Below, piece by piece: positions 1 through 64,000 of a DNA stretch of 64,000 nucleotides (positions within the stretch are counted from its first letter, which is position 1; every line of letters starts with the position of its first letter). Origin of the DNA: Bacteroidota bacterium (GTDB taxonomy: Bacteria; Bacteroidota; Bacteroidia; AKYH767-A; 2013-40CM-41-45); NCBI GenBank assembly GCA_016721305.1, contig JADKIH010000001.1, positions 192,091 through 256,090 of the forward strand. Direction: 5' to 3'. The translations under genes and the position numbers were made by a program. Under the pieces are notes generated by a model, which worked only from the letters and a program-made list of their open reading frames with translations, ran no database searches and was not told where the DNA came from.

Positions 1-659
1 AAAAGTACGACTTCGTGCTTATTGTGTTTTAAATGTTGAAGCGCGCTGAAAATTTCTTCCGGATTGTCGGAGCTTTCCATCATATCACTGAAGATGATAA
101 CGAGTGAACGCTGATGAATCGTCTCGGCAATTTCGTGAAGAGCGGCAGCTCCCAATGTTTTTGTCCCGGTTACAATCGCCGGATTTTCTATTCGCTTTTC
201 CATTTCCGTAAAAAGCATCTTGTGATGAATGGAACTGGAACGCGCTCTGGTATTAATTTCTATCTTATCAGAAAAGATACTCAGTCCGACTGCGTCGCGC
301 TGCATTCGCAACATCGCTGCAATCGCAGCTGCAGCATGTACTGAGAATGTTATTTTATTCATCACCTTCCCCTTTGTCGCATCGGGAAAGTGCATTGATG
401 AAGAATTGTCGATGATGAGCTGACAACGAAGATTTGTTTCCTCTTCGTAACGCTTCACAAACAACTTCTCCGTACGACCAAACAAACGCCAGTCGATGTG
501 CTTTGTAGACTCGCCTGTGTTATACAAACGATGCTCCGCAAACTCCACCGAGAACCCGTGAAACGGACTCTTATGCAAACCGGTAATAAATCCTTCAACC
601 ACCTGACGGGCCAGAAGCTCGAGGTGCGAGAGTTGTTGGATTTCGTGTTGGTTGATCAT
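1..659 (-). CDS. DUF58 (vWA-like, MoxR-associated) domain protein, N-terminal part; runs off the window edge
   Basis: Hand translation from ATG at 659..657 gives MINQHEIQQLSHLELLARQVVEGFITGLHKSPFHGFSVEFAEHR...LIIDNSSSMHF (DxSxS MIDAS-like motif), typical of DUF58. Not in the ORF track because no stop lies inside the window. Confidence 0.55.
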   Translation of the reverse strand, partial: MINQHEIQQLSHLELLARQVVEGFITGLHKSPFHGFSVEFAEHRLYNTGESTKHIDWRLFGRTEKLFVKRYEEETNLRCQLIIDNSSSMHFPDATKGKVMNKITFSVHAAAAIAAMLRMQRDAVGLSIFSDKIEINTRARSSSIHHKMLFTEMEKRIENPAIVTGTKTLGAAALHEIAETIHQRSLVIIFSDMMESSDNPEEIFSALQHLKHNKHEVVL

Positions 660-667
660 TGCGCTGT

Positions 668-745
668 AGTTGATTGAATATTGAAAATTGAAAATTGAAG
701 ATTAGCCTATCTGGATAGCCAATCTTCAATTTTCAATCTTCATTC
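668..745. repeat. Inverted arrays of TTGAAAATT/TTGAAGATT-type repeats forming a long hairpin between trxA stop and DUF58 start
   Basis: attgaatattgaaaattgaaaattgaagatt ... caatcttcaattttcaatcttcattcttcaa; the arms are reverse complements with a 16-bp central loop. Confidence 0.6.
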
Positions 746-759
746 TTCAATAAAAATAG

Positions 760-1131
760 TTACGCGATTTGCGCATTAAGCTTGTTCGCCAAAACCGACT
801 TCGGAACTGCTCCTACTTGTTTGTCGACGATTTCTCCGTTTTTGAAAATGAGGAGAGTTGGAATATTGCGAATACCGTAGTTCATAGAGATGTTCGGATT
901 GTTATCGACGTTCACTTTACCGACAACGGCCTTTCCATCGTAATGCTTCGCGAGTTCTTCGACAATTGGTCCCACCATACGGCATGGTCCACACCATTCT
1001 GCCCAAAAATCCACTAATACCGGTTTGTCTGACTTCAAAACGAGTTGTTCGAAGTTCGCATCTGTAATTTCGATTGCCATAATTTTGCCTTTCTTGTTGT
1101 TATATTTTAGAATGTGTAAAGGTAGTAACAA
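760..1131 (-). CDS. trxA: Thioredoxin
   Basis: 123 aa containing the WAEWCGPC active-site motif; thioredoxin fold length. Confidence 0.85.
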   Translation of the reverse strand: MLLPLHILKYNNKKGKIMAIEITDANFEQLVLKSDKPVLVDFWAEWCGPCRMVGPIVEELAKHYDGKAVVGKVNVDNNPNISMNYGIRNIPTLLIFKNGEIVDKQVGAVPKSVLANKLNAQIA

Positions 1132-1149
1132 TTAACACGCCGTTGGGTT

Positions 1150-1200
1150 TTGGGGTGGCATTTTGTCAGGGTTGCGGGTTGCGGGTTGCGGGTTGCGGGT
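1150..1200. repeat. Tandem heptamer repeat (GGGTTGC)x5 between dnaE stop and trxA start
   Basis: gggttgcgggttgcgggttgcgggttgcgggttgcg read directly. Confidence 0.8.
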
Positions 1201-1286
1201 TGCGCACTAATCGGTAACATTTTAACTTACTGGGGGCCACTTATCCCTTATTCACCTGCCTCGCCAATTACCCAAACAGCTTCCTA

Positions 1287-1352
1287 AACGCTCGGACCAT
1301 CAGCTAATCAGCTAATTATCAAATCAGCTAATCCATTTGCTGATTAGCTAAT
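1287..1352. repeat. Self-complementary array of CAGCTAAT-type octamer repeats abutting the dnaE stop
   Basis: cagctaatcagctaatta...tcagctaatccatttgctgattagctaattg; the same word family reappears at 51107..51246. Confidence 0.6.
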
Positions 1353-1354
1353 TG

Positions 1355-4300
1355 TCAAAACTCCACTTCAGCAATCCTCTCCAGAGAATCAATCAAATCA
1401 TTCTGCGGATTCACTTTGAAGCGCTTACTTGGCAGGTCGACTAATACTTTTAAGTCAGCAGGGTCGTAAACTTTGAATTTCAGCGTACAGGTGCCGGCTC
1501 GCTGGGCATTGTCGTTCTTCACGATTTCTGCCACTTGATCAAGCCATTTTTGATCTACTTTCTCAACAGGAACCTTAACGGTGATGTTTTTCAGCATTTT
1601 TTCGCGGACTTCGGCCAACAATTGAATGCTCGTTATCTTAAACTCCGTATTGCCCGGTTGATTGTATCGATCCTGCAATTTTCCTCGGATGAACAAAAAT
1701 TCGCCCGGATTCAGCCACATTTTGAAACGAAGGTAGTCTTCGCCAAAAAGTACCATTTCAAAAGCCTCGTCATAGTCTTCTATGACAAAACTGCCGAATG
1801 GCTTGCCGGTTTACTCATCCGGTGATTGACGGATGTTATCATCGCGCCAATCGCCATATCACGGCCTTTATTCTTCTCGACATCTTTCAAATCCTTAATG
1901 CGATGCGAGATGAATTTTTTCATTTCCAATTTATATAAATCGAGCGGATGGCCGGAAATGTAGAAGCCTATCGCATCTTTTTCAAACTTCAATCTCACTA
2001 AGCTCTCCCAAGGTTCGGTATTCGGAATTGTCGGCTCCGGCGTTTCCGTTCCGGTCGATTCACCAAACAACGAATGTTGCGACGAATTCTTCGACTCCTG
2101 AAAACTGTTTCCATAACGGAGAATTTTCTCGAGGAATGTCGAGCCTTCTTTTTCCGGATGAAAATAATGCGCACGATGCATGTCGGTAAATGAATCGAAT
2201 GCTCCTGCATATGCTAAATTTTCAAACGTCTTTTTATTTGCCGTGCGTAAGTTCACTCGACGAACGAGATCAAAAATACTCTTGAATGGTCCGTTTGCAT
2301 TTCGCTCATCGATGATCGCTTGAACAGCGGCCTCACCTACTCCTTTGATCGCTCCCAAACCAAAACGAATTTGTCCGGCTTTGTTTACAGAGAAATTGTA
2401 CAAGCTTTCATTCACATCAGGCCCCAAAACAGGAACGCCCATACGACGACATTCTTCCATGAAGAATGTAATCTTGTCGATGTTGCTTAAGTTGTGTGTG
2501 AGCACCGAAGCCATGTACTCGCCCGGATAATGCGCTTTTAAATAGGCTGTCTGGAATGCAACGAATGCATAACATGTTGAGTGCGATTTATTGAAGGCAT
2601 AGGAAGCGAACGCTTCCCAGTCAGTCCAGATCTTTTCGCAAATCTTCGGAGCATGACCATTCTTCGCGCAGCCTTCCATGAACTTCGACTTCATTTTGTC
2701 GAGTACATCTTTCTGCTTTTTACCCATTGCCTTACGAAGAACGTCGGCATCACCCTTGGTAAAACCTGCAAGCTTCTGTGAGAGCAACATTACCTGCTCC
2801 TGATAAACGGTTACACCGTAAGTTTCTTTCAGGAACTCTTCCAATTCCGGAAGATCATAAGTTACCGCTTCGCGGCCGTGCTTACGTGCAATGAATTTCG
2901 GAATGTATTCGAGTGGACCCGGGCGATAAAGCGCGTTCATCGCAATCAAATCCTCAAATTTATCGGCGCGTAATTCGCGCAAATATTTTGCATACCGGCC
3001 GACTCAAACTGGAATGTTCCGTTCGTTTCGGCACGTTGATATAATTCAAATGTCTTTTCGTCTTCTAATGGAATCGTATCGATGTCGATCGTCACTCCGT
3101 GATTCAATTTAATCAGTGCTAATGCATCGCGGATGATGGTCAGAGTTTTCAGACCTAAAAAGTCCATCTTGATTACACCGGCATCTTCGATCACCTTTCC
3201 GTCGTATTGCGTAATGAGCAATTCAGTTTCTTTCGAAGTCGAAACCGGAATCAGATCGGTGAGATCCATTGGCGCAATGATGATACCTGCAGCGTGAATT
3301 CCGGTGTTACGCACCGATCCTTCGAGAATGACGGCTTCACGCAATACCTCTGCCTGTAAATCTTTGCCTTTATAAATTTCGCGAAGCTTTCGTACTTCTT
3401 CAAGCTCATCGCTATTCAAACCTTCTTTCTCTCGCAAACTCTTATCGCCATCCATTGGCGCTTCGAGTACACGATTCAATTCAATACCCGGACGCTCGGG
3501 AACCATTTTAGCCAGCATGTTCGATTCGGCCAATGGCAAATCCATTACACGCGCGACGTCTTTGATACTCATCTTCGCCGCCATCGTACCATAGGTAACG
3601 ATTTGAGCAACCTGATTCTTTCCGTATTTGTCAACTACATAGTCGATCACCTTCTGACGACCGACGTCGTCGAAGTCCGTATCAATATCGGGCATGCTCT
3701 TACGATCCGGATTGAGGAAACGCTCGAACAGGAGATTGTATTTGATCGGATCTATATTCGTGATGCCGATGCAATACGCAACTGCTGATCCCGCTGCCGA
3801 TCCACGACCCGGACCAATGAATACTCCTAAATCACGACCGGCTTTAATAAAGTCGGATACAATCAAGAAGTAGCCGGCAAAGCCCATTGTTTTTACTGTG
3901 AACAATTCGAAGTTTAAGCGCTCTTCGATTTCAGGCGTTAATTCTTTGTAACGTTCTTTTGCTCCTAAAAAAGTAAGATGCTTGAGATACTCATCCTGCG
4001 ATTCAAATCCATCCGGAATTTTGAAGTGAGGAAGCATGATATCCTGCTTCAATTTCAACGGCTCGATTTTACCGACGATGTCGTTGGTGTTATCAATCGC
4101 TTCAGGAATGTCGCTGAACAACTTTCCCATTTCCTCCGTCGTCTTGAAATAAAACTGATCGTTGTAGAAAGCAAAACGTTTTCCTTTAACAAAAGCATCG
4201 TCGTCGGAAAACTCTTTCATACTCGGCGTCGACTTCTTCTCGCCGGTATTGATACAAAGAAGAATGTCGTGCGCATTGTAATCTTGCTGATCCACGTAAT

Positions 4301-4940
4301 GCGAATCATTCGACGCAATCACCTTCACATTATACTTCACTGCCCATTGGAGCAGGATTGCATTCACTTTATTTTGTTCCGGAATATCGTGACGTTGTAA
4401 TTCGATATAATAATCTTCACCGAACATATTGAGCCACCACAAAAACTCTTTCTCCCCTTCTGCTTCGCCTTTGCGTAAAATTGCCTGCGGCACAGAAGCA
4501 CCCAGACAACAAGTCGTTGCAATTAATCCTTTGTGATATTTTTCAACGAGCTCTTTATCGATACGCGGATACTTTCCGTACAATCCTTCGATGTAACCGA
4601 GAGAACACATCTTCACTAGATTCTTATATCCTTCCGGATTCTTGGCTAAGAATAACTGATGGCAACGCTTGTCTTTATCTTCTTTGGTGAACTGACGCTT
4701 ATGACGATCGTCTACTAAATAAAATTCGCAACCGACAATCGGCTTAATGACTTGTCCGTCTTTGTTATGTTTGGAAGCTTCCGCCACAAACTTAAAAGCA
4801 CCAAACATATTACCGTGATCCGTGATAGCGATGGCAGGCATCTTATCCTTGACGGCTTTTTTGTAGAGATCAGATATATCGGCAGCACCGTCGAGCAGCG
4901 AGAACTGCGTATGAACGTGCAGGTGGGAAAACGAAGGCAT
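1355..4940 (-). CDS. dnaE: DNA polymerase III alpha subunit, broken into 3 consecutive ORFs (2946..4940, 1780..2982, 1355..1756)
   Basis: N-terminal PHP domain MPSFSHLHVHTQFSLLDGAA; central polymerase core (GRDLGVFIGPGRGSAAGS); C-terminal OB-fold piece. About 1197 aa in total matches DnaE length. An essential gene split twice points to assembly indels. Confidence 0.85.
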
Positions 4941-5014
4941 AGGGAATTGACTAGAGTTGCGAAGATACGAAATTGGGAGGCGGCTGCGTAGTGGAATTTA
5001 TCAACAAAAGGCTC

Positions 5015-5256
5015 CATGTTCAAGGTTCAAAGTTCAAAGTTCAAAGTTCAAGGTTCAAAGTTCAAAGTTCAAGGTTCAATGTTTCGGGGTCTGTTCCTAA
5101 TTTGTCAGAAAAGGGAACGTTTATATTCATGAAAAAATGGACAAAAAGGAGACAATTCGCCTATTTAGCATGACACTCCCTAAAGCGCATTTGAACTTTG
5201 AACCTTGAACTTTGAACTTTGAACTTTGAACTTCGAACTTTGAACCTTGAACTTTA
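5015..5256. repeat. Inverted arrays of GTTCAAA-type heptamer tandem repeats flanking a ~105-bp core
   Basis: Left arm 5015..5081 (gttcaaag/gttcaagg)n. Right arm 5188..5256 (ctttgaac)n is its reverse complement. Sits between the GT2 gene stop and the dnaE start. Confidence 0.8.
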
Positions 5257-6339
5257 GACAACCCTCCGCCCCTTCCACTCATACCCCGAAAACGGCACAA
5301 GCAGTCCGATGATGAAAATGTAAAACCAGTATAGCGGCTGGAGCAGGATCACTAAAAAATTATTCACCGGCATTTTTAGAAAGGAAGAAACGCGGTTGAG
5401 AAAAAATAATTCAGGAAGCGTTTTAGAGATGGCGCATATGAGTAAAATTTTCCAGGAGATAATTCCGAAAATCGTTGCGATCAACGACAAGAATAATCCT
5501 GCATGTGTGAGCCAGGCAATGACGGCAATGATTACAGTTACCGGCGAGAGAGTGAACGGAATTTTCGTAGCCCAACGGCGGCGTTGTTCGTAGAATGAAT
5601 TGATTGTCGATTGCGGATCGCTGACGACGATGGCGTTTTCATTTTTTACAAAGAGTAAATTAGACGGATTTTCATCGGCGATTTTTCTCATCAATTGAGT
5701 ATCGTCGCCGGAAGAGAAACGGGAGCCGGCAAAGCCGTTTACTTGCAAGTAAGCATCACGACGATAGGCCATATTCGCACCATTGCACATCATCGGTTGA
5801 TGTTGCGCAAAAGAAGCTGCAGCAATGCCGGTGAGACCAATCATTTCCAGCGATTGCATTTTTTCGAGCAAAGTTGCTCCGCCCTTTAACGCAACCGGAC
5901 CGGAGAAAAATTTAGCCGACGATGTTTCAGCCACATTTACAAACGAAGAAACCCATTGCGTTCCCACTCTGCAATCGGCATCTGTTGTGATGATGAATTC
6001 ACCATTACTCTGACGAATCGCAAAATCGATTGAAGCTTTCTTCGACTCATTCGGGCTTTGCAGAAGCACAGCATTCGAAAGTCCGTTCTTTTCGATAAGC
6101 GATTTAACTTTTTCAAATGTCGCATCGTTAGAATGATCATCGACAAAATAAATTTTCATTTGTCCGGAATAATCCTGCTTCGCTAAATCGGTAATCAGAT
6201 TTTCAATGACAGCCTCTTCATTACGCATGGCAATTATGACATCGACGCTTTCGATTTTCTTTCGATCAGTTTCACGACGGAAATTCAGTCTGCTCCAGCC
6301 TGTAATAGACCACAGCAGAAAAATGCATAGGCCAGGCAA
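5254..6339 (-). CDS. Family 2 glycosyltransferase with C-terminal transmembrane region
   Basis: DVIIAMRNEE...VDDHSNDAT...ITTDADC (DxD-type motifs), then hydrophobic C-terminal helices. Confidence 0.7.
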   Translation of the reverse strand: MPGLCIFLLWSITGWSRLNFRRETDRKKIESVDVIIAMRNEEAVIENLITDLAKQDYSGQMKIYFVDDHSNDATFEKVKSLIEKNGLSNAVLLQSPNESKKASIDFAIRQSNGEFIITTDADCRVGTQWVSSFVNVAETSSAKFFSGPVALKGGATLLEKMQSLEMIGLTGIAAASFAQHQPMMCNGANMAYRRDAYLQVNGFAGSRFSSGDDTQLMRKIADENPSNLLFVKNENAIVVSDPQSTINSFYEQRRRWATKIPFTLSPVTVIIAVIAWLTHAGLFLSLIATIFGIISWKILLICAISKTLPELFFLNRVSSFLKMPVNNFLVILLQPLYWFYIFIIGLLVPFSGYEWKGRRVV

Positions 6340-6364
6340 AACGCCATGAGAAATATGCCGGCAA

Positions 6365-7344
6365 TCATTCTGCTTTATTTTTTACAAAACGGAAATTCAA
6401 CATGAAGAGCGCTCCGAACAAGGCCGGAATAGCCAGATTGATTACCCATAAAGAAAATACAGCGATCAATACCGGAAGCAAATCCGTCGTCAGATAGCCG
6501 AAGAAATATGCAGCCACTGCTCCGCGAATTCCGAGCTCGGTGAGTGTAAACGTCGGCACTACGGCGATGACGAAAAATGTTCCGGCCGACATGAGGATGG
6601 TTGACGAGAGCGGAAAATGTCCGCCGAAGATTCGGATGAGCCAGATAAATTGTGTCGTGAAAATCACGTATCGAACGAATGCTCCTATGACAACTTTTAG
6701 CAATTCACCCGACGAGTATGAAGAAATGACGTGCAAAGTTTGATTCCATTTTTCCGGAAAACGTAAACGACGAAACACATTTTCCAAAAAGCGAACATTG
6801 AAGTATGCAAGTATTACTATGATTGAACACACAGTGAAACCAAGAATAACCAAAGCCAGAAACGGCTTCGTCATTGGCGTATACTCTGCAAAAAGATCAT
6901 CATCGCCACGCAACCTATTACGAAAGTCACCAGCAATTGAGAGAAATTCTCGATCACGGTGATGATGGTCGCCTGAATTTTATCGGCTTTCTCTAAATGA
7001 AAAACACGGCCGGCGTATTCGCCAATTCGATTGGGAGTAAAAAGACTAATCGACAATCCGGAGAACACCGCTTCGAGTGAACGAAAGATAGAGAGCTCTT
7101 CGAGCTTCGCCATCATCAATTTCCATTTCCACGCCTCCACGAGCCAGTTGAAAAACATGAGGACGAAAATCAAAGCAAGCTGCCAGCCGAGCGACGGCGT
7201 ACTCAATGCGCTTTTTAACTCCTCTAAATACAGCTCATCCCTTCCGGTGATTCGATGATAAATGAACCAGAAGGCTGCAGCAGCCAGGATCATTTTGAGA
7301 ACGAACCAACCATAGATGGATTTATTTCTTTTACTTTGTTGCAT
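6365..7344 (-). CDS. Flippase-like / lysylphosphatidylglycerol-synthase-TM-region-like integral membrane protein, split into 2 overlapping ORFs (6871..7344, 6365..6913)
   Basis: Polytopic membrane protein that starts MQQSKRNKSIYGWFVLKMILAAAAFWFIYHRI. The family is commonly paired with GT2 genes. The overlap of adjacent ORFs implies a frameshift. Confidence 0.45.
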
Positions 7345-7415
7345 AAACGACGGGCAACAAAGTAAGAAAATAAAGCCCTTGCATATTTTGCCTTTCCGTC
7401 AATTGATCCACAATC

Positions 7416-7988
7416 TTGGCCATCAGCGAAAAAATCATTTTAGGAATCGACCCCGGAACGAATATAATGGGGTACGGCATCATTTCCGTGAAAGGAAAAG
7501 AAATGAAATTGTTGAGCATGGGTGTTATTACCCTTGATAAGCTCGACAATCAGGCCTTGAAACTGAAGACGATTTTTGAAAAGACCTTAGGCCTGATTGA
7601 ACAATATCATCCCGACGAGCTTGCCATTGAGGCTCCTTTTTTCGGGAAAAATGTGCAGTCGATGCTGAAACTCGGCCGTGCTCAGGGCGTTGCTATGGCT
7701 GCAGGCTTATACCGTTCGGTTCCGATCACCGAGTATTCCCCTAAAAAGATCAAACAGAGCATTACCGGTAACGGAAACGCTTCGAAAGAGCAGGTTGCGG
7801 CCATGCTGCAGACTCTTTTAGGCTATGAGGAAACGCCAAGCTATTTAGATGCTACAGACGGGCTCGCTGCCGCAGTTTGCCATCATTTCCAGGGCGGAAG
7901 TCCCGAATCGGCTCCGCGTAAAGCAGGAGGCCGTAAAAGCAGCTGGAAGGCATTTGTAGATGCCAATCCGGAACGACTTAGCCAATAA
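7416..7988 (+). CDS. ruvC: Crossover junction endodeoxyribonuclease RuvC
   Basis: [24 protein letters not shown]-terminus (catalytic Asp in the IDPG motif), about 190 aa. Confidence 0.85.
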
Positions 7989-8376
7989 ACTCTTTTGCGA
8001 TTTTTTCGGCCGTAGCCATCAGCTCTTCTTTCGGAAGAGAAATCTTAGGATTTGCGAAGTTCATATCACTCACCCGATTCATCGGAATGAGATGTATGTG
8101 TGCATGTGGGACCTCGAGACCGATAACGGCCACTCCTACTCGTTTGCATGGAACAGCTTTTCCAACGGCCTTAGCAACCTTTTGAGCAAATGCCCAAAGG
8201 TTTTTATGCTCGTCGGAAGCGATGTCGAAAATGTAATCGGTTTCCTTTTTAGGAATAACGAGCGTATGACCGGCCACGAGCGGATTTACGTCGAGAAAAG
8301 CAAGGTGGTTGTCGTCTTCCGCTATTTTGTAGCAGGGAATTTCTCCGTTGACGATTTTGGTGAAAACGGATGCCAT
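7978..8376 (-). CDS. HIT family (histidine triad) protein
   Basis: HAHIHLIP histidine-triad motif; 132 aa. Confidence 0.8.
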
Positions 8377-8380
8377 GATA

Positions 8381-8854
8381 TTAAGCTCTTGAAATTTCCA
8401 TAACTTCGAATTGCATCGTTCCTGATGGTACAGAAATCTCTGCGATCTCGCCTACTTTTTTACCTAACAGACCTTTGCCGATAGGAGAAGTCACGGAAAT
8501 CTTTCCCAATTTGAGATCAGCTTCGTTTTCTGCCACGAGCAAATAAGTCATCTCTGATTTGTTTGCTTTGTTGCGAATACGAACCTTCGACAAAACCAGG
8601 GCGCGTGAACTATCCACCTTACTCTCATCGAGGAGGCGGGCATTGGCAACTATATCTTCCAACTTCGAAATTCTTAATTCAAGCAAACCCTGCGCATCTT
8701 TGGCAGCGTCGTATTCGGCATTTTCAGACAAGTCACCTTTATCGCGTGCTTCTGCAATTTGCTGCGAAATACGCGGACGTTCAACCGTACGCAATTGAGC
8801 AAGCTCTTCGTGCAGCTTTTTTAATCCTTCAGCGGTAAAATACTGATATGACAT
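8381..8854 (-). CDS. greA: Transcription elongation factor GreA
   Basis: MSYQYFTAEGLKKLHEELAQL...DLSENAEYDAAKD coiled-coil N-domain plus FKBP-like C-domain; 157 aa. Confidence 0.9.
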   Translation of the reverse strand: MSYQYFTAEGLKKLHEELAQLRTVERPRISQQIAEARDKGDLSENAEYDAAKDAQGLLELRISKLEDIVANARLLDESKVDSSRALVLSKVRIRNKANKSEMTYLLVAENEADLKLGKISVTSPIGKGLLGKKVGEIAEISVPSGTMQFEVMEISRA

Positions 8855-8883
8855 GATAATGTTTATTGAGGTAGTAAATTAAA

Positions 8884-8920
8884 GTAAAAAACAAGACTCC
8901 GTTGCTGGAGTCTTGTTTCA
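8884..8920 (-). terminator. Rho-independent terminator downstream of the PorV-like gene
   Basis: caagactcc-gttgct-ggagtcttg stem-loop followed by a T-run on the minus strand. Confidence 0.55.
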
Positions 8921-8944
8921 TTTCACAAATATAAGAATGTTTTT

Positions 8945-10015
8945 TTACAAATTAAAACGGGCTCCAAAGCTATGGATACCATCCCAAGGTTTAGTAGAAC
9001 GGTAAGAATAGTCGATAGCAAACGTTTTGCCGCCGCTTCCCAATGGCACTTCGATGGATAAACCGGCAGAAGGGCCTGAATAAACCGTTGTACGGAGAGC
9101 GTCATCGAACAGATTGTCTTCATACGTAAAGCCTCCGCGAAGCATGAACATGTTACGGAAAGAATATTGAAGACCTGCTGAATACTGATCGTTTGTAAAT
9201 GAGTTTGAAGTAAATGTTCCTGCAATTGTCAGCTTATGATCGGTCGCCAAAGAGAAATCGTAAGCACCACCGATATTCAACAATGAAGGCATTTCAAATC
9301 CTTCAACACGTTGCTGAACCGTCATCTGATAAACGTTGTTATTACCCGGAGCCGTAACACGAGTCGACAAACCGTCGCCACCGAAACTGAGCGGAGTACC
9401 TACGTTGTGCAGAGAGATTCCGAAGTGAATGTTATCACGATCTTCGTTAGAGCCGGTTACATATTGGATACCCGCATCAATCGCGATTCCGCTTGCATTC
9501 AAGTTTGAAATTGATTCGTCGATGATACGAATCGTCATTCCTCCATAAATTGAATTGGAGAAAACTTTTGCATAGGATAATCCGAGATTGATGTATTGCG
9601 GAGAATATGTTCCCAAACTTGGTTCAGGCTGATCAACCGTTGTGATGGCAACTTCACCGAACGACATAGAAGTGATACTCACTCCGATTACACCACTACC
9701 TCCGGCTTTTTGAGTTACACCGAATGAATTCAGTGCAATTCCACTGCCTTGCAGATAATTTGTGTGAGCGAAAACAGCTTCCGTTTTTTTCGTGAAAGCA
9801 ATACCTGCCACATTGAGAAACTGAGCTTCGAGTCCTTGAACACAAGCACTGTTTGCTCCACCCCAACCCGATGAACGAGCCCACGGATTAATGAGCAATT
9901 CAGTAGCTCCTGCCTGACCGGCGCGATCAGGATTACCTGCCTTTACCATTCCCAACGGGAGTGTTACGACAGCGAGCGCCAGGCTCAGCAGCTTTGTTTT
10001 ATATCCAGGTTTCAT
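8945..10015 (-). CDS. porV: PorV-like type IX secretion outer-membrane beta-barrel protein
   Basis: Signal peptide, then ELLINPWARSSGWGGANSACVQG...FLNVAGIAF, resembling the PorV/LptO N-terminal motif (I.PDARS.GMGD...N.A.LAF). Ends in a beta-barrel-style aromatic. Lies immediately downstream of a large secreted protein, as porU-porV usually does. Confidence 0.55.
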   Translation of the reverse strand: MKPGYKTKLLSLALAVVTLPLGMVKAGNPDRAGQAGATELLINPWARSSGWGGANSACVQGLEAQFLNVAGIAFTKKTEAVFAHTNYLQGSGIALNSFGVTQKAGGSGVIGVSITSMSFGEVAITTVDQPEPSLGTYSPQYINLGLSYAKVFSNSIYGGMTIRIIDESISNLNASGIAIDAGIQYVTGSNEDRDNIHFGISLHNVGTPLSFGGDGLSTRVTAPGNNNVYQMTVQQRVEGFEMPSLLNIGGAYDFSLATDHKLTIAGTFTSNSFTNDQYSAGLQYSFRNMFMLRGGFTYEDNLFDDALRTTVYSGPSAGLSIEVPLGSGGKTFAIDYSYRSTKPWDGIHSFGARFNL

Positions 10016-10046
10016 ATGATTTTATTTTCTGTAGGTTAATTACTGA

Positions 10047-13000
10047 TTAGAATGTATCAAGGTCAAGCGGACGAATTACACCGAACCATTTAATTGTTTT
10101 CTCGCCAACACCATCGGCAGAGATATGAATGATGTACATACCGCTGGCAATTGGAACTCCTTTTGAATTCTTGAGATCCCAATCTTGCGATGATTCCAGA
10201 TTTTCTTCCGGATACACCGAACCGTCGGTATTGTTTTGTCCCACATCACGCTTGAACTGACGAACCAGTGTTCCTGATGGAGAATAAATTGAGATAGTAC
10301 ACTTGTTAGGCAGATTCACAATCTTCACGCGATTGTCGAGCTGGCCTGTTTCGTAACCTGAGTAAGCATAGTAAGGATTCGGAACTACGTTGATCAAATC
10401 CAATGCAGACTTCGCTACCTCCACTTGTTTTACCTGAGGAGCAAGATCGCGTGTGCTGAATTTGTAATAAGGATAGTTGTTGTTTGTAGTTGCAGTTCCT
10501 GTTGCATACTGACGGTATGGCTTAGTAACACGCAAACGTACTTTCAAATCAGAACTCAATAATGTTTGTCCCGGTGCTAATAATGGAACGCCTACCCACA
10601 TACAATCTTTCCAGATTTTCTTAGAAGTACGTTTTCCACCTGCTGTTCCGAGATTTAATCCCCAGAGATTGTCGCGAATGTATTTGCAACCATCGTAAGC
10701 AGGTCCCCAATATGTTGAATCGTATGGATTCACTGCTACACCTGTCGCTGAAACTGCAGCGCCTACTACATCATCTTGTTGCTTAGTCTTATTTGCAAAA
10801 ACATAGATGTAATGCTTTCCACCTGCAAGGAGAGATAAATTACCGCTGTTATCGAAGTTCCCGAAATTAGACGTCGGATTCCAAGCCATATCGTTTCCGT
10901 TATCGGAACTCAGATAGCTATCCTCACCAAATGCGATATTCAAACGCTCACCTGTTTCGAGGTTAATTGCATAACCGGGGAACCAAGAGTAACCATAATC
11001 AGTCGTATCATCGCTGTACGCAACATTAGTCACTCCATTGCTGCCATAATTGATGCTTTCCTTAATAGCACCTTTGTGCTTTCTGATCATACCGTGAATC
11101 TGATTTCCTTCAGTTACACCGGCATTTGTTCCTTCTTCGATTACAACGCAACGACTCCATTTTGACTTGTCGGTTGTGAAAACGATATCGACACTATTGA
11201 GATATTTAAGATCGTCGTAGATACAAGCAGAAGTAGAACCATAAGGGCTACCGGCACCATCACGGAAAGGAGCAGGACAAACGCGATCTCCATTGCTTGA
11301 GTTATTCACCAAGCGGAATGGCGCCCATGTACCTGTCAGGATTTTTCCATAGAAGTTGTTCGGATCCAATGATTCCGTTCCAACAAGATATGGCGCTGTT
11401 GCATTTTTACCTGCAATGATCCAATCGAGTTGTGTTGTGTTATTGAAGTTATCCAAATCAGGTATACCATTAAACCAACGGTTCGAAGTATTTGCATATT
11501 CTAGTACGCCTTCAATAAAACCATTTCCTTCGTTTACGGCTTCACCGGTATTTTTAACCTGGTTGATACTTACATAGAATCCGTAGTCAGAGAATAATTG
11601 ATCGTAAGGGTTTTCAATTGTCTTTTCAGATGTCACTGAAGTACCTGTTGTGAGATTCTTCAATACCCAGTTACCTGATGAAGCTACCGTATCGGTTAAG
11701 TACAATTCGAATTCAGCCGGAGCAACTTTCACAGGATCATATACACGGATATCGACCGGTCCTCTTCCTCTTTGATAAGTTGGATTGTAAATCTGATTCA
11801 CCGGATTTGAAGCCGAGAATAAAATGTTGTCGATCTGATCTTGTTTCAAATCAAGAGTTCCACGATCGCCACCTGTAACATAACCGTTACCCATACCTGT
11901 AAGGCGAGTAATTTCCGGACCGTCACCATAGCTTGTACTTAACACCAAACCTTGGTCTTCAGGAGATGAAATGTGTGGAATACCTGTTACGATATCAATC
12001 GCATTTCCAAATGCATTCTGACGGCTCTGAATGTATGGCTGACCATAAATTCCAGGAGGCATTGTATCAGGAATATCAGTTGGATTCAAATCTGCAAACG
12101 CATCATAACCATAAGCAATGGCCATGAAGTAATATGTCTTGTGATTCACTAATGTCGGATCACCTGTAGCAAACGCATCTGTTGTAACACGAAGCGTGTG
12201 ACGAAGACCATTGTCCTCACCTACTACCATTTCAGTTGGCACGAATGCATTAATGTTACCGTCGAGAACTGAGTTCACAATTTGAGAAACACCGTTCTTT
12301 AAGTCACACTGGAATACCAAACGAGCTTTGTCAGCATTTGTTAAATCGTTAACCGAAACTGACTCATCTTTCACCTGGAAGATTTTATAACCTTCGAAGC
12401 GGTAGATCGCAATTGGTGATGCAGGAATGTTTATGTCTTTCTCTGTGTAATTTTCTCCGGCGTTGTTAGAACCTGCAGGATTCGTTACAGAGAGAATCAA
12501 TTCTTTATCCAACTCACGAATAGAAACTACAGGAGCCTGTGGACCGTTCGCAACTTTAAAGCAAGATTCGAATAAGTTCTGTGCTTTCACATCGGCAAGT
12601 TTCACAAGCTTCACAGAAGCTTTAGGACCACCTGAAGAAGCACGCGCCCAAACCACACCCGTTGTGATGTAATTTACAGCACCCGGCTGAAGCGTGAACG
12701 CTCCTGCTGACTGAAGGAAACGACGATCACTCGGCTCATTCGGAACACTGCTGGATCCGGTTGGAGTTTCTTCTGTCCATACAAATGACTGAGGAACTCC
12801 GTGTGTACCGATGTTATCCGGATCACTTGTACCGGGGAACATGAAGTCACATGAATCGGCTCCGGGAGTCTGATAACCTGTACCACCATAAACCATCGGT
12901 GAGTTATCTCTCCAAATACCACGCAGGTAGTTGTAATATTCCTGTGCGTTTGTAGGGTTACCGTATTTTGTTCCGTCGTTATTATAGTAAACGAATTTTG

Positions 13001-14108
13001 ACATGATGATTTGCTCACCGATTTCATCGATTAAACCGTTACGGTTGTTATCGAGTCCGTCGCCTGTATCTGCTACCGGTCCTTCGAAGAAGTCCATACC
13101 TACAGCTGGCGGATTTAATCCGTAACCTAACGCGCCATCATCATCAGCATCTCCGTTGTAGCAGAAACCAAGTCCGCGTTCAACATCGCAACCAACATAG
13201 TCATCGAGGTAGTTACCCAAATCCGGATCTACCCAAGCACCGAAATAAGTGTTATTCAGCACTTGTGAAGCACGGTTGATAATTTTGTAACGATAGAAAG
13301 TCATGTTGTTGATCTCATCATTCGTATTGAAACCGAATGCCTGAGCCTGGATTTCCACACCAACAGCATATTGTGAATCTGTTTCTTTGTGAATGTTACC
13401 CACATCATTGAATACCCACCAGATCGTCTGATCACCTAAGAGCAAGCTCTTGTCGCAAGGATCTAAACTTCCGTCGACATTGTATTTCGGATAATCACCG
13501 TCGTTATAGTCATATACTCCATCACCTGCACGGTCATAGAACGGAGCCAATTGTAAGTCCTGGTGATAAGTAACTACATCACCATTTCCCGGCCAGTTCT
13601 TGATTACTTCAGGAATCGGGTAAGAAAGATTTCCATTCACCTGATATTCTTCGTGGAAGTTTTTCACATCCGCAAAAGAGATTTTGAAGTGCTTGTCATA
13701 TTTCAAACACTGATCAGCAGGAATAGTAACCGTTGTTACATCAACAGGTCCCGGCCAGAAATCACTTCCTGACTGACGATACGTCTGAGCAGCTACTTTA
13801 AGCTGTCCGGCAGCATCAGTACCACCTACCCAGATCGCTCCGGCAAACAATGAGTGCTTGCCTGATCCTACAGGAATTTCATACAAGGCATCACCTACGA
13901 GATCCCACCACATGTCACCGTTGATCCAGATCGGACAACGAACGTTATTCACGTCCAAATCTGCACGAGACTTAGAGGGAGCACAATTAGAGAAAACCTG
14001 ATTACCTTGCTGTGGCCCGCTGTAACGGTGACCATTCACATTTTCCTTTGCCACCGTAACGGAAGCCAGTCCCAGGAAAATCAGAGTTGTATATATATAT
14101 CTTTTCAT
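10047..14108 (-). CDS. Large secreted protein (1353 aa) with T9SS-CTD-like C-terminal domain; candidate PorU-like T9SS signal peptidase
   Basis: Signal peptide MKRYIYTTLIFLGLASVTVA. The C-terminus VVPNPYYAYSG...ISIYSPSGTLVRQFK...ASGMYIIHISADG..KTIKW fits the T9SS type-A CTD pattern. Sits directly upstream of the PorV-like gene. The peptidase domain cannot be confirmed by eye. Confidence 0.4.
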   Translation of the reverse strand: MKRYIYTTLIFLGLASVTVAKENVNGHRYSGPQQGNQVFSNCAPSKSRADLDVNNVRCPIWINGDMWWDLVGDALYEIPVGSGKHSLFAGAIWVGGTDAAGQLKVAAQTYRQSGSDFWPGPVDVTTVTIPADQCLKYDKHFKISFADVKNFHEEYQVNGNLSYPIPEVIKNWPGNGDVVTYHQDLQLAPFYDRAGDGVYDYNDGDYPKYNVDGSLDPCDKSLLLGDQTIWWVFNDVGNIHKETDSQYAVGVEIQAQAFGFNTNDEINNMTFYRYKIINRASQVLNNTYFGAWVDPDLGNYLDDYVGCDVERGLGFCYNGDADDDGALGYGLNPPAVGMDFFEGPVADTGDGLDNNRNGLIDEIGEQIIMSKFVYYNNDGTKYGNPTNAQEYYNYLRGIWRDNSPMVYGGTGYQTPGADSCDFMFPGTSDPDNIGTHGVPQSFVWTEETPTGSSSVPNEPSDRRFLQSAGAFTLQPGAVNYITTGVVWARASSGGPKASVKLVKLADVKAQNLFESCFKVANGPQAPVVSIRELDKELILSVTNPAGSNNAGENYTEKDINIPASPIAIYRFEGYKIFQVKDESVSVNDLTNADKARLVFQCDLKNGVSQIVNSVLDGNINAFVPTEMVVGEDNGLRHTLRVTTDAFATGDPTLVNHKTYYFMAIAYGYDAFADLNPTDIPDTMPPGIYGQPYIQSRQNAFGNAIDIVTGIPHISSPEDQGLVLSTSYGDGPEITRLTGMGNGYVTGGDRGTLDLKQDQIDNILFSASNPVNQIYNPTYQRGRGPVDIRVYDPVKVAPAEFELYLTDTVASSGNWVLKNLTTGTSVTSEKTIENPYDQLFSDYGFYVSINQVKNTGEAVNEGNGFIEGVLEYANTSNRWFNGIPDLDNFNNTTQLDWIIAGKNATAPYLVGTESLDPNNFYGKILTGTWAPFRLVNNSSNGDRVCPAPFRDGAGSPYGSTSACIYDDLKYLNSVDIVFTTDKSKWSRCVVIEEGTNAGVTEGNQIHGMIRKHKGAIKESINYGSNGVTNVAYSDDTTDYGYSWFPGYAINLETGERLNIAFGEDSYLSSDNGNDMAWNPTSNFGNFDNSGNLSLLAGGKHYIYVFANKTKQQDDVVGAAVSATGVAVNPYDSTYWGPAYDGCKYIRDNLWGLNLGTAGGKRTSKKIWKDCMWVGVPLLAPGQTLLSSDLKVRLRVTKPYRQYATGTATTNNNYPYYKFSTRDLAPQVKQVEVAKSALDLINVVPNPYYAYSGYETGQLDNRVKIVNLPNKCTISIYSPSGTLVRQFKRDVGQNNTDGSVYPEENLESSQDWDLKNSKGVPIASGMYIIHISADGVGEKTIKWFGVIRPLDLDTF

Positions 14109-14130
14109 CAGATAAGAGGGATTTTACAGA

Positions 14131-17100
14131 TTAGAAATTGATCATTACACCAAGATGGATACGACGTGGCAAGCTGTAGTTACTTGCATTATTTACCGCA
14201 ATGCGGTATAAGTCTACATATGCCTGAGGACTTACCTTCTGCGCAATAGAAGTCTGCGCACCCGGTGAATCGATGTAACCGTCGTCGCTCGGACTGCCGG
14301 TTGCTGCATAAACAGCAGAAACGTTTTGCGTGTTGAGAACGTTCAGCACCTGCAAGTACACATTACATGTAATTTCTTTTGGCTCTTTTCCTTCAGCTTT
14401 CTTTCCAAAACTGAGCGTGAAGTCTTTGTCGATCTTCGCGTCAATCTTGAACTGCCATGGATAACGTGAACCGTTGAGCGTTCCGGCAATTACTGAACGA
14501 CTGTTAGCCGTTGTTGTGAAGTCAGCCGTTGGAGTAATGTTCGACTTACGTGTATAAGGCGTACCTGAACCGGCACGGAATACGAGGTTCAATCCTGCGT
14601 TAGCAAAAATCTGCTTGTTGAACAGAACCGGTCCATTGTATTTCGTTCCTGATTCGTAACGGAAGTCGATTGATGTAACGAATGTGTGACGTTGATCGAA
14701 GCTCAAAGGCTTGATCTCACGAAGATTTGTTTGTCCTGCCTGAGAAAGGATACCTGAACTTGTGTTCGGATCAGAACCTGTACAATCAGCAAATTGTAAT
14801 GTGTAGCTGATGTTCATACGTACATTGCTCGTACGACGAAGGTCATAACCAAAAGTCAAACCTTTCACAGTACCAAAGTCGATGTTACCATATGTATTGT
14901 ACTTCACAGGGAAGGCGTAATCCAATGATGTAATCTGAACCATGTTTCTCAACTCACGATAGAATGCAGCAATAGAGAATGCAGAACTCTTAGATAATTT
15001 TTGTTTGAAGTTGATTTCGTAATCTGTAGTCGACTCCGGTTTCAGATTCGGATTTTCGAAAGTACCACCGATACCTTGTGACCAAGTATAATAAGTGATC
15101 GGATTGAAACGAACCAAACTTCCGTCTTGCGGACGTTGAGTGAGGATATCGTAGTGTGCCTGGAAGTATGCCTCATCCGAAATTGGGAATGAGAAAGCGA
15201 TACGTGGCATTACATTCACCTGAGGTGTGTAATCTTCGAATGCATTCGGATTAACAGTGTTGTTCTTGTAATCAGAATAGTTTGTCAACCAAGGCTGGAT
15301 ACCTCCTGTTGAAGTAAGTAATAAAGAAGAAAGATCAGTGATTGGAACACCGGCTTTGCTGTACCATTGGTTTCCGCTACGGTAACCTAGGATTTCAGTC
15401 GGAGCTTCTGAGTTGTTCACATACACTGCGAAATCGTTACCAATACTGCTAGGCACATCAGCATTGCTGAAGTTTGATGAATTAACATCGCCCGCTTTAT
15501 GAACCTCATATAATGAGTAACCGTCTTTCAACACTTTTTGATTCGCATCAAAACGATCTACACGTACACCGATATTAAAGATGATGTCGTTGTAAGTGAA
15601 TTTATCTTCGATATAACCGGCAAGGTAAGTTGGACGGAATGCGTCAACTTTACGTAACAGATTGTTTTTATCGTCGCGGTTAACATAGAAGTCGTTCAGA
15701 TCCCATGAAGCATTACCTGTCTGCATGTTACCTGTATAGTCGAAACCGTAGTAGTTAACCACCGGGTTTCCGCTGTTCAATAACTCATCAGGTGAAAACT
15801 GGCCCAGATTGAAAGTTGACGGATCGTAAGCATCTACCTGCACTGTATCGTGTACACTGATACCTAAGAGAGTACGAATTTCTTCATAAAATCCGGTGAT
15901 CGTTCCTTTACTGTGATCGTTCTCATCAAGATATGTCGGAGAATAAGCTCCATCTGCATAACTTGTATTTACATATGTTACACCACCTGATGTAAAGTAA
16001 GTTGTATTCGGATTTGATTTGTCGAATCCTGTAATCTTCTGATTCGCCAACTGACGCATAATAGTCCACAATGAGTTTGGAGCAACTGAATATCCGCGAT
16101 CGGTACGTTGTTCGTATTCGAGACCAATCTGAATGTTGTGCTTACCGATATCGGCCGAACCAGATGCACTTACGCGAACCTGGCTGTTATCGCTGATTGA
16201 ATAACCTGTACGAACACGACCCGGAGTTGCCCAGATACCGTAAACGTTCAATCCAACACGATTGTCACCATTAATCAAACCTCCCAATGCAGGGATGTTG
16301 AATAAAGTTGACTGATAAACAGAAGTACCAAAAGGATCTGTCAGATCATAATACTGACTTGTATAATTTGAAGTGTATGGGTTTTGAGTTCCCGGAACAA
16401 ATACAACGTGTGTATCGAGAACGGCAACTTGCTCCATAACCATAGTATCTCCCGCAAGATTCGGAGTAAACTGATATAATGGAATTGAAGATGCCTTGAA
16501 ATTTCCTACATAACCATAATCAAACAAACGATCTTTGTGAACATCGTTCTGAAGAACGGTATGCTCATTTGAATAGTCAGCCTGAATAGTATAATAGGCG
16601 TTCTTGATTACAGAAGCTGCGCTTTCCTTACCTTCTGAAGTGAATTTCTGACGAATCTTTGCAAATGCTCTCCAGTTAGTTGAAAGTCTTTGATTATTCT
16701 GATCATAATTCATCAAAGAATAAATGTCAGTATAGTCGTGGCCTCTTGTATCCTCAATAGAACCGCCTAAAGTAATATTCACGTTTTTTACCGGCTGAAT
16801 ATCAATTTTAGCATTCATACGAAGTGCGCGTGATGCTACATTCTCACGGTAGCTTTGAGTCGTTAATGAATCGTATGTAAAATAGTGTGAACGGTGAATG
16901 TAATTCACTCCGCCCGGTGCACGTACCAACGGATTCTGGCGAATATCTCCTAAGATTTCATCTTTTACTTTATAAACATCAATTGACGGAGGAGATGGAT
17001 CTTTGTCGTACTGATACTCACCGGCAATAAAGAAGCCTGCAATTGACTGGTCTGTTTTGTTTCCTGCCGAATCACGTGCCATTAAGATCGGACCTGTGAT

Positions 17101-17862
17101 ATCGAAGGAAGCAAGATTATATCCGTAATCATCCAAAAGAGTTGATGTAGCTAATTCAAGACCGCCGCCGAGTTCGTTTGAAGGACCACGCGTTGTTACA
17201 GAGATAACACCACCGGTCGCATCACCGATCGATGCAGGAATACCTCCGGTGATTACCGTGATCTGCTCTGTACCGTTCTTCGCTAGATTTGCGCCTCCAC
17301 GAACTTTTTGACCATCGACGATGTACTGAGTTCCGTCTGAACGGGAACCACGAATGTTTACGTCGCCACCATCATCCTTTTGGTACACACCGGCCTGTGT
17401 CGACGCAATTGTCTTTACATCACGGTTAGGTGCCTGCTGAATGTCTTCACGAGTAATTGTGGTGGCCGTCTTCGTATCACCTTTGTCGATTACCGGCACT
17501 TTATAGTCGGTAACTTCAATCTCTTTCAAAGTTAAACCTTTGCTGATAGTGAAGTTAACGAAAGTCATCTTGTCAAATGAGACCACAACCCCCTTCGTCA
17601 TTACCGGTTGGTAACCTACTACGGTAACCTTCACATCGTATGTTCCCGGAGTGATCGGCTTGATTGAATAGTTTCCGTCAAAGTCGGTCTGCGAACTTGT
17701 TACGATGTTATTCCCATTCAAAACAACTACGCTCGCAAAGGGCACCGGCTCTTTGCTGCCTTCTTTTTCAGTCACTTTACCGCGTATCTCCCCTGACTGC
17801 GCAAAGGCTGTCAGACCGAATAATATAAATACGACGAGTGGCAGGTATAATTTACGTCCCAT
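14131..17862 (-). CDS. TonB-dependent receptor-like outer-membrane protein with N-terminal carboxypeptidase-regulatory-like domain
   Basis: Signal peptide, then GEIRGKVTEKEG...PFASVVVLNGN (CarbopepD_reg-like), a plug-like region, a long beta-barrel, and a C-terminal ...GVMINF. Confidence 0.6.
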   Translation of the reverse strand: MGRKLYLPLVVFILFGLTAFAQSGEIRGKVTEKEGSKEPVPFASVVVLNGNNIVTSSQTDFDGNYSIKPITPGTYDVKVTVVGYQPVMTKGVVVSFDKMTFVNFTISKGLTLKEIEVTDYKVPVIDKGDTKTATTITREDIQQAPNRDVKTIASTQAGVYQKDDGGDVNIRGSRSDGTQYIVDGQKVRGGANLAKNGTEQITVITGGIPASIGDATGGVISVTTRGPSNELGGGLELATSTLLDDYGYNLASFDITGPILMARDSAGNKTDQSIAGFFIAGEYQYDKDPSPPSIDVYKVKDEILGDIRQNPLVRAPGGVNYIHRSHYFTYDSLTTQSYRENVASRALRMNAKIDIQPVKNVNITLGGSIEDTRGHDYTDIYSLMNYDQNNQRLSTNWRAFAKIRQKFTSEGKESAASVIKNAYYTIQADYSNEHTVLQNDVHKDRLFDYGYVGNFKASSIPLYQFTPNLAGDTMVMEQVAVLDTHVVFVPGTQNPYTSNYTSQYYDLTDPFGTSVYQSTLFNIPALGGLINGDNRVGLNVYGIWATPGRVRTGYSISDNSQVRVSASGSADIGKHNIQIGLEYEQRTDRGYSVAPNSLWTIMRQLANQKITGFDKSNPNTTYFTSGGVTYVNTSYADGAYSPTYLDENDHSKGTITGFYEEIRTLLGISVHDTVQVDAYDPSTFNLGQFSPDELLNSGNPVVNYYGFDYTGNMQTGNASWDLNDFYVNRDDKNNLLRKVDAFRPTYLAGYIEDKFTYNDIIFNIGVRVDRFDANQKVLKDGYSLYEVHKAGDVNSSNFSNADVPSSIGNDFAVYVNNSEAPTEILGYRSGNQWYSKAGVPITDLSSLLLTSTGGIQPWLTNYSDYKNNTVNPNAFEDYTPQVNVMPRIAFSFPISDEAYFQAHYDILTQRPQDGSLVRFNPITYYTWSQGIGGTFENPNLKPESTTDYEINFKQKLSKSSAFSIAAFYRELRNMVQITSLDYAFPVKYNTYGNIDFGTVKGLTFGYDLRRTSNVRMNISYTLQFADCTGSDPNTSSGILSQAGQTNLREIKPLSFDQRHTFVTSIDFRYESGTKYNGPVLFNKQIFANAGLNLVFRAGSGTPYTRKSNITPTADFTTTANSRSVIAGTLNGSRYPWQFKIDAKIDKDFTLSFGKKAEGKEPKEITCNVYLQVLNVLNTQNVSAVYAATGSPSDDGYIDSPGAQTSIAQKVSPQAYVDLYRIAVNNASNYSLPRRIHLGVMINF

Positions 17863-17953
17863 GTGTATATATTGATTTTGTTAAAATTTCGTTAATAAGG
17901 GTGGTAAAAGTATAAATTGAATAATAAAAACCAAAACAAATTTTCAATGCCCC

Positions 17954-18002
17954 GAAACCCGCTCCGGATGCGGGTTTCAGCCATGCAGGGTTTACCTGCA
18001 TG
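17954..18002. promoter_or_regulatory. Two adjacent GC-rich hairpins in the divergent intergenic region between the TonB-like receptor and smc
   Basis: gaaacccgc-tccggat-gcgggtttc (9-bp stem) and catgcagg-gttta-cctgcatg (8-bp stem); no adjacent T-run. Confidence 0.35.
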
Positions 18003-18314
18003 GGCACCGCCAAGGGTCCGGAATGTTGCGAATGTGTTAAACTACTGATAATCTTCGACTTCGCCGAAAATAACCCGCGGTTTGTGTATTCAGGAACTAA
18101 AAAGTTAGGTATAAATGTCATCAAATGTTGGGATTTGATGCCGAAATATCGGCAGATGGCTTTAAATCTCTGTCAGATAACCGTCATTCCTCCCTTTTTA
18201 ACATGAAGCGAAGCCAACCCGGCTGTACACAATTTTTTATGAGTTATTAACAATTCTGGCTTACCGAGGTAAATAAATTATTTTGCGGTTAATCAAAGAA
18301 ACACTGAATTTTTT

Positions 18315-21300
18315 ATGCGCTTAACCAGTCTCGAAATTAAAGGATTTAAAAGCTTCGGCGACAAAGTGTCGATACACTTTGACAAAGGTGTTACGTCGAT
18401 CGTAGGACCGAACGGAAGTGGTAAATCCAATGTGGTGGATTCGATCCGATGGGTACTCGGGGAACAAAAAACACGTATGCTTCGCTCAGAGAAAATGGAG
18501 AATATCATTTTCAACGGAAATAAAAACCGTAAACCTGCCAGCCTCGCCGAAGTTTCTCTCTCGTTTGAAAATACCAAGAACATCCTCCCTACTGAATATA
18601 GTACTGTAACTATTACCCGTCGTCTGTACAGAACCGGTGAAAGTGAGTACTTACTCAATAATGTTACGTGCCGTCTGAAAGATATCACTGACCTTTTCCT
18701 CGATACAGGTATCGGCTCCGATAGCTATGCCATTATCGAATTGAAAATGGTCGATGAAATTCTCAACGACAAAAACAATGCGATCAAAAATCTGCTCGAA
18801 GAAGCAGCCGGTATCTCTAAGTATAAGATCCGCAAAAAACAAACGCTGCAGAAGCTCGAAGATACCGACACTGATTTAAAACGTGTCGATGACTTACTCT
18901 TCGAAATCGAGCGTAATATGAAACAGCTCGAATCGCAGGCAAAGAAAACAGAACGTTACTACCGACTGAAAGAACAATATAAAGAGTTGTCGACAGAACT
19001 GGCTCTCTTTACTATCTCCGGAAGCAAGAAAACTTTCGATGAACTTCAAAAACAGGAAGCTCATCAGCAGGAAGAGAAAATCGGGCTCGATACGCAAATG
19101 GATACGCTTGAAGCAGAATTGCAACAAGTGAAACTCCTTGCACTCGACAAAGAAAAGAACTATCCGAATCACAAAAGATTCTGAACGATAAAGTTGCTTT
19201 TATCCGTCAGCAGGAAAACGATAAAAAAGTCAGCAATGAAAAACTGACGCACCTTCGCGATAAAGAGGGCTCTCTAACCAATCAACTCACTGCCGATAAA
19301 ACAAATCTGATCGCTACTCAGGATCAGCTGAAACAACTCGACGAAGATCGCTTCAACGAAGAAATCCTCCTCGAGACTTTGCAAAATCAGCTGACTGAAT
19401 TGAAAACGGCTCTCGACGAGACTCGTCTTCGCCACGATCAGATGAATAGTGATATCAACCAGCAAACTTCCGAAGCACAAGGCATTCAATTATCAATGCA
19501 CGAGTCGGAAAAAAGTCTGGCTGTTACTCAGGCAAAGAAAGAATCGCTTCAAAAAGAAATCGATCGCCTTTCTAACGATACTACTGAAAAGCAAATCGAG
19601 CACGACGATCTGCATGCAAAAGCAGAATCGAGCCGTCAACTTAAAGAAGAGAAAGAACAAGGTCTTCGTTCGCTTCACGAAAACGAAGAGAATCTTACTT
19701 CCGACATCATTCGTCTCGACGAAGAATTAAAGAAATATACCGAAGAAGTAATTTCTGAAGGACGAAAACTCGATGCGAAACAGAACGAATACAATCTGAC
19801 TAAGAGTCTTCTCGAAAACTTAGAAGGTTATCCTGAATCGCTCCGTTACCTGCGTAAGAACTCTCCTACGGCCGGTCGTGCTCCTCTCCTATCTGAAATC
19901 CTGAACTGTCAGGCGGAATACAAATCGGCAATCGAAAACTACCTCGATCCGTACATGAACTACTTCGTAATCGAGAATATCGACGAAGCCAGTCGTGTCG
20001 TAAATCTCCTCAGCGAAGCAGCCAAAGGAAGAGCAAACTTCTTTATCCTTAAAAATTTCGAAGAGCATGCAAGCTACTCTCCAGAGACTTACTCTGATTG
20101 TGTTCCTGCTCTTCACATCATCGACATCGAAGAAAAATACCGCCCACTGTGTCAGTATCTTCTCCGCAATGTTTATGTAGTTACCGATAATCAGGAGAAC
20201 ACGCCTTTATTCAAAAGGACAATGCTTCTTCTATCTTCATCTCTCAGAACGGTAAATATTGCCGCACACGTCATTCACTTTCGGGCGGATCTGTCGGCCT
20301 GTTCGACGGAAAACGTATCGGTCGTGCTAAGCATCTCGAAAATCTTTCGAAAGAAATCGGTACTCATTCTGCCGAACTCGAGCGTACAAAAGAACGTCGT
20401 GATGAGGTTCAGAATGCATTGCAAACAGCTAAGCAATCAAAAGAAAAGCTTACTTCTGAGAAAAATCGTCTTAACCAGGAAGTCAATAAGGCTACGCACG
20501 AACATTCTTCACTGAAGAACAAAGCGGAACACCTATTTACTTCTGTTGAAAACAACAAAAAGATCGTTGAAGGACTTTACATGCAATTGCATGCCATTGA
20601 TGATACGCTTCAGCAGAACAATCTGACTTTCCAGGAGCACTTATTGCAACTCCGCATTCAGCACGATAATATCACGGCTAGGTTAACATCTCTCCAGGCA
20701 GATTTCAATACTCTGACGGAGGAAATGAATGCTCAAAGCAATAATTACAATCAGCACAATATCCAGTGTATCCAGCAGCAAAACAAAATTGCCAATCTCG
20801 TTCGCGACCAATCGTACAAGATGCAATTGCAGGAAACACTCAATAAGAATATCGTTACCAATAACGAAGAACTTGAGCAGGTTCAGCAGCGCATCCGCGA
20901 ATTGCTCGAATCGTCGACTGATTTCGACTCTCAACTTATTGGACTATATGCAGAGAAAGAACTTCTTGATCAAAGCGTAGCCGCCGTTGAAGCCGAATAT
21001 TTCAAATCACGTGGTGCTATCGACGAACTCGAAGGTCGTATCCGTACCATCCGCCACAGCCGCGAACAATCTGAACAGATTGCCCTTGCCGTGAAGGACA
21101 AAACGATGGAACTGAAAATCCAGTTGAACTCTCTAAAAGAGCGTCTGAGCGTCGAATTCAATATCGACATCAACGATATCATCGAAAAAGACCCTAATCC
21201 GGAACTTAACGAAGATGAGCTGAAAGAAAAAGTAGCTAAGCAAAAAGGCCAGCTCGACAATTACGGTCCGATTAACCCGATGGCTGTTGAGGCTTATACT

Positions 21301-21870
21301 GAAATCAATGAACGCCATACCTTCATTATTACGCAGAAGGAAGACTTAGCCAAAGCGAAAGAATCGTTGCTCAAAACGATCGAAGAAATCGAGCTGACTG
21401 CAAAGGACAACTTCATGCAGGCCTTTACGATGATTCGCGAGAACTTCATCCACGTATTCCGCTCCCTCTTTACTCAGGACGATGATTGTGATCTGGTACT
21501 CATGGATCCATCGAATCCGACAGAAAGCGACGTACAAATCATTGCCAAGCCAAAAGGAAAACGTCCATTATCGATCAGCCAGCTTTCCGGTGGAGAGAAG
21601 ACGCTGACGGCTACGGCCCTCCTCTTCGGTATCTACTTATTGAAGCCGGCTCCGTTCTGTATCTTCGATGAGGTTGACGCGCCTTTGGATGACATGAACA
21701 TCGATAAGTTCAATAACATCATCCGCAAGTTCTCTAAGGACTCTCAATTCATCATCATCACGCACAATAAGCGTACGATGGCAGCTACCGACATCATGTA
21801 CGGTATCACGATGGTTGAGCAAGGAGTTACTCAGGTTGTACCGGTCGACTTAACTGAGATGGTTGAATAG
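18315..21870 (+). CDS. smc: Chromosome segregation protein SMC, broken into 3 consecutive ORFs (18315..19184, 19379..20515, 20419..21870)
   Basis: N-terminal Walker A (MRLTSLEIKGFKSFGDKV...GPNGSGKSNVVDSIRWVLGEQ), long coiled coils, C-terminal signature LSGGEKTLTATALLFGIYLLKPAPFCIFDEVDAPLDD. Confidence 0.85.
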
Positions 21871-21896
21871 ACTGTAACTTTATTACCTCAATAACG

Positions 21897-21935
21897 AAAA
21901 AGGATCAGAGAGAAATTTCTGATCCTTTTTTTTGT
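21897..21935 (+). terminator. Rho-independent terminator of smc
   Basis: ggatcaga-gagaaatt-tctgatcc hairpin followed by TTTTTTTT. Confidence 0.75.
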
Positions 21936-22189
21936 TTGAAGCATCTCCAATTTACTTTTCAAATCGGAGCAACATCCCTGGTAATTAATTTATTGAACAA
22001 AGTCATCTAAAGAATTAATTCACCATCGGCCTCGAATCCATTACAAAAACCGCTTAAAAGCTATCTCACCGAACCTTCATGCGAAGGGCTTGCTTATTAA
22101 TGGATTGCGGAATATTATCGGAAGTATTAATTTATCGACCTGATACATACGTTTCAAGGTTCGCATAGTTTTATCCGAATGCCGTAACC

Positions 22190-23230
22190 CAAAAACATGC
22201 GAGTTCGCTTTTCGGGTGATGCCATTACGTTCCGGCAAATCCCGCGACCGCTTACTACCATTAGGTCCTTTAGGGCCTACCAATTCCGAATGCATTTTTC
22301 ACCTAAGGAATTCGACACGCGCAATCGAGATATACTGAAACTTTAGACTGCCGAAGCAATTGTCACATACGTTGCGCTAAAAGAGCTCGCCCCTAAAGGG
22401 GCTTCCTGTACGCGTGTAGTCCAGTGTTACCAAGAGTTCGGCCCTAAAGGGCCTGCTACTTCGAAACGCGCTCTTACAGTGGAATATCTTTACAGCTACA
22501 TTCCATGCAGGAATCTTTAAGCTATCGAAGAAATGGACACATACGTTGCGCTAAAAGAGCTCGCCCCTAAAGGGGCTTGCTATACGCGTGTAGTCCAGTG
22601 TTACCAAGAGTTCGGCCCTAAAGGGCCTGCTACTTCGAAATGCGCTCTTACAGTGGAGTATCCCTACGGTTACTATTCCATGCAGAGATCTTTACACTGT
22701 CGAAGAAATGGACACACGCTTCCGCTCAAAGAGTCCGCCAGAAATTCCAATAAGTTCCGGCAAATCCCGCGATCGCTTACCACTATTAGCCCCTTTAGGG
22801 GCGAACTCTCGGTAACAAGCATCTAAACGAAAACACTAAGCCCCTTTAGGGGCGAACTCTAAAAGGGGCTCGCTCTTCGCGTGTAGTTCGGTGTTACCAA
22901 AAGTTCGGCACTGAAGGTCCTGCTACTTCGAAATGCGCTCGTAAAGTGGAATATCTCCACGGCTATCATTACATGCATGGATCATTACTCTGTCGAAGAA
23001 ATGGACACACGCTTCCGCTCAAAGTGTCCGCCAGAAATACCATTAAGTTCCTGCAAATCCCGCGATCGCTTACCACTATTAGCCCCTTTAGGGGCGAACT
23101 CTCGGTAACAAGCATCTAAACGAAAACACTAAGCCCCTTTAGGGGCGAACTCTAAATGAACTCGCTGTTGACATGTAGTTCAGTGTTACCAAAAGTTCGA
23201 CGCTGAAGGGCCTCTTGCCTTCATCAGTAC
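22190..23230. repeat. Degenerate tandem-repeat array (2 units of ~182 bp, then 2 units of ~280 bp) rich in short GC hairpins
   Basis: Units begin acatacgttgcgctaaaagagctcgcccctaaaggggc at 22365 and 22547, and acacgcttccgctcaaag at 22729 and 23008. Each ends ctgtcgaagaaatggac. Hairpins GCCCC-TAAA-GGGGC, GGCCC-TAAA-GGGCC and GCCCC-TTTA-GGGGC recur. Confidence 0.75.
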
Positions 23231-23342
23231 TTTCAGAAAACACAAAGCAGGTGAACGACGGAGAACTTGAAAAACCTTTAAACCATTCTAGTCTATTCGT
23301 AACTATGATACCGGAAACTCAAAGTAACTCTTCCCTGCGGTC

Positions 23343-23374
23343 AAAAAAAAAGAGGCCCTGAGGCCTCCTTTTCG
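23343..23374 (-). terminator. Rho-independent terminator downstream of the 23401..24640 gene
   Basis: gaggcc-ctga-ggcctc hairpin with a 9-nt T-run on the minus strand (A-run on plus). Confidence 0.6.
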
Positions 23375-23400
23375 TATAGTAATTTGAAGTTGATACTTGA

Positions 23401-24640
23401 TTACGGGTGAATGGCAAAAACACCGGCTGCATTATTTAAATCGAAATACGGATAGTCATTCGGATCTACGAAACCATCACCATTCAGATCAGACGCAAGA
23501 TAATCGCAGCATAGACCTGCTGAGTTTTCCGCATCGTAGATTGGATAGTCATTCGGGTCAACGAATTCATCCTGGTTGATATCTCCTGCATAGAGTGCGA
23601 ATACACTTGGCTCTACTTCAATAGCATTATCGCCCATTGTTGCTGAGCTCGAAGAAGTAAAGTCGATGCTTGATAAGGAACTGTTGATTGTAATCGGGTT
23701 AGCGCTCCACACCAAAACAGAATTACGATGCAGTACGGCTACGTAATAAGAGTTGCCTGGTAATAGCCGGAAGTGTAACCGAAGCTGTACCATCAACTTT
23801 GAGAACACCACGAACAGAAGCATCCACGATAGCCGGATTAGCTTCACGGTGTAACTCAACAGTAATACTATCGGCTTGTTCGTATGATACGCTCTTTACT
23901 GACTGATTCAACAATACGCTTTGCATTGTTGCTGAACCCATGTAGAATCCTTGTAGGTAAGCAGTCAATTGTAAAATTGGGAAGCAGTTTCCTGTATTGG
24001 CTAAAGTTGAAACCGGAGATCTGCCATCGGCATCCGATGTTGCATAAGTTTCCGTGTTGAATTTTGCTACACCGCCATAAGTACGTGCAGGGTAGAATAA
24101 TTCGTAGTTAGTCGTACAACCCGACTCTCTCCATGAGAAAGAAGTGCGCAGACGAAGAGGACTATTATTCTGTACGTAATTAAATTTCATGTCAGGCGTT
24201 GCGCAACCGAAGCTTGTAGAATTGGTTGCACGAATGCGTGCAATACGAACAGCATCAACATTTCCAACCAGTGTAGAAACACAAGTTGATGGTGATGGTT
24301 TCACATTGTAATTTACAGAGCAGTTGATCACCTTATCTGTAGAATTCCATTGATAACTTCCGTTATATCCCGGATAAGAAAGTTCAGAATAACCGGGCGC
24401 AGTCGACAATGCGAGTGTACCGCCGTTCCAAACTGAGTTAACATAGATCCCTGCCTGGAACGTACGCAAATCAAAAGAAGTGGTAGCTCCGCTGGCTTTA
24501 GCCATGATATCAAATTCATATATGCCTGGCGATATATACTGTGCATGATCAATATAAAATGACGCACTTGGATCAACAGCAAATGCACCACTTGCTTTCA
24601 TGATCGCTAGAGAAAGCAAAGTAAAAATCCTTTTTAACAT
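23401..24640 (-). CDS. Secreted protein (~410 aa, 2 overlapping ORFs) with a C-terminal dockerin/EF-hand-like module shared with the giant adhesin
   Basis: Signal peptide MLKRIFTLLSLAIMKASGAFA. C-terminus ...AYLQGFYMGSATMQSVLLNQ...YYVAVLHRNSVLVWSANP...GDINQDEFVDPNDYPIYDAENSAGLCCDYLASDLNGDGFVDPNDYPYFDLNNAAGVFAIHP is homologous to the C-terminus of the 31371.. ORF. Confidence 0.5.
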
Positions 24641-24896
24641 GAGTAGTATGTGTTAGGTCTGTCGATATAGCAGGACAGCACAGATTATTTTCCATACTAA
24701 TATACAGCAAAACATGTGTCCGGCCAAATATTTTTAGCTTTTCTGCATGAAAAAATTCTTGCTTCCTCAACCAACCCCTCTGCCATTACCACCCCCTAAA
24801 AACAAACGCCCCTGATTGTTATTTAATTGGCTTATAAGCCACCCTCACAGATAAGTAAGTAACTGCTCACCACTAAAGCCCTTCGGCCGGCCGGAA

Positions 24897-24942
24897 GCAA
24901 AAAAGCAGCCTCTGCGCCCTTTGAAGGCGAGAGGCTGCTTTA
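24897..24942 (-). terminator. Hairpin with T-run (minus strand); second terminator-like element below the adhesin gene
   Basis: agcagcctctgcgcc-ctttgaa-ggcgagaggctgct; the minus-strand read gives the stem followed by TTTTTTG. Confidence 0.45.
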
Positions 24943-25224
24943 CATACCAATCTTAAATCAGTTTACGAAATAAGGGAACTAAGATCCGCCATGGCGGATA
25001 TACCATTCTCTGTTCATATTTTTAATTAGGAATGGCATAATTGCCGGAAAGTGAAATCCTTCAGCAAATTGAAGAGGAGTCAAGAGCAGACGCGGGTAAG
25101 ATTGACCGCACTCCCCTGCCCTAATTCCTGAGCACTTTAATATCCGGGAGACATGAATGGGAAAAGACGACTAAAATGCCCTCCCCCTATCCTTTGGCTT
25201 TCCGCACCCAACTGCTATAGCTAT

Positions 25225-25266
25225 AAAACGACAAGTCCCCCTAAAAAGGAGGACTTGTCGTTTTAT
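25225..25266 (-). terminator. Rho-independent (bidirectional) terminator of the T9SS adhesin gene
   Basis: aacgacaagtcc-loop-ggacttgtcgtt, 12-bp stem with a T-run on both strands; 18 bp past the stop at 25284. Confidence 0.65.
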
Positions 25267-25283
25267 TCTGAAATCAGAGTTGA

Positions 25284-28200
25284 TTACTCAACTACAAGGC
25301 GAAGTGTTTGAGACTGGCCATCTTCAGCTGTTAAGCTAACCATGTACAATCCTTTAGCCACCTGGCTCATGTCGATTTCTTGAGTGTTGTAACCTTCAAC
25401 AGCAGTGATTACATCGCTAACGATAACATTACCTAAAAGGTCTGTTACTTTCACTACATATTTAGCTTTTGCACCTGCAGTGAATGCTACAGTTGCTTTG
25501 CCATTTGTAGGGTTAGGGAATGCTGTCAATTCAGTTGCAGTAGCCATAGCATCTTGAGCATCACGGCAGAACAAGCTTACGCTAACAGTTACACCACGGA
25601 GATGAAGCACCACAAGCATTCAATGCGTTAGCACGAACGATTGCTGATGAGCTCAGAGCTGTATTGTAGTAGTTAACGATAGCTGAAGTTCCAGATGGAG
25701 CGATTGAAGCACCACCAGTTACTGACCATGAGTAAGATGTTGCACCTGCTACCGGAACTAAGCTATAAGTAACCGCAGACTGTGATTTACAAACTGCTGT
25801 AGGACCTGTAACAACTGGAGGAGCAGGACGTGAAGTAACTGTGTAACAACGAGCAACACCTGAACCACAAGAGTTATTTGCAGTTACGCAAATGTTACCC
25901 TGAGTTGTGAATGCACCTGTGAAGTTAACAGTGATAGACAAGCCTGAGTTAGTAACGATACTAACACCTGCTGGAACTGTCCATGAGTAAGAAGTAGCAC
26001 CGGCAACAGCAGCGATTGAGTAAGTCACGTTAGACGTACCACAATTTGCGAAACCTGGACCAGTGATAGAACCCGGTTGAGTTGGAACGAATTTCACAAC
26101 GAATGAACGGCTATAAGTACCGCAACCGTTACCTACAGTGATTGTCACTGTTCCTGAAGTCCAAGATGGTCCCATTGCGAATGTAGCAGAAGTTGTTGTT
26201 GAAGTCTGACCTGATGTAACCAGAGTTGCACCACCTGTGATAGACCAAGTGTAAGTTGAAGCACCCGGTACTACAGGCATTGTGTAAGTAGCAGTGTTGT
26301 TAGCACATACAAACTGAGGACCCGTAACTGCATTAGAGTGAGTAGGGATACCTGTGATAGTCATACCACGAACCGGGCTAAGACCATAGCAGTTTGAACC
26401 ACGAACCTGGATTGAACCTTGTCCGAAACCTGCAGGAACTGAAACTTGAACTGTGTTAGTTCCCTGACCACTTACGATAGATACACCTGTACCGGTTACA
26501 GTCCAGATATAGCTAAGTGCGTTAGCAGAAGTTGTAGAGTAAGTATAAGTTCCAGGACCACAAGCTACAGCCGGACCAGAGATAACTGCCGGTTGAGAAG
26601 CGTAAGTAGCGATAACCGGAATGCTCATACAAGACTGTAAACCTGTACCACAAAGGTTAACCGCAGCTACACAGATGAATCCACCTGCATACGTGTTATT
26701 GAATGCTACAGTGATACTGTTTGTTGTAGAAGAACCAGTTGCGCCTCCAGGGAGTGACCATACATAAGATGTTGCACCAGCAACCGGAGCTACTGAGTAA
26801 ACAATACCTACTGAGTTACGGCAAGCACCTGATGGACCAGAGATCGCACCCGGAGTTGCAGGAGAACCACCTGAACCACCTACAGTAGCTGAAGCAGAAC
26901 CTGTACAACCGTTACCGTCAGTGATAATTACTGTGTAAGTTCCGATTGCAAGACCTGTTGCAGTTGCAGAAGTCTGACCATTTGACCAGAGGGTAAGTAT
27001 AAGAACCTGTACCACCTGTTGCACTTACAGTTGCAGTACCATCGCTACCAGCACAGCTAGAAGCTGTTGTAGTTGTAGTTCCTTCAACTTTAGCAGGCTG
27101 AGTTAATGTTACAGTTACAGAAGCTGAACAACCGTTAGCGTCAGTTACACTGTAAACTGCTGTACCTGCGAATTGAGTAAACACGCCTGTACCAACGTAA
27201 GCCGGTGTACCATCAGCTGCTGAAATAGTAACTGAAGTTGAACCACCGAAGCAAGCAATTGTTCCTGCAGAGTAAGAAGCAGTAAGAACAGCTACCGGAG
27301 CAGCTACGCCTGAACCTGGAGCAGAAGGACAACCATTAGCAGTTGCAGTTACTGTGTATGTACCTGCTGTGCTAACAGTGATACTAGATGTTGTTGCACC
27401 ATTGCTCCACAGTAATGAACCTGAAGCTGATGTAGACAATGTAGTCGTTGCATCACAGTTGTTAACCACAGTTACAACCGGAGTTGCAGGAGTTGGGTTG
27501 ATTGTCAACGCAAGGATCTCAGTGTGGCAACCTACTGTGTTAGTATAAGTACCAGATGCAGTATAAGTAGAACCGTTTACTGACCAAGTGTAAGTATCAC
27601 AAGCTGAAGCTGTAGTTGTGTTAGATGTACTTGGAGTGATTGTCAACACGAGGATTTCTGTGTGGCAACCTACTGTGCTAGTATAAGTACCTGAAGCAGT
27701 GTAAGTGTTACCGTCTACTGACCAAGTGTAAGTATCACAAGCTGAAATTGAAGTTGTGTTTGATGTACTTGGAGTGATTGTTAACACGAGAACTTCTGTG
27801 TGGCAACCAGTTACTACTGAATAAGTACCGCTTGCAGTGTAAGTTGTACCGTTTACTGACCAAGTGTAAGTATCACAAGCTGAAATTGTAGTTGTGTTAG
27901 ATGTACTTGGAGTGATTGTCAACACGAGGATCTCAGTGTGGCAACCTACTGTGTTAGTATAAGTACCGCTTGCAGTGTAAGTTGTACCGTTTACTGACCA
28001 AGTGTAAGTATCACAAGCTGAAATTGAAGTTGAGTTAGATGTACTTGGAGTGATTGTCAACACGAGAACTTCTGTGTGGCAACCTACTGTGCTAGTATAA
28101 GTACCGGAAGCAGTGTAAGTGTTTCCGTCAACTGACCAAGTGTAAGTATCACAAGCTGAAATTGTAGATGTGTTAGATGTACTTGGAGTGATTGTTAACA

Positions 28201-31200
28201 CGAGAACTTCTGTATGGCAACCAGTTACTACTGAATAAGTACCTGAAGCTGTGTAAGTAGTTCCGTTTACTGACCAAGTGTAAGTATCACAAGCTGAAAT
28301 TGTAGTTGTGTTAGATGTGCTTGGAGTGATTGTCAATACGAGTACTTCTGTGTGGCAACCTACTACATTAGTATAAGTACCAGATGCAGTGTATGTGTTA
28401 CCATCTACTGACCAAGTATAAGAATCACAAGCTGAAATTGTAGTTGTGTTTGATGTGCTTGGAGTGATTGTTAACACGAGAACTTCTGTATGACAACCAG
28501 TTACTACTGAATAAGTACCTGAAGCTGTGTAAGTAGTTCCGTTTACTGACCAAGTGTAAGTATCACAAGCTGAAGCTGTAGTTGTGTTAGATGTGCTTGG
28601 AGTGATTGTCAACACGAGGATCTCAGTGTGGCAACCTACTGTGTTTGTATAAGTACCAGACGCAGTGTAAGTGTTACCGTCTACTGACCAAGTGTAAGTA
28701 TCACAAGCTGAAATTGTAGTTGTGTTAGATGTGCTTGGAGTGATTGTCAACACGAGGATCTCTGTGTGGCAACCTACTGTATTAGTATAAGTACCAGAAG
28801 CTGTGTAGTCTGTACCGTTTACTGACCAAACATAATGATCACAAGCTGAAATTGTAGTTGTGTTAGATGTACTTGGAGTGATTGTCAACGCGAGGATCTC
28901 AGTGTGGCAACCAGTTACGAATGTATAAGTACCACTTGAAGTGTAAGTGTTACCGTCTACTGACCAAGTGTAAGTATCACAAGCTGAAACTGTAGTTGTG
29001 TTAGATGTGCTTGGAGTGATTGTCAACACGAGGATCTCAGTGTGGCAACCTACTGTGTTAGTATAAGTACCAGAAGCTGTATAGTCTGTACCGTTTACTG
29101 ACCAAACATAATGATCACAAGCTGAAATCGAAGTTGAGTTCGATGTACTTGGAGTGATTGTCAACACGAGAACTTCTGTATGGCAACCAGTTACTACTGA
29201 ATAAGTACCTGAAGCTGTGTAAGTAGTTCCGTTTACTGACCAAGTGTAAGTATCACAAGCTGAAGCTGTAGTTGTGTTAGATGTACTTGGAGTGATTGTC
29301 AACACGAGAACTTCTGTGTGGCAACCTACTGTGCTAGTATAAGTACCTGAAGCAGTGTAAGTGTTACCGTCTACTGACCAAGTGTAAGTATCACAAGCTG
29401 AAATTGTAGTTGTGTTAGATGTACTTGGAGTGATTGTCAACACGAGAACTTCTGTGTGGCAACCTACTGTGTTAGTATAAGTACCGCTTGCAGTGTAAGT
29501 TGTACCGTTTACTGACCAAGTGTAAGTATCACAAGCTGAAATTGTAGATGTGTTAGATGTACTTGGAGTGATTGTCAACGCGAGGATCTCAGTGTGGCAA
29601 CCAGTTACGAATGTATAAGTACCACTTGAAGTGTAAGTGTTACCGTCTACTGACCAAGTGTAAGTATCACAAGCTGAAATTGTAGTTGTGTTAGATGTAC
29701 TTGGAGTGATTGTCAACACGAGAACTTCTGTGTGGCAACCTACTGTGTTAGTATAAGTACCAGAAGCTGTATAGTCTGTACCGTTTACTGACCAAACATA
29801 ATGATCACAAGCTGAAATTGTAGTTGTGTTCGATGTGCTTGGAGTGATTGTCAACACGAGGATCTCAGTGTGGCAACCTACTGTGTTAGTATAAGTACCA
29901 GAAGCTGTATAGTCTGTACCGTTTACTGACCAAACATAATGATCACAAGCTGAAATTGTAGTTGTGTTCGATGTGCTTGGAGTAATTGTCAGATTGAGGA
30001 TTTCTGTATGGCAACCTGAAACTGAAGTATGAGTTCCGCTTGAAGTGTAAGTGAAACCATCTACCGGCCATGTGTAAGAATCACAAGCTGAAATTGTAGT
30101 TGTGTTTGATGTACTTGGAGTGATTGTCAACACGAGAACGTCTGTGTGGCAACCAACAACATTAGTATATGTTCCGCTGGCAGTGTAATCAGTGCCATTT
30201 ACAGACCATACATAATGATCACAAGCTGAAATTGTAGTTGTTGTTGAAGAACTTGTAGTGATAACAAGGTTCAGGGTATGAACTACAGAACAACCATTTG
30301 CGCCATCATTTGTAGTCGCAGTGTATGTTCCTGACTCAGTATACGTTTGTCCGTTTACAGGCCAGAAATAAGAATCACAAGAAGAGATAGACTCAGTAGT
30401 TGTTAATTGAGCAGGCTGACCAATTGTTACCGTAGCTGTAGATGTACAACCAGGAGTGTTTGGATCTGTAGCAGTAACTGTGTAAGTACCTGCAGCAAGA
30501 CCTGAAGCAGTAGCACCTACTTGTTGTGGAATTGTACTCCATGTATAAGTAGCAGCACCTACAGAACCTGTAGAAGAAGCTGTAGCAGTACCATTAGAAC
30601 CACCGAAGCAAGTTGGTTGAGTTGAACCTTCAATTGAAGCGCTGATTGCACAAGAACTTGGAATAGACATTGCGCAAGGAGTAGATAATGTCTTAGTTAA
30701 TGCTGTAGCTAAAGATACTGTAGTAGCACAGTTTAAGAACATGTTAGCAGAAGCAGTTGTAGCCCAAGTTAAACCAACGTTGGCTCCCGGGTTAAATCCC
30801 TGGCCAAGAGTGTTTGAAATTGTTAAACTGAAACGACCAATTTTCTTAGGAACACCAATCGGAAGTGATGGTGCAACACCATTACAAGAACCGTTACCGT
30901 TGTTCGCATAAGCAGTAGTACCAGAACCTACCGACATCTGACGAACAGCAGCCGTATAAGTAGCAGTAACTGTAGATGTTGGAGGCCACATCAAAGGAGC
31001 ATCCGAAAGTCCATCCTGCACATAAGCAAAGGTGAATGTGTTCACACCTGTTGTTGGAACCAAACCCGTAGCATGGGTCAAACGAATAGTGGCAGCCTGA
31101 AGATTCAGAGCGCCCGGCCCGGTATTAGTTACCATCACATCAAATGAAATTACATTCGATGTAGCCGTACAGTTTGCAGTAGACAGTGTGTAACCCTGCC

Positions 31201-31282
31201 CACTCGACGTCGCCAGTCCCGTCAGAAAGACGAGAAGAGTCATAAGAACTCCTCTGGTGAATAAGTGCGTACTTGTTTTCAT
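25284..31282 (-). CDS. Giant (~2000 aa) T9SS-secreted repeat adhesin, 3 ORF pieces (26918..31282, 25582..27024, 25284..25619), with ~21 tandem 46-aa repeats, SprB-like Cys-containing repeats and a canonical T9SS type-A C-terminal sorting domain
   Basis: Signal peptide [28 protein letters not shown]. Repeat unit [46 protein letters not shown]. C-terminal [13 protein letters not shown]...[13 protein letters not shown]...[25 protein letters not shown] is the classic Por secretion CTD. Confidence 0.7.
27470..30390. repeat. ~21 near-identical 138-bp tandem repeats inside the adhesin coding sequence
   Basis: The DNA reads agtgattgtcaacacgag(g/a)a(t/c)ctc(a/t)gtgtggcaacc... with a 138-bp period; the protein period is 46 aa. 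Confidence 0.85.
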
Positions 31283-31325
31283 GTATTGTTTGTTTAGTTA
31301 TTTGTTGATTTTCTCTTTATGAAAT

Positions 31326-31368
31326 AAAAGTCGGCAGCAGGTTGCAGCCTGCTACCGACTTTATTTTT
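31326..31368. terminator. Bidirectional rho-independent terminator after the giant adhesin gene
   Basis: agtcggcagcagg-ttgcagc-cctgctaccgact hairpin (one mismatch) flanked by T-rich runs on both strands, between the stop at 31371 and the next gene start at 31282. Confidence 0.6.
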
Positions 31369-31370
31369 GA

Positions 31371-34300
31371 TTATGGATGGATTGAGAAGATACCAGCAGA
31401 GTTGTTGATATCGAAGTACGGATAATCATTCGGATCTACGAAACCATCACCATTCAAGTCAGTTGTAATGTAATCACAACACAAACCTGCTGAGTTATCG
31501 ATGTCATAGTACGGATAATCATTCGGATCTACGAATTCATCCTGGTTGATATCACCTGAGAAGATTGAATAGATACCTTCTAATAAATCATCAGCTGCCA
31601 TTCCACTCATAGACTGGATAGGATCAGTAGAGAAGTCGTAGCTAGCCGGTGTAGCTGTTGCTAATGCAACCGGAGCTGCAGACCATGTAAGAACTGAGTT
31701 ACGGTGACGGATAGCAATGTAATAGTTACCATCTAAGCCACTCACAACAGCTGAACATGTTCCATCTGTCATCAATACTGCCTTTGTAGAGCCGGCAAGT
31801 AAGAATGTATTCTCATCATAAATCTCAACAGTGATTGTGTCTGTCTCAAGACCTGTAGCACCTGCTACTGCCTGATTCGCCAATACCGGTTGCATTGTTC
31901 CTGCACCGATGTAGTAACCCTGGAGGTAAGCAACAAGGTCAATTTGCATTGGATTGCCACAAGGATCACCTGTAGAAGTTACATCAACACTGTTCGATAC
32001 TATTGAACAACCAAATGCATTCGTAACTGTGAAGCTGAATGAATATGGGTTAGCGAAGATGAATGAGAAGTTGCTGTTATCAACAAACAACGAGTTACCT
32101 GTTGAACCATCGAAGTCGTTCCATGCGATAGAAGCACCTGCGCCTGCACCTGTTGTGTCGGCATTCAGAGTTACGCTACCTGTAGCACACAGGATCGGAT
32201 TTCCACTTACAGAGATAACTGCAGTTGTAGGAGACGGATTAACCGTGATATCAGTCGACAATACTTGTGTACAACCGTTAGCATCAGTTACAGTTACTGT
32301 GTAAGTTCCAGCAGTTCCTGTAGTGATACACTCTGTAGTTTCAGATGAAGACCAAGAGAACGTGCTGTATGTAGCTGCAGGTAATACGCAGATACTAACT
32401 GTTCCTGGAGCACAAACTGAAGCCGCAGAACCGGTAGACAATGAAGCCGGAATCACAGTGAATACGTTGATAGTCTGAGAAGCTGTTGCTGTACAAGTAC
32501 CGTTAGCAACTGTCAGAGTATAAGTAGTTGTTGCAGTAGGGTTCACAGAAAGAACTTGTGAAGTACCAACCACGCTAACACCGTCTGACCAGCTGTAGCT
32601 AGTGTAACCTGCACCACCATCCAATGTTACGTTGCTACCACCACAAATTGTAGTTGCGCTAGGAACGATTGTAGGAGCTGTAAGTGGAGTGTAATCGATT
32701 GTTACACTTGCGCTGCTTGAACAACCTGTAGAGCTTGACGCCACAACTGTGTAAGTTGTAGTTGCTGTAGGACATGCATGTAATGTAGGACCTGTTACAG
32801 AACCCGGATTCCAAGTATAAGTGATTGGACTTCCAGTGATACCGTAAAGTTGCATGTTCGGACGCTGACTAAATGTATTGATTGTAGATGTCGGTGCGAA
32901 TGTCACAACACTACAGTTACCATCAGCATGTGTTTCTGCAGTTGAAACGAATGCAGTAGTTGATTGATTTACTACATCGTTATCTGCGAAGTCTGTACAT
33001 GCCGTTGTAGGACATGTTGCACAATTCACCAATGATACGTCAACGACTACGTTGCTTGTACCATTCCAGCTGAATGGAGTCGTGAAGTTGAATGTATTCC
33101 AACCTGTAGCACTGAAGTACGTTGCAGGATCAGTATACACTTGAGTCATACCTGAACTTACAAACGCTGCAGACATTGAAGTAGCTGAAGTTGCTGCCAT
33201 TGAAACCTGGAAGTTCATGACTCCATTAAGTGCTCCAAGAGAAACAACATCAAATCCTAATTTAGAGATTGGACCTGCTACCAAACCTTGAGCAGAAAGC
33301 TCAGATGCAAGGATCAGATACTGCTCGTGGTGAGCTGTCCAGAACTGACCCAATGGAGCCGGCTGACTAGACGTAGTATTCTGAACTGTACCTGTACCGA
33401 TAGTTACCGTTGCAGGAGCAGAAACTGTTGCACCAACAACTGACAGATCTACACACTCACCTACGTTACATACTGAAGTAGCAGTTGCACTGATTACCGG
33501 AGTTGCAGGAGTTTCATTTACATTGATTGTAATTGAAGCAACTTCCTGGCAAGTAGCAAATGTACCTGTTGTGTTATCTATTGCACCAACGAAGTAAGTC
33601 GTAGTTGCACTTGGAGTTACTGTGTAAGCAGCACCTGTGAAGATCACAGTTACGCCATCAGTTGACCAACCGTAAGTGTAGTTAGGATCGTTAGAACTTG
33701 TAGCAGTAAGCGTAAGAGTAGTACCTGAACAAATTGTGTTTGAAGGCGCACTGTTAGTAATTGTAACAGTTGGAGCCGGATTCACAGTTGCAGTTACGAA
33801 TTGACGACCTGCAGGATCTAAACATGTACCGTCGTAAGCAATTACCCAGAATGTAGTAGTTGATGTTACGTTCGTAGTATATGTTGCTGTGTTAGTTGCA
33901 AGAGGTGTACCACCTGAAGAGTTGGCATACCAGTCGAAGCTACCTACACCTGTTACGCTCATTGTTACTGAACCAAGACCACAACGTGTAGCGTTAGTTA
34001 CAGAAGTAATTGAAGGGCTTAATACTGTCACCAGAGCCGAAGCTGAAGTATCAGCAGAACCACTACATGTTACATAAGCACGGTAGTAAGTAGTTGCAGA
34101 GATTGAACCTGTAGTATACAGAGCAGAGTTAGCTCCTGAAATGTCAGTCCAAGTATCAATCAAACCTGAAGCAGATTCTTGCCATTGGTATGATGCACCT
34201 GAAGTTGCATTTGTTACAGTCAACGTTACCGGACCTGATCCACAGATTGTAGATGGAGATGCAGAAACCGTTGGTGTAGCAGGAGTTGCAATTACATCTA

Positions 34301-37300
34301 CAGTTACAGATGCAGTTGATGTACATCCTGTAGATGCATCAGTTGCTGTTACTGTATAAGTAAATGTGCCTGTAGAAGATGGAGTCACAACTTGTGTTCC
34401 ACCAGATAATGAACCCGGATTCCATACGAATGTAACACCAGGATTTGGAGTGATCAATGTGATTGCATAGTCTTCAGTTGAACCTGAACCCATTGCAAGA
34501 CAAGCGTCACCTGAACCGTTAGTATTACCATTCAGACGTGAACGGATACGCATTCCTGTTAAACCCGGAGAAGCAGTAACCGGTACGTTAATAGTAACTG
34601 TACCAGAAGCAGCTGAAGTCCAAGGTTGAACCCACTCAGAAGCGTCATAAACGCCATCACGGTTGTAGTCAATCCATACTGAGATGATTGATGTACCACC
34701 TGTAGCAAGTGTCATTGTATAAGAAGCGCCTGTAGCAAGTGTAGTTGTCTCTGTTCCAACCGGTGCATTCACATGATAGAATGGAGATACACAAGCAGGA
34801 GGAGTACTGTTCAATGTATTGATCTGAACAGAAGTTACACAAGAAGAACCGGCATTAGTTACTGTACAGTAACCTGAAGGAAGAGTATTCGGTCCGATCA
34901 GATCAGATGTAGCAAATAATGTAGAGCTTGATCCTAAACAGATAGTTGAAGGAGTAGCTGATGCGGTATTGATTACCGGAGGAGCTGTTGTCGTTACAAC
35001 TACTGAAGATGTAGTTACACAATTGTCATCAGCATCAGTTGCTGTTACAGTATACGTGAATGTACCGCCTGCAGTTGGAGTAACTGTTACAGGAGAGCCT
35101 GACATTGAAGTCGGGATACCTGAACCTGATACAGGGAAGGCTGTCCAAACATATGTATACGTATTCGTTGAACCTGTCTGTGTTGCAGTCAAGTCGAATG
35201 AACTGTTACCACAAGCTGAAGAAACGCTTGATGAAGCTGTTACTGCATCCGGACTACTTACTGTCTGAACTACCGGTGTACGGAGTGACTCGCAAGTACC
35301 ATCGAATTCTGCTACATAGAATGTAGTTGTAGAACTGATTGTGTAAGCTGTAAGAGTTGCACCTGTTTCACCTGAAATTGGAGTACCACCTGTTGGAGTC
35401 AAGTACCAGCTGAATAAACCACCTGAACCTGAAACTGAACAATTTGGAATACCAACACCACACTGATTGTTATCAGTAGCAGTTGGAGCAGAAGGAAGTG
35501 GATTCACTGTTACATCAACTGTTGCAGTTGAAGTACAACCTGAAGCCGGATCTGTTGCAGTTACAGTGTATGTAGTGTTAGATGTCGGATTCACAGTAAC
35601 AACGTTTCCGCTGCTGAGTGATCCCGGACCCCACTGCCATGCATATGAACCTGCACCTGAAGTAGTAGCATAATTTATGCGAACGTTATCAATTGCCCAT
35701 CCTGCGTATTCAACGCTTGTATCAGATGTGAAACGGAAACGTACACGGAATGTAGTTGCTGAACTTACTGAAGCAAGACTGATAGTCTCATGTTTCCAGA
35801 AACTAGTTGCAGGACCTGCAGGGTAAGTTGAAGCTGAACCGGTAAATTGAGCTGACCAGTCTGCATAGCTACTAGTTTCCCAACCAATCGCACCTGCAGC
35901 TACCATATCCGGAGACAATGTACCGGCACCTAAGTAAGCAGCAAGAGGGAAGTTCAACCAAGTTGCACCACCGTTGAGTGAGTACTCGATGCGACCATAG
36001 TCGAATCCGTTCTCAGAAGCACAGATATGCCAGAATTCAAATGTCGGACTAGATAATGTACTTAAGTTAACGTCAGTTGTCATTGACAAGCTTCCGTCAG
36101 CTGAAGGTACATAAGTATTCTTAGCCGATGCAGCACCTTCCTGGAAGTATGTTCCATTCAATGCCCAAGTCACACCTGTTCCGCTTGTAGCGAATGATGC
36201 AGGGAATGTCTCGAAGCCTTCGTGGAATGATGAACCTGCAGGTAAGCCTGTAAGTGCTGTAAGCACTACATCTGAACCTGAACATACTGTACTAGGACTA
36301 GCTGTAGCTGAAGTGATGTTTGGTAATCCTGTTACAGTTACCACTACCGAAGAGGCTGTTACACAACCGGCAGTTGCATCAGTGGCAGTTACAGTGTAAG
36401 TATAAGTACCTTCTGCAGTCGGAGTCACAGATACAGGTGAACCTGTTTCTGATCCTGAAATACCGCTGCCTGTTGAAGGACTAGCAGAGTATGTTAATAC
36501 ATAAGTGTTTGTAGAACCTGTTTGTGTTGCAGTCAATGTGATTGCCGAACCTAAACATGTTGGTGAAGAAGCTGCCAGAGATATTGCATCCGGATTAGTT
36601 ACTTCTGCAATTACTTCTGCACGTGGACCTTCGCATGTACCATCGAATTCTGATACATAGAATGTTGTTGTAGAAGATACTGTGTAAGTAACCAATGAAG
36701 TTCCTGACTCACCTGCGATTGGAGAACCGCCTGTAGAAACAGTATACCAACGCATGATACCACCTGAACCTACTGCAGATGCCATTGGCACACCAACACC
36801 ACACTGTGTAGAGTTAGTAGCTGTAGGAGCTACAGGAACAGGGTTAACTGTTACGTCAACTGTTGCAGTTGATGTACAACCTGATGCAGGATCTGTTGCA
36901 GTTACTGTGTAAGTATTAACACCAATAGATGAAGGTGTTGCAGTTACACTGTTTCCTGACAATGAACCAGGATTCCATGTCCATGTATAAGTACCAGGAC
37001 CTTGACCGCCTGTCATCGCACCAAACGTCATAATCGGACGTGAAGTTGATGTTGAGCTACCAGTTGCATCTGTGCAACCTGTTGTAGTACCTGATCTATG
37101 AGTGTTTGCATTGAAACCAACGGTTTCAGTAACTATTGTTGCAGTTCCTAAAACGCTGTTTGTCTGACAAACATTGATCAACAAGTTAGATGTACCATTC
37201 CAGAAGAACGGAGTTGAGAACGTGTGTACGTTCAATCCTGCAGATACAGGAGTGAAGCTCGCAAGAGTGTACACAGATGTCAATGACGTTGTCTCGAATG

Positions 37301-40300
37301 TAGTCGACAATGCGGTAGCACTTGTATTAGCCATACCGATTTCGAAGTTAATCATCGTACCTGTAGAACCGGCTGTTGTAGTGAAGGCAAGACTAGTGAT
37401 ATTACCAGGTGCCATTCCCGCAGCAGTTAATTCGCTGGCAAGAACTAAGAGTTGAGATCTGATTTGGTTACCACCACCGTTACCAGAACGATATGGGTTA
37501 CCTTCATTTCCACCGATTGAACCTGTACCTGCACCACCTGTACTTACTGTACCCGGAGCGAAGTCGTTAGTCAATCCCTGTTAATGTTGTAGACTCACCT
37601 AAACAAACTGTGCTAGGAGATGCTGTAGCAGAACCGATAAACGGAGCTGCACCAACAACAACAGTCACAGAAGAAGACGCATTACAGAATCCGTCAGTTA
37701 CATTGAGCGTATAAGTATACGTTCCTGCTGCTGTCGGAGTAATTGTAAGAGCTGTGCTAGGCACATACGAGCCTGTCAATGGAGTAGTAATTCCACTTCC
37801 TGTTGAAGGCGAAGCAGATAATGTATAATCTATCCAAGGATAAGGGAGTGTACCGTCTGTCATAGTAAGAGTAACAGTACCACCTTGACATGCCGGACTT
37901 GTAGCTGAAAGAACCACATTACCTGCATCAATTACATCCTGGAATACGGCAACACGTGCACCTTCGCAAGTACCATCGAATTCAGATACATAGAATGTAG
38001 TCGGAACTGAGATTGAGTAAGCTGTAAGTACTGTGCCCGACTCACCTGCAATCGCTGTACCACCTGTTGGAACAGTGTACCAACGCATTAAACCACCTGA
38101 ACCTACTACTGTACAAGTTGGAACACCAGGTCCGCACTGAGCATTGTCAGTTGCAGTTGGAGTTGCCGGTAATGGATTAACCGTTACAGTTACGTTCGCG
38201 AAGTTTGAACAAACTCCGTCGTTCGCTTCTACTGTATAAGTAGTAGTTGTTGTAGGAGTTACAGTTACAGTATTTCCTGACAATGAACCAGGATTCCAAG
38301 TCCATGTAAGTGAACCGGCACCTGTTGTAAGTGTCTGAGCACCGAAACGCATGTTTGGACGAACTGAGTTAGATGTCGTAGCTGCTGTAACTAATTGAGG
38401 GTTACAACCTGCTCCATCTGAATAGTAGTAACTGTGTGAAGTAAATGCAGTTGTTGTATTGTTTACAACGGCATTCTGAGTGTATGATACACCGCTACCT
38501 GTAGTATTACAAGTTGTACTTGCAGGACCAACACAAGAAGGACAATCACTGAATGTGATATCAATCAGGACATTCGAAGTACCATTCCAGAAGAATGGAG
38601 TCGAGAATGAGTGACTTGTCCAACCTGCTGTAGGGTTGAAGTTACCTACTGTGTAAACCTGAGTAGCACCTGTTTCGAATGTTAATGAAGCAGTAGTACT
38701 TGCTGTGTTCTTCATTGAAATCGTGAAGTTTCCATAACCAAGTGCATTTGTATTGCTCACAACGTCGAAACCTAATGATGTGATGTTACCTGCATACATT
38801 CCTGAAGCTGAAAGCTCAGAAGCAAGAACAATCATTTGGTGACGGTTACCTGTGTAGTAGTTACCATAAGGAGGCATGTTTGTAGTAGTAGAAGTACCGT
38901 TTTGGAGTACGCCTGTTCCTACTGTAACATCACCTGCGGCAATAATCGGTGTTTGTGCTGTTAACACTACTGATTCACCTGCACAAATTGTAGATGGAAC
39001 TGCAGTGATAGAGCTGATAGTCGGAGGTGTAGTTACTGTTACCACAACCTGAGCTGTAGTAGCACAACCTGAACCTGCGTCATTTGCATTTACCGTATAA
39101 GTGTAAACACCACCGGCAGTTGCCTGAATAGTCTGAGAAGCACCAGTCAACGGAGTAGTAATACCGCTATTTGCTGAACTTCCAGTCCATGAATAAGCGT
39201 AGTTTGGATCATTTGTACTTGTTGCATCCAATGTAAAGTTAATGAACGGACAAGTTGTTGATACAGTTGATGTAGCTGTAACAGCAATTGGAGATGTTAC
39301 CTCTGCTATTACTTCTGTACGTAAGCTTTCACATGAACCATCGAATTCAGAAACATAGAATGTTGTAGTCGATGAAATTGTGTAAGCTGTTAAATGATCT
39401 TGCGACTCACCTGAAAGTGGGCTACCACCTGTTGATGCAAGGTACCAACGGAATAAACCGCCTGAACCTGTTACTGCACAACCCGGGATGGCTGTACCAC
39501 ACTGAGTTGAGTTAACTGCAGTTGGAGCAGCAGGAAGTGGATTTGTATTCACTACTACCGAAGCTGTAATTGAACAACCATTTGCGTCTGTAGCGATCGC
39601 AGTGTAAGTTGTTGTTGCAGTTGGCGTTACTGAAACCGATGCACCTGTACCTACTGTAGAAGTACCATCTGACCAAGAGAATGTTACTGTTGGAGCTGTG
39701 TTAGCTGCAAAAGTGAATCTTGGACGACTAGTACCTGTGCCTGTAGCTGTAGTAGAAGCTAGCATTGTAGCAGGAGTTTCAGAATCTGCCTGACGGTAAG
39801 CTGAGCATGTGAAACCAGGAGCATCAACTTTCATTGTTGAACCTGTAGCAGTTGTTGCAGCCGGTACACTAGACCAAGAAACAGATACAAGGATATTTGA
39901 TACTCCGTCCCATGTCCAGCTTGAGCTTGAACCGGCACCGGTACCGAATGTGAATGTATTTACAGTGTTTGCTACCGGTGTAATTGCGTCGTTCACACCT
40001 GTACCGAGGTAAACCTGAGTAAGACCAGTAGTTACAAAGGCAGTTGTCATTGCTGTCAACGATGTTGAAGCAAGGCTAACTGAGAAACCATTGTATGTGG
40101 TACCGGATGTTGTCGGTTCGTAAGAGATCGCTGTGATAGGACCTGCACTTACACCAATAGCAGCCAATTCCGATGCCTTGATAATGTATTGTGTTTTAGC
40201 ACCACCCCAACCTCCTGGTAAGAAGGAAGCAGCTGTAGATGCGGATGTGGATGCACCTGCACCAAGAACTGCATTGCCTGGTTTAGAAGCAGCAGAAGAT

Positions 40301-43300
40301 AAAGTAACTGACTGACCTAAACAAACCGGATTTGGAGTTGCACTTGCCGTAGCAGTTGCGCCTAACATTGGCTCATCTGCATAAGATGTTCCTGTGATAG
40401 ATGGAGTATAAACTCCGTCTGTAGCAACAGCAGAATAAGTAACTGTAGCGTTAACCGGTGTAGTAGCTGCAGGAATTGTTCCTGTCCAGCTAGTAGGACC
40501 ACCTGTCATTGCAACAGTTGTTGGTGTACCACCATTATATGCATAAGTAAGGTTAACACCTGTAACCGGAAGAGCTCCGTCTACAGTTGTAACTGTAATT
40601 GTACGAGCTGTAGCTGTACATGCTATACCTGATGGACTCGCAGAAATTGCAGTAATCGCAGGTTGAACCTGTGTACCTGCAAATTCGTCAGCACCGATAT
40701 CCGGAGTTGTTCCGCGTGTATCGCCATCGAAGTCAGTTGTAACACCACTGATAGTAGCAGCACCTGATTCAGCAGCTGTAGAAGCACCTGCAGTGAAATG
40801 CAAGAATGTTGAAGCTGAACCTGTAGTACTTGCGAATGTTGCATTCTCAAATACTGACGCTTGCTCACGTGGAGCTAAACCAGCCAACACTTTGTAAGCT
40901 GCTAAAGTAGCCTGAGCTGCTGTTCCGTCGTAATAAACCGGAGTCGTAGCTGTACCACCTGTGAAATACAAGTTGTTGTTAGATGTAGAAGCAAATGCTG
41001 TAAATGTTGCAGCAGCTCTTCTGAAACCAACAGCCAATGATGTACCGCCTGCGTTCAAGCCGTTATAGATGATGTTGTTACGTAAGTTAACAGAACCAGG
41101 AGTTACTGTAGCGCTTACACCTGAACTACCGCCTGAAGTTGTTCCAGACAAACGGATAGTGTTGAAGTAAACATTTACTGTTGAACCACCTGTTAAGCTA
41201 ATACCCATGATAGCATTTGTACCGGTTGCACCAACTGAGTTGAGGTTACCGATGATGTTATTACGGAGAGTAACAGTTGTACCTGAAGTAACAGACATAC
41301 CTGTGATTGTAGAAGCACTACCACCTGCCGTAAGGTCATAAACCTTGTTGCTAGAATAAGTTGCAGTCAAAGATGCAGAAGAAGTAATACCTGTAATTGT
41401 ACCACTGCTGGCTGCTTGCAATGTTGCTAAGCCTGCAACTGTGTTACCACTTACTGTACGTAATGTTGTAGCAAGTGTATTGTTCACAATACCGCGAATA
41501 GAATGAGTTGAAGTTGAAGCACCACCTACTGTTAAGTTAGTAATTGTGTTGTTTGTAACTGTCTCATCTGTTGAAGAACCTGCGTTAGAGAAACCGGTGA
41601 TTGTACCGACACCAGCAGACAACGCTGTAATTGTGTTATTGTTAATTGTATTACCTGTGAATGTGTAAGCTGTTCCGGAAGCTCCAGAAACAACAGCACA
41701 GTTCATTGTACAAGCAAGAGCACCACCTGCGATAACGTTACCTGTGATGGTGTTGTTATCGTAGTGATTCACACTAGCTGGAGTAGCAACAGAGCTAGAA
41801 CCGGCAGTGTATGTTGTCATAGTACCGGTTGAAGTCTTAGTGTTGTTAGTAATAGTGTTATTGCTAACGGTAATTGTACCAGGTGTACCTGTATTGGCAA
41901 TACCTGTGAATGTTCCTGTTCCTGATAATGAGTTAGTAGAAACAGTATTGAATGTCATTGTAACATTCGCATTCGTACCTGTTAAACCTGAAGTGATACC
42001 TGTGAATGCAGCAGTTGTTGCAGCAGACAATGTACAGTTCTGAACTGTGTTATTGCTGATGCTTGCTGTATTACCTGTACCTGAAGAACCCCAAGTGATA
42101 CCGATTACGGCACCGGTTGTAACTGCCGGAGATACAGAAACAGTATTACCTGTGATTGAACCGTGTGGACCGCTACCACCGTTGATACAAGTTAATGCAC
42201 CTGTGTGAGCAGCTGAAACACTGTTGATCTGGTTATTGGAAACTGTGATAGCACGGTTATCAGCGAATGATACAACAGTACAAGCAACAGTACTACCACC
42301 GAAGTTAGTGAAAGTGTTACCTGATACTGTATTCAATGTATCGTTTGTGCTAGATGTACCTGAAGCTGCCGTAGCTGCATTGAAGATAACACCACCGTAA
42401 GTATTCGTGATTGTGTTATTTGTGATGCTTACTTTGTTACGGAAGGCCTGGATACCTGCTGCATCACCTGCTACTCCACCATATGTAAATGTTGTAGAAG
42501 CAAGATCTGTAGTGTTTGCAACACGTACACCGATTGCAGCTGTATTAGCTTTATTTAATGTGATTACACCATTTGTGTAAACTACATCGTTAGATCCATT
42601 TACGTTATCGCATTTGTAAACACCAAGACCTGCTTCCATTTCTACTGTAGCAGATGCTGTATTACCGTCGAACAGGTCGATACCGTCGAAAGTAATGTTA
42701 TCCATACCAACAACGTCAACGACGTCATCCGTAAACGTACTTCCCGCACCCGTACCTACACCTGCACTGATCTTCGCATTAGCACCGGCACCTGCTTCCA
42801 CAAACGTTACTGTTTGTGTAGGACCTGATTGTAAACCTGAAGCGAGAGCACACATCTTGAACACGATACCTGCTGAAGGAGCTGTTTCAGTGTAACCTGC
42901 TGCAACGTTGAATACAACGTTACCTGCAACACCTTTAGTATTCAAGTCGTTTGCTGCAGCTGCGAAGCTTGCATAGTTTGAACAACCTGAACCACCAATA
43001 GTATATGTTCCTGAAAGCGGACCACTTGGAGAGATCACAACCGGAGCTGAAGTAGCTGAACATCCTACTGAACTTGTTACAGTTACAGTGTATGAACCTG
43101 TTGTTGAAGTAGAGTAAGTAGCTGCATTCGGACCTACTGAAGTAGTACCATTCAATGTATAAGCGTAAGTAGTAATTGTCTGTGGACTTGCAGAAGCCGT
43201 TGTTGTCAACGTTGCACTGCTTCCACCTAACAATGTTGTACAGTCAGCAGCAAGTGATACTGTTGGAACTGTACCTACTGTTAATGTAAGTGAAGAAACC

Positions 43301-46300
43301 GCTGCAGCACAAGAACCTGCTCCATCCGGATCGTCTGTAGTTAAAGTAATCGTAACTGAACCTGCTGCGATATCGGCAACAGATGGAGTGTACGTTGTAG
43401 CTGTACCGAATACATTCGATGGATTGAATGTACCTGTACCGCTTGATGACCATGTAGCTGTTGTAGCTGTACCACCGATAGAACCGCCTAATGTATAGTC
43501 ACCACCGCAAATTGTTGCGTTAGCACCTGCAGAAGCAGTTGCCGGAGTTGTACAAGGGCTGATAATAAATGATGCTGCAATTGTATGATCTGCTGCGATA
43601 GCTGTAAATGTGTATGAACCAACAGCACCTACAGAAACTCCGTCAACCAGAACGTCATCAACTTGATAACCTGCGTCAGGAGTGATAGTAAATGAAGGTG
43701 ATGTACCACAATCAACAACTACAGCACCTGACGGAGCAATTGTTCCGTTTGATCCTGCAGAAGCAGTAACAGTGTATTGAATCATAGTTACAACAAATGG
43801 AGCTGAAGTAACAGCACAACCATCAGTAATTACGTCTACTGTATAAGAACCACCTGCGGTTGCTGTATAAGTAGCATTTGTTTCACCGCTGATAGGGTTA
43901 CCGCTTTCGTTCCACTGATATGTTGTAGTTGCACCTGAAGCAGTTGCAGTTAATACTGAAGGACTACCAGTACAAATTGTTGAACTTGTTCCTGAAACGC
44001 TTACTGATGCATTATTAACAGTAATAGTTGCTGTTCCTGAATTTGAACAAGAACCGATAGTAGCAGTTGCAGTATAAGTAGTTGTTGAAGTCGGAGTTAC
44101 CGATACACTTGCAGTTATGTCTGAAGTGTTTGGTGACCATGACCAAGTTGGATTTGTAACTGAAGAATAAGTAAAGTATGTATTCAGACGGTTAGCGCTA
44201 GTTGTAGCTGTTGGATTCATTACAGTAGCAAGATCCGAAGTAGCGCTTGTAGTAGATGTTGTAGCATATACTGCAGTGTTACCGGAAGTAGCTGTGTAAT
44301 ATGTCTGAGCATTGTTGATATTGTCAACACCATCCTGACGAAGATCGACTAAGAGGTTTGAAGTACCATTCCAAGCATAAGGAGTTGAGAAAGTGATCAC
44401 GTTGTTTCCTACTGCATGACTGTATGTTGCAGGACCGTAAACCAATGACAAACCTGATGTTGTGAATGTAGTCAATGTTGATGTACCAACTGTTCCCATG
44501 TAAACACGGAAGTTAGTTACATTCGTATTATCACCTAATGTTGTGATATCGAATCCGATTGAAGTGATGTTGCCGGCAAAAATACCTGCAGCATTCAATT
44601 CAGCCGGTGTAAACACCATCTGGCACCAGTACTGAGCCCAACGGTTACAGAAAGCTGTAGGTTGAGAAGTAGAACCGGACAACGAAGTTGCTGTTCCTAC
44701 AACACCTGCTCCTGATGAACCGATTGTACCACCCGAAGCAACTAATGTCTCAGCCGATGTTCCGCAATGTAATGCAGAAGCCGGAGTGATAGTTACTGCT
44801 GAAGGAGTAGCATTTACGGTTACAGTTGCTGTTGCTGTTGTGTTACAACCAGAACCATCTAACGCACTTACTGTGTAAGTAGTAGTAGATGTTGGGCTAA
44901 CACTATAAGAAGCAGCAGTTGGACCACCTGTCCAAGTGTATGTATAGTTCGGATCGTTTGAACTTGTTGCAGTCAAAGTTGTGCTCTGACCGTTACAAAT
45001 TGTTGTCGTTCCGCCGATAGATACTGATGGAGGTGCGTTTACTGTAACGATTACCTCAGTACGCGGTGTACTTTCACATGTTCCATCGAATTCTGTTACA
45101 TAGAATGTAGTTGTAGCAGAGATAGAAGTTGTGTAAGTAGCCGATACTCCCCGATTGAATTGGTGAGCCTCCTGTAGAAGCTGCATACCAACGGAAATTC
45201 GGTGTTCCTGCACCTGTTGTAGAAGTAACAGAAGCTGTTGGAACGTGAGGACCGCACTGTGTTGAGTTAGAAGCTGTCGGAGCTGATGGAAGCGCTACTA
45301 CAGACACAGAAGCTGTGCTTGCAGAAAGTGTACAACCATTTACATCCGTTGCAGTAACCGTATAAATAGTAGTTCCTGTTGGAGTTACTGTTAATGGGCT
45401 ACCTGTTCCAACTGAACTTGTTCCGTATGACCATGCAAATGTTAAGCCTGAAGCAGCTTTAACACCTGTCCATGTGAATTTCGGACGGTTTGAGTTCGGA
45501 GTTGAAGATGAACCACCTGATGGAGTTCCAGTTGTTCCGCAGATAGTCGCAGATGTCTGACTATCTTGCTGCCAGCCGAAGTTACATACATATGAAGCAA
45601 CATCATATTTGATAGTGCTTGATGATGATGTAGTAAGGCCTGTGCTCCAGCAGAAGCTAACAACGATATTTGATGTTCCGTTCCAGTTGAATGGAGTTGA
45701 GAACGTAAGTGTATTTACACCTACTGTCGGAGTATAGCTTGCACTTGTATAAACGTCAGTCAAACCTGAGAAGAAGCTGTTAGTCATTACAGTGTTAGCT
45801 GTAGAACCGATGCTTAATGCTAAATCAGGGTAAGCCTGACCTGAAGTTGTTGCTTCAAATGATAAAGCTGTGATGTTACCGGCAGACAAACCTGCTGCAG
45901 TAAGATCAGAAGCTCTGATTAGGTATTGAGTTTTTGCACCACCCCATGATCCAGGGAACATTGTTGTTCCGAGTGATGAAGATGTGCTTGCGCCTGCTCC
46001 AAGAGCAACCGTACCATTTTGAGTAGCAGCACCTGTTAAAGTAGTTGTGCTACCTGTACAAACTGTGAGCGGAGAAGCGGAAGCCGAAGCAGAGTAACCT
46101 GTTAAAGGCTCGTCCTGATAAGAAGTTCCTGTCAACGAAGCATTCAGTGGAACGCTGTTAGTTGCAGTTACGCTCCATGTTACAACAGCATTCACAGGTG
46201 TACCGACAGGTATTGTTCCAACCCAAGTGTTACCTGATGAATTTGTCATTGTAATAGGAGACTGAGCAGTACCATTAAAACTGTAGTTTAATACTACTCC

Positions 46301-48817
46301 TGTAATTGTTCCTGAAGGAGTTGTTGCATCAACGCTCACGTTACGTGAAGCTGCTGTACAAAGATTTCCTGTCGGAGAAATTGTAAGACTTGCCAATGCC
46401 GGAGCCGGAGAAGTTCCTGCGAACTCATCAGCACCTGCATCAGGTGTAGTTGCATTACGTGTATCACCATCAAAGTCATCAGTAATGCCTGCAACTGCAG
46501 CACCAATACTTTCTGCTAATGTAGAAGCAGCAGGTGCGAAGTGAAGGAATGTAGAAGATGAACCTGTAGTACTTGCGAATGTGCAGTTTTCTGTGTTAGA
46601 AGCCTGATCACGTGTTGCAGCTAATGTTTTGAAGCCTGCAAATGTATAAGCAGTTGTTCCATCATAATATACTGTGCTACCGTAGAACAAGTTGTTGTTA
46701 GAAGTTGCACCGTAAGATGTAAGAGTCGTAGTTGAACGACGGTAACCAACTGCCAAACCGGCACCGGCTACGCTTGAATTGTTAACGAAGATGTTATTAC
46801 GTAAAGTTAACGCCGGAGTCGTAGAAGCAGAAATAGCGCTTGATCCGAAGAGAGCGCCTGAACTTGAACCTGCTAAATAAACTGTATTGTAATATGCGTT
46901 AACCGTTGTACCACCGGCTACGTTAAGACCTACTACCGGATTGGCAGCATTGGCAGCAGTAGCACGGAGATCTCCGATTAAGTTATTTTGAACAGTATGC
47001 AAAGTTCCGGAGTTAATAGCGATACCATTAATAGTACCGGAAGCATTGCTCGAAGAAAGATCATAAATCTTATTCTTCGAAATTACACAGCTCGTTGGAG
47101 CTGAAGAAGTGATGCCCTGAACTGCCGAAGCACCCGTACTGGCAAAACCGCCAATCGTGTTTCCTACGACTGTTGAAGAAGTTCCTGAAGAACCAATAGT
47201 GATACCGGTAATGGCTCCGCCGCTGGTAATACCTGTAATAGTATTTCCGCTAACCAAATTGCCATTTCCACCTTGAGCACCACCAAAGCTTGAGTTGATA
47301 CCAACGATTGTGCTTGTACCACCAACGATGCTGCTAAATGTATTATTCGAAATATTGTGGTTAACTGAACCACCATCGGTATTATTATAAATGTAATAGC
47401 CGTTGCACCTGTAACTGTCATGTTAGAGAAGTTGTTACTGCTCCAGCTGAACGTTCCAGTTGTAGAACTACCACCTGTCGTAATACCTGTAACAGTACCA
47501 CCGGCGCCTGTTTTATTGAAAGCAGTCACAATTGAGTTACTGTTGATATTTTGTGTACCACCTGCAACTACTGTTATACTATTACTAATAAAAGTAAAAC
47601 TACCTGTTGTACTTGTAGAAAGGTTGGTAAATGTGTTACTATTAATATTAGTAGTTGTAATTGCTGCTGCAGAACTTATTGCTGTAATACTTCCTGTTGC
47701 AGCTACTGTATGATTTAGAGCCGTAAAGTTGTTATTACTAATAGACAAACTTGAACCACTAATAAATGACGTACCTGACACAATAATACCATTTAATGTA
47801 CCTGTTACTCCTGGAGTCACAGCTATGGCATTATTGTTTATTGTATTAGTCGAAGTCGTAGTTGATGCAACAGTATAAGCAATAAGGTTGATACCAGTTA
47901 CTGTTCCACCCACTGTTATACCGCCATTTGAACTTGTCAGCGTATTATAAGAAACGTTTACATTATAAGAGTTACGGATAAGGATACCATTCATAGTACC
48001 GGAAACGTTTACATCACCTGAGAAGGTTGATGTTGTTCCCCAATTAGTGATCGAGTTCCCCTGACCGGCAGATGTACCACCGATATCGATTCCATTGTTC
48101 TGATCAGCTGCAGCTAGTGGTCCGATTACGCAGATACCAAAGTTAACGTTGCTGATCGTGTTTCCATAAACTTTCAAACCACTGTTACCCCAGCTGTTGT
48201 AGTAGCGGATGCAGAAGTAGTGATCGTAGTAGCCGAGTGCGTCGAGTTACTGTAGATACCCCAGGTGTTCTGGTAAGTTCTGTTTAAGGTAATTGTGTTG
48301 TTTTGAATAGTGTTGTTCTGCGCACCATTCGTTGTACCGTTGTAGAACAAGGCTACACCAAATTCCGTCATGTTGTTCGTGCCGGCAGCTGTAGTTGTGT
48401 TCGTACCCAGCTCACTCATTGCGAAGTCCTGGATGGTAATCCAGTCACCGCCGACGATCTTGAAGATCGCATCGGTTAAACTTCCCGCTGTTTGAGCAGG
48501 GGCGGTATTGTACTAGAGCTACCGCTGATGACGATTGTGTTCGTCGAAGTTCCGGTAGCCGTAATAGAATAACCGCCTGCAGGTGCTGTTTCATTACCCG
48601 TGAGGGTGATGGTAACAGGACCCGTAATCGTCGCAGCGTTCAACGCTGTGATGGCGTCGGCAAGACTAGTGTAGGTTGGAGCAAGTCCGGAACCCGAATT
48701 AGTCGTTACCTGAGCATCGGCTTGTGATGTGAACAAGCACAACGCTACGCAACTCGTCAAGAGCAGCCAGCGTGTAAACGCTGATGCCCTCTTGGTAGGG
48801 TAATTGTTGTTTTCCAT
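31371..48817 (-). CDS. Giant (~5800 aa) surface adhesin in 6 ORF pieces: signal peptide, parallel beta-helix (NNTITN) region, many Ig-like ~90-aa repeat modules, an internal large duplication, and a C-terminal dockerin-like module
   Basis: Probable start MENNNYPTKRASAFTRWLLLTSCVALCLFTSQADA (ATG at 48817..48815). ORF pieces 48476..48949, 48174..48419, 47164..48177, 45074..47257, 37567..45213 and 31371..37574 overlap end to end. Recurrent module P.A..QCG.G.P...V.GSGG..RWY...TGG.PI.GESG..L..Y.ISSTTTFYVSEFDGTCE..R. Beta-helix stretch NNTITGNV...NNTITAL. Confidence 0.6.
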
Positions 48818-49189
48818 GATGGTTAAGTTATGTTGATTATTAATTTGATTTTTCAAAGTGGGTATAATAGAAAAGCACGCGTATGAAATGCGTTTCATCG
48901 CGTTGTGTAAAATAGTAAACAGATAGGAAGCTCGCGTGTATGAGTTCACGTATAGTCTAGTTCGTTAAGTTGTGATTTATATGTGTGGATGCACGGTTGG
49001 GACGCGCATGTTAAAGGTGAGATATTTATTTGGGTTTTGCAAATTATTTTTTTGAACACCCTGTTAACAGCGGATCGCAGTGCTGGCGGGGCTTTGAATG
49101 ATATGTTAAACTTAAAAAATCTGAACCCTAAAAACAACTCGTTTTGGGAATAGTTGACAGCATTTTGGCGAACGGCTTGTTTTTCGTGG

Positions 49190-49450
49190 TAAAATTCTGA
49201 ATTCTGAATTATGAATTATGAATTCAGAAAAACCTCTGTACAGGCCGTCAATCCTCGTTTTTAGCCGTTTTTCGTTGTTCTGATTTTTAAGTGGTTGATT
49301 TTTAACTGTTAGGTAATTTGGTTACTATATATATAGAGTGTGAGTTGTTTTAACGCACTTTGAAGTAAGTTGCTTTTGAATTCAGAATTATGAATTATGA
49401 ATTATGAAACTGGTAGCCGTTCTGAATTTTGAATTCTAAATTCTGAATTC
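49190..49450. repeat. Inverted arrays of TGAATTC/TGAATTA heptamer repeats flanking a ~140-bp AT-rich core, upstream of the giant adhesin gene
   Basis: Left arm attctgaattctgaattatgaattatgaattcag (49190..49233). Right arm tgaattcagaattatgaattatgaattatgaa...ctgaattttgaattctaaattctgaattc (49372..49450). Confidence 0.75.
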
Positions 49451-49456
49451 CTCCTT

Positions 49457-51094
49457 TCAAAACCCGATGTTGGCGCCAAAACTGATAGTCGTTTTTTTAC
49501 CTCTCATGTATGGCATCGTATATCGATCCAGCGAATTTTCCTCGCCTTCGTTATTGCTGAGATTTAGCCCGGCATAGAGCCAGCAGTCGTTCAGGATTTG
49601 ATAGCTCGCCGAAACTGCTAAGTCACTCGATTGCCACCAGAGGAAATCGATAAATGGATTTCCCATTCCGTTTCCAATCGTATCTCTCGATGAACCGCTG
49701 TAGTTATACTCTTGTCCTTTTTGTGCAAGTGTATATGAGAGCTTCACCGTAGCTTTCGGTATCGGATGTGCCGTTACGCCAACGTAAATTTCCTGGCTGT
49801 TTTCGCCAAGATAATGCCCCATGTTGTAATCGGAACTTGCATAGGTTGCCGATAACAAATAGTGACGGTAGGCACCCGGATTAGTACGGGTGTATTCAGC
49901 AGCCAGACTGATATTCTTGTTTAAGATATTGCTGATCTTCCCTCCTATTTTAGCACTTACGAAGTTGGTCTGCTTCTTCGAATCCATCGCACGGCCCAAG
50001 GCAATCTCGTCGATGAATACGCTTAAATAGAGGTGTGCATTCTTTACATGATAAGAAGAGATGTTGAAGAACATCTGCGAATTTTGTCCGAGGAAGTTAG
50101 ACCCTGCGCTCGATAATGAGTGGTCAACGGTCTTATAAAAGAAGAACGGAACCAGATAAGCCGGGTTCACGGATTGATCACTATATACTATAGAGTTTCC
50201 GATCGACGCACTGAGCTTCGACCATGGTTTAAATGTAAAGAGATTGGCAGCTACGTATTTCGGCTGCATAATGATGCGGACCGATTGTCCGTTATAATAA
50301 GAGCGTGAGCTGTCGAGAACGTTTGAGACCAACCATCCATGAACATAATTGAAGTCGAACCATTTCACCGGATTCATATGAAAACGGATTTGTGTGAACG
50401 ACGGCTGATGTCCCGAGAAGATATTTGCGCCATGTTCGTTGTCACCCCAAACGAAGTGATCTTTCACAATTCCCAAACTTCCCCACGACCAAGAGTAGGT
50501 TAACCCACCACGCACTTCATCATAATCGCCGCCACCTTGCGTGTCGGCTTTGTAGTTAGATGCACTTGCCTGATTCAAATAAGCAGGATCGCTCAAACGA
50601 CGAGTCTCATGATTATCGCGCAGGCTCGCATAGAAGCCAAAGTTCTTACCTATATAAGAGTGAAATTCCGCTCCGTTCCAACGGTGATAAAAACTGCCGG
50701 TGTCGTTAGTATAATATGTAAGTCCTAAAATCGGATTCAGTGTAAATGAGAAAAGTGAATCCTTATAATAGAAGAGATCGGTACGACGTGAAAAATTCTT
50801 ATCCGCTTTCAACTCTTTATTAAAGTCGCGCAAATAAAAATCGAGATCACCCTGTTGACGCTTATTTAATGTAGTTCGTTTCTCATCAGCTTCATGAAGC
50901 TTCTGAGCTACCATCATCCTGCTATAAGGTTTAACCGCAGTGTTCAACTCAATCACCCGCATATTCGCCAGCTCATCCAGAAACTCGTACAGGTCGGTAT
51001 TACTTACATGCACGTAAACCTCCTGCCCTTTTACGGCCGCGGCTACGGTAATTAGTAAGAATGTAAGTAAGACTTTTTGTACTCGTTTGAACAT
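49457..51094 (-). CDS. Outer-membrane beta-barrel protein, possibly Wzi-like capsule assembly protein
   Basis: Signal peptide MFKRVQKVLLTFLLITVAAAVKGQ, 545 aa, C-terminal ...TISFGANIGF (OMP-type terminal Phe). Position at the head of a polysaccharide cluster. The Wzi assignment is by context and general impression only. Confidence 0.35.
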   Translation of the reverse strand: MFKRVQKVLLTFLLITVAAAVKGQEVYVHVSNTDLYEFLDELANMRVIELNTAVKPYSRMMVAQKLHEADEKRTTLNKRQQGDLDFYLRDFNKELKADKNFSRRTDLFYYKDSLFSFTLNPILGLTYYTNDTGSFYHRWNGAEFHSYIGKNFGFYASLRDNHETRRLSDPAYLNQASASNYKADTQGGGDYDEVRGGLTYSWSWGSLGIVKDHFVWGDNEHGANIFSGHQPSFTQIRFHMNPVKWFDFNYVHGWLVSNVLDSSRSYYNGQSVRIIMQPKYVAANLFTFKPWSKLSASIGNSIVYSDQSVNPAYLVPFFFYKTVDHSLSSAGSNFLGQNSQMFFNISSYHVKNAHLYLSVFIDEIALGRAMDSKKQTNFVSAKIGGKISNILNKNISLAAEYTRTNPGAYRHYLLSATYASSDYNMGHYLGENSQEIYVGVTAHPIPKATVKLSYTLAQKGQEYNYSGSSRDTIGNGMGNPFIDFLWWQSSDLAVSASYQILNDCWLYAGLNLSNNEGEENSLDRYTMPYMRGKKTTISFGANIGF

Positions 51095-51106
51095 ACTGGC
51101 AGGCGG

Positions 51107-51246
51107 ATTAGCTGATTAGCTGATTAGCTAATTAGCTAATGTTGGCAATTTGGTTAGTTGGTTACTCTATTATATATGTATACTCTTTTATTACTTGTAT
51201 GCTACACTATTCACTCATCAGCTAATCAGCTAATCAGCTAATCAGC
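51107..51246. repeat. Inverted arrays of GATTAGCT/CAGCTAAT octamer repeats around an AT-rich core
   Basis: gattagctgattagctgattagctaattagctaat (51107..51150) ... cagctaatcagctaatcagctaatcagccaat (51205..51246). Confidence 0.8.
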
Positions 51247-51249
51247 CAA

Positions 51250-52410
51250 TCACTTACTGCGAGCCTTCTTCAGCAGTATGTTATAAGCCGCCAAACAGAA
51301 GTACTTCACATCGGTTACGAAAGGACTCTTTTCATAAGCTTGTAAGTAGCGCATTTCGGAAGCCTGGATTTCTTCGATTGTTTTTGGCATATCTACATAG
51401 AATGGCGGAACAAGACCCGGTTTGTGCTTTAGGCGTCTTTCCTGGAGTTCTTCGGAATACAATCCTAAGTAGTGTGATGAGAGAGGGCGAACGCCTACAA
51501 TCTTGAGGTCTCCTTTTATGAGATTCATGATCATCGGTAATTCGTCGATCCAGTAACGGCGGAAGAGGCGACCGAGCGTAGACACGCGGAAGTCGTTATT
51601 CATCTTGCCTCCATCGGCCAGATTGTTCGTGTCGTATACATACTTCTGGATGTACTCACTATATGAGTGCATGGTACGCATCTTATATACATATATAACC
51701 TTTCCGTTTTTGCCGTGGCGGCGCATACGGAAGATTGGTCCATAAACCGGTTCGTAATCGAAGAGCGGTTCTTTTACTTTTGAAGCAACGAAGTAGAGAT
51801 TCTTGCCGATGAATTTCATCGAGCGGATTTCGAAACCGGCAGCATAAAGGCGGCCTAAGGTTTCGGTACGGGAAAGGACTTTGTTACGTTCGCCGACAAG
51901 TACATTATAAAAGAGGCGAGTGATTGGGAACTTCGGGAATACTCGTTTTAAGAAAAAGTCGAGTACATAATATATATGAGCAAGTCCTTTCGGGAACTTG
52001 TTAAAAATTCTTGTTTTGCGGAGATACTTAGTTTCGACACAACCGACAAACAAACCGCCGTCGACCAAATGATCATTTACGTTATGCAAAAACTTGTTGA
52101 TTCCACGAACATCATTAATTCGTTTTAAGTTGATGATCGTGTTTGCGTTGTTTGGAAGATGGTTGATGCTTTCGGAAATCGAAGTACGCATTACAAAAGT
52201 TCCGGGTGCATTGATCTGACAAAATTCCGAAACGTACTTTTTGACGTCGCGTTCCATTCCGCCGATCTTTTCAAGATGCGGACGAAAGGCATGCGATCGT
52301 TTGGAAGAACGCCGAACTTCTTTTGTCGAAACAGCATTCGATCCTTGAACCATTTGTGGTCGGAACGAAAACTGTCGTAAAGCAGCTTTAGTACTTTTTT
52401 CTCGTTTCAT
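51250..52410 (-). CDS. Polyprenyl-phosphate sugar phosphotransferase (bacterial sugar transferase family)
   Basis: C-terminal DELPMIMNLIKGDLKIVGVRP motif, matching the family consensus [21 protein letters not shown]. Confidence 0.65.
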   Translation of the reverse strand: MKREKSTKAALRQFSFRPQMVQGSNAVSTKEVRRSSKRSHAFRPHLEKIGGMERDVKKYVSEFCQINAPGTFVMRTSISESINHLPNNANTIINLKRINDVRGINKFLHNVNDHLVDGGLFVGCVETKYLRKTRIFNKFPKGLAHIYYVLDFFLKRVFPKFPITRLFYNVLVGERNKVLSRTETLGRLYAAGFEIRSMKFIGKNLYFVASKVKEPLFDYEPVYGPIFRMRRHGKNGKVIYVYKMRTMHSYSEYIQKYVYDTNNLADGGKMNNDFRVSTLGRLFRRYWIDELPMIMNLIKGDLKIVGVRPLSSHYLGLYSEELQERRLKHKPGLVPPFYVDMPKTIEEIQASEMRYLQAYEKSPFVTDVKYFCLAAYNILLKKARSK

Positions 52411-52464
52411 GTTAAGTTTCGTTCCCGCAACAAACCTAAGACGTTGATGAATCTTTGGTTTGTC

Positions 52465-52495
52465 TTTTTTGCATTTATCTTACAAATGCAAAAAA
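52465..52495. promoter_or_regulatory. 12-bp-arm perfect inverted repeat (candidate operator) upstream of the sugar transferase gene
   Basis: ttttttgcattt-atcttac-aaatgcaaaaaa, about 55-85 bp upstream of the start at 52410. Confidence 0.35.
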
Positions 52496-52973
52496 TAGTC
52501 GAATTAATTACCTTGAGTTATTTAATTAATTCCTAATATTTTTTTCAGATCTGTTTTGCTTAAACGCAGTAGCAGCGCATCTTCTGAAGGACTCTTCGCT
52601 TATCCGATACCCCATCAGACAAGAAGTTATGAAGAGAGGTGTGTTGATTTCGTTTGTTATTTCAAATCTAATAAAAAGAGTGCGAAAAAGCAAGTTTAAC
52701 GGGTGATTTGCAGAGAGAAGGCTCAATTTTAAAAAAAACAGGCCAAGAGTGAAGAAATTTAGGGTGAAATAGTGCAACTATTCAGCATTGACGGGGTAAA
52801 AGCAGGGACTGGCAGAAGGAATTTTCTTTGGGTTTAAAACCACACGTTCCCAAAACGCACTCAAAGAGAATTCTTCTCTCCGCCGGAATAGTATATACAT
52901 GACGTGAATCGAAGCTTCAATTATTTGAATAAATAATAGGCTTCTTTTTGCATCATAATTAATATTAATTACT

Positions 52974-53900
52974 GTGCCTAAATACTGCCTACTTACAAAC
53001 GATGTCGAAACACACAGCATCTGGTTTAACACGCTGCGTGATGAAACAGGTGTAAAAGTTTTGGAAGAAGGCATGCCATTATTGTTGGACATCTACAAAA
53101 AGTTCAACATCAAAAGCACATTTTATTTTGTCGGCGACATGGCCGAAAAATTTCCCGAAGTTGTCAGAATGGTTGTTCCGTTTGGACACGAAGTTGCTTC
53201 GCATGGTTGGTCGCATGAAGTTGATCAGGCATTCGATGTGTTGTCGTTCGACAAACAAAAAGAACATCTCATTCGTTCCAAAAAAGTTTTGGAAGACATC
53301 TCCGGACAAGAAGTAACATCATTTCGAGCGCCTGCATTGCGAGTAAACAGTGATACACCGAGAGCACTTATCGAAGCAGGATTTAATTGCGACAGTTCGG
53401 TAGCGGCACAAAGATTCGATATGTTTCTTTCGTTCGGAGGAATGAAAAAACTGAATTGGCTGAAAGCTCCTCGCCTGCCATATCGCACCGACCCAAACAA
53501 TCTCTTCCGCAAAGGTGATGGTCCACTTATAGAGATCCCTCTGACAGCGATGTTGTTTCCCTTTGTAGGCACGACGATGCGGATCTTCCCTACGATTACC
53601 AGAATGCAACAGCGACTCTTCCATGCCGAAACCAAATCGACCGGCAAGCCTCTCGTGTTCGACATACATCCGAATGAGATGATCGATGAGAGTACGGAGC
53701 GTAGAACGATTGCACGAAGAACAAAGAATCCGATTAAGTATTTACTGAGTGATGTGATTAGAGGTAAGATGAAAGTCAAAAATCTAGGTCCACAGGCAGC
53801 AGTATTGTATGACGATTTTATTTCCTACTATAAAAATCAGGGGTACGAATTCATTACCGTTAAAGATTACGTGAAAAGAAATTTTCCGGATATCAGATAA
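52974..53900 (+). CDS. Polysaccharide deacetylase family protein (NodB-like)
   Basis: LLTNDVETHS...FYFVGDMAEKFPEVV...VASHGWSHE motifs. Confidence 0.7.
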   Translation: MPKYCLLTNDVETHSIWFNTLRDETGVKVLEEGMPLLLDIYKKFNIKSTFYFVGDMAEKFPEVVRMVVPFGHEVASHGWSHEVDQAFDVLSFDKQKEHLIRSKKVLEDISGQEVTSFRAPALRVNSDTPRALIEAGFNCDSSVAAQRFDMFLSFGGMKKLNWLKAPRLPYRTDPNNLFRKGDGPLIEIPLTAMLFPFVGTTMRIFPTITRMQQRLFHAETKSTGKPLVFDIHPNEMIDESTERRTIARRTKNPIKYLLSDVIRGKMKVKNLGPQAAVLYDDFISYYKNQGYEFITVKDYVKRNFPDIR

Positions 53901-55069
53901 TGAATTTGCAGAATTCCATGGAGAAAAAGAACCCATACAGCGAAGCACTTTTTCGATTACGACAGTACATCGAGAAAGAAGAATTCAAAGGCTACGACCC
54001 GTATGATACGCTGTGCTCTCCTATCCCATTTCACTGGTTCACTTCCTGGGGACCGGTATTGGCGACACAGTTTCAAAAGAGAAATCCGATTAACATTCGT
54101 CCGTTGCTGGGTATTCGAAAAGATTACAATCCGAAAGGCATTGGATTGTTACTGGATACATATTGCAGACTGAAAGAGAAATCTGCTTCGGACATATACG
54201 ACAAACAAATTGATTTTTGTTTTGATTACCTGCAACAGAATAGCACAGAAGGTTTTTCGGGCGCATGCTGGGGCTATAATTTTCCATGGGCAACGACGGA
54301 GAAATATCTGCCTTCGTTTGAGCCATCTTCTGTCGTAACGGGTTTTGTGAGCAGAGGAATTGACCGATACAGAATCTTGACCGGCGATGAACGGGCATCT
54401 GAGTTTATACAGAGTGCGGCAGTTTTCATTGATAAAGATCTGACAAAAACTACTTTCGAAAGCGGTATTTCCATCAGCTACACGCCGGTGCTAACCGATT
54501 GTTGTTACAATGCATCCTTATTAGGTGCAGAAGTGCTGGCAAGGGCTCACCGGTTGAAGGCGAATGCTCATTACAGGCAGAATGCCATTGCTGCAGTAAA
54601 TTTTGTTATTAGTAAACAGTTGGATGATGGTTGCTGGAATTACTCGATGAATTTAAAGACGGGGGAAGAACGAAAACAGATTGATTTTCATCAGGGGTAT
54701 GTGATCGACAGTATTCGAATAATTGCTAAGTTGCTGGAGATAAAAGATACGATGTGGGAGCAGGCAATTCGTAAGGGTTTGAAGTTTTATAAGGAGCAGC
54801 AGTTTTTCGAAGATGGAAGAAGTTTGTGGAGATTGCCTAAGGAATTTCCTGTGGAGATTCATAATCAGTCGCAGGGGATTATTACTTTTTTTGATAGTGG
54901 TGATGTTGAATTTGCGAAGAGAATTGCGGATTATACGATTGCGCATATGCAGGATCGAAAGGGGTATTTCTATTATCGGAATTTTCGTTGGTATAAGAAT
55001 AAGATTTCCTATATGAGATGGAGTAATGCGTGGATGATGGTGGCGTTGGAGAGGTTGGTTTCAGGCTGA
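53900..55069 (+). CDS. Hypothetical protein (389 aa) in the polysaccharide cluster
   Basis: Long ORF with good coding appearance and the start overlapping the upstream stop (ATGA). No family recognised by eye. Confidence 0.4.
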   Translation: MNLQNSMEKKNPYSEALFRLRQYIEKEEFKGYDPYDTLCSPIPFHWFTSWGPVLATQFQKRNPINIRPLLGIRKDYNPKGIGLLLDTYCRLKEKSASDIYDKQIDFCFDYLQQNSTEGFSGACWGYNFPWATTEKYLPSFEPSSVVTGFVSRGIDRYRILTGDERASEFIQSAAVFIDKDLTKTTFESGISISYTPVLTDCCYNASLLGAEVLARAHRLKANAHYRQNAIAAVNFVISKQLDDGCWNYSMNLKTGEERKQIDFHQGYVIDSIRIIAKLLEIKDTMWEQAIRKGLKFYKEQQFFEDGRSLWRLPKEFPVEIHNQSQGIITFFDSGDVEFAKRIADYTIAHMQDRKGYFYYRNFRWYKNKISYMRWSNAWMMVALERLVSG

Positions 55070-55385
55070 TTTATTTCATGCTGATTTGTTTCCTGCTGAT
55101 TTGTTTCCTGCTGATTTGTTTCCTGCTGATTTGTTTCCTGCTGATTTGTTTCCCGCAGATTTCGCAGACAAAAAATCCCGCAGATTACGCGGATGGGGTC
55201 CTGTTGATTTGTTTCCCGCGGATTTGTTTCCCGCAGATTTCGCAGACAAAAAATCCCGCAGATTACGCAGATGGGTTCCTGCTGATTTGTTTCCCGCGGA
55301 TTTGTTTCCCGCGGATTTGTTTCCCGCTGATTTGATTCCCGCTGATTTTCCCGCAGATTACGCAGATGGGTTCTCGTAGAAATTC
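55066..55385. repeat. Left repeat arm: (gctgatttgtttcct)n tandem 15-mers grading into ~62-bp units cctgctgatttgtttcccgcagatttcgcagacaaaaaatcccgcagattacgcagatgggtt
   Basis: Read directly; it is the reverse complement of the array at 55845..56220. Confidence 0.85.
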
Positions 55386-55458
55386 GCATATATTATCCAT
55401 CATCTATTGGTTGTGATTAACATGGCGAGGCTTTTTCTTTGTCTAAAATAAAAACCAA

Positions 55459-55836
55459 ATGACTGAAAATGAAATTTCTTATATTGTTAGAGGTGCGATC
55501 TATGAAGTGTACAACGAGTTTGGTCCTGGGCTTTTTGAAAAGGTTTATGAGAAAATATTGCAAATCCGTCTTAGAAAGAGAGGATTGTCAGTAAAGGCTC
55601 AGGTTGTCGTCCCACTTATTGTTGACGGTATCGTTATTGACTCTGCATTCAAAGCGGATTTAATAGTTGAAGAAAAAGTTATTGTTGAAATAAAATCTAT
55701 TGATGCTATTGGCAAAGTTCAGCACATGCAGTTGCTAACATACCTTAGACTATCAAAATTGAAATTAGGCATACTCGTAAACTTCAACACTGATGAAATA
55801 TCAAAATCTATTTTTCGAAAAGTGAACAATTTGTAA
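55459..55836 (+). CDS. GxxExxY family protein (PD-(D/E)XK nuclease-like mini-protein)
   Basis: 125 aa; MTENEISYIVRGAIYEVYNEFGPGLFEKVYEKIL carries the GxxExxY signature, followed by the D...E.K core (IVEIKSIDAIG). Confidence 0.8.
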   Translation: MTENEISYIVRGAIYEVYNEFGPGLFEKVYEKILQIRLRKRGLSVKAQVVVPLIVDGIVIDSAFKADLIVEEKVIVEIKSIDAIGKVQHMQLLTYLRLSKLKLGILVNFNTDEISKSIFRKVNNL

Positions 55837-55844
55837 TAGATATC

Positions 55845-56220
55845 CGCAGGAAATAATCCTCGAGAAACCATCTGCGTAATCTGCGCTTTTTTTTGTCTGC
55901 GTAATCTGCGGGAAACAAATCAGCAGGAACCCATCTGCGTAATCTGCGGAATTTTTGTCTGCGAAATCTGCGGGAAACAAATCAGCAGGAACCCATCTGC
56001 GTAATCTGCGGAATTTTTGTCTGCGAAATCTGCGGGAAACAAATCAGCAGGAACCCATCTGCGTAATCTGCGGGAAATAATCCGCGGGAACCCATCTGCG
56101 TAATCTGCGGGATTTTTGTCTGCGAAATCTGCGGGAAACAAATCAGCAGGAACCCATCTGCGTAATCTGCGGGATTTTTGTCTGCGAAATCTGCGGGAAA
56201 TGATTAGTGTTATCTGCAGG
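55845..56220. repeat. Right repeat arm: ~5.5 tandem copies of the 62-bp unit aacccatctgcgtaatctgcggaatttttgtctgcgaaatctgcgggaaacaaatcagcagg
   Basis: Read directly; inverted relative to 55066..55385. Confidence 0.85.
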
Positions 56221-56227
56221 AAAAGAA

Positions 56228-57399
56228 TCAACGGCGTCGATTCATGCCTTCAATAATCCCCACAAAAAAATCGGTCACATTAATTTTGTCTTTTAAAAAT
56301 CGTGATCGCTTTCCATTCCATTCGCTCTTGCGATTAGCGTTTTTAAGAAGCATCAAAATTGTTTCAAGTAATAAAGCTTCATTCTCCGGCTTGATACCGA
56401 AGCCAAGTTTGTAATCATCCTCCAACTCCCGCAAGTAACCGATTCGTCCAACGAAATCATTGTAACGAATAAACGGAACACCAAGCACTCCGGCCTCCGC
56501 TGCCATGGTTTGACTATCGCCGATGTACATATCCGCAAAAGCCATTACATGATGCATATCGATTGGACGAATGTTTAAACGATACGGTTCAAACTCCGCT
56601 TCCATCTCTCGCTCTGCCGTGATATACACTTTTCCGTGCGGTTTCAACAAGGCAATCATCTTCAAGGCAAGACCCTTTGTAATTCCCTTTACACCGGAAT
56701 CATGATGCGCTTTCAGTTTCGCAAAACGAATTAAAAAATACGGCTCATCGGGATTGAAATATTCCGGACTACATTTTTATCGGCCGCAAAAACATCAGGA
56801 TGCAGGTATGCCAGCTCGTGATTCCCTTTGTATGAAATTGTTTTATCGGGACGACCGGTATTGCATACTTCCGGCGATAACAACTTGCCCGCAAACGGAT
56901 GCGCGAGCTTTTTCACGAGGGGAATCACATCAGCATCATCTTCATTGACGAAAATATTGGGTATACGTAACAGCCAGCCGATGTGACAAATTTCAGTGGA
57001 TGTACCGACGAGCAAATCGGGTCGTGAGCGCAGGCATTTTTTCAACAAACGAAAATCCTGTTTTGCCAGTCCCATCGCAATCGAGAACTTATTATCTTTC
57101 CTGCCGTCGGGTAAAAAATTTTCATACTCCCACCCTTCACTCTTCAGGAGATCCTCGAGAACATCTTTTTTGGTCGCAACCAACATCAAATCATGCCCAT
57201 TCTGTTTCAGTCTTTTTATCGTGTGATGAAACAGATGAAAGTGTGCAGGATGATGGAGGTAGAATAAAATTTTCATAAAGCGAAATTGAATGAGGTCTTT
57301 ATGAGCCGGATCAGCTATTAAGCTTTTCCGAGAGATCCTTGACAACTTTAGCAGGCACACCGGCAACCAGTACCCGCGGGGGTACATCTTTGGTAACAA
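56228..57399 (-). CDS. DUF354-like protein (putative glycosyltransferase-like), 2 ORF pieces (56731..57399, 56228..56665)
   Basis: MKILFYLHHPAHFHLFHHTIKRLKQNGHDL N-terminus. The adjacent ORF continues the same protein after a frame break. Confidence 0.45.
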
Positions 57400-57826
57400 C
57401 AGAACCAGTTGCTACTACTGCTTCGTCACCAATGGTGACACCGGGCGCAATCGTTACATTGGGCATAATCCAAACGCCTTTACCTATGTGCGTTTGCATA
57501 ACCTGTCTTGGGTATATTTTTTTTAGTCGTGTCTCTGATGGAATGTTAGCATGCGCAGTAATAATCGTTCGATCACCAATAGATGTGTTATCGCCAATGA
57601 AAATCTGATCGGTGAACACGCGGTCAAACATCACTTCGTGACCGATGTACACACCTTTACCGATATTCACTCCTCTCCAGCGGTGAATCACCGTCCTCCA
57701 GCTTTTTACAAAGCAGAAGAAAGCAACTTTATCCAAAAAGAAACGCCAGACAAACTTGATGGCGTATCGCATCTTGCCGAAGAAACCTTTGTATCCGTAA
57801 AAATCCATTACCTCTTGCGCCGGCAT
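57311..57826 (-). CDS. Hexapeptide-repeat sugar O-acetyltransferase
   Basis: Left-handed beta-helix hexapeptide repeats IGDNTSIGDRTII...IGKGVWIMPNVTIAPGVTIGDEAVVATGSVV. Confidence 0.75.
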   Translation of the reverse strand: MPAQEVMDFYGYKGFFGKMRYAIKFVWRFFLDKVAFFCFVKSWRTVIHRWRGVNIGKGVYIGHEVMFDRVFTDQIFIGDNTSIGDRTIITAHANIPSETRLKKIYPRQVMQTHIGKGVWIMPNVTIAPGVTIGDEAVVATGSVVTKDVPPRVLVAGVPAKVVKDLSEKLNS

Positions 57827-57838
57827 CCTTCTTAGCTT

Positions 57839-59957
57839 TTATTTGATATGAATTACTTGTCCCGTGGCAATCGACTCGAGCACACAGAACGTAATGTATG
57901 TTGAATGATAAATTTCGTCGAATGAAACTGGAGCCGCCTTTTTATTTTTCAGCGAATCGATGAAGAGACGAACACCATTTGCGTGACCTTTATCCTGCTT
58001 CATGGTTTGAACCGTTGTTTTTCTTCCGGAGAATTTCAGCTCTTTAAAATCGTCGATGATACCGATGATGCCGGAAGAGAAAACTTCGATGTAGTCTTTT
58101 GCCACATCTTTATGCCCGGTGGAATAATAACTGATGGAAGCAATACTGCCATTGGCAAATGACAATTGAATCGTGATCGAATCGTGCTGATTATTTTTAC
58201 CTGCCATTTCAACAGCAGAAACTGAAATCACTTTTGAACCGGTGAGGAAAACACAATAATCGATGAAGTGACATACTTCACCGACGATTCTTCCTCCGCC
58301 GATTGACGGATCATGTACCCAATGATCGGCAGGCATGTAGCCGGCATTGATACGATACGAAATCGCCATAGGCCCCTCACTCAAACCGGCTTTTAATTTT
58401 TCGGAAAAAGGAGCAAAGCGGCGGTTAAATCCCAGCATGAGCGAAGATGATCCGGCTTCATATGCCGAACGAATTTCTTCCAGCTCATCTAACGTCAGGC
58501 ATAAAGGCTTTTCAACAAAACATGCTTACCGTTTTCAACGACGAAAGCACGTACCGAGCGTGTGTATCGTGTCGTGTTGCAATGAACACGGTATTGACAG
58601 ATGAATCAGCAGCTACTTGTTCTGCTTCACCTTTGGCAGCAGCAAAACCATACTTCGCAGCCATGTTTTGTGCATTATGCGGACGAGCCGTAGATATACT
58701 GGCGAAACGAACGAGTCCTTTTAAATTCGGAAGAAGAAAATTCTGCGCAAACGAACCTGCGCCGATAAAACCAACAGAAACTTCTCCTCCGGCAGGTAAA
58801 TTGTCTTTTAGAATTACATCACTCTTGAGCGATTTTTGCAATTCATATTTTAAAACCATTCCGGTGAAAGGTTCGGTTTTTTCGACGATGATTTTATAAG
58901 CATCCGTCGCTTTCGCAAATGGGAATTCATGTGTAATCATTTTGCCGGGAGAAACCTTTCCGCTGCGTAACAATTCCACGAACGCTTCCATGTTTCGGTT
59001 TTCTGTCCACCGAACGTATGCATACGGATAATCCAATCCCTCCTCTTCGTACTCACGATCGTAACGACCGGGACCGTACGACGTCGACATGCGGAGATCT
59101 AATTCTTTCTTAAAATAATTTGCACGCTTGAAGCCTGTAGGCACAGCACCAACGATAACTACCTTCCCTTTCTTGCGGGAAAGTTCTCCTGCAAGATCAA
59201 CAGGATCGGTAGAGTCAGTTCCTGCAGTGATGATAACGGCATCGGTACCATGACCGGATGTAAATTCCATCACCTGCTGAACGAGTGTTTCTTCATTGCG
59301 ATTGAGAGCGAGCTCGCAACCATTTTCTTTTGCCAGCTTCACCATACGCGGATCGATATCGATACCGATAGCACGAACACCGGAAGCATGAAGCATTTGT
59401 ATAGTGAGTTGTCCGATCAGACCGAGTCCGATGACAACACAATTTTCTCCTAAGCGTAAATCGGCACGACGAATTCCCTGTAATGCAATTGCACCGAGCG
59501 TCGCGAAAGCTGCATCACGCACTTCCACTCCATCGGGAATTTTCACACAGAGATTAACGGGAACACAAACCACTTCGGCATGCACGGCAGTATTTCCACC
59601 GCAAGCAACACGATCGCCAATTTTGAAATCAGCCACATCGGAAGCAACGGCGATTACCTCACCCGAGCAACAATAGCCGAGAGGCGATGGCGCATCGAGC
59701 TTATTCATCACCATTCGGTAAGCAGGAAAAAGTCCGTATGTTTTTACTGACTTAATTACTTTGCCAACTTCTTCACGACGAGCGCGAGCTTTGGCAATGT
59801 AACCAAGACGAGCATCCTTCACCGACTTACCTTCCGTACCTGCGCTGATGACGGAAAAATAATTTCTCACCAAAACGCTTCCCGGCTGCAAAGCAGGGAA
59901 TGGCACTTCGAGCAATTGCATCGCGCCGTTTTTTAGATTTTGTGTGAGCTGTTCCAC
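57839..59957 (-). CDS. Fusion oxidoreductase: N-terminal Zn-dependent MDR alcohol dehydrogenase plus C-terminal Gfo/Idh/MocA domain; 2 ORF pieces (58512..59957, 57839..58438)
   Basis: MDR Rossmann motif VIGLGLIGQLTIQMLHASG, then a Gfo/Idh/MocA-type N-terminal GFIGAGSFAQNFLLPNL...TRHDTHA. The C-terminal domain continues in the downstream ORF. Confidence 0.6.
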
Positions 59958-59980
59958 GGGGTTCTAGGCTTTTATTTTTA

Positions 59981-60058
59981 TTGAAGATTGAATATTGAAG
60001 ATTGAAGATTCTCTCTTCGTAAGCACCAATATTCAATTTTCAATTTTCAATTTTCAAT
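59981..60058. repeat. Inverted arrays of TTGAAGATT / CAATTTTCAA repeats between the methyltransferase stop and the oxidoreductase start
   Basis: ttgaagattgaatattgaagattgaagatt ... aatattcaattttcaattttcaattttcaattcc; same word family as 668..745. Confidence 0.75.
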
Positions 60059-60755
60059 TCCTCCTAAACGCCATTATGACCAGATTGGAAGAAACTTTCT
60101 TCCCACCCAGCATGTCGGCTAGTTTACTGAACAGAGAACGATTGGCATAAAATTCATGTTCGATGAATTCAAAGCCATTCAATTCAAATATTTTTTTGGC
60201 CTCATCGGTTGTCCACAGATGATGCACGAATTTGTAGTACGACGGTTTTCCGGAAATGCGGAAAGCCAATTTTTCGAAGCTTCGATACCAACTGCTTTTG
60301 TTCGGGAAAGACACGAGCAGTGTACCTCCCGGTTTGAGCAGATGATTAAACATCTTGGCAACGCCATCGGAATCGGGCACGTATTCGATCACACTCGAAC
60401 TAATGAGCAGATCGGCCCGTTCCATATCAGGGGTTACGGAAACGGGGATATATAGTTTTCGGAATTTCGTTATTTTATCACTTTTCTTCGTTTTTTCCTC
60501 CTCACAGAGCTCAATCATGCCGTCGGAACCATCCCAGCCTTCGACACGAATGCCCTTTTCGGCCAGATAAAACGAGAACAATCCCGGACCGCATCCGATA
60601 TCATAGGCGAAATTTGCCCCGGGAGCGTACTTGTCCAAAAAACGAGTCCAAACCTCATAGCGCTGCTTAAAGTCGTCAGACGAGCTATAATTGCCCTTAA
60701 ACGAGCCGGCACGGGACGATATATGTTCGGTGAACGAATTTTCAGCCATTTGCAA
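60054..60755 (-). CDS. Class I SAM-dependent methyltransferase
   Basis: AYDIGCGPGLFSFYLAEKG glycine-rich SAM motif. Confidence 0.75.
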   Translation of the reverse strand: MQMAENSFTEHISSRAGSFKGNYSSSDDFKQRYEVWTRFLDKYAPGANFAYDIGCGPGLFSFYLAEKGIRVEGWDGSDGMIELCEEEKTKKSDKITKFRKLYIPVSVTPDMERADLLISSSVIEYVPDSDGVAKMFNHLLKPGGTLLVSFPNKSSWYRSFEKLAFRISGKPSYYKFVHHLWTTDEAKKIFELNGFEFIEHEFYANRSLFSKLADMLGGKKVSSNLVIMAFRRN

Positions 60756-61905
60756 TGATTTTATTGAAAACCGCGCTCAGGTTTTCGACCATTCGGTCTT
60801 CGGTAAACTTAGCTTCGTACAAACGACGCGAATTTTGGCTCATTTTAGCCCTTTCTGCCGGATTTTCGATCAAAAACTTCAATTTTTCGAAGATTTCGAC
60901 CGGTTTTCCAGGGTTGACGATATAACCGTTCTCGCCGTCGATTACGGATTCGACGATTGCTCCCATGTCGGTTGCGATGATGGGCAAACTACTGGCCATT
61001 GACTCAACGAGTACCCATGGGTGACCTTCCGGCGATCTTGGAGGGAAGAGAAATATATCGGCTTCCGACATTCGTTTGAATTTATTCGGGCGATTTTGTG
61101 GAGGATAAATAGTTACAGGCAATTCGTTTTTTCCGATGATGGCAATTGATTCGTTTTTCGTTTCGGCATTGAGCCAGTCGCCGGCGATATCGAGAGTGAA
61201 AGAAATGTTGTTTTCTTTGAGCAAAGCGACAGCTGCAAGCACATCGGTAATTCCTTTCTCCTTCATCAAATTTGAAAGATACAGCAGACGAACAGGGCCT
61301 TCACTCTTTGTGTGTTCGGGGATTTCGTAATTACCGCCGTTAGGAACGACAAAGATCCGATCGTCGCGCATGAGACCGGCAAAGAGCGGACGTAATTTTT
61401 GGCCGAGTACAATTACTCCGGAAGAAAGACGCATCGTTGTACGAACAAGCCATTTGAACGCAGAGGAATTTTTATCATACAATTCGCGAAATGCAGATCC
61501 ACGCAGATGCAGTAAAACTTTTCTGCCGAAGATCGCCGCGATGAAAATGTAAATTGAATCTTTCAAATATCCACCCTTCGATTGAGAAATCGGGATGAGA
61601 ACGAGAGCCGGCCAATGCTTGATCATCATGACAAACATTCGCAGATACAATTTGAAATTGAGCCAGAGTTTTTTCAAACTCAGACTACCCATCTCACTGA
61701 TAGATTCATTGATTCGTGTGTCGAGGTGAATGATTTCAAATGAATCCTTCAACTTCGAATTGAGAATAATTTCCGTAGCAATAGCCGGCCCCATAAACGG
61801 TGGCGGCAATTTACCAAGGATTAATATTTTCGGCTTTCTCATGACACACAATTCCCTACCTGCGCTGAATTTATCCGGCGAAATTTTCCGGACAATCTTC
61901 AACAA
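60742..61905 (-). CDS. Glycosyltransferase family 4 (GT-B)
   Basis: C-terminal EGHPWVLVESMASSLPIIATDMGAIVESVIDGENGYIV, an E-x7-E-like GT4 motif. Confidence 0.75.
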   Translation of the reverse strand: MLKIVRKISPDKFSAGRELCVMRKPKILILGKLPPPFMGPAIATEIILNSKLKDSFEIIHLDTRINESISEMGSLSLKKLWLNFKLYLRMFVMMIKHWPALVLIPISQSKGGYLKDSIYIFIAAIFGRKVLLHLRGSAFRELYDKNSSAFKWLVRTTMRLSSGVIVLGQKLRPLFAGLMRDDRIFVVPNGGNYEIPEHTKSEGPVRLLYLSNLMKEKGITDVLAAVALLKENNISFTLDIAGDWLNAETKNESIAIIGKNELPVTIYPPQNRPNKFKRMSEADIFLFPPRSPEGHPWVLVESMASSLPIIATDMGAIVESVIDGENGYIVNPGKPVEIFEKLKFLIENPAERAKMSQNSRRLYEAKFTEDRMVENLSAVFNKIIANG

Positions 61906-61908
61906 ATT

Positions 61909-63198
61909 TTATATTTCTCCTCCCATTTTTATGTTATATGCTTTGTTCACCGGAAGAACGGCGAAACAGAAGACAGGAAAACAGAGACTGAAGATACCTC
62001 CGTATAAAGTTGGCACGGCGCTGATCGAATACAGCATGAAGATTGCCACGGAACCAATTAGCAGAAACCGCTCCGGCACTCTCATGAATTTTCGCCTCCA
62101 CAGGAGGAAGAGGAAGAAAAGCACGTATGCTCCTACTCCCAGAAATCCGGTGAGGAATAAAATCCGAATGTAATCATTGTGCATACCTCCTCCGATCATG
62201 ACAACGGCTTCGTCGCCTCCCGAGAATCCGACACCTACGACATGCGACAGATACGGATACTTATCCCAGATCTCAAAGTATTTTTGCCAACGCGACATAC
62301 GTCCGTCGAAAGCGTACGAAACATCTTTATCACCGCTGATAACGCTGAATTCTTTTTCGATCAATGGTCGTATCTGGTCTTGATAAATCTGATCGGCGAA
62401 GAAAGGAAGGATAATGGCTGCGATAAAAATCACGAAGACCATCCCCTTTAAATTTTGACTGTTAAAATACAGAAGCACGACGATGAGTGAGAGAAACACA
62501 CCCCAGGTAGAAACGTGACGGAGGGAAATAATTCCGACCAAACAAATGACAAACCAAATGGCAAGACGTGTTACCGACGTTGTTTTTTCTTTTGCTTTTG
62601 AATAGACATCATTCAGGAAGAAATAACTATAAACCATGAATGAACCTACGAGGAAGATTGCATAGTTTATACTATCGGCGTACTCACCGCGAATACGTGC
62701 ACCACCTCCCCGACCTGCTGAAGCATACTCAGGAGTAATCGGATGAACGAGAATCTCGAAGTACATCATCAGGAAAGGGAATATACACGAATAGAGGAAA
62801 GTCAATAACATAAAGTGCAAATCCTCCCGATTATTTATCGCCTTCCTGAGATAGAAGAAAATCAATGGAGGAGTAACGTACTTTATGCAATCACCGAGAT
62901 TATCGAATGTAAAATGCCCGAGCAAGAGAACAATGCAATTCACGCCAATGAGAAAAAGCCAAAAACGCATTAAATCATCGGCCGGTGAACCCGGGTTTTT
63001 CTTCTTCATCGCAGAACCTGCATAAACCGCAAGCACAGGTGTGAGTACTCCAAGAATATAAATCGGCGACAAGAAGATCGAGATTTCCTTAAGCTGATAG
63101 AAGTTATCGACGATTGGACGCAATAGAATAAAGATCGCGAACCACTTCGTAGTCCACGGTGCTTTTTTCCAATATGCCTTCCACTGTTTATAGGTCAT
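61909..63198 (-). CDS. O-antigen polymerase/ligase-like (Wzy-type) polytopic membrane protein
   Basis: 429 aa with about 10-12 predicted TM helices and a large periplasmic-type loop; located among GT genes. Confidence 0.5.
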   Translation of the reverse strand: MTYKQWKAYWKKAPWTTKWFAIFILLRPIVDNFYQLKEISIFLSPIYILGVLTPVLAVYAGSAMKKKNPGSPADDLMRFWLFLIGVNCIVLLLGHFTFDNLGDCIKYVTPPLIFFYLRKAINNREDLHFMLLTFLYSCIFPFLMMYFEILVHPITPEYASAGRGGGARIRGEYADSINYAIFLVGSFMVYSYFFLNDVYSKAKEKTTSVTRLAIWFVICLVGIISLRHVSTWGVFLSLIVVLLYFNSQNLKGMVFVIFIAAIILPFFADQIYQDQIRPLIEKEFSVISGDKDVSYAFDGRMSRWQKYFEIWDKYPYLSHVVGVGFSGGDEAVVMIGGGMHNDYIRILFLTGFLGVGAYVLFFLFLLWRRKFMRVPERFLLIGSVAIFMLYSISAVPTLYGGIFSLCFPVFCFAVLPVNKAYNIKMGGEI

Positions 63199-64000
63199 TT
63201 TTTCTTCAGCGTATATAGTATTCCGTTAACAAAACCCAGAGCACTATGAGATAGGCCGGCTCGTTCGCGGATGAATTTCGACGAATTTTGACCAATTCGT
63301 GAAACCTCTTCCGGGTGATCGAGCAGGTATTCAATCTTCGCTACTACGGAATCAACGTCCTTGTAGTTACAAACGTATCCTGTCTCCCCTTCTTTTACCA
63401 AATCAAAAGCCGCTCCTGCATTTGGAGATACCAGACAAGGAATTCCGGCAGCCATGGCCTCGTTTAGTACCAATCCCCAAATATCAAAGTCGGTTTGAAA
63501 AAGGAACATACTGCTTTTTGCAAAGAAGGCCGGTAATTCATCTTTCTGACGGAAGCCATGAAAAATAACGAATGACTGCAGATTCAATTCCCGGACCTTG
63601 CTTTCAAGTAAAGTCTTTTCTTCGCCATCGCCGACGATATCGAGTACGAAATCGCTTCGCTTTGCAGCAAGCTTCTTTACGGCTTCTATTACGAGAGATA
63701 CATTTTTACGCGGACTTAAATAACCGACGTAGGTGAGATGTTTCAATCCGTCGGATACTACTTTCGTTCGGGCCTTTGCCGTTTCTTGTTCAAAGAATGA
63801 AGTGTCGACAGTGTTAAGTGCAACAAAAGCTGAATGTTCTTTTGCGCCCAAGCTGATTAAATATTTTTTCGCCAATGAACCGTATGCAATAACAGCATCA
63901 GCCATTCGCACCAGAACATTTCGTTGAACTTTTCTGATGAGTGATCCGCCGGCTGATTCAGCTGACAAAGAACCCGACCAGATAATATGTTTTACAGAGC
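63195..64000 (-). CDS. Glycosyltransferase family 4, C-terminal part (gene continues past the window end)
   Basis: GIPCLVSPNAGAAFDLVKEGETGYV motif; the ORF is open to the window edge. Confidence 0.7.
   Translation of the reverse strand, partial: SVKHIIWSGSLSAESAGGSLIRKVQRNVLVRMADAVIAYGSLAKKYLISLGAKEHSAFVALNTVDTSFFEQETAKARTKVVSDGLKHLTYVGYLSPRKNVSLVIEAVKKLAAKRSDFVLDIVGDGEEKTLLESKVRELNLQSFVIFHGFRQKDELPAFFAKSSMFLFQTDFDIWGLVLNEAMAAGIPCLVSPNAGAAFDLVKEGETGYVCNYKDVDSVVAKIEYLLDHPEEVSRIGQNSSKFIRERAGLSHSALGFVNGILYTLKKK

Follow-up and report, generated by a model that had tools for sequence, protein, structure and literature searches.

Inverted arrays of tandem heptamers in intergenic spacers of a Bacteroidota genome: probable counterparts of the Xanthomonas heptamers and the cyanobacterial STRRs

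Intergenic repeats with heptameric units belong to the most strongly over-represented simple repeats of bacteria. In the part of the work of Mrazek et al. (2007) that is summarised in PMC4679880, heptamers are given as the commonest long simple sequence repeats (SSRs) and polymerase slippage is proposed. The GGGAATC heptamers of Xanthomonas are located to 89-93% in intergenic regions, with mean distances of 28 nt to the upstream ORF and of 160 nt to the one that follows (Rehm et al. 2015, PMC4692102). They are rare between divergent genes and give rise to 70-75 inverted pairs per genome that are potential stem-loops; their length varies by species, site and pair type persist, and no function was found for them (PMC4692102). 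In the tRNA-Leu intron of Nostoc, stem P6b carries heptamers on either side and shows indels of 7 nt, and one repeat class was repeatedly replaced there by another (PMC4476775). TAACTGA and other heptamer direct repeats are known from Beggiatoaceae, Cyanobacteria and five Bacteroidetes (MacGregor 2015, PMC4679880), with a single inverted case among the 170 repeat sets of BOGUAY (Beggiatoaceae; PMC4679880).

Here, we describe tandem words of 7-8 nt that are arranged as inverted arrays in intergenic spacers of a Bacteroidota bacterium, based on a 64-kb stretch of its DNA that was analysed as a whole and is called the window in the following. The element E3 fills the spacer between a family-2 glycosyltransferase gene (GT2, PF00535) upstream and dnaE downstream, the latter identified by its PHP and DNA_pol3_alpha domains; both genes are on the minus strand. 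An earlier note on this DNA had reported inverted GTTCAAA arrays at 5015..5256, which is borne out by TRF (GTTCAAA x9.4 at 5018-5083 and TTTGAAC x9.4 at 5190-5255) as well as by an inverted-repeat scan that finds arms of 62-67 nt with 90-94% complementarity about 106-110 nt apart. The TAA stop codon of the GT2 gene (5254-5256) forms the edge of the array. For the gene-strand RNA of 5013-5260 a minimum free energy (MFE) of -114.6 kcal/mol (z = -10.6) and a stem of about 62 bp are predicted. The same design recurs in four further spacers (E1, E4, E5 and E6), and the genes flanking E1 and E3-E6 are always on the same strand. The elements concerned are:

E1, arms 670-706 and 718-754: ATTGAAR hairpin, flanked by the stop of thioredoxin (760-762) and the start of DUF58 (659)
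E2b, 1166-1204: (GGGTTGC)x5, direct array without inverted partner, a G-quadruplex-type motif on the plus strand
E2a, 1299-1352: ATCAGCTA/GATTAGCT array with a local hairpin where dnaE ends (stop 1355), present also in the related contig L169
E3, 5013-5083: dnaE-side arm, GTTCAAR x9.4, with about 76 nt left to the ATG of dnaE (4940)
E3, 5084-5189: core of 106 nt, unique sequence without long ORF and without TAnnTTTG box
E3, 5190-5260: GT2-side arm, TTTGAAC x9.4 on the plus strand, GTTCAAR on the gene strand
E4b, 49193-49229: distal AATTCWG array, the third GAATTCW-type array of the E4 spacer
E4a, arms 49378-49408 and 49420-49450: GAATTCW hairpin, 6 nt past the outer-membrane-protein stop (49457-49459)
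E5, arms 51102-51141 and 51209-51252: GATTAGCT, period 8, with a core of about 70 nt (51142-51208)
E6, 59980-60010 (ATTGAAG) versus 60027-60059 (ATTGAAA): imperfect hairpin with one mismatch per unit

The architecture that had been proposed for all these loci, i.e. an array at the upstream stop, a core and the reverse-complement array towards the next gene, holds for E1, E3, E4, E5 and E6. It does not hold for 1150..1352, since GGGTTGC x5 and ATCAGCTA are unrelated words and only the ATCAGCTA part makes a local hairpin; the E2 spacer as a whole folds no better than its shuffles (z = -1.6). Two details had to be corrected: the unit 'TTGAAGATT', taken for a 9-nt period, actually repeats every 7 nt, and the arrays at 49190..49450, described as running from stop to start, end hundreds of nt away from the next start. 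The placement between same-strand genes with an upstream arm that abuts or overlaps the stop codon was confirmed at the window hairpins. The E1 arms measure 37 nt and are 86% complementary around a loop of 11 nt (670-754, gene-strand RNA: MFE -38.1 kcal/mol, z = -11.7). In E5 the arms are 87-92% complementary (51102-51252: MFE -56.4 kcal/mol, z = -11.9), and the element extends over the sugar-transferase stop (51250-52) on one side and leaves 7 nt to the ATG at 51094 of the outer-membrane-protein gene on the other. E6 lies on the methyltransferase stop (60054-56), 22 nt before the dehydrogenase GTG at 59957 (59980-60059: MFE -20.7 kcal/mol, z = -3.4), and each of its arms is homogenised on its own unit variant. 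The gene upstream of E4 codes for a Wzi-like outer-membrane protein, and the spacer 49180-49456 as a whole folds with z of about -2. The long hairpin expected in a read-through transcript is thus predicted, strongly for three elements (z = -10.6 to -11.9) and more weakly for the two others (-3.4 and about -2). In E1, E5 and E6 the base of the stem is 2-9 nt away from the stop and 7-22 nt away from the next start.

The words do vary from locus to locus, as had been stated, but they are not different at every one: ATTGAAR and GATTAGCT each occur at two loci of the window. Most words are separated by one or two substitutions only (AATTGAA, AATTCAR, AGTTCAA). Among the window words G4-like potential is restricted to GGGTTGC. 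Each core is unique if searched as a dispersed repeat, with a 10-mer being all that E4 and E5 share, and the Bacteroidetes promoter consensus (TTG...TAnnTTTG) is absent from all cores. The flanking genes are therefore probably co-transcribed, and the idea that the arms insulate a promoter was dropped. No Rfam family matched, either in the whole window at the gathering threshold or by E-value in 21870-23400.

The abundance of these arrays clearly exceeds random expectation. With the criterion of period 7-8 and at least 3 copies, 13 arrays are found in the 64-kb window versus 0.14 expected from 100 first-order Markov simulations of the window, and TRF scores of 48-111 are observed where the best simulated array reaches 36. 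Ten of them have period 7 and three have period 8, with 4-9.4 copies. When periods of 5-12 are considered, 12 of 19 arrays are located outside long ORFs, a fraction that makes up 9% of the window, and an inverted partner exists for 10 of the 19. Chance is excluded as the origin of the window arrays. The proposed proximity to stop codons was found as well: in a pool of 42 intergenic arrays of period 7-8 (from the window, dnaE loci and close relatives) the upstream stop is at a median of 28 nt and the next start at a median of 122 nt, and 29 of them are located in co-directional, 10 in convergent and 3 in divergent spacers. The arrays are not confined to the window, since heptamer arrays are present also in contigs of related Bacteroidota. 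Across the dnaE neighbourhoods of 80 other Bacteroidota, 991 kb in total, arrays reach one fifth of the density (6 vs 30 per 100 kb), period 7 is again the commonest (26 of 59 arrays), and inverted pairs are few (L001, L055 and L068); all figures on density, vocabulary and enrichment refer to the 64 kb of the window and about 1 Mb of other fragments. L001, the closest relative in this set, has ATTGAGA/ATTGAAG words, and L068, the cultured Sandaracinomonas limnophila, has a short GAATTAT hairpin followed by UUUU. The best DnaE match among the species of the genome collection is an uncultured Bacteroidota MAG with 85% identity.

In the window dnaE, smc and the adhesin gene are each broken into ORF pieces, and there are single-base indel differences to the 98.4%-identical short-read contig L161, so the window is probably a long-read assembly with indel errors. 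An assembly artefact can be ruled out as the source of the arrays, because they occur also in the independent short-read contigs L161, L168 and L169. E5 of L161 is identical to that of the window. In L169, whose thioredoxin is 97% identical, the ATTAGC hairpin is retained at the dnaE stop. In L168, whose GT2 is 96% identical, the stop codon of GT2 is likewise adjoined by a GTTCAAR array, with the unit variants arranged differently; the L168 contig stops within this array.

The arrays evolve fast, and comparison of strains and species reveals how they change. The E2b word GCAACCC is present five times in the window versus twice in L169, and the E4b word AATTCAG 2-3 times in the window and L161 versus 5.5 times in L162-L165, which shows that copy number moves in 7-nt steps via replication slippage. 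Entire hairpins are exchanged, too. L161 and the window share 98.4% identity over 8.3 kb, but in L161 the E4a GAATTCW hairpin is replaced by an ATTGAAR hairpin, the replaced stretch reaching from the outer-membrane-protein TGA to 'CTTACTTCAAAG'. The incoming hairpin has 88% identity to E6 over 76 nt and 82% to E1, loop flanks included. Divergence is limited to 49297-49593, with blocks of 100 nt at 59%, 76% and 92% identity, and no target-site duplication was found at the edges of the replaced cassette. Judged from this pattern the swap looks like a recombination tract. At the junction of the sugar-transferase and outer-membrane-protein genes the arms consist of GATTAGCT in the window and L161, of TTAGCTAA-type words, combined with a different core, in L162-L166 (81% protein identity) and of GGTGAGT/ACTCACC in L167 (73% protein identity); folding at the E5 site of L162 is weak (z = -3). 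On the 3' side of the outer-membrane-protein gene L162 possesses GTAAGTA and AATTCAG arrays, and L167 a direct GGTCAAA array without hairpin (z = +2.5). Both spacers flanking this gene are occupied in 4 of 4 lineages examined (73-99% protein identity). After thioredoxin a plain terminator is found in L170, L011 and L021, to which L011 and L021 add a single heptamer array behind the terminator.

Several features of heptameric SSRs are found here: head-to-tail units with 7 nt as the commonest period, excess over composition, a bias to non-coding DNA, proximity to stop codons with rarity between divergent genes, and changes by whole units. We consider it probable, at roughly 0.6, that the elements are heptameric (7-8-nt) SSR hairpins and represent the Bacteroidota counterpart of the Xanthomonas heptamers and the cyanobacterial short tandemly repeated repetitive (STRR) sequences. 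They fit an already described kind of repeat; new are the host lineage, the AT-rich vocabularies of several words and the hairpin swap at strain level. With the Xanthomonas heptamers they share the tandem 7-nt units, the occurrence of inverted pairs, the position next to the stop (28/160 nt there versus 28/122 nt here), the preference for co-directional spacers and changes of length at sites that persist. The repeats of Xanthomonas consist of a single G-rich word that could form G-quadruplexes, whereas here several AT-rich words and longer arms are found, and replacement of a whole hairpin between strains is seen here but does not appear in the Xanthomonas report. The cyanobacterial STRRs are alike in having many different heptamer words per genome and stems of heptamers, and the replacement of repeat classes at one site in the Nostoc P6b stem parallels the E4 swap. 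The Nostoc stem however belongs to a group I intron, a structured RNA, and is part of its functional fold, whereas the present elements belong to mRNA spacers in a different phylum. The repeats described by MacGregor resemble them as intergenic heptamers in Bacteroidetes with several words per spacer and with shorter, repeat-free spacers in relatives; those arrays are direct and mostly situated just upstream of starts, whereas here inverted pairs next to stops dominate.

One further element of the window, E7, had been listed by the earlier note as fitting the same scheme. It surrounds a GxxExxY gene:

E7 left arrays, 55065-55380: GCTGATTTGTTTCCT x6.5 and CCCGCAGAT-type words
GxxExxY/PDDEXK_3 gene, 55459-55836, plus strand: PF13366 (E = 5e-37), TIGR04256
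E7 right arrays, 55855-56200: reverse complement of the left arrays (ATCTGCG words)

The inverted arrays are indeed there, each about 300 nt long and with arms of 40-75 nt that are 85-100% complementary, but they make up a family of their own. Among 80 metagenome loci with relatives of this gene, inverted repeats between the flanks are common versus 1 in 250 control positions. At 37 non-redundant loci the top upstream 7-mer is CGCAGAT (24 loci) and the top downstream one its reverse complement (24), and CGCAGAT-type words upstream are combined with their reverse complement downstream in 26 of 37 loci versus 1 of 400 controls. In some lineages variants co-occur on both flanks (CACAGAT with ATCTGTG); there are non-complementary combinations too, such as CGCAGAT upstream with ATCAGCG downstream. 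Strict complementarity of the arms was consequently rejected as a general rule for GxxExxY loci, which are described better by conservation of the word. It seems to be the word itself that is conserved rather than mere pairing and, as CGCAGAT is kept without strict pairing, the comparison suggests a cis element that is recognised by a protein. In L033 a GxxExxY-like gene lies between inverted CGCAAAGA octamers. The simple heptamer hairpins are devoid of CGCAGAT-type words and form a distinct family; any causal link between the two would be speculation. No description of GxxExxY genes with inverted arrays was found in the literature searched.

The hairpins could alternatively be selected as RNA, i.e. 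as intercistronic structures in which cleavage by RNase III or a block of 3' exonucleases sets the stabilities of the single cistrons, or which couple termination with reinitiation in that they draw stop and start close to each other. This we regard as possible but rather unlikely. It would agree with the strong stems predicted for the gene strand, with gaps between same-strand genes in which the element begins at or on the stop and in three cases ends 7-22 nt before the next start, with the lack of a promoter box in the cores and with sites that stay occupied across species despite the change of words. The RNase III hairpins in the early mRNA of phage T7 are likewise long double-stranded stems that separate cistrons, those being short and conserved sites with internal loops and not tandem words. 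The predicted stem lengths reach the about 20 bp of near-continuous dsRNA that this enzyme needs. Yet in 3 of 5 elements folding of the antisense strand equals or surpasses that of the sense strand, and a sense-strand G.U bias as a sign of selection on RNA was not seen, sense and antisense folding being equal. E6 has one mismatch in every heptamer (z = -3.4), the E4 site of L167 has just the direct array and the E5 site of L162 is weak. Relatives such as L170, L011 and L021 show no hairpin at these junctions, which are either empty or hold an ordinary terminator. A terminator function, as the earlier note had suggested, does not fit since no U-tract directly follows the stems. Canonical terminators were rejected also on account of the A+U-rich stems of 32-62 bp; there is no U-run after E1, E5 and E6, and in E3 a U4 begins 9 nt after the stem. 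Ordinary hairpin-plus-U terminators exist elsewhere in the window (21895-21930 and 23345-23375) and in relatives.

It is improbable in our judgement that the elements are REP/REPIN- or MITE-like and owe their mobility to a dedicated enzyme acting in trans, whether a RAYT-type Y1 transposase or the PD-(D/E)XK protein of GxxExxY. Some facts could be read as signs of mobility: two strains together have three sites with ATTGAAR hairpins of similar loop, a heptamer hairpin of L055 encloses a gene-free pair of CGCAGAT-type arrays, GxxExxY genes are surrounded by the arrays described above, and the relative L167 has a Y1_Tnp gene. Against this, the swapped cassette lacks a target-site duplication and is embedded in a tract of about 300 nt with raised divergence, a pattern of homologous recombination and not of transposition; the words are moreover too varied for one sequence-specific enzyme. 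MITEs were rejected, as there is no target-site duplication, the cores are unique and no IS with matching ends was found. The resemblance to REP/BIME/REPIN elements consists in extragenic palindromes of operons that come in several copies, form RNA hairpins and have proposed roles as stabilisers. These elements are defined by a short conserved palindrome with a GTAG/CGTC head and by a cognate RAYT gene that is flanked by the same repeats. The proposed assignment to the REP/BIME type was given up accordingly: a conserved palindrome of 20-40 nt and the GTAG/CGTC head are missing, the arms are tandem words that differ by locus, and only the ATTGAAR type recurs. No RAYT was detected among the subset of window ORFs that was scanned. 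The Y1_Tnp gene of L167 (5568-6029) adjoins something different, namely about 13 tandem GC-rich units of 62 nt with the palindrome GTCCGTCCCTACGGGAC, which have the look of REPs in this lineage. Repeats at 22337-23213 of the window, with palindromes such as GCCCCTTTAGGGGC, are nearer to these units than the heptamer hairpins are. A wider version, according to which all inverted word arrays are footprints of an undescribed mobile system likewise deserves little credence; in it GxxExxY genes with their conserved CGCAGAT arrays would be the autonomous form, and the hairpins without gene, located at stop codons and exchanged between almost identical strains, would be their non-autonomous kin or would stem from the same machinery. 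Hardly probable at all is a role as platform in DNA or single strands, whether as arrays of protein sites (each heptamer bound by one OB-fold of Csp or S1-like type, a proposal made for the TAACTGA repeats), as contingency loci that act by copy number or as formers of cruciforms or G-quadruplexes. Copy numbers do vary from strain to strain, (GGGTTGC)x5 is a G4-type motif, and regulatory roles of heptamer arrays near start codons were proposed by MacGregor (2015) and in a preprint on Nostoc recF/recO. The present arrays are nevertheless closer to stops than to starts, their flanking genes are housekeeping genes (dnaE, trx) besides surface genes, and the many different words speak against a specific binder. 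Extrusion of cruciforms is unlikely for E3-E5 for reasons of DNA topology, the spacers measuring 75-148 nt.

The reading as heptameric SSR hairpins is favoured by the fact that the hairpin is not obligatory (direct array only in L167, z = -3 in L162, unpaired E2b) and by the absence of a strand bias in folding. The occupation of both spacers around the outer-membrane-protein gene in all four lineages counts against it and makes selection conceivable. The arms of E1, E3 and E5 exceed the complementarity needed by two independently evolving arrays only if the register is ignored, in a comparison of low power with one variable position per seven. On this reading the elements are formed and remodelled as DNA. 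Two of the processes are visible in the comparison of strains, namely replication slippage, which alters copy number in 7-nt steps and homogenises each arm, and recombination, which replaces whole hairpins; hairpins of one type are found at several loci. The inverted partner probably arose from fold-back or template-switch copying. Arrays may accumulate just past the stop codon as this would be the only dispensable DNA of tight operons, and a self-complementary insert would be tolerated there because it folds back in the polycistronic RNA and brings the stop and the next start together again. Stems of 32-62 bp would be substrates of RNase III, and effects on processing or stability of the mRNA would thus be a by-product that was sometimes perhaps co-opted and not the reason for the existence of the elements.

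With turnover of words at the same junctions, copy-number steps of 7 nt and a hairpin swap at 98.4% identity this lineage offers natural experiments on one of the most over-represented classes of simple repeats in bacteria. The positional signature, which is nearly the same as that of Xanthomonas, suggests that one cause acts in different phyla, be it that inserts which fold on themselves are tolerated right behind stop codons or that a mutational process is shared. GxxExxY, a large protein family without function, gains a conserved putative cis element.

Inverted arrays of CGCAGAT words flank GxxExxY genes (PF13366/TIGR04256) across Bacteroidota; 26 of 37 non-redundant loci show them versus 1 of 400 controls. 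The conserved word also appears at GxxExxY loci in the variants CGCTGAT and CACAGAT. The loci considered for this arrangement are the following:

Window 55065-56200: gene at 55459-55836 (+ strand) between inverted arrays at 55065-55380 and 55855-56200
L081-L160: metagenome loci encoding GxxExxY relatives
L033: a further locus
L162, 86-457: contig of a relative

Comparison of the gut-bacterial locus L126 with L137 shows one site with two different cassettes, beginning at the upstream stop codon. Inverted arrays of CGCAGAT type can also be gene-less, as in the Bacteroidota dnaE-region locus L055 (4615-4945), where they lie inside a GTAAGTA/ACTTACT heptamer hairpin, i.e., paired inverted arrays of short words. 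This region is predicted to fold into two stems, one nested within the other (-116 kcal/mol, z = -7.2).

Two stop-proximal heptamer hairpins of the window, E4a (49378-49450, after the outer-membrane-protein gene) and E6 (59980-60059, at the methyltransferase gene), have different repeat words despite a common 10-mer, AGGAGGAATT, which is located on the gene strand at the hairpins' 5' edge (49451-49460 and 60057-60066, respectively). In E6 the methyltransferase ORF takes its final codons and its stop from this 10-mer. On the + strand at 1169-1204, (GGGTTGC)x5 represents a G-quadruplex-type motif with G3 tracts and 4-nt loops that is reminiscent of the Xanthomonas GGGAATC repeat; the relative L169 has only about two copies versus five in the window. 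In L001, the closest relative among the dnaE loci, the spacer upstream of dnaE (5646-5780) contains a higher-order 38-nt repeat (x3.5) without inverted partner, which begins at the stop codon and is composed of the heptamers ATTGAGA, ATTGAAG, ATTGAAG, ATGGAGA and ATTGTTT.

The genes for dnaE (1355-4940), smc (18315-21870) and the giant adhesin (44459-48949) are each split into several ORFs, and the adhesin region differs by four single-base indels from the 98.4%-identical contig L161. The window probably derives from an assembly of long reads that contains indel errors. The adhesin gene is preceded by a non-coding leader (48950-49192) that shares 100% identity with L161, 81% with L162-L165 and 74% with L167, the adjoining arrays being far less conserved; this leader could represent a promoter, 5' UTR or small RNA. 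Among the ORFs of the giant-adhesin region, that at 26918-31282 (1454 aa) contains 20 repeats of a 138-nt unit (27499-30262), which presumably encodes a repeated protein domain.

Within a 1.5-kb non-coding stretch of the window, units 174 and 293 nt long are repeated in tandem (22337-23213) and bear the GC-rich palindromes GCCCCTAAAGGGGC, GGCCCTAAAGGGCC and TTAGCCCCTTTAGGGGCGAAC. No Rfam family matched these repeats, which in appearance are closer to a REP/BIME cluster than are the heptamer hairpins; the earlier note had compared the latter with REP/BIME elements. A classical REP-plus-RAYT arrangement is present in a relative, namely on contig L167 (GCA_016708785.1, JADJFC010000016.1; 5568-6830), where some 13 tandem copies of a 62-nt unit, all containing the palindrome GTCCGTCCCTACGGGAC, come directly after a Y1_Tnp (RAYT-like) gene.

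Follow-up and report, generated by a model that had tools for sequence, protein, structure and literature searches.

A likely X-module-dockerin tail on a giant adhesin and a small secreted protein, and its genomic association with T9SS type A cargo in Bacteroidota

Two genes with a common C-terminus

The window (the whole 64 kb stretch of DNA that was analysed) contains two minus-strand genes, one for a giant adhesin and one for a small secreted protein, which end in the same module of about 190 residues. The features assigned to these two genes are as follows.

31371–48817, minus strand: giant adhesin gene, split into at least five ORF pieces and encoding about 5,800 aa (from ORFs and sequence)
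31374–31955, minus strand: likely X-dockerin module of the giant adhesin (module HMM, 253.8 bits), with its beta-sandwich from about 31943 and its dockerin at 31556–31374
23401–24640, minus strand: small secreted protein gene, in two overlapping ORF pieces (from ORFs and sequence; intact ortholog in locus L016)
24578–24640, minus strand: Sec signal peptide of the small protein (MLKRIFTLLSLAIMKASGAFA/VD), read from the sequence
23978–24577, minus strand: cysteine-containing N-terminal domain of the small protein, about 200 aa, very probably a homologue of the T-domain described below (from homologs and hhalign)
23650–23977, minus strand: X-like beta-sandwich of the small protein (LTAYLQGFY...YYVAVLHRNSVLVWS), cut by the frameshift (HMM matches; AlphaFold2 pLDDT >90)
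23761–23764, minus strand: +1 frameshift in the small protein gene, with one base extra or two missing (located with the module HMM)
23404–23586, minus strand: dockerin of the small protein, with a helix after each of its two loops (DINQDEFVDPND and DLNGDGFVDPND), LCCDY as linker, and IHP at the end
23343–23367, minus strand: hairpin resembling an intrinsic terminator (GAGGCC-CTGA-GGCCTC) followed by a T run, 3′ of the stop codon of the small protein gene

The giant adhesin begins at 48817 with a signal peptide (MENNNYPTK...ADA/Q), ends at a stop codon at 31371, and carries at least nine Ig_7 'CHU_C-associated' domains together with one GEVED domain; domain scans found neither a T9SS C-terminal sorting domain (CTD) nor CHU_C in it. 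Near the module locus are a Wzi-like gene and genes for polysaccharide synthesis.

The small protein is read from two ORF pieces, 24640–23723 (305 aa) and 23859–23401 (152 aa). Skipping one base joins them into a protein of 412 aa that has a Sec signal peptide but lacks a lipobox cysteine, and in which the order of parts is signal peptide, T-like N-domain, X-like beta-sandwich, and dockerin. The frameshift falls between positions 76 and 78 of the module HMM profile and is likely to be a sequencing or assembly error, because dnaE and smc in the window are likewise split, and because a short-read MAG contig (L016) holds an unbroken ortholog with the same architecture, LCCDY, and a terminal SIHP. 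Many further ORFs in the window are also broken. A programmed frameshift was considered and ruled out, given that housekeeping genes are broken too and that the ortholog is intact.

The module HMM finds exactly two copies within the window, that of the small protein being matched in two stretches either side of the frameshift (23977–23765, 62 bits; 23763–23404, 155 bits). In the six-frame translation, CCDY and an IHP directly preceding a stop codon likewise occur exactly twice each, at 23511/23412 and 31481/31382. By BLASTP, the distal piece of the small protein aligns with the C-terminus of the giant at 59% identity over 125 aa (E=5e-49), and the proximal piece aligns at 30% identity over 219 residues (E=7e-15), spanning the beta-sandwich and some of the passenger. 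Beyond these module-containing alignments, no passenger-to-passenger match between the two proteins was better than E=0.042. Identity is unevenly spread along the module: 48 of 104 positions in the beta-sandwich (46%), 3 of 22 in the linker (14%), and 51 of 62 in the dockerin (82%).

An original prediction, made from the sequence alone, had described a protein of about 410 aa with a signal peptide, split over two ORF pieces, whose C-terminus was co-linear with that of the giant adhesin, including several quoted peptides, CCDY, and the terminal IHP. All of this held, the length being 412 aa once the frameshift is repaired and the shared portion being the module of about 190 residues; the claim that the two passengers are unrelated also held, apart from the module. 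The prediction was to be abandoned if similarity proved to be confined to D/N-rich loops, an outcome that was not met, since the beta-sandwich is conserved as well.

Between the two window proteins, DNA identity is 77%, and 22 of 51 conserved codons differ synonymously; this points to purifying selection rather than recent conversion behind the high identity of the dockerins, and gene conversion was rejected for this pair on the synonymous divergence. The nearest relative of the small protein's dockerin is that of the giant, and the nearest relatives of its sandwich are proteins from other lineages.

Fold, calcium loops, and distribution of the module

The module of the giant adhesin was modelled with AlphaFold2 (200 residues, 98-sequence alignment), giving a pLDDT of 95 and a pTM of 0.90. 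In the predicted structure, a beta-sandwich (residues 7–113) is followed by two loop-helix repeats, with helices at 150–162 and 181–192 (pLDDT >90), and the sandwich packs against a duplicated Ca2+-binding F-hand dockerin. The four best Foldseek matches in the PDB are all type II X-module-dockerin (XDoc) dyads (4u3s_B at 1.2e-5, 4fl4_C, 5g5d_B, and 3kcp_A), aligned over 190–200 columns; matches below these four cover the sandwich alone. Target-normalised TM values for the XDoc chains of 156–157 aa are 0.61–0.68.

Both F-hand loops follow the canonical pattern D-x-N-x-D-x-x-x-D-x-x-D, and the loops DINQDEFVDPND and DLNGDGFVDPND occur in both proteins of the window. The Ca2+ ligand positions D1, N3, D5, D9, and D12 of both loops are invariant or at least 90% conserved (alignments of 98 and 55 sequences). 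In Pfam, 52 of 55 members have Dockerin_1 (PF00404) as their highest-ranking family at E≤1, the lowest E-value being 3e-7. The two window dockerins score 12.9 and 15.4 bits against it, under the gathering threshold of 22.9, and several relatives score over this threshold. When compared with the PDB, the family profile matches solved dockerins at 1.8e-6 to 2e-3; its matches to XDoc chains are weak (2b59_B, E=0.037; 3kcp_A, E=0.13) and run mainly across the dockerin part.

Scans of the window modules and of the 55 members found no Pfam family for the beta-sandwich, and the module as a whole has no curated unit in Pfam or NCBIfam, where only Dockerin_1 appears, sub-threshold for the window copies. 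Nor did the module match the T9SS type A (TIGR04183/PF18962) or type B (TIGR04131/PF13585 CHU_C) profiles. The fold, as a model prediction, and the intact Ca2+ ligands can be taken as established. That the tail is an X-module-dockerin dyad and a module for protein–protein docking is likely; binding is inferred, and Ca2+-dependent binding of the cohesin type is undemonstrated.

Type II XDoc from Clostridium thermocellum CipA and A. cellulolyticus ScaA (PDB 2b59, 3kcp, 4fl4, 4u3s, and 5g5d) likewise consists of an Ig-like sandwich packed on a C-terminal dockerin with two F-hands; no other solved architecture matches both halves of the module. In those scaffoldins, XDoc attaches a large scaffold to a receptor protein on the cell surface. 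The two are nevertheless distant, with about 15% sequence identity and TM-scores of roughly 0.5–0.65. Type II XDoc belongs to a Firmicute with SLH-domain anchors and is carried on a cellulosome scaffoldin, whereas the present module belongs to Gram-negative Bacteroidota with T9SS and is carried on proteases, nucleases, and adhesins, with no cohesin recognisable by sequence.

A further difference lies in the loops. At positions 10–11, the classical cohesin-contact pair, the two repeats agree in 55 of 65 modules, compared with a mean of 7.9 and a maximum of 17 after shuffling. Such near-identity of the repeats at recognition positions is a hallmark of type I dual-binding dockerins, unlike type II. 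Paralogs within one genome are uniform at these positions (GN in 7/7, GF in 7/7, GL in 3/3, and PN in 2/2, the last being the window), and the dipeptide varies from genome to genome. The classical recognition positions of the dockerin thus evolve in concert. This recalls the type I dockerin (PF00404) and its cohesin (PF00963), where positions 10–11 also differ between organisms and are shared within them, and where many ligands seemingly serve few receptors; the duplicated 12-residue Ca2+ loop plus helix and the internal symmetry are common to both. Unlike type I dockerins, the window copies fall under the Pfam threshold, the dockerin of the module is obligatorily fused to a beta-sandwich, and the T-domain, the candidate receptor, has no Cohesin match.

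An exhaustive profile search returned 17,161 cluster representatives at E≤1e-3, 9,910 at E≤1e-10, and 3,414 at E≤1e-30; clusters were formed at 50% identity, and the most permissive tier probably contains dockerin-only matches. Among 140 listed representatives of 180–4,586 aa, the module ends no more than three residues from the C-terminus in 136, and two or more copies are present in six. A conserved Pro forms the exact terminus in 86 of 98 aligned homologs. In a genome scan using one genome per species, at least 187 loci were confirmed, and 80 were kept. All but about a dozen of these are labelled Bacteroidota (Flavobacteriales, Chitinophagales, and unclassified Bacteroidota), and the labels of the remainder look wrong (Bifidobacterium, Saccharibacteria). 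With these discordant labels judged to be errors, the module is likely confined, within the scanned sample, to T9SS-bearing Bacteroidota. Three of the 80 loci come from cultured Flavobacterium strains, and several genomes are multi-copy. The closest genome match of the scan is a 'tig'-named and apparently long-read MAG, likewise rich in frameshifts.

Passengers of the module include M36, M12B, and M14 peptidases, endonuclease I, and LRR, beta-helix, GEVED, HYR, and SprB-repeat proteins. One of them (P0168) is a 'T9SS-dependent M36 metallopeptidase' by NCBIfam (NF038113, positions 4–775 of 869, 866.9 bits), in which a PKD domain and the module follow the peptidase, where a type A sorting domain would stand. 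Another (P0156) has a choice-of-anchor Z repeat scoring just under its cut-off. Additional copies of the module occur right after the signal peptide or in tandem in P0151, P0153, and P0155; in P0152, divergent X-Doc-like units are internal, and the tail is an ordinary type A CTD-like one. Existing annotation calls the module proteins either 'hypothetical' or 'dockerin type I domain-containing' and goes no further.

The partner gene and its T-domain

Directly downstream of the giant adhesin gene lies a third gene, referred to here as the partner, with the following features.

25284–31282, minus strand: partner gene, in three ORF pieces (ortholog in L001)
30641–31201, minus strand: T-domain (subtype ii), an uncharacterised mature N-terminus of about 170 aa and candidate receptor (jackhmmer, hhalign)
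25287–25619, minus strand: ORF piece carrying the type A T9SS sorting domain of the partner's C-terminus (TIGR04183 at 46.2 bits, with a cut-off of 23)

The partner consists, in order, of a signal peptide, the T-domain, an SprB repeat with tandem cysteine-containing repeats of about 70 aa, PKD_6 domains, and the T9SS type A sorting domain. The T-domain belongs to no curated Pfam or NCBIfam family, and a profile search of the PDB returned only insignificant matches for it, to CBM3 (E=0.73) and ICAM-3 (E=0.26). Neither the window proteins tested nor the T-domain nor the N-domain of the small protein gave a Pfam match to Cohesin, a survey which covers only a fraction of the genome; the T-domain is put forward as a functional counterpart of a cohesin.

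The association of the two genes was followed in both directions. In the forward test, an iterated profile search (jackhmmer) across all fetched loci, 11 of the 75 informative loci have a T-domain at the start of the co-oriented gene that comes next downstream, with XDoc-to-T-domain gene spacings of −9 to 392 nt; the pairing is additionally present in the window and in L085. In the reciprocal test, the T-domain alone was searched against metagenome contigs, using the subtype-i sub-alignment as query, the full T-domain alignment being too divergent; here, an XDoc module ends 100–200 nt upstream in all five loci for which upstream sequence is available. In one case (L089), the two genes are only 2 nt apart. 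An all-against-all clustering of neighbouring ORFs, with 50% coverage required, did not recover the partner. XDoc is thus tightly paired with T9SS type A cargo that begins with a T-domain, although some 85% of XDoc genes lack a T-domain gene next to them.

The shortest partners (281–282 aa) comprise a signal peptide, a T-domain, and a Por_Secre_tail (32–46 bits) and nothing else; in L072 and L051, they directly follow a gene for an M14 carboxypeptidase with XDoc. Three subtypes of T-domain match three helix motifs of the dockerin, D[YF][ST]xWE, D[YF]Px[FY][DE], and D[FY]Lx[ML]DP, in 17 of 18 pairs. The split between subtypes runs through the genus Flavobacterium, with L046 differing from L028, L051, L061, and L072.

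The small protein is connected to this pair by both gene order and sequence. The succession of giant-XDoc gene, T-domain/type A cargo gene, and small protein gene is conserved in L001 and L085. Alignment of the N-domain profile with that of the T-domain (hhalign) gave a probability of 94.9% (E=4.8e-8) over 118 columns; from this profile–profile comparison, it is inferred that the N-domain is very likely a T-domain homologue. The homology is visible only to profiles, as BLASTP found no match between the N-domain and the N-terminus of the partner; the N-domain also has no Pfam match, and a PDB profile search with it returned none. Around 30 homologs of the N-domain were found; the majority, at 330 aa, consist of the N-domain plus the sandwich and have no dockerin. 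Because these relatives keep the sandwich and lack the dockerin, the module is better regarded as two separable parts.

The AlphaFold2 model of the small protein is confident in the beta-sandwich (pLDDT >90), with values of only 50–80 in the N-domain. The best match for the whole model is CipA Coh9-X-DocII (2e-8, about 400 columns), which amounts to a hint and weak evidence because of the low pLDDT of the N-domain. A cohesin identity for the N-domain and T-domain remains a possibility, one that rests solely on this low-confidence model matching CipA Coh9-X-Doc.

Set against these results, the remaining claims of the original prediction fared as follows. The dockerin-like character of the C-terminus held, on the strength of the canonical loops, Dockerin_1 as top family, and the matches to solved dockerins. 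The proposal of a sorting or anchoring domain family is supported in that the module is a C-terminal, family-wide unit, with the evidence favouring anchoring (docking) over sorting. Two further points were refined: what had been taken as a single module consists of a separable beta-sandwich and dockerin, and the small protein is no arbitrary second carrier, being a conserved neighbour of the giant gene whose N-domain is very likely homologous to the candidate receptor domain.

Proposed anchoring and its rivals

The reading preferred here, to which a probability of about 0.55 is given, is that XDoc tails anchor their proteins as dockerins do, on a receptor that is itself anchored by way of T9SS. 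The case for binding, for anchoring, and for the export route is inferential, and there are no data on binding, Ca2+ dependence, or localisation; T9SS-dependent secretion of XDoc proteins has indirect support only, from their distribution within the phylum, their kinds of passenger, and the paired T9SS cargo gene. In Bacteroidota that possess T9SS, XDoc closes the C-terminus of enzymes and adhesins which are exported via Sec and have no T9SS sorting domain of their own. Under this proposal, the dockerin would bind the T-domain of the neighbouring partner in a Ca2+-dependent manner, and the partner would be exported by T9SS and presumably held on the cell surface by its type A sorting domain. 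A surface stalk would then carry the giant adhesin, joined to it end to end, and in other genomes M14, M12B, and M36 peptidases and nucleases. The small protein may serve as an adaptor or extender, its T-like domain taking up one dockerin and its own X-dockerin docking elsewhere; its role may equally be independent of docking, because most of its relatives lack the dockerin.

Several points stand against anchoring. It leaves unexplained how proteins without a CTD would cross the outer membrane; the T-domain shows no cohesin signature against Pfam or PDB sequences and lacks a confident fold model; the T-domain gene adjoins only about 15% of XDoc genes; and both window dockerins fall short of the Pfam gathering threshold. 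It is also conceivable that the gene pairing and the co-variation of subtypes reflect co-inherited cassettes rather than physical contact.

A bolder version holds that X-dockerin and T-domain constitute a cohesin-dockerin-like coupling native to T9SS-bearing Bacteroidota. Proteins without a CTD would then be displayed on, and possibly co-exported with, the partner bearing the type A CTD (hitch-hiking through T9SS), and proteins combining a T-like domain with X-dockerin would extend or branch the assembly, giving a surface 'scaffoldin' logic independent of clostridial cellulosomes. This version is judged possible but well short of an even bet.

The strongest rival, which remains possible, is that the module is a third class of T9SS C-terminal export signal, read by the translocon or by a PorV/PorP-like shuttle, with the T-domain gene as an accessory. 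T9SS type A and B sorting domains share the position, the kinds of passenger, and the phylum of the module, and type B CTD proteins have PorP/SprF-like partners (PMC11611037), an arrangement which the dedicated neighbour gene of XDoc recalls. In favour of this rival are the strict C-terminal position (136/140) and conserved terminal Pro; the position of the module, which takes the slot of the type A CTD in an M36 peptidase classed as 'T9SS-dependent' and closes an adhesin rich in CHU_C-associated Ig_7 domains; the assignment of the confirmed genome loci to T9SS-bearing orders of Bacteroidota, once the discordant labels are judged wrong; and the presence of signal peptides with no other outer-membrane route evident. 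Against it, the module has no sequence similarity to type A or B CTDs, is twice as long, and ends in a helical dockerin, whereas known CTDs are beta-sandwiches. It can also be N-terminal or in tandem, as in the extra copies of P0151, P0153, and P0155, and the internal units of P0152 are similarly at odds with an export signal. Moreover, genome-specific recognition dipeptides suit a variable partner better than a conserved translocon.

An unlikely alternative is that the module, stabilised by Ca2+, serves a structural role or binds glycans, with capsule, LPS, or a substrate as possible targets, and has no dedicated protein partner, the T-domain gene being merely co-regulated. Dockerin-like and EF-hand modules without cohesins are widespread (cf. 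Peer et al. 2009). This explanation is helped by the absence of any cohesin-like sequence from the window proteins tested, the T-domain, and the N-domain, by the 85% of XDoc genes without a neighbouring T-domain gene, and by the Wzi-like and polysaccharide synthesis genes close by. It is opposed by the concerted evolution of the classical cohesin-contact positions within genomes, by the correspondence of dockerin and T-domain subtypes in 17 of 18 pairs, by the reciprocal gene pairing in 5 of 5 loci, and by the minimal partner, which is a T-domain plus a sorting domain and nothing else.

A trivial resemblance, whether through low-complexity D/N-rich loops or through recent local duplication or gene conversion, might be suggested by genes 7 kb apart with dockerin halves 82% identical, but is all but excluded by the conservation of the beta-sandwich too (48/104; E=7e-15 for the alignment containing it), by the DNA identity of 77% with synonymous differences at 22 of 51 conserved codons, and by thousands of homologs, including a small-protein ortholog with the module in another MAG.

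Dockerin-like modules outside cellulosomes have been noted before. Neither this module nor the XDoc/T-domain cassette is described in the literature searched. What is new here is dockerin-type docking, as inferred, in a T9SS context, the candidate receptor being, judged by its sequence, no cohesin; beyond the original prediction, the downstream T9SS type A cargo gene with its N-terminal T-domain is also new. A parallel exists in NCBIfam, where M36 peptidases dependent on T9SS, rhombosortase, or myxosortase, as well as 'choice-of-anchor' domains, represent alternative tags, much as the M36 peptidase P0168 exchanges its tag for the module. Such tags are short processing signals for sortase-like enzymes, in contrast to the module, which is a folded, putative binding unit of 190 aa.

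The analysis suggests that a third, comparably abundant C-terminal module is carried by passengers of the same kinds, and the specific candidate receptor of this module is itself T9SS cargo. If the pairing of XDoc and T-domain proves to be physical, as the anchoring reading supposes, it would explain how proteases, nucleases, and adhesins of several thousand residues are retained on the surface without a CTD in Flavobacteriales and Chitinophagales. Assembly of the cohesin-dockerin type would then extend to Gram-negative, non-cellulolytic settings; the subtypes, of which there are at least three, would offer orthogonal docking pairs for surface display; and thousands of metagenomic proteins would gain a better annotation.

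Genes and repeats surrounding the X-dockerin proteins

Several further features of the window lie near the small X-dockerin gene, the giant adhesin or elsewhere on the stretch:

8948-17862, minus strand: cluster of three genes
22219-23213: intergenic stretch separating the 3′ end of smc from the small gene's terminator, with ~293-nt units repeated in tandem
49457-51094, minus strand: 545-aa protein with a weak match to Wzi (capsule assembly), just upstream of the giant adhesin
51250-52410: polyprenyl glycosylphosphotransferase-like gene, following the Wzi-like gene

Two units of the array (22569-22861 and 22862-23154) are 91% identical to each other and are flanked on both sides by partial copies, with inverted repeats of 56-73 nt inside the units; a tRNA was looked for within 22219-23213 and none was found. 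The three-gene cluster comprises a PorV/PorQ-family protein that falls under the equivalog cut-offs for PorV, PorQ, and PorV2, a 1,353-aa protein whose sole match is a weak, C-terminal PorZ-like one, and a 1,243-aa protein with CarboxypepD_reg, Plug, and TonB-barrel domains. The Wzi-like protein ends in GANIGF, as is typical for outer-membrane beta-barrels.

Frameshifts and doubtful taxonomic labels

Roughly ten frameshifts fall within the 64 kb, and four genes are split by them:

1780-4940: dnaE
18315-21870: smc
25284-31282: T9SS cargo gene
31371-48817: giant adhesin

Annotation of this genome from ORFs will be unreliable. The closest relative, JADJFC01, likewise has frameshift-split genes and, judged only by its "tig" naming, is apparently a long-read metagenome-assembled genome (MAG). 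X-dockerin loci of Bacteroidota type, up to eight of them, also turn up in MAGs assigned to Bifidobacterium, Saccharibacteria, and Dolichospermum (oddly labelled entries are loci L031-L062 in CAZSUF01 and L067 in CAZMGK01, and protein P0106); these labels probably reflect taxonomic mislabelling or binning contamination.

Varied settings of the X-dockerin module

Homologues P0012, P0013, P0029, and P0095, among others, form one family of ~260 aa in which a signal peptide is followed by a short "IASAGG...TQGF[EQ]QP" domain and then the X-dockerin. Members adjoin tail-fibre-like Peptidase_S74 proteins at two loci (L083 and L084); at two others (L081 and L082) Pfam gives no hit for the protein encoded upstream.

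Loci L089 (81-3893) and L014 (6956-8809) have in common a ~22-aa, cysteine-containing repeat, LACYxTAxFNxxxCxWDVxGTQP, which forms the passenger of an X-dockerin protein in one locus and that of a protein bearing the T-domain, the candidate X-dockerin receptor, in the other. The two partners seem to take their stalk repeats from a common pool.

Two homologues, P0152 (1,313 aa) and P0162, carry three to five divergent X-dockerin-like units in tandem, with the pattern "LQGP...VDW[IV]xVE[IL]R...HRNHL...GDxDxNGxID". The C-terminal end of P0152 resembles the usual type A sorting domain of the T9SS, a likeness judged by eye only, and no Por_Secre_tail is listed for this protein in the Pfam scan at E<=1e-3. 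The X-dockerin unit therefore belongs to a broader superfamily, whose members serve in internal positions as well.

Follow-up and report, generated by a model that had tools for sequence, protein, structure and literature searches.

What takes the place of a T9SS sorting domain (CTD) at the end of a giant surface protein, and what might this end do there? The window in which the question arises is a stretch of 64,000 nucleotides from a Bacteroidota bacterium (contig JADKIH010000001.1, positions 192,091 to 256,090 of the forward strand), and its relevant features are collected in Table 1. A first-pass annotation, made from the sequence alone, had described the tail of the protein as a non-canonical module with two dockerin- or EF-hand-like Ca-binding loops, which serves either as an alternative sorting or anchoring signal or as a docking module for a cohesin-like surface partner.

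Table 1. Features of the window, numbered from its first nucleotide.
Feature	Position	Strand	Basis or remark
Second module-bearing gene, one frame break	23401..24640	minus	signal peptide, ~215-aa domain, XDoc-like module
Downstream gene, three ORFs by frame breaks	25284..31282	minus	candidate receptor or carrier of the module at the cell surface
T9SS type A CTD of downstream protein	25290..25520	minus	PF18962 3e-13, TIGR04183 3.2e-12
N-dom, residues 25-210 of downstream protein	30653..31210	minus	all-β, motif ..FDVxVxNTG..
Terminator-like hairpin directly 3′ of the stop codon	31327..31362	minus	15-bp stem, 8 GC pairs, T-rich tail
Giant surface protein gene, ~5,815 codons, six frame segments	31371..48817	minus	frame map, N-terminus, Pfam
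C-terminal XDoc-like module of giant protein, 193 aa	31374..31952	minus	translation, 63 close homologues, AF2, Foldseek
Dockerin-like sub-domain, module residues 129-193	31374..31568	minus	two F-hand repeats and helices, terminal ...FSIHP
Ca-binding loop 2, DLNGDGFVDPND, residues 165-176	31425..31460	minus	predicted; conserved ligands
Ca-binding loop 1, DINQDEFVDPND, residues 134-145	31518..31553	minus	predicted; D134, N136, D138, D145 at least 90% conserved
X-like β-sandwich sub-domain, module residues 1-128	31569..31952	minus	AF2 strands, conserved columns

The C-terminal module of the giant protein

The giant protein starts at ~48817 as M-ENNNYPTKR... with a signal peptide (...CLFTSQADA/QV) and continues through Ig_7, GEVED, and PKD-like repeats (Pfam) to the module. 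Minus-strand translation of 31371-32390 yields ...GNPMQIDLVAYLQGYYIGAGTMQPVLANQ...YYIAIRHRNSVLTWSAAP...SGDINQDEFVDPNDYPYYDIDNSAGLCCDYITTDLNGDGFVDPNDYPYFDINNSAGIFSIHP*, the very peptide quoted in the first-pass annotation, so the tail is real and encoded codon-exact, ending at a TAA stop (31371-31373); a plus-strand reading of the same interval gives stops only, which assigns the feature to the minus strand. Five frame breaks in the giant gene might have made this tail an artefact or a pseudogene remnant, but that reading is already refuted: the final segment comprises 2,069 unbroken codons, a terminator comes after the stop, a homologue with 93% identity and hundreds more stop at the same residue, and the essential SMC gene of the window is likewise split, into three ORFs, which makes indel errors of the assembly the most likely cause of the breaks. 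The second module-bearing gene of the window matches the module HMM at 4.6e-52 (ORF 23401-23859) and 9.2e-21 (ORF 23723-24640), and the signature VDPNDYPxYD/NSAG/LCCDY is common to both genes.

The tail is no canonical T9SS CTD. The type A models TIGR04183 and PF18962 give no match to the window module at E ≤ 1 or E ≤ 10, while TIGR04183 detects its positive control, the neighboring ORF 25284-25619, at 3.2e-12. The type B models (TIGR04131/CHU_C), a match to which had been named in advance as the counter-indication, likewise find nothing at E ≤ 10 in the window module or in eight diverse modules, TIGR04131 having been run without a positive control. Neither 42 full-length members (E ≤ 1e-3) nor the eight diverse modules contain a match to a T9SS CTD model, and the search for a type C CTD (cl41395, ChiA) returned no NCBIfam match of any kind, the type C model being presumably part of NCBIfam. 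As stated earlier, the neighboring adhesin of ~2,000 aa does carry a type A CTD. The porU/porV-like genes placed within 15 kb do not hold up. The gene of the PorV/PorQ family (8945-10015) is 21 kb away, and no PorU was found: 10047-14108 is without a Pfam match, and its sole match in NCBIfam is a weak one to the C-terminal part of PorZ.

Judging from sequence profiles and a predicted model, the last ~190 residues are one X-module–dockerin (XDoc)-like dyad rather than two isolated EF-hands. The AF2 model of the module (pLDDT 95.8, pTM 0.90) contains (i) β-strands spanning residues 2-106, (ii) helices at 143-155 and 174-186, one after each loop, and (iii) β-bridges that join the two loops, with a pLDDT of 92-97 in the dockerin region; the β-sandwich packs against the two-helix dockerin. 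The top six PDB entries found by Foldseek (ranks 1-7) are all XDoc dyads with ~190 aligned columns, led by 4wi0_B (3.6e-6) and followed by 5g5d_B, 2b59_B, 3kcp_A, and 4fl4_C, which makes type II X-module–dockerin dyads the nearest solved structures. The superposition is moderate, with TMq values of 0.50-0.56 (0.52-0.56 for 4wi0_B, 5g5d_B, and 2b59_B) and an rmsd of ~5 Å. The X-like half has the conserved motifs LQGYY, DTIxVEL, and YYIxIxHRNSxxTWS. Residues 1-128 match nothing in Pfam, NCBIfam, or the PDB sequences, so no sequence homology to cellulosomal X modules is seen, and the weaker Foldseek matches of this half are β-sandwich folds, among them transthyretin-like ones and DUF3823 of Bacteroides.

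The dockerin half bears out the claim of paired Ca loops, as it consists of two tandem F-hand repeats of ~22 residues. Positions 1, 3, 5, 9, and 12 are D/N in both loops, show invariance or at least 90% conservation among homologues, and are retained as ligand positions in 277 non-redundant family members; in loop 2, N167, D169, G170, and D176 are invariant, and D165, G168, and D173 recur in at least 90% of homologues. A family profile built from 33 homologues matches solved dockerins over both repeats, among them 5lxv_B (6.7e-7), 6kg9_A (3e-5), CelS 2mte_A (6.7e-5), and 1daq_A, and ranks them above EF-hand proteins. At the family level, 13 of 42 full-length members match PF00404 (Dockerin_1) at E ≤ 1e-3, the best at 4.8e-10, and automatic annotation already labels certain members “dockerin type I domain-containing protein”. 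The window sequence alone reaches 15.5 bits (E = 0.02), below the gathering cutoff of 22.9, with repeat 2 as the only one aligned; it is thus the profile of the family, together with the predicted fold, that supports the dockerin assignment. The Pfam model EF-hand_5 reaches E = 0.43 with the window module, which is not an EF-hand match. Of the original dockerin/EF-hand reading, the dockerin part thus stands, enlarged to a whole dyad, and the isolated EF-hand pair does not. Pfam matches of the module to FG-GAP, invasin, polyhedrin, and EF-hand are sub-threshold noise.

Family size, position, and passengers

As far as its sequences tell, the module defines a very large, uncurated, and undescribed family in Bacteroidota and Ignavibacteria that sits in the usual slot of a T9SS signal. 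The module search matches 21,212 cluster representatives at E ≤ 1e-3, 13,462 at E ≤ 1e-10, and 4,149 at E ≤ 1e-30, the last figure giving a family size of at least 4,149 clusters at 50% identity. All sampled members belong to Bacteroidota or Ignavibacteria, and 78 of 78 genome loci with the module fall in T9SS-bearing phyla once the mislabelling of a few MAGs is taken into account, in a phyletic sample biased toward relatives of the query. A database search with the X domain only added no taxonomic breadth. Genomes carry multiple copies.

The module is found almost exclusively at the protein end: it supplies the very last residue in 269 of 327 complete copies and lies within three residues of the end in 315 (96%), and its terminal Pro is at least 90% conserved among homologues. 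Tandem copies do occur (five in P0064, three in P0069, two in P0065), as do internal ones (P0066-P0068). By eye, P0064 appeared to end in a type A CTD, which neither Pfam nor an own HMM confirmed. Passenger domains include Ig_7, SprB, GEVED, PKD, reprolysin, M36, and choice-of-anchor D/J/O/Q/Z, and one passenger matches NF038113, “T9SS-dependent M36”, at 1.7e-260. Save for one fusion-like ORF, no type A CTD is present in ~170 module ORFs. Adjacent paralogues can differ in whether the module or a type A CTD forms their end, although they are 77% identical across 808 aa at L015, 75% across 524 aa at L030, and 59% across 258 aa at L024. Because the module fills the CTD slot of otherwise T9SS-type passengers, the earlier reading as an anchoring signal also holds.

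These traits make it possible, if doubtful, that the module is a fourth class of T9SS signal, read directly by a T9SS component or by a shuttle of its own, for instance a PorV/PorP-like barrel. The extreme C-terminal place, the conserved Pro, cargo typical of the T9SS with no other CTD on it, the exchange with type A CTDs between near-identical paralogues, and the restriction to T9SS-bearing phyla all speak for it. There is precedent as well, since type B CTDs have specific partners among shuttle proteins (PMC12618676, PMC9143113), and type C (ChiA) was added as the third CTD type only recently (PMC10202324, PMC9936825). The dockerin-like fold would then have been co-opted for recognition, which is compatible with docking. 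However, the module shows no likeness to CTD models of type A or B; the CTDs of known structure are simple Ig-like β-sandwiches that lack EF-hand loops (PMC10202324); the phyletic sample is skewed; and neighborhood clustering of 82 loci revealed no PorV/PorP-like or other conserved partner near module genes, where PorV/PorP-like genes are not enriched. Moreover, the tandem and internal copies (P0064-P0069) are easier to reconcile with a module for binding than with a signal at the terminus. Other families shared between the 82 neighborhoods reflect synteny of related loci. Response regulators and Y_Y_Y sensor kinases accompany small-protein cassettes at module loci.

Recognition, candidate partner, and proposed mechanism

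In cohesin–dockerin pairs, repeat and helix positions of the dockerin mediate protein–protein recognition. The variable positions of the repeats (7, 10, 11, 13, 14, 16, 17, 20, 21, and 23; N = 277) have the same residue in repeats 1 and 2 of one protein in 52-87% of cases, vs 14-40% expected, as exemplified by position 10 (0.84 vs 0.16 expected) and position 11 (0.78 vs 0.17). Paralogues of the same genome agree in 71% of their variable helix residues, compared with 21% between genomes, while the gap is smaller for the X domain (46% vs 37%). Since the repeats co-vary within each protein and the residues are genome-specific, the variable dockerin residues indicate a genome-specific recognition code. 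The uniformity of the repeats within a genome could, in part, stem from gene conversion instead of partner selection.

The module is, on balance, probably a rigid, Ca2+-dependent, XDoc-like docking unit that binds a genome-specific surface receptor and so fixes its passenger to the cell surface. The steps would be as follows: (i) the module protein is presumably exported by Sec, as the signal peptide indicates; (ii) the two near-identical helix faces of the module would display the genome-specific code; (iii) the code would bind one cognate receptor per genome, which would hold the passenger on the cell surface; and (iv) the receptor may be the N-dom of the protein encoded immediately downstream, the best candidate only. 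A docking module by itself does not explain how a 5,800-aa protein crosses the outer membrane.

The downstream protein comprises, in order, a signal peptide, the novel N-dom, more than 20 tandem repeats of ~52 aa, PKD_6, and a type A CTD; with this CTD, it would be T9SS-exported and surface-anchored. Homologues of N-dom stand N-terminally in genes directly downstream of module genes at further loci (L010, L014, L015, L043, L053, L085, and L086), and N-dom and module share one polypeptide in P0123, P0180, P0163, P0126, P0130, P0169, L012, L019, and L041. The distance from the module gene to the gene for the signal peptide and N-dom is 10-92 nt (window, L010, L014, L015, L043, and L053); at L063, a weak N-dom match follows the module gene after 121 nt. 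Complete N-dom proteins of such pairs carry a type A CTD at the end, the smallest (L015) being a 282-aa protein of signal peptide, N-dom, and type A CTD. The reciprocal search, a metagenome scan seeded with a three-sequence N-dom alignment, found two loci, and in both a module gene ends 75-92 nt upstream. The pairs cover at least six dockerin signature classes. Among module-seeded loci, an N-dom gene lies directly downstream of only 6 of 127 unique module genes (plus one weak case), and N-dom could be merely another adhesin domain inside adhesin gene clusters. The conserved downstream N-dom protein is the best receptor candidate, if an unproven one.

The cohesin-like partner foreseen in the first-pass annotation thus materializes only in part: no recognizable cohesin was found, but a candidate partner gene with a novel domain adjoins. 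The window proteins tested contain no Pfam cohesin, and a sequence of CipA cohesin-2 matched none of 1,474 locus ORFs and gave an hhalign probability of 0.1% against the N-dom alignment. The N-dom profile has no match among PDB sequences, and a database search with N-dom returned nothing. The single-sequence AF2 model of N-dom (pLDDT 45) is too poor to judge, with a best Foldseek match of 9e-3 and cohesins at 0.07-0.14.

An extended form of the docking reading is unlikely, namely a T9SS-coupled, cohesin–dockerin-like display in which the XDoc tails of thousands of adhesins and proteases bind, in a genome-specific manner, the N-dom of a small protein with a type A CTD. Either this carrier would take the XDoc protein along through the T9SS or it would capture it at the surface, the end state would be a non-covalent tether to the surface anchor of the carrier, and the fusions of N-dom and XDoc would permit head-to-tail chains and scaffold-like assemblies.

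It is rather improbable that Ca2+ and the X-like domain anchor the protein to a surface glycan (LPS O-antigen, A-LPS, or capsule) in place of a protein receptor. Such an anchor would accord with the weaker β-sandwich matches of the X-like domain (transthyretin-like, DUF3823), its strongly conserved polar H-R-N...T-W-S patch, and the polysaccharide-synthesis genes (Wzi-like, sugar transferase, and deacetylase) just upstream of the giant gene, and strain-specific glycans could be what the genome-specific code tracks. Yet the variable, internally symmetric residues sit at the protein–protein recognition positions of dockerins, no CBM family in Pfam matches the window module, and the gene pairs and fusions point to a protein domain, N-dom. 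Less plausible still is a common dockerin of the cellulosome type, by which an enzyme would join a cellulosome-like, polysaccharide-degrading complex: the profile similarity to cellulosomal dockerins and the dockerins noted earlier in rumen Bacteroidetes (PMC6487960) favor it, whereas the passengers are Ig/PKD/SprB-type adhesins and metalloproteases, the 25 Pfam families found most often in 42 members include no CAZyme family, no Pfam cohesin is detected nearby, and the obligatory, fused X-like domain and strict C-terminal place are unlike those of enzyme-borne type I dockerins.

Comparison with known systems

The module resembles T9SS CTDs of types A, B, and C in its position in the protein, its phyla, its kinds of passengers, and its multiple copies per genome, and it is swapped with type A CTDs between close paralogues. 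It differs from them in that it matches none of the models tested, combines EF-hand-type loops with helices, is at times tandem or internal, and has roughly double the length of a type A CTD. T9SS cargo predictors today count only proteins with a type A, B, or C CTD; if module proteins are surface-exposed, a sizeable share of the Bacteroidota surface proteome would be sorted or anchored by an unrecognized route. In secretome work on F. columnare, the T9SS dependence of CTD-less proteins was noted and left unexplained (PMC9936825). Docking of the module on a protein with a type A CTD, if it occurs, would suggest how such CTD-less proteins can depend on the T9SS and would amount to the first cohesin–dockerin-style assembly system in a Gram-negative phylum; a literature search found no paper tying XDoc or dockerin to T9SS cargo. 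A genome-specific code would also provide orthogonal, Ca-switchable docking pairs for surface display. Since two cultured Flavobacterium isolates, CYK-55 and 3HN19-14, bear the module and 3HN19-14 also has the N-dom gene pair (L043), the docking idea is directly testable.

Non-cellulosomal dockerin-like modules were reportedly described in Bacteroidetes by Peer et al. in 2009. The module shares with the reported Bacteroidetes dockerins (Peer et al.; PMC6487960) repeats that occur without a cellulosome context. Absent from those reports are the X-like fusion, the strict C-terminal place, the CTD replacement, the code, and the N-dom gene.

A minimal anchor is known from Ruminococcus flavefaciens, where the XDoc of ScaB/CttA binds the cohesin of ScaE, a protein of one cohesin and a sortase signal. 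The 282-aa candidate of L015 would likewise be one receptor domain with a covalent surface sorting signal, in a hypothetical interaction. Unlike in ScaE, its receptor domain is not recognizably a cohesin, and anchoring would proceed via T9SS/A-LPS rather than sortase/peptidoglycan.

The closest parallel is offered by the type II XDoc dyads of Clostridium thermocellum CipA (2B59, 3KCP, 4FL4, and 5G5D) and Acetivibrio cellulolyticus ScaA (4WI0 and 4U3S). The module departs from them in several respects: (i) its host, a Gram-negative member of the Bacteroidota, has an outer membrane and a T9SS, whereas theirs is a Gram-positive clostridium; (ii) the X-like domain is larger (~128 aa) and without sequence similarity to cellulosomal X modules; (iii) the cohesin is not recognizable, and the passengers are adhesins and proteases vs cohesin arrays; and (iv) the two repeats are strongly symmetric, whereas those of type II dockerins are usually less so. 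In both cases, by predicted fold for the module, a β-sandwich lies N-terminal to and packs on a two-repeat dockerin at the end of a huge non-catalytic surface protein, and these dyads are the best structural matches across the entire module. Type II XDoc dyads tether a giant scaffoldin to a surface anchoring protein whose gene often adjoins, and the genes of the window are arranged in the same way.

C-terminal end of the giant surface protein

The giant surface protein, which begins with a signal peptide, is encoded by six frame segments of ~5,815 codons altogether. Translated from the plus strand, its terminal region yields only stops, and the peptide quoted in the first-pass annotation is reproduced exactly by the minus strand (31371-32390), ending in ...NSAGIFSIHP*. 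This tail is the true C-terminus because the final segment runs through 2,069 codons in a single frame, a terminator-like hairpin directly follows the TAA stop, and the homologues share the same terminal residue; that it is an artefact is practically excluded. The frame breaks are most likely assembly indel errors because SMC, an essential chromosome-segregation gene, is likewise interrupted and falls into three ORFs. Such indels would account for the breaks in the giant gene as well as in both its neighbors. Immediately upstream of the giant gene are genes related to polysaccharides.

Features of the window discussed in the text
Feature	Coordinates	Strand	Remarks
Three-gene block	8945-17862	-	receptor-like protein, 1,353-aa protein without Pfam match, PorV/PorQ-family barrel
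SMC gene, split in three ORFs	18315-21870 (18315-19184, 19379-20515, 20419-21870)	+	
Second module gene	23401-24640	-	signal peptide, ~215-aa domain, XDoc-like module; one frame break near 23723-23859
Downstream gene	31282 to 25284	-	signal peptide, N-dom, repeats, PKD_6 domains, type A CTD; frame-broken
Tandem ~52-aa repeats	26918-30650	-	in the downstream type A CTD protein
N-dom	30653-31210	-	
Terminator-like hairpin	31327-31362		15-bp stem
Giant gene	48817 to 31371	-	starts at ~48817 with a signal peptide; last segment 31371-37574
C-terminal module	31374-31952	-	
Polar patch	31677-31715	-	module residues ~80-92
Polysaccharide-related genes	49457-55069		Wzi-like (weak match), bacterial sugar transferase, polysaccharide deacetylase, weak pectate-lyase-like match

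The 193-residue module at this terminus matches Pfam only below threshold (Dockerin_1, E 0.02) and has no NCBIfam match. In the 63 homologues that a database search yielded, the module always forms the extreme C-terminus. Residues at the Ca-ligand positions of the two loops vary little or not at all among them, and the part upstream of the loops carries the motifs LQGYY, DTIxVEL, YYIxIxHRNSxxTWS, and YDFS. Against PDB sequences, the homologue profile matches solved dockerins across both repeats (5lxv_B, 6.7e-7), with the CelS and CelL dockerins at ~1e-4. AlphaFold2, given the homologue alignment, predicts one rigid body with very high confidence (pLDDT 95.8, pTM 0.90): a β-sandwich from residue 1 to ~110-128, followed by two loop-helix repeats (helices 143-155 and 174-186). 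In a Foldseek search of the PDB, ranks 1-7 are all type II X-module-dockerin (XDoc) dyads of the cellulosome scaffoldins CipA and ScaA, the six top entries being 4wi0_B (3.6e-6), 4u3s_B, 5g5d_B, 3kcp_A, 4fl4_C with 4fl4_I, and 2b59_B. The alignment to each dyad spans ~190 columns with a TMq of 0.50-0.56; transthyretin-like sandwiches come next and cover the first half of the module only. By profile and predicted fold, the tail is thus an XDoc-like dyad. The loops had been described as dockerin- or EF-hand-like; the dockerin reading holds, within an XDoc-like unit, and two isolated EF-hands are ruled out by the profile matches to dockerins and the whole-module fold match.

The X-like part is covered by no Pfam or NCBIfam model. 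It contains a nearly invariant polar patch, H-R-N-x-x-x-T-W-S, whose R and T are invariant and whose H, N, W, and S are conserved at ≥90% in 42 members. The patch may be an X-dockerin interface, a receptor contact, or a ligand site.

Family distribution and relation to type IX secretion signals

With thresholds of E≤1e-3, E≤1e-10, and E≤1e-30, an exhaustive profile search returned 21,212, 13,462, and 4,149 cluster representatives, respectively, and in nearly all of the top 150 (180 to 4,586 aa) the match extends to the last residue. Complete modules end with the protein in 269 of 327 cases and lie within three residues of its end in 315. The few exceptions are tandem copies, internal copies (database proteins P0066-P0068), or fusion-like ORFs. 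Tandem modules behind a signal peptide form "poly-dockerins" with five (P0064, 1313 aa), three (P0069), or two (P0065) copies. The last ~140 aa of P0064 look CTD-like by eye, which neither Pfam nor the type A CTD HMM confirmed. Three ORFs continue in frame for hundreds to thousands of residues past a complete module (L051, 8741-17521; L011, 164-2242; L076, 2353-4836), that of L051 ending in a type A CTD; they reflect either stop-codon loss fusing adjacent genes or sequencing errors.

A scan that covered a single genome of each species located 78 loci. Except for a few MAGs with obviously wrong labels, their sources are Bacteroidota (Chitinophagales, Flavobacteriales, Bacteroidales, Saprospiraceae, Lentimicrobium) or Ignavibacteria, two cultured Flavobacterium isolates among them. 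In many genomes the module is present more than once (at least 11 copies sampled in one), and tandem arrays of 3-6 module genes also occur. Existing annotations read "hypothetical", "IPT/TIG domain-containing", or "dockerin type I domain-containing".

Seven loci (L001, L003, L005, L025, L028, L044, L056) encode, around locus coordinate 10000, a ~260-aa protein composed of a signal peptide, a ~50-aa segment with the motif QSxSxxVIASxGG...LTQGFQQP, and the module. Next to it are one to three large proteins in which the signal peptide is always followed by the motif (A)PQAIPYQGVARD; one of them bears a tail-fibre chaperone domain, Peptidase_S74. A sensor kinase of the Y_Y_Y type and a response regulator are also encoded in several of these loci (at least L001, L005, L025, and L056). 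The ~260-aa protein may act as a surface-fibre adaptor.

The T9SS CTDs described in the literature are of types A, B and, recently, C (PMC10202324, PMC9936825). Eight modules of different sub-classes matched no T9SS model even at E≤10, while TIGR04183 found the neighbor's type A CTD in the same run (3.2e-12), in agreement with the first-pass view that the tail is not a T9SS sorting domain. Judged by sequence, the module is none of the known signals, the exclusion of type C being not rigorous. Passengers in 42 full-length members include Ig_7 ("CHU_C-associated"), SprB repeats, GEVED, PKD, β-helix, reprolysin, and M36 peptidase domains, as well as several "choice-of-anchor" domains; one member matches the "T9SS-dependent M36" model (1.7e-260), and none of the 42 matches a T9SS CTD model. 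Across the loci, the type A CTD HMM identifies 52 CTD-bearing ORFs and, one fusion-like case excepted, none of the ~170 module ORFs. Among neighboring paralogues whose passengers are 77% (808 aa), 75% (524 aa), and 59% (258 aa) identical, some have the module as their tail and others a type A CTD. The alignments point to a recent swap of C-terminal modules, which argues that both tails deliver the passenger to the same compartment. The module occupies the slot of a T9SS CTD.

Where a porU-like gene had been reported nearby, the window holds a three-gene block without PorU. It encodes a 1,243-aa CarboxypepD_reg/Plug/TonB-dependent-receptor-like protein, a 1,353-aa protein without Pfam match and with weak similarity to the PorZ CTD at its C-terminal end, and a barrel of the PorV/PorQ family, which scores 150 bits against PorV_fam and stays under the PorV, PorQ, and PorV2 equivalog cutoffs. 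The block may be a specialised shuttle/cargo pair.

Recognition surface and candidate receptor

In an alignment of both dockerin repeats (24 residues each) from 277 non-redundant modules, the Ca ligands are constant and positions 7, 10, 11, 13, 14, 16, 17, 20, 21, and 23 vary strongly across the family, mostly with 2.7-3.3 bits of entropy. At these positions, the two repeats of one protein agree in 52-87% of cases against 14-40% expected, as at positions 10 (0.84 vs 0.16) and 11 (0.78 vs 0.17). Identity at the variable positions is 71% among paralogues of one genome and 21% between genomes, whereas the X-domain values are 46% and 37%. A previously unnoticed second module gene in the window shares with the giant protein the signature VDPNDYPxYD...NSAG / LCCDY. 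Binding of every copy in a cell to a single co-evolving receptor would be expected to produce such a repeat surface, uniform within a genome and variable across lineages; part of the uniformity may stem from gene conversion.

The gene directly downstream of the giant gene encodes a novel all-β domain of ~185 aa (N-dom). Its protein also contains more than 20 nearly identical tandem ~52-aa repeats, which match no Pfam family. An N-dom HMM shows that the domain starts the gene 10-39 nt downstream of the module gene in L010, L014, L015, L043, and L053, with a weak match 121 nt downstream in L063. These pairs span different orders and dockerin signature classes, and the N-dom proteins, where complete, end in a type A CTD; that of L015 (282 aa) is nothing but signal peptide, N-dom, and CTD. 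Reciprocally, a metagenome scan seeded by N-dom alone found two loci, both with a module gene ending 75-92 nt upstream. N-dom and module are fused in single proteins (P0123, P0180, P0163, P0126, P0130, P0169, L012, L019, L041), of which P0123 (401 aa) consists of signal peptide, N-dom, and module. Conserved adjacency and domain fusion are classical evidence of a functional link, which by this criterion joins N-dom and module. As the receptor, N-dom is a tentative candidate because Pfam, PDB-profile search, and hhalign found no cohesin similarity, its single-sequence structure model is too poor for fold comparison, and it adjoins a minority of module genes only.

Proposed function and comparison with cellulosomes

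On balance, the module would serve Ca-dependent docking and so attach its passenger to a surface receptor specific to the genome. More speculatively, the CTD-less 5,800-aa giant protein could be exported piggy-back on, or captured by, the type A CTD carrier. A role of the module as a T9SS signal of a new class, which would be compatible with docking, is less probable: its C-terminal position, cargo-like passengers, and phyletic range speak for such a signal, and its tandem and internal copies and its fold speak against it. Binding of a surface glycan is improbable, and an ordinary cellulosomal dockerin very much so.

Dockerins in Bacteroidetes have been noted earlier (PMC6487960). A literature search found no paper on a fused X-like/dockerin C-terminal family, on a link between dockerins or XDoc and T9SS cargo, or on the recognition code or N-dom pairing. 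The module would represent an XDoc-type docking unit in a Gram-negative T9SS context. The agreement between its two repeats is the internal two-fold symmetry known as a trait of cellulosomal dockerins, and the arrangement of module and N-dom genes follows the same logic as cipA-olpB-orf2p and ScaB-ScaE in cellulosomes.

Follow-up and report, generated by a model that had tools for sequence, protein, structure and literature searches.

A single gene for a giant surface protein in a Bacteroidota bacterium, with two beta-helix units and an X-dockerin-like C-terminus

The evidence strongly supports the view that the minus-strand locus at 31371..48817 of the 64-kb window, the whole stretch of DNA analysed here from an uncultured Bacteroidota bacterium (Bacteroidia, probably Chitinophagales), is a single real gene for a surface protein of ~5,800 aa. 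This gene is of an ordinary kind except for its tail, which is X-dockerin-like in place of the usual type IX secretion (T9SS) tag. It consists of six open reading frames that overlap or abut end to end (48817-48476, 48419-48174, 48177-47164, 47257-45074, 45213-37567 and 37574-31371) and, once five frame corrections are made, stitch into one protein of 5,817 aa that extends from an ATG at 48817 to a stop codon at 31371-31373. These bounds are exactly those of the original prediction, which had also rightly read the overlapping frames as one protein and the gene as the largest in the window. A terminator-like hairpin with a 15-bp stem, including 8 GC pairs, begins 9 nt past the stop codon (31327..31362, minus strand). 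Assembly collapse is not an issue, because no DNA-level repeat within the gene exceeds 84% identity and no long one exceeds 80%.

Each of the five frame breaks falls on a short homopolymer of the minus strand: break 1 (+1; 48503..48510, ~48506) at CCGCCCC, where the orthologue has ...VITAP...; break 2 (+1; 48184..48191, ~48187) at GGGG, where the homologue consensus is GGNxGLK; break 3 (+1; 47384..47392, ~47387) at TTTATAATAAT, with TTT/AA; break 4 (-1; 45146..45153, ~45150) at GGGG, within an Ig_7 module; and break 5 (-1; 37573..37578, ~37575) at GGG, in a linker that joins an Ig module to copy five of a ~200-aa domain. Breaks 1-4 are read through in one frame by the orthologue P0001 (locus L001; 67% identity, same flanking genes), and a consensus built from 45 homologues has the residues expected at breaks 1-3. 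A single collinear paralogous HSP spans break 5, aligning aa 3608-3885 with an uninterrupted stretch of the same protein, aa 3153-3422. Judging from the sequence, the breaks are almost certainly single-base indels introduced in error by the assembly at homopolymers and not signs of decay, because dnaE, smc and two neighbouring genes in the window, a second giant gene and the gene of a small CTD protein, are frame-broken too. The earlier suspicion that the breaks may be errors is thus backed by the intact orthologue, the paralogous HSP, the homopolymer sites and the broken dnaE and smc.

The N-terminus carries a predicted Sec/SPI signal peptide (aa 1-35; 48713..48817, minus strand), read from the sequence as MENNNYPTKRASAFTRWLLLTSCVALCLFTSQADA followed by QV, with cleavage predicted between ADA and Q. 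It had been anticipated by the original prediction and is kept in the orthologue, and the homologue consensus has A before and QVT after the cleavage site. A Gln at +1 is the Q-rule of Bacteroidetes signal peptides (PMC5837995). The signal peptide is followed by beta-helix 1 and its C-terminal cap (LRNNI...DFDGDTR...GADEFAG; aa 36-860, 46244..48712, minus strand), with which beta-helix 2 and its cap (aa 1950-2770, 40513..42975, minus strand), read through in the orthologue, are collinear. For aa 480-1224, DSSP of an AF2 model (pLDDT 88) reveals a regular coil pattern with three strands per ~30 residues, and the Pfam family PF13229 passes in the 54%-identical homologue P0037 across the aligned beta-helix stretch. 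Both observations agree with the parallel beta-helix proposed before, and the modelled fold is supported as right-handed. The two helices lie in duplicated units, A (aa 49-1654, 43861..48673) and B (aa 1950-3601, 38020..42975), both on the minus strand, the first of which has the order beta-helix, Ig/CBM56-like, ~200-aa domain, Ig, Ig_7, Ig, ~200-aa domain, Ig. A block of ~700 aa had been expected to occur twice; it does, but as part of a collinear unit of ~1,600 aa with 37.9% identity over 1,735 columns (E 5e-179), whose ~850-aa core is 47-50% identical between the copies. The orthologue also carries the duplication, continuing into the second beta-helix.

It is very unlikely that the gene is a decaying pseudogene whose five frameshifts are real mutations. 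The breaks, at 1 per 3.5 kb over 17.4 kb, are slightly denser than in the rest of the window, where at least 6 in 46.6 kb are verified, but the homologous frame is open after each of them, for up to 2,548 codons and with no in-frame stop, every one coincides with a short homopolymer, the orthologue is intact across four, and similar breaks affect the essential dnaE and smc. Since phase-variable genes typically include surface adhesins and the breaks lie at G/C or A/T runs, programmed frameshifting or slipped-strand phase variation at the homopolymers also comes into question. We give it very little credence, as known contingency tracts are far longer than these runs of 3-4 bases, five switches would all have to be 'off' at once, and the same lesions are seen in housekeeping genes, with the orthologue unshifted at these sites. 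The locus could in principle consist of several independent adjacent genes, such as two head-to-tail paralogous beta-helix genes, given that unit B repeats unit A as a whole and that most homologues are single-unit proteins of 1-2.3 kaa. However, the boundary between the units falls within one 2,548-codon ORF, where there is neither a stop nor a second signal peptide, and the orthologue reads across it; moreover, there is one signal peptide and one strong terminator, after the final piece, and the C-terminal sorting/anchor module is found in the last piece only, making separate genes a next to negligible prospect.

Much of the single protein is made up of ~26 Ig-like modules. Pfam Ig_7 (PF19081) matches ten stretches, which count as nine domains because a frame break splits one. 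The original prediction of more than ten motif-bearing Ig-like modules therefore holds for the modules, but not for the quoted motif (QCG...FYV.EFDG[TS]CE), which occurs only five times in the whole protein. Its first copy (QCG...FYVxEFDGTCE; 45043..45289) is the one split by break 4, the other strict copies lie at 39298-39534, 37933-38169, 36600-36836 and 35259-35495, and divergent Ig_7 copies are found at 33945-34172 and 33690-33932, all on the minus strand; the motif modules have a DNA repeat period of 1,333-1,365 nt. On the same strand, the uncurated, beta-rich ~200-aa domain ('ASEL...NGTSN') is present in six copies (45419..46015, 44125-44712, 39661-40278, 38284-38934, 36963-37553 and 32799-33413), detected by an internal HMM with E 1e-61 to 9e-86; it has no match in Pfam, NCBIfam or PDB sequences. 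In addition, there is a MAM/reelin-subrepeat-B-like module at aa ~4200-4390 (35655..36227, minus strand; PF21471 E 4.5e-8, PF20773 E 5.6e-5) and a GEVED domain at aa ~4650-4795 (34440..34877, minus strand; PF20009 E 2e-15).

A homologue search returned 911 matches, most of which bear the name of a beta strand repeat or a T9SS type A sorting domain protein. The closest known systems are such proteins of Flavobacterium, Fluviicola, Ferruginibacter and Chitinophagaceae (e.g. P0012 of F. pedocola, P0030 of Fluviicola chungangensis and P0005 of Ferruginibacter sp.); our searches found no studied function for them. Their first ~1,300 aa are collinear with the giant protein at 42-52% identity (67% for the orthologue), in the common order signal peptide, beta-helix with DFDGDxR...GADEF cap, Ig/CBM-like, ~200-aa 'ASEL' domain, Ig and Ig_7. 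The listed homologues comprise 0.9-2.3 kaa with a single beta-helix unit, and most have a terminal Por_Secre_tail (PF18962), whereas the giant protein has two units, 5.8 kaa and an X-dockerin-like end without a T9SS tail. Neither Pfam nor NCBIfam matched a T9SS tail or sorting domain anywhere in its 5,817 aa, and an HMM of the homologues' tails left it unmatched, while detecting the tail of the neighbouring gene (E 4e-14) as a positive control. Giant surface filaments of Bacteroidota are known in GhpA of Aureispira (5,898 aa, PDB 9flp) and SprB of Flavobacterium johnsoniae (6,497 aa), which share a plan of Sec signal, distal adhesin-like head, long Ig-like stalk with inter-domain disulfides between the Ig-like domains, and C-terminal anchoring domain (bioRxiv 10.1101/2024.01.29.577165). 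The A2 family profile matches the Ig-like repeats of GhpA (E 5e-26), to which the likeness is limited, the heads being different. Unlike the giant protein, GhpA and SprB have T9SS sorting domains, and PorP/PorE-like anchor genes lie downstream of GhpA, whereas none were found at the giant gene.

The last 199 aa form a module whose AF2 model (pLDDT 93.8) shows a beta-sandwich ('X-like') half (aa 5619-5754, 31563..31970, minus strand) and a dockerin-like half (31374..31562, minus strand). The latter, read from the sequence, contains the 12-residue Ca-binding loops DINQDEFVDPND and DLNGDGFVDPND, with a helix after each; the loops appear as DNA repeat D8 with 93-nt spacing. Its Asp/Asn columns are invariant in the family alignment, and the protein ends in ...FSIHP. 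In cellulosomes, the X-module-dockerin (XDoc) dyad links the scaffoldin to anchoring proteins bound to the cell wall, through the cohesins of the latter. The closest PDB structures to the model in Foldseek are all X-module-dockerins of type II (4wi0_B, 4u3s_B, 3kcp_A, 4fl4_L and 5g5d_B; C. thermocellum CipA, A. cellulolyticus ScaA), at E 9e-6 to 6e-4, TM 0.31-0.56 (0.54-0.56 against 156-residue XDoc chains) and 13-16% identity; the structural likeness to X-dockerin is moderate (TM ~0.45-0.56). Both place a two-segment dockerin with two Ca loops directly behind a beta-sandwich module, and both do so at the very C-terminal end of a modular extracellular protein of very large size. In contrast to the XDoc scaffoldins, however, the host is Gram-negative, the module is not carried by a cohesin scaffold, and the dockerin half matches Pfam Dockerin_1 by sequence (in 37 of 63 family members); moreover, the module stands as a large family by itself, whose ...xP end is conserved. 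The module of this uncurated family (16,025 cluster representatives at E<=1e-3) nearly always forms the C-terminal end of its protein: in ~144 of the best 150 of the 16,025, with carrier proteins of 180-3,400 aa, and in 112 of 134 ORFs from 80 genomic loci. A search for a cohesin-like partner was negative both in the 64-kb window and among conserved neighbours at the 80 loci. As a side observation, the original prediction had missed the X-dockerin-like module, the absence of a T9SS sorting domain, the six-copy ~200-aa domain and the full extent of the duplication.

We consider the following reading fairly likely as a whole: the intact gene encodes a secreted cell-surface protein, which may act as a fibrillar adhesin with dockerin-type anchoring. 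The protein would be exported by Sec, with signal peptidase I cutting before Gln36. Two tandem units of ~1,600-1,900 aa, with a right-handed parallel beta-helix at the N-terminal end of each, would then lead into a long Ig-like chain interspersed with the six ~200-aa beta domains and the single MAM-like and GEVED modules. The Ig-like modules may form the stalk of a fibrillar adhesin or surface fibre, and the beta-helices and accessory modules its binding surfaces; this role is plausible but only inferred from the Sec signal, the beta-helix heads, the Ig stalk, the binding-type modules, the lack of any match to a catalytic family and the analogy with GhpA and SprB. With less confidence, we take homologues to be held on the cell via their T9SS C-terminal sorting domain and the giant protein to be anchored via the beta-sandwich-dockerin dyad instead. 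The dyad would probably dock it in a Ca2+-dependent manner onto a putative envelope or surface partner and may, alternatively or additionally, serve as a recognition tag for export.

Pectate lyases and many glycanases also fold as right-handed beta-helices. The beta-helices could thus be enzymatic, in a surface-displayed polysaccharide-active enzyme or enzyme scaffold with glycanase or lyase helices and CBMs as accessory modules, as hinted at by a weak CBM_56 match, the dockerin-like tail and the adjoining EPS/capsule (polysaccharide) cluster. This seems unlikely, because no catalytic family of Pfam or NCBIfam was found in the protein even at lenient thresholds, the invariant beta-helix columns are almost all structural Asn and Gly, and the Ig-like stalk makes up most of the protein. 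A more serious, though still doubtful, possibility is that the dyad represents a type IX (or other) secretion/sorting signal of a new class, read by the export machinery and not by a cohesin-type receptor. The module stands where homologous passengers have Por_Secre_tail, is nearly always C-terminal on highly diverse passengers, has a near-invariant Pro at its end, and occurs in several copies per genome, frequently as tandem gene arrays; an adjacent gene encodes a type A T9SS substrate. In addition, its range is Bacteroidota and Ignavibacteria, and Por-type sorting domains are known from both (PMC3534657). However, there is no known T9SS CTD among the 50 Foldseek matches listed and no Pfam or NCBIfam match to one, no PorP/SprF-like gene was found as a conserved neighbour of module-bearing genes, and the Ca-loop dockerin signature, a canonical one, points to docking between proteins. 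The dockerin-anchored fibrillar adhesin that we favour shares a repetitive Ig-like stalk, Ca2+-binding motifs on the C-terminal side and a surface retention module with the type I-secreted RTX adhesins LapA and MpIBP. It differs from them in its N-terminal Sec signal peptide, which to our knowledge type I substrates lack, and, having no GGxGxD nonapeptide repeats, in its Ca loops, which are of the EF-hand/dockerin type.

Six open reading frames that lie end to end on the minus strand (48817-48476, 48419-48174, 48177-47164, 47257-45074, 45213-37567 and 37574-31371) very probably constitute, as judged from their sequence, a single giant gene whose breaks are sequencing errors. The limits of this gene, predicted at 31371-48817, proved to be exact, with an ATG at 48817 and a stop codon at 31371-31373. 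Three-frame translations narrowed each of the five frame changes to a few bases containing a short homopolymer. The reading frame shifts by +1 within CCGCCCC at ~48506 (break 1), GGGG at ~48187 (break 2) and TTT/AA at ~47387 (break 3), and by -1 within GGGG at ~45150 (break 4) and GGG at ~37575 (break 5), all on the minus strand, with the last of these sites falling into the linker between an Ig-like module and the next copy of a beta-rich domain of ~200 residues, referred to as the ASEL domain. The stitched product comprises 5,817 aa and contains 18.8% Thr, 12.4% Ser, 11.1% Ala and 10.6% Gly, only 0.5% Lys and a total of 103 Cys residues.

A search with the first 1,300 aa of the stitched protein returned 911 homologs. 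The best match, the ortholog P0001 (67% identity over 100% of the query), is encoded by a single ORF and reads straight through breaks 1-4 in a pairwise alignment. Moreover, the residues expected at breaks 1-3 are present in the consensus of 45 homologs. A metagenome scan did not yield an ortholog spanning break 5, its best match (L082; 66% identity) covering another part of the protein. This break is crossed collinearly by one HSP, which aligns aa 3608-3885 with the uninterrupted paralogous stretch 3153-3422 (44% identity, E 1e-46). After each break, no nonsense codon interrupts the homologous frame, over stretches of up to 2,548 codons, which argues against real decay, since the latter would leave another pattern.

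Frame breaks also occur elsewhere in the window, with at least six in the other 46.6 kb as compared to five in the 17.4 kb of the giant gene. The dnaE gene is split within its finger domain and smc is found in three pieces; DnaE relatives of full length are single ORFs. The DnaE product shows 85% identity to that of an uncultured 'Bacteroidia bacterium', followed by proteins from Chitinophagales, Chitinophagaceae and Saprospiraceae. Splits are also probable in an LPG_synthase-like gene and a DUF354 gene, which together with dnaE and smc occupy 1780-4940 (minus), 18315-21870 (plus), 6365-7344 (minus) and 56228-57399 (minus). Because indel errors of one kind break dnaE, smc and neighbors of the giant gene, every gene call in the window needs frame correction, and the assembly as a whole requires homopolymer polishing ahead of gene calling. 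A terminator-like hairpin with a 15-bp stem begins 9 nt past the stop codon of the giant gene, and nothing comparable is present inside it. DNA repeats within the gene are at most 84% identical, making assembly collapse or expansion unlikely. A scan for sigma-70 promoters, which is uninformative for Bacteroidota, detected fewer sites than in shuffled sequence. The original prediction that the six ORFs form one protein is strongly, if indirectly, supported by the homopolymer sites, the read-through in the ortholog, the broken dnaE and smc genes and the HSP across break 5. The gain is mostly one of clean-up, in that six apparent ORFs of an assembly rich in errors reduce to one giant gene for a surface protein of an ordinary kind.

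P0001 appears to end at 2,220 aa on its contig, L001, because this MEGAHIT contig folds back on itself. The ORF that seems to converge on it opens with the same 40 residues, then runs into the second beta-helix and shows 64% identity to aa 1812-2163 of the giant protein. We therefore rejected the notion of an ortholog ending at 2,220 aa beside a convergent gene and regard the arrangement as a hairpin assembly artefact, with the 'convergent' ORF representing the continuation of the gene. In the public contig (ERZ27275115 k141_984), the fold-back is located at L001 16600-18213 within the orthologous giant gene, and what was called there as a 'gene' on the minus strand continues the plus-strand ortholog.

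The N-terminus of the giant protein carries the predicted signal peptide, which is of the Sec type and spans aa 1-35, with a K/R-containing n-region, the h-region WLLLTSCVALCLF and cleavage between ADA and Q. The homolog consensus at this site (cleavage between A and QVT) agrees with it, and the Gln residue at position +1 fits the Q-rule described for Bacteroidetes (PMC5837995). Beta-helix 1 follows at aa 36-860. An AF2 model of aa 480-1224 (46-sequence alignment, pLDDT 88.3; >90 in the beta-helix part) contains at least six stacked coils with three short strands per ~30 residues, and the invariant columns of this region in the homolog alignment are mostly Asn and Gly. Both the three-strand coils and the invariant Asn columns uphold the beta-helix assignment made originally. 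The giant protein itself reaches no Pfam beta-helix model; P0037, a 54%-identical homolog, scores 31.5 bits on PF13229 (cutoff 25.9) in a stretch aligned to aa ~538-719.

Once beta-helix 1 has begun, the order of modules continues with an Ig/CBM56-like module and an ASEL domain (45419-46015, minus; GGAKTQY..ASEL..G.ITS..F...F.WNGTSN), which has five further copies in the protein and is also found in most homologs. An InlB-B-repeat-like module precedes beta-helix 2 (aa 1950-2770), which is followed by four super-repeats of ~450 aa, each composed of Ig, Ig_7, Ig and an accessory domain (DNA period 1,333-1,365 nt), and then by a MAM/reelin-B-like module, a GEVED domain and a final run of Ig modules. 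The Ig-like modules number ~26 in all. Matches to Ig_7 (PF19081) reach 158.5 and 61.7 bits (cutoff 27.3) and involve 10 stretches. Of the Ig-like repeats with a QCG motif described previously, the module family is indeed present, but the motif itself (QCG...FYVxEFDG[TS]CE) occurs five times rather than in more than ten copies. The ASEL domain matches nothing in Pfam, NCBIfam or the PDB sequences. Pfam at lenient thresholds gave no match for its five further copies, beta-helix 2 or aa 1780-1900, and an NCBIfam scan of the pieces from aa 213 onward yielded no relevant match. Foldseek searches with the 745-aa multi-domain model returned only low-TM tandem-Ig matches, providing neither confirmation of the beta-helix nor a fold for the ASEL domain. 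Similarly, PDB sequence searches with the beta-helix, the ASEL domain and the C-terminal module produced no match; with the last piece (2,067 aa), the sole match was a marginal one to Ig.

The ~700-aa block reported to occur twice is a genuine repeat, but it represents only the best-kept core of a far longer collinear unit. Aa 49-1654 align with aa 1950-3601 at 37.9% identity (E 5e-179), rising to 47-50% in a core of ~850 aa. As a single ORF spans the unit boundary, across which the ortholog likewise reads on, the in-frame duplication is old and real. The doubling of a ~1,600-aa beta-helix-plus-stalk unit in frame, and its retention in an ortholog with 67% identity, is one of two points of biological interest, the other being the X-dockerin-like tail in the place of the T9SS tag of relatives.

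Directly upstream of the giant gene lies a polysaccharide/capsule cluster (49457-63968), which encodes a Wzi-like outer-membrane protein of 545 aa (a weak match), Bac_transf, a polysaccharide deacetylase, a hexapeptide transferase, the DUF354 protein, dehydrogenases, GT1 and GT2 glycosyltransferases and a Wzy_C-like product. The upstream genes of L001 match those of the window, with Bac_transf followed by an unknown ~520-aa protein and then the giant gene, and the order Bac_transf, Wzi-like, giant gene is conserved. Downstream, a second giant surface gene (25284-31282, minus) is found in three pieces with frame breaks at short runs. Its product has a signal peptide, ~25 near-identical tandem Cys-containing repeats of ~50 aa (ISACD.Y.W.V.G..YT.SGTY...), a number that the assembler could have miscounted given the high similarity of the repeats, as well as five PKD_6 domains, and it ends in a Por_Secre_tail of T9SS type A.

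Most homologs of the giant protein likewise end in Por_Secre_tail, the type A sorting domain of the type IX secretion system (T9SS). The giant protein itself contains no T9SS tail of type A (PF18962/TIGR04183), B (CHU_C/TIGR04131) or C (Pfam and NCBIfam, to E<=5), and an HMM of its homologs' tails had no match in it, while matching the tail of the neighboring gene (E 4e-14). Given the PF18962 match of this neighbor (E 3e-13), the organism uses T9SS type A tags, but not on the giant protein. No PorP/SprF-like gene adjoins the giant gene, its neighbors being those for the Wzi-like protein and another surface protein. In the place of a T9SS tail, the last 199 aa (31374-31970, minus) form a module that is also found in about 150 word-indexed relatives, including stand-alone proteins of ~260 aa with their own signal peptide; all ten relatives retrieved end in ...HP or ...TP. 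Its AF2 model (63-sequence alignment, pLDDT 93.8) comprises a beta-sandwich followed by two helices (residues 153-161 and 184-191), each preceded by a DxNxDxxxDxxD loop. The two Ca loops, DINQDEFVDPND and DLNGDGFVDPND, are 31 residues apart and invariant in their Asp/Asn columns. The module thereby contains two tandem loop-helix segments of the dockerin type I sequence family (PF00404), which scores 15.4 bits on the giant-protein copy (gathering cutoff 22.9); Pfam Dockerin_1 matches 37 of the 63 family members at E<=0.01 (best 4e-7). For the sandwich half, neither Pfam nor NCBIfam has a model. In Foldseek, the top five PDB matches are all type II X-module-dockerins (XDoc) of cellulosome scaffoldins (probability 1.00, E 9e-6 to 6e-4), albeit with TM scores of only 0.31-0.56 (0.54-0.56 on 156-residue XDoc chains) and 13-16% identity. 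By these matches, the model has the C-terminal arrangement of type II XDoc, in which an X module packs against a dockerin.

Among 1.84 billion representatives of 50%-identity clusters, a profile of the module matched 16,025 at E<=1e-3, of which 3,474 remained at E<=1e-30. The match extends to the last residue in ~144 of the 150 best-scoring proteins, whose lengths range from 180 to 3,417 aa. The carriers among species-representative genomes include Ferruginibacter, Chitinophagaceae, Flavobacteriales, Crocinitomicaceae, Bacteroidales and many Ignavibacteria; in these loci, the module is terminal in 112 of 134 ORFs, with a nearly universal terminal Pro. Two or more module genes are present in 34 of 81 sources (80 loci and the window), in tandem arrays of up to seven (L049). 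In the window, the second carrier is a small gene (24640-23401, minus), found in two pieces with a frame break at a short run near 23760, whose product of ~410 aa has a signal peptide, an N-terminal domain of no recognized family and a tail ending in ...FAIHP. The 80 loci have no conserved partner gene beside their module genes, only regulators and other repeat proteins, and cohesins were detected neither among the window ORFs scanned nor as conserved neighbors in these loci. As possible cohesin-like partners, we considered the N-terminal domains of the small carrier and the second giant gene product but rejected them, as they have no Pfam match at E<=10 and no mutual similarity. The literature searched on dockerin-type tails linked to T9SS, or in Ignavibacteria, contained no description of the module.

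Sequence and models suggest that the giant protein is exported by Sec with SPI cleavage and is extracellular, very long, modular and rich in beta structure, its Ig-like stalk being joined to two beta-helix heads. By analogy, it is probably a surface fiber or adhesin of the GhpA/SprB kind, combining a signal peptide with a tandem stalk of Ig-like modules as fibrillar adhesins do; its MAM-like, GEVED, beta-helix and ASEL modules are candidate adhesive domains only. GhpA, a protein of 5,898 aa with a T9SS domain at its C-terminus, carries a Sec signal and a head resembling an adhesin, and disulfides link the domains of its Ig-like stalk (bioRxiv 10.1101/2024.01.29.577165). The repeats of this stalk are matched by the family profile of the giant protein (E 5e-26). 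In contrast, RTX/T1SS adhesins, with their GGxGxD nonapeptide repeats, lack the Sec signal that the giant protein possesses, and no RTX family in Pfam or NCBIfam matched it. An enzymatic role of the beta-helices appears improbable, given that no catalytic family is detectable. Bacteroidota commonly have giant modular surface proteins built of beta-helices and Ig-like repeats, and hundreds of members of this family have been named. The giant gene is not new in kind, and its broken frames are very probably an artefact; what sets it apart as a variant is the in-frame doubling of head and stalk, together with a tail in which an X-dockerin-like module has taken over from the T9SS tag.

For this tail, the likeness to XDoc makes it conceivable, with less confidence than for the adhesin assignment, that it acts as a Ca2+-dependent docking device that would hold the giant protein on the cell through a putative partner, much as type II cohesins retain scaffoldins of the CipA type. 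The main alternative, in which the module would be a tag of a new class for secretion or sorting, seems rather unlikely to us, even though it is almost always terminal, stands where homologous passengers carry T9SS tags and has a taxonomic range coinciding with lineages that use Por-type sorting, as M. roseus does (PMC3534657). Neither docking nor a sorting tag accounts for the crossing of the outer membrane. More broadly, it is tempting to speculate, if with considerable doubt, that Bacteroidota and Ignavibacteria make wide use of the module as a hitherto undescribed device for C-terminal anchoring or sorting. Its ~16,000 representatives, almost invariably terminal position, conserved ...xP end, passengers from 180 to more than 3,400 aa and frequent tandem arrays are consistent with such a role, and module and T9SS C-terminal domains are used interchangeably on homologous passengers. 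If true, Gram-negative bacteria would possess a surface-display system that is cohesin-dockerin-like or based on a new secretion tag, Bacteroidota and Ignavibacteria would have a second route to show large proteins on their surface, and the module would help to annotate thousands of proteins that are now called 'hypothetical'. Large and without a Pfam or NCBIfam model, the tail family is the one lead worth following.

Elsewhere in the window, three minus-strand genes lie side by side at 8945-17862, encoding a weakly PorV-like outer-membrane protein (8945-10015), a protein of 1,353 aa without a Pfam match (10047-14108) and a TonB-barrel protein of 1,243 aa with CarboxypepD_reg-Plug-TonB-barrel architecture (14131-17862). 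They may represent an outer-membrane uptake or secretion-associated set.

Follow-up and report, generated by a model that had tools for sequence, protein, structure and literature searches.

Between two convergent polysaccharide genes in the window (the whole 64,000-nt stretch of DNA that was analysed), a small gene of the GxxExxY family is bracketed by long inverted arrays of a short repeat, which raises the question of what such a gene and such repeats have to do with one another. A sequence-only reading had suggested either that the cassette is mobile or selfish and carries a nuclease, or that the nuclease is accompanied by an array of its own recognition sites. We assign a probability of roughly 0.45 to the reading that the cassette is a selfish nuclease with its cognate repeat, REPIN/RAYT-like or homing-like and acting on DNA. 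The region would then represent a widespread type of cassette in unusually expanded form, with a minimal nuclease gene in the loop between inverted repeats that can form a hairpin.

The gene, its arms and the host site

Profile matches and the complementarity of the arms confirm that a 125-aa GxxExxY gene lies between inverted repeat arrays. The window protein exceeds the curated cut-offs of both PF13366 (PDDEXK_3; E=5e-37, 127.2 bits, cut-off 22) and TIGR04256 (GxxExxY; E=2e-37, 127.9 bits, cut-off 35) and matches no other Pfam or NCBIfam family, while searches of the PDB by sequence and of PHROGs returned nothing. Its GxxExxY motif reads G24-LF-E27-KV-Y30, the D-ExK and QxxxY motifs are intact, and D67, E77, K79, Q91 and Y95 are all invariant in the 41 sequences compared. 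The AlphaFold model (pLDDT 94.9) adopts the PD-(D/E)XK alpha-beta fold, with Cas4 SSO0001 (prob 1.0, TM 0.55), lambda exonuclease and the CinB nuclease as the closest PDB structures. These structural matches and the E-D-ExK-QxxxY motif set liken the protein to the Cas4, RecB and lambda-exonuclease enzymes, but at 125 aa it is half their size and lacks both the Fe-S cluster cysteines and a CRISPR context. Membership of Cas4 was rejected, since PADLOC Cas4 profiles matched only weakly (E ~1e-3 across 40-48 residues), the cysteine cluster is missing and there are no cas genes near the cassette.

Table 1. Features of the cassette and of the host genes on either side, in window positions
Feature	Position	Strand	Description
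Left host gene	53900..55069	+	389 aa, weak Pec_lyase match; converges on cassette
Left arm	55065..55385	+	Sense array in which the 7-nt word CGCAGAT or a variant of it (CGCGGAT, CGCTGAT, TGCTGAT, CGCAGAC) occurs 21 times
Leader	55386..55458	+	Unique 73 nt from left arm to start codon; conserved in metagenomic copies L001-L005
GxxExxY gene	55459..55836	+	125 aa, minimal PD-(D/E)XK nuclease of RecB/Cas4/lambda-exonuclease type; E27, D67, E77-x-K79 and Q91-xxx-Y95 conserved
Right arm	55845..56220	-	28 copies of the CGCAGAT-type word on the minus strand (plus strand: ATCTGCG)
Right host gene	56228..56665	-	C-terminal part of DUF354-like glycosyltransferase-type gene; converges on cassette; frameshifted in assembly
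N-terminal part of the frameshifted DUF354-like gene	56731..57399		

The arms, about 320 (left) and 376 nt (right) long, are each a direct-repeat array and are mutually inverted; 55-nt arms, for example, are 98% and 75-nt arms 85% complementary. Both had been described as built from a 62-bp unit, which holds for the right arm, with its 62-bp units (3.4 and 2.3 copies) and one 37-nt partial unit, but not for the left, which combines 6.5 and 4.9 copies of 15-nt units with 2.5 copies of a 78-nt unit. What the two arms have in common is the 7-nt word CGCAGAT, spaced 9 or 14-16 nt apart, which occurs at the counts given in Table 1 in the arms and zero times in the GxxExxY gene itself. The 18-mer CATCTGCGTAATCTGCGG (≤3 mismatches) has 16 matches, all within the two arms and on the minus strand throughout the left and the plus strand throughout the right, where 0.01 would be expected by chance. 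A 1191-nt stretch folds into a single stem of ~300 bp with the gene in its loop (MFE -540 kcal/mol), and among the 64 loci compared the window copy is the most expanded. The 64-kb window holds no further GxxExxY copy and no gene-less CGCAGAT hairpin, which counts against the selfish reading; the source genome does have other inverted tandem arrays without genes. No Rfam match reached the gathering score, those within the window being at chance level (SNORD11, mir-3747, Ysr283), and there was no rRNA match at the locus, where the cassette lies between two protein-coding genes.

The gaps between arms and gene (73 and 8 nt) and the position of the cassette between the stops at 55069 and 56228 are confirmed. 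The cassette fills the gap between the two convergent genes; the first repeat unit of the left arm provides the TGA stop of the upstream gene, and the right arm stops 8 nt short of the stop of the DUF354 gene. Insertion into a polysaccharide cluster is true of this copy but nothing special, as the cassette is also met in efflux operons, fatty-acid operons and others, and no part in polysaccharide synthesis is implied for the cassette.

The gene and its word across phyla

To follow the association beyond the window, 80 metagenomic GxxExxY loci were taken unselected, with the protein as the sole criterion. Their upstream flanks contain CGCAGAT 97 times and their downstream flanks ATCTGCG 103 times, compared with ~0.6 in shuffles and 0-1 for reversed words. 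Other GxxExxY genes thus do have the same arms in the predicted polarity, single words being enriched ~25-fold in the flanks and tandem pairs 38-fold; the latter reach 4.8 and 5.3 per kb in the flanks vs 0.13 per kb in control DNA. A word pair is present on at least one side in 56 of 73 loci, and at least two listed words fall within 160 nt in 69 of 82. Counts of words and word pairs were used in place of a 7-mer sharing statistic, which was too noisy in AT-rich flanks, and divergent GxxExxY genes that tblastn with the window protein alone had missed were found by an iterated HMM.

The consensus of the word is C[G/A]C[A/G][G/A]A[T/G], typically CGCAGAT, with the sense form on the 5' side and the antisense form on the 3' side, and the spacing across loci peaks at 9-10 nt, close to one helical turn. 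Variants (CACAGAT, CGCAAAG, CGCAGAG and others) follow protein clades, such that word type clusters on the protein tree, and they differ in both arms jointly, so that complementarity is kept. Co-variation of word and protein could reflect plain co-inheritance along host lineages, which counts against the reading as a selfish partnership. The design is retained in distant homologs with the same or other words, among them those of Verrucomicrobiia (L124), Victivallales (L077) and Opitutaceae (L099), as well as L220, Sphingomonas, Treponema and viral contigs, and it persists across phyla at 27-35% protein identity. An independent homolog found in 10 MAGs (P0013) carries 2-6 tandem hairpin units upstream, and Chryseobacterium gleum has a homolog (P0036) at 65% identity. 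The pairing of gene and word is a general design of the GxxExxY family in many phyla; no description of it was found in the searchable literature, and neither an Rfam family nor a solved structure represents it.

That an intergenic repeat family merely happens to adjoin a small gene would fit the commonness of gene-less hairpins and the gene-free arrays of the source genome, but it is refuted by the enrichment of words and word pairs, in the correct polarity, at loci chosen by protein similarity only, and the retention of the design in such distant homologs tells in the same direction, leaving mere coincidence practically negligible. Thousands of genomes have annotated GxxExxY proteins, and the link to one conserved DNA word supplies these with a concrete candidate substrate.

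CGCAGAT hairpins without a gene (loops <60 nt) are common in the intergenic DNA of at least 12 phyla. Loop lengths are bimodal, with 128 of 223 loops below 60 nt, and nearly all loops of 380-600 nt contain a GxxExxY gene; no other recurrent cargo was found in CGCAGAT loops, which otherwise hold ordinary genes between two separate hairpins or non-coding DNA. One exact 20-mer is present in >119 genome stretches from many phyla, with its inverted partner upstream in 56 and downstream in 8; complete genomes with this 20-mer include those of Limisphaerales (JBMNFQ010000001.1), Methylophaga (OZ244110.1) and Gemmataceae (LR594585.1). The sequence-only reading had expected the finding to shrink to a chance juxtaposition if the arrays were widespread without a gene and other GxxExxY genes lacked arms. 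Gene-less hairpins of the same word are indeed widespread, but the other GxxExxY copies do carry arms, and the hairpins do not reduce the finding to coincidence because autonomous and non-autonomous partners would be expected to show just this pattern.

The same hairpins bear on whether the word is constrained as DNA or as RNA. In a transcript the arms could form a long stem that is processed by RNase III, stabilises the 3' end or terminates transcription. The GxxExxY gene would then be a passenger, which the stem releases or insulates, and the gene-less hairpins would be ordinary REP-like mRNA elements. The ~300-bp predicted stem and the joint change of variant words, which preserves pairing, fit this proposal, as does the 3' or intercistronic position of many hairpins. 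In many loci, moreover, words lie 1-10 nt from a start or stop codon, so that the gene is transcribed through an arm and the arms are necessarily in transcripts, which leaves room for an RNA-level role. Genes of another family, PF05635, are likewise bracketed by arrays, and one adjoins a heptamer array at the orthologous site of a relative (see below). If only the stem mattered, however, its sequence should drift, as is seen in the PF05635 arrays, whereas the primary sequence of the word is conserved across phyla, beyond what pairing asks for, specifically with the GxxExxY family. The 9-10 nt phasing of direct repeats is typical of protein-DNA binding and not of an RNA helix, and the lack of a matching Rfam family also speaks against an RNA element. 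Small tests with crude ORF calls point the same way: mismatches between arms that are G:U-compatible on the sense strand are not in excess (19 vs 18; 60 others), divergent gaps are not strongly avoided, and the asymmetric side of the hairpins shows no tie to gene or transcription direction. The lack of a G:U bias and of a tie between asymmetry and direction favour constraint at the DNA level, and the gene-context counts, likewise a small test, gave no support to the terminator reading. We regard an RNA-level element as unlikely, though it is the main rival of the selfish reading.

Turnover of the cassette

In relatives the same chromosomal site is marked by orthologs of the left host gene at 99%, 75% and 60% identity. 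The comparison with relatives that had been proposed as a search for an empty orthologous site found none: the site is occupied in all three relatives examined, including one with flanks at 75% identity, and neither a target-site duplication nor a clean empty site was seen among them. The GxxExxY proteins at this site are ~50-75% identical, compared with 75-87% for the flanking genes, which suggests replacement or faster evolution of the gene. Array lengths and the copy numbers of words or units vary from strain to strain, and the cassette is present in both orientations, one in the window and L002, the other in L001, L227 and L217; the protein of L001 is identical to that of the window, yet its cassette points the opposite way. 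L001 is a short-read contig and possibly chimeric; the second orientation is independently seen in L227 and L217. Short-read contigs with this locus break off inside the arrays, and many other GxxExxY contigs are short too, as is typical of that collection anyway.

Two orientations within a polysaccharide cluster would be expected if capsule or polysaccharide genes were controlled by flipping of the segment between its inverted repeats, in the manner of Bacteroides invertible promoters. The neighbours nevertheless converge, with their 3' ends facing the cassette, and an internal promoter could not drive them; the adjacent ORFs scanned (51250-57399) encode sugar-modifying enzymes and no site-specific recombinase; and the same type of cassette occurs in efflux and fatty-acid operons. 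An invertible switch is accordingly very improbable.

Elsewhere, in one case, L197 and L200 differ in the presence of a cassette whose copy is 99.5% identical and which interrupts another gene, with no target duplication seen, and the homology between L192 and L197 ends ~6 nt outside the first word. The cassette can thus appear or disappear as a unit, with its boundary just beyond the first word. The duplication in L200 is accounted for by ordinary homologous recombination and a 20-nt microhomology, with no need for an element-encoded activity.

Only 5 of 72,556 plasmid records and 6 loci in viral contigs carry GxxExxY genes, and the family is therefore mostly chromosomal; plasmids or phages as its main vehicle were rejected on these counts. 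Chromosomal carriage would suit a domesticated or self-regulating nuclease, neither selfish nor mobile, whose arrays are operator-like sites for its own gene, or a host enzyme that resolves repeat hairpins or cruciforms. Such a role agrees with the phased direct repeats that flank the gene on either side, with the great size and age of the family (13,107 clusters at 50% identity) and with occupancy of the site in relatives at 75% flank identity. Autoregulation leaves unexplained the abundance of gene-less hairpins, the insertion inside another gene and the placement in unrelated operons, and the greater divergence of the GxxExxY gene than of its flanks is also at odds with domestication. So are the multiple transfers and mixed clades reported for PF13366 by Steczkiewicz et al. 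2012, where a table row, the only relevant mention found in the literature, lists the family as 'unknown'. Together, these observations make a domesticated enzyme quite improbable.

A proposed selfish nuclease-repeat partnership and its relation to known systems

The mobile-cassette proposal is partly supported, by the enrichment of words in the flanks and the turnover of whole cassettes, and its mechanism is inferred. On the selfish reading, the GxxExxY nuclease would recognise the phased words on DNA, either as duplex or as a hairpin or cruciform extruded from the inverted arms, and nick or cut there. Breaks would be repaired through recombination between word-bearing copies, by which the gene could be copied into gene-less hairpins in a homing-like gene conversion; repair may also keep the two arms alike and flip the segment, and slippage may expand or contract the arrays. 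The functional outcome would be a selfish partnership of nuclease and repeat analogous to RAYT/REPIN but with an unrelated enzyme. It is possible, though doubtful, that GxxExxY cassettes are an unrecognised selfish class across phyla, free of a transposase and spreading by break-induced gene conversion into gene-less word hairpins.

REPIN/RAYT systems comprise REP-associated tyrosine transposases with flanking inverted repeats (PMC3337134; bioRxiv 10.1101/2022.05.22.493013). The cassette resembles them in its small nuclease-type gene between inverted copies of a short repeat, in the occurrence of tandem clusters, and in a flanking repeat that, in related loci and other phyla though not in this window, is also scattered intergenically as abundant gene-less, hairpin-forming inverted pairs. 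It differs in having a PD-(D/E)XK enzyme instead of an HUH/Y1 (IS200/IS605-like) transposase, in arms of phased tandem 7-nt words instead of a single palindrome, in a word common to many phyla where REPs are lineage-specific, and in genes that are often multi-copy. REPs belong to GTAG- or CGTC-tagged superfamilies, with no CGCAGAT among them (PMC3733652). If the nuclease does read its own words, the cassette would parallel REPIN/RAYT without a transposase and over a much broader range of phyla. This would provide a function for an orphan family of >13,000 sequence clusters and a candidate module, very small in size, for sequence-specific DNA cleavage or binding.

Like IS elements and MITEs, the cassette has one small gene between terminal inverted repeats that contain several phased sub-repeats, is accompanied by shorter derivatives lacking the gene, and can interrupt another gene (L197/L200). 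Unlike them, the cassette has no DDE, HUH, serine or tyrosine recombinase, and no target-site duplication was seen. PD-(D/E)XK enzymes hydrolyse and cannot by themselves carry out strand transfer, so that such a nuclease could not transpose unaided. PD-(D/E)XK enzymes, such as I-Ssp6803I, are also found among free-standing homing endonucleases. By analogy with these small nuclease genes, the cassette could spread when an empty target is broken and then repaired with an occupied copy as template, and an occupied site would hold two half-sites ~450 nt apart. The target, however, would be a dispersed repeat and not a unique conserved gene, and there is no intron or intein. In the polysaccharide, efflux and fatty-acid operons that carry them, the cassettes mark points prone to recombination.

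Cyanobacterial STRR heptamers (short tandemly repeated repeats) and the TAACTGA repeats of Beggiatoaceae are described as direct arrays, mostly upstream of start codons (PMC4679880). They share with the cassette the intergenic arrays of a 7-nt unit in variable copy number, but do not bracket a nuclease gene as inverted pairs.

The intervening sequences (IVS) of 23S rRNA offer a further parallel, a mini-ORF of ~120 aa in the loop of a long inverted-repeat stem. IVS undergo RNase III processing. The window cassette lies outside rRNA, and its ORF belongs to PF13366, with a fold unrelated to the four-helix bundle of PF05635 ('23S_rRNA_IVP'), which, for this chromosomal site, is found only in the 60%-identity relative (L218), where a PF05635 '23S rRNA IVS protein' gene adjoins a heptamer array. 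PF05635 genes in L192 and L197 are also bracketed by inverted tandem arrays, although their words are variable (TTCGTGA, TTATGCG, GTTTTGGC) where those of GxxExxY are conserved. This same gene-in-inverted-array design with unrelated words counts against the selfish reading, because an architecture shared with PF05635 genes is in part nonspecific to the GxxExxY nuclease. It also suggests that the two families belong to a broader class of hairpin-borne mini-genes.

A word-bracketed nuclease gene between convergent genes

The entire gap between two convergent genes, encoding a 389-aa protein and a DUF354-like protein, is taken up by a cassette comprised of a GxxExxY gene and two flanking inverted arrays (arms). 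The surrounding polysaccharide cluster has further genes for a sugar transferase, a polysaccharide deacetylase, and oxidoreductases. The building block common to both arms is a 7-nt word, CGCAGAT (variants CGCGGAT, CGCTGAT, TGCTGAT, and CGCAGAC), present in 21 copies on the left, all sense, and 28 on the right, all antisense (ATCTGCG), with none in the gene. The sequence-only reading had described a 62-bp unit in both arms, which holds for the right arm but not for the left, with its two other unit lengths. An 18-mer core has 16 matches (at most 3 mismatches), confined to the arms, where 0.01 would be expected, and when the 1.19-kb region is folded as a single strand it is predicted to form one ~300-bp stem with the gene in its loop. 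The junction of the two DUF354 ORFs is read through in one frame on the metagenomic contig L001, so the assembly carries a frameshift there, through a sequencing error or because the gene is a pseudogene.

Positions of the cassette and other features (window positions unless a compared locus is named)
Feature	Position	Strand	Description
Left arm	55065-55385		array, inverted relative to right arm; 15-nt and 78-nt units
GxxExxY gene	55459..55836	+	125 aa; PF13366 PDDEXK_3 E=5e-37; TIGR04256 GxxExxY E=2e-37
Right arm	55845-56220		array, inverted relative to left arm; 62-bp units
DUF354-like gene	56228-57399		two ORFs: N-terminal part 56731..57399, C-terminal part 56228..56665
PF05635 5' fragment + GxxExxY cassette	L197 2340-2980; L200 4043-4677		composite
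Bracketed PF05635 genes	L218 5180-5511; L192 3900-4600; L197 3900-4600		inverted short-word arrays
Lone tandem word pair	45531-45556		CCGCAGATAGTCGCAGATG; inside ORF 45074..47257(-)
Second inverted array pair	5018-5083; 5190-5255		(GTTCAAA)x9; (TTTGAAC)x9
Third inverted array pair	51105-51140; 51217-51252		(GATTAGCT)x4; (ATCAGCTA)x4.5
Complex repeats	22337-23213		non-coding; periods 174 and 293 nt; 73-nt inverted arms
Tandem repeat	27499-30262		138-nt unit x20 (84% matches); inside 1454-aa ORF 26918..31282(-)
Heptamer array	1169-1204		(GGGTTGC)x5, perfect, intergenic

Alignment of the protein with 40 homologs reveals invariant E27, D67, E77, K79, Q91, and Y95, which by sequence are the E-D-ExK-QxxxY set of RecB/Cas4/lambda-exonuclease-type PD-(D/E)XK nucleases. 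The structures nearest to its AlphaFold model (pLDDT 94.9) are Cas4 SSO0001, lambda exonuclease, and CinB; a PADLOC scan gave only weak Cas4 matches, and a search of the PDB by sequence returned zero relatives. PF13366 has been entered as 'unknown', with multiple transfers (Steczkiewicz et al. 2012). The GxxExxY family spans 13,107 clusters at 50% identity (E<=1e-3), and few copies come from plasmids (5 of 72,556 records) or from IMG/VR (6 loci). Some members of 260-295 aa (P0248, P0250, P0251, P0262, and others) possess two tandem GxxExxY domains.

Orientation, site occupancy and copying in relatives

An identical protein is found on five short metagenome contigs, all broken in or near the arrays, and array length varies among them (~150 nt in L002 versus 320 nt in the window). 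L002 has the window orientation; in L001 the orientation is the opposite one, with the DUF354 gene on the 5' side of the nuclease gene. That L001 is an assembly chimera is unlikely, as the window arms share no exact match longer than 49 nt, and a path swap in a k=127 assembly graph would need a far longer one, of 126 nt. The opposite orientation was also seen independently twice, in L227, a JGI contig of a relative (DUF354 87% and nuclease 75% identical), and in L217, which has a 75%-identical ortholog of the 389-aa protein and a 134-aa GxxExxY gene between single-copy, 38-nt inverted arms of CACGGAA/CGCGGAA words. A role of the segment as a polysaccharide switch is disfavoured by the convergent arrangement of both neighbours. 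In L218, a 60%-identity relative, the site is instead occupied by a (TTCGTGA)n array followed by a PF05635 '23S rRNA IVS protein' gene.

Homology between the loci L192 and L197 begins ~6 nt outside the first left word, and the sequence before that point is unrelated. In L197 and L200, a PF05635 gene is interrupted by the cassette after ~66 nt. The second site of L197 carries an intact PF05635 gene, while that of L200 carries a second, 99.5%-identical composite, whose right junction is a 20-nt microhomology at the beginning of a paralogous epimerase gene; the two copies flank an epimerase gene. This difference indicates that the cassette was copied between related sites, by what looks like ordinary gene conversion. 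PF05635 (four-helix-bundle) genes are themselves bracketed by inverted arrays (words TTCGTGA, TTATGCG, and GTTTTGGC in a ~300-nt run), one of them (L218) at the orthologous site of the window cassette, which points to a broader class of mini-genes borne in word hairpins.

Word arms across the family and gene-less hairpins

For an unbiased test, loci were gathered by protein similarity alone, and exact words were counted in the 250-nt flanks of 80 metagenome loci (49-64% identity). CGCAGAT occurs upstream 97 times and ATCTGCG downstream 103 times, against ~0.6 in shuffles and 0-1 for reversed words; word density is 5.2-5.3 per kb in the flanks versus 0.20-0.24 per kb more than 600 nt away. Tandem word pairs are ~38-fold enriched, and 56 of 73 loci have them on one or both sides. 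Other GxxExxY genes thus carry the same word arms, a question that the sequence-only reading had raised as a check, and coincidental juxtaposition of word and gene is refuted by this survey. In loci without exact CGCAGAT, variant words (CACAGAT, CGCAGAG, CGCAAAG, CACGGAT, and CGCAGAA) take its place and the design is unchanged, and word type clusters on the protein tree. The bracket is kept around distant homologs on the viral contig L220 (CGCAGAA, three per arm), in Sphingomonas between fabD and fabG (CGCGAAG), and in Treponema as a 22-nt inverted repeat. In ten MAGs, the homolog P0013 (63% identical) has efflux genes as neighbours on both sides and is bordered by complete ~100-nt word hairpins in tandem, 2-6 of them depending on the MAG. 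Pure-polarity arms, instead of tandem whole hairpins, set the window copy apart among 64 loci compared, of which it is the most expanded (21/30 words versus medians of 5/4.5).

The arm 20-mer CCCATCTGCGTAATCTGCGG occurs in at least 119 stretches of public genomes, with ~1 expected by chance. Among the matches listed, taxa include Verrucomicrobiota, Planctomycetota, Acidobacteriota, Gemmatimonadota, Bacteroidota, Chloroflexota, Cyanobacteria, Gammaproteobacteria, Betaproteobacteria, Spirochaetota, Armatimonadota, Hydrogenedentota, and Lentisphaerota/Kiritimatiellota; of 122 cases, 56 have an inverted partner upstream and 8 have one downstream, and loops are mainly short and without a gene. In context, the 20-mer is the 3' half of a hairpin, CCGCAGATTACGCAGAT-TCA-CGCAGAT, loop, then ATCTGCG-CCC-ATCTGCGTAATCTGCGG. 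In L124 (Verrucomicrobiia), L077 (Victivallales), and L099 (Opitutaceae), loops of ~400-470 nt contain divergent GxxExxY genes, one example being 27% identical to the window protein. Left-to-right loop lengths are bimodal, with 128 of 223 below 60 nt and a second mode at 380-600 nt that is almost all GxxExxY; no other recurrent cargo was found in the 223 loops. The distance between words has a sharp peak at 9 and 10 nt. The lone word pair inside a window ORF, without a nearby inverted partner, is probably chance or a relic.

Level of action, known systems and other arrays

The conserved primary sequence and helical phasing fit protein recognition of DNA. The rival is an RNA stem acting in processing or stability, with the gene as passenger, by analogy with the 23S IVS. 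Words are frequently 1-10 nt from a start or stop codon, so transcripts must contain the arms and an RNA-level effect is possible. In the best pairings of 37 loci, however, arm mismatches are G:U-compatible on the sense strand in 19 cases, on the antisense strand in 18, and otherwise in 60; gene-less hairpins lie in 21 convergent, 34 tandem, and 10 divergent gaps, approximating the distribution of gaps themselves; and the asymmetric side of the hairpin shows no tie to gene direction. From these tests, which are small and use crude ORF calls, an RNA-only role gains no support.

The best-supported reading is a nuclease and cognate-repeat cassette that behaves like a selfish partnership. The GxxExxY protein would recognise phased words and nick or cut at them, and repair by recombination among word-bearing copies would then make the arms uniform, invert the segment, lengthen or shorten the arrays, and now and then place a copy of the gene in a gene-less hairpin. 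A rival to this selfish partnership is a domesticated or self-regulating nuclease.

REPIN/RAYT (PMC3337134) is the system most similar in working, but it has an HUH/Y1 enzyme that the cassette lacks, which places the cassette outside it; known REP superfamilies are GTAG- or CGTC-tagged, and CGCAGAT is not among them (PMC3733652). IS/MITE pairs share some features, although the cassette has neither transposase nor target duplication, and some features may likewise be common with homing endonuclease genes. IVS mini-ORFs also have features in common, but the cassette protein is different and its location is not in rRNA. No description of the GxxExxY-word association was found in the literature (family name, accessions, repeat sequences) or in Rfam scans. 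A nuclease gene with a palindromic repeat family is a known kind, and there is a real chance that the cassette represents an element class of its own.

TAACTGA and similar heptamer arrays are direct and do not form inverted brackets (PMC4679880); the window also holds one intergenic heptamer array. Its second inverted pair (90-94% complementary, ~106 nt between arrays, no obvious gene) sits between two minus-strand ORFs and has the gene-less 'inverted word array' design with a word unrelated to CGCAGAT, while the arrays of the third, ~76 nt apart, adjoin the stop of a sugar-transferase gene, 51250..52410(-). The complex repeats, which include small GC-rich hairpins (GCCCCTAAAGGGGC), lie in the 1.5-kb gap that separates an ORF with its end at 21870 from one with its end at 23401, and the 138-nt unit lies in a highly repetitive large protein adjoining larger ORFs of 2067 and 2548 aa.
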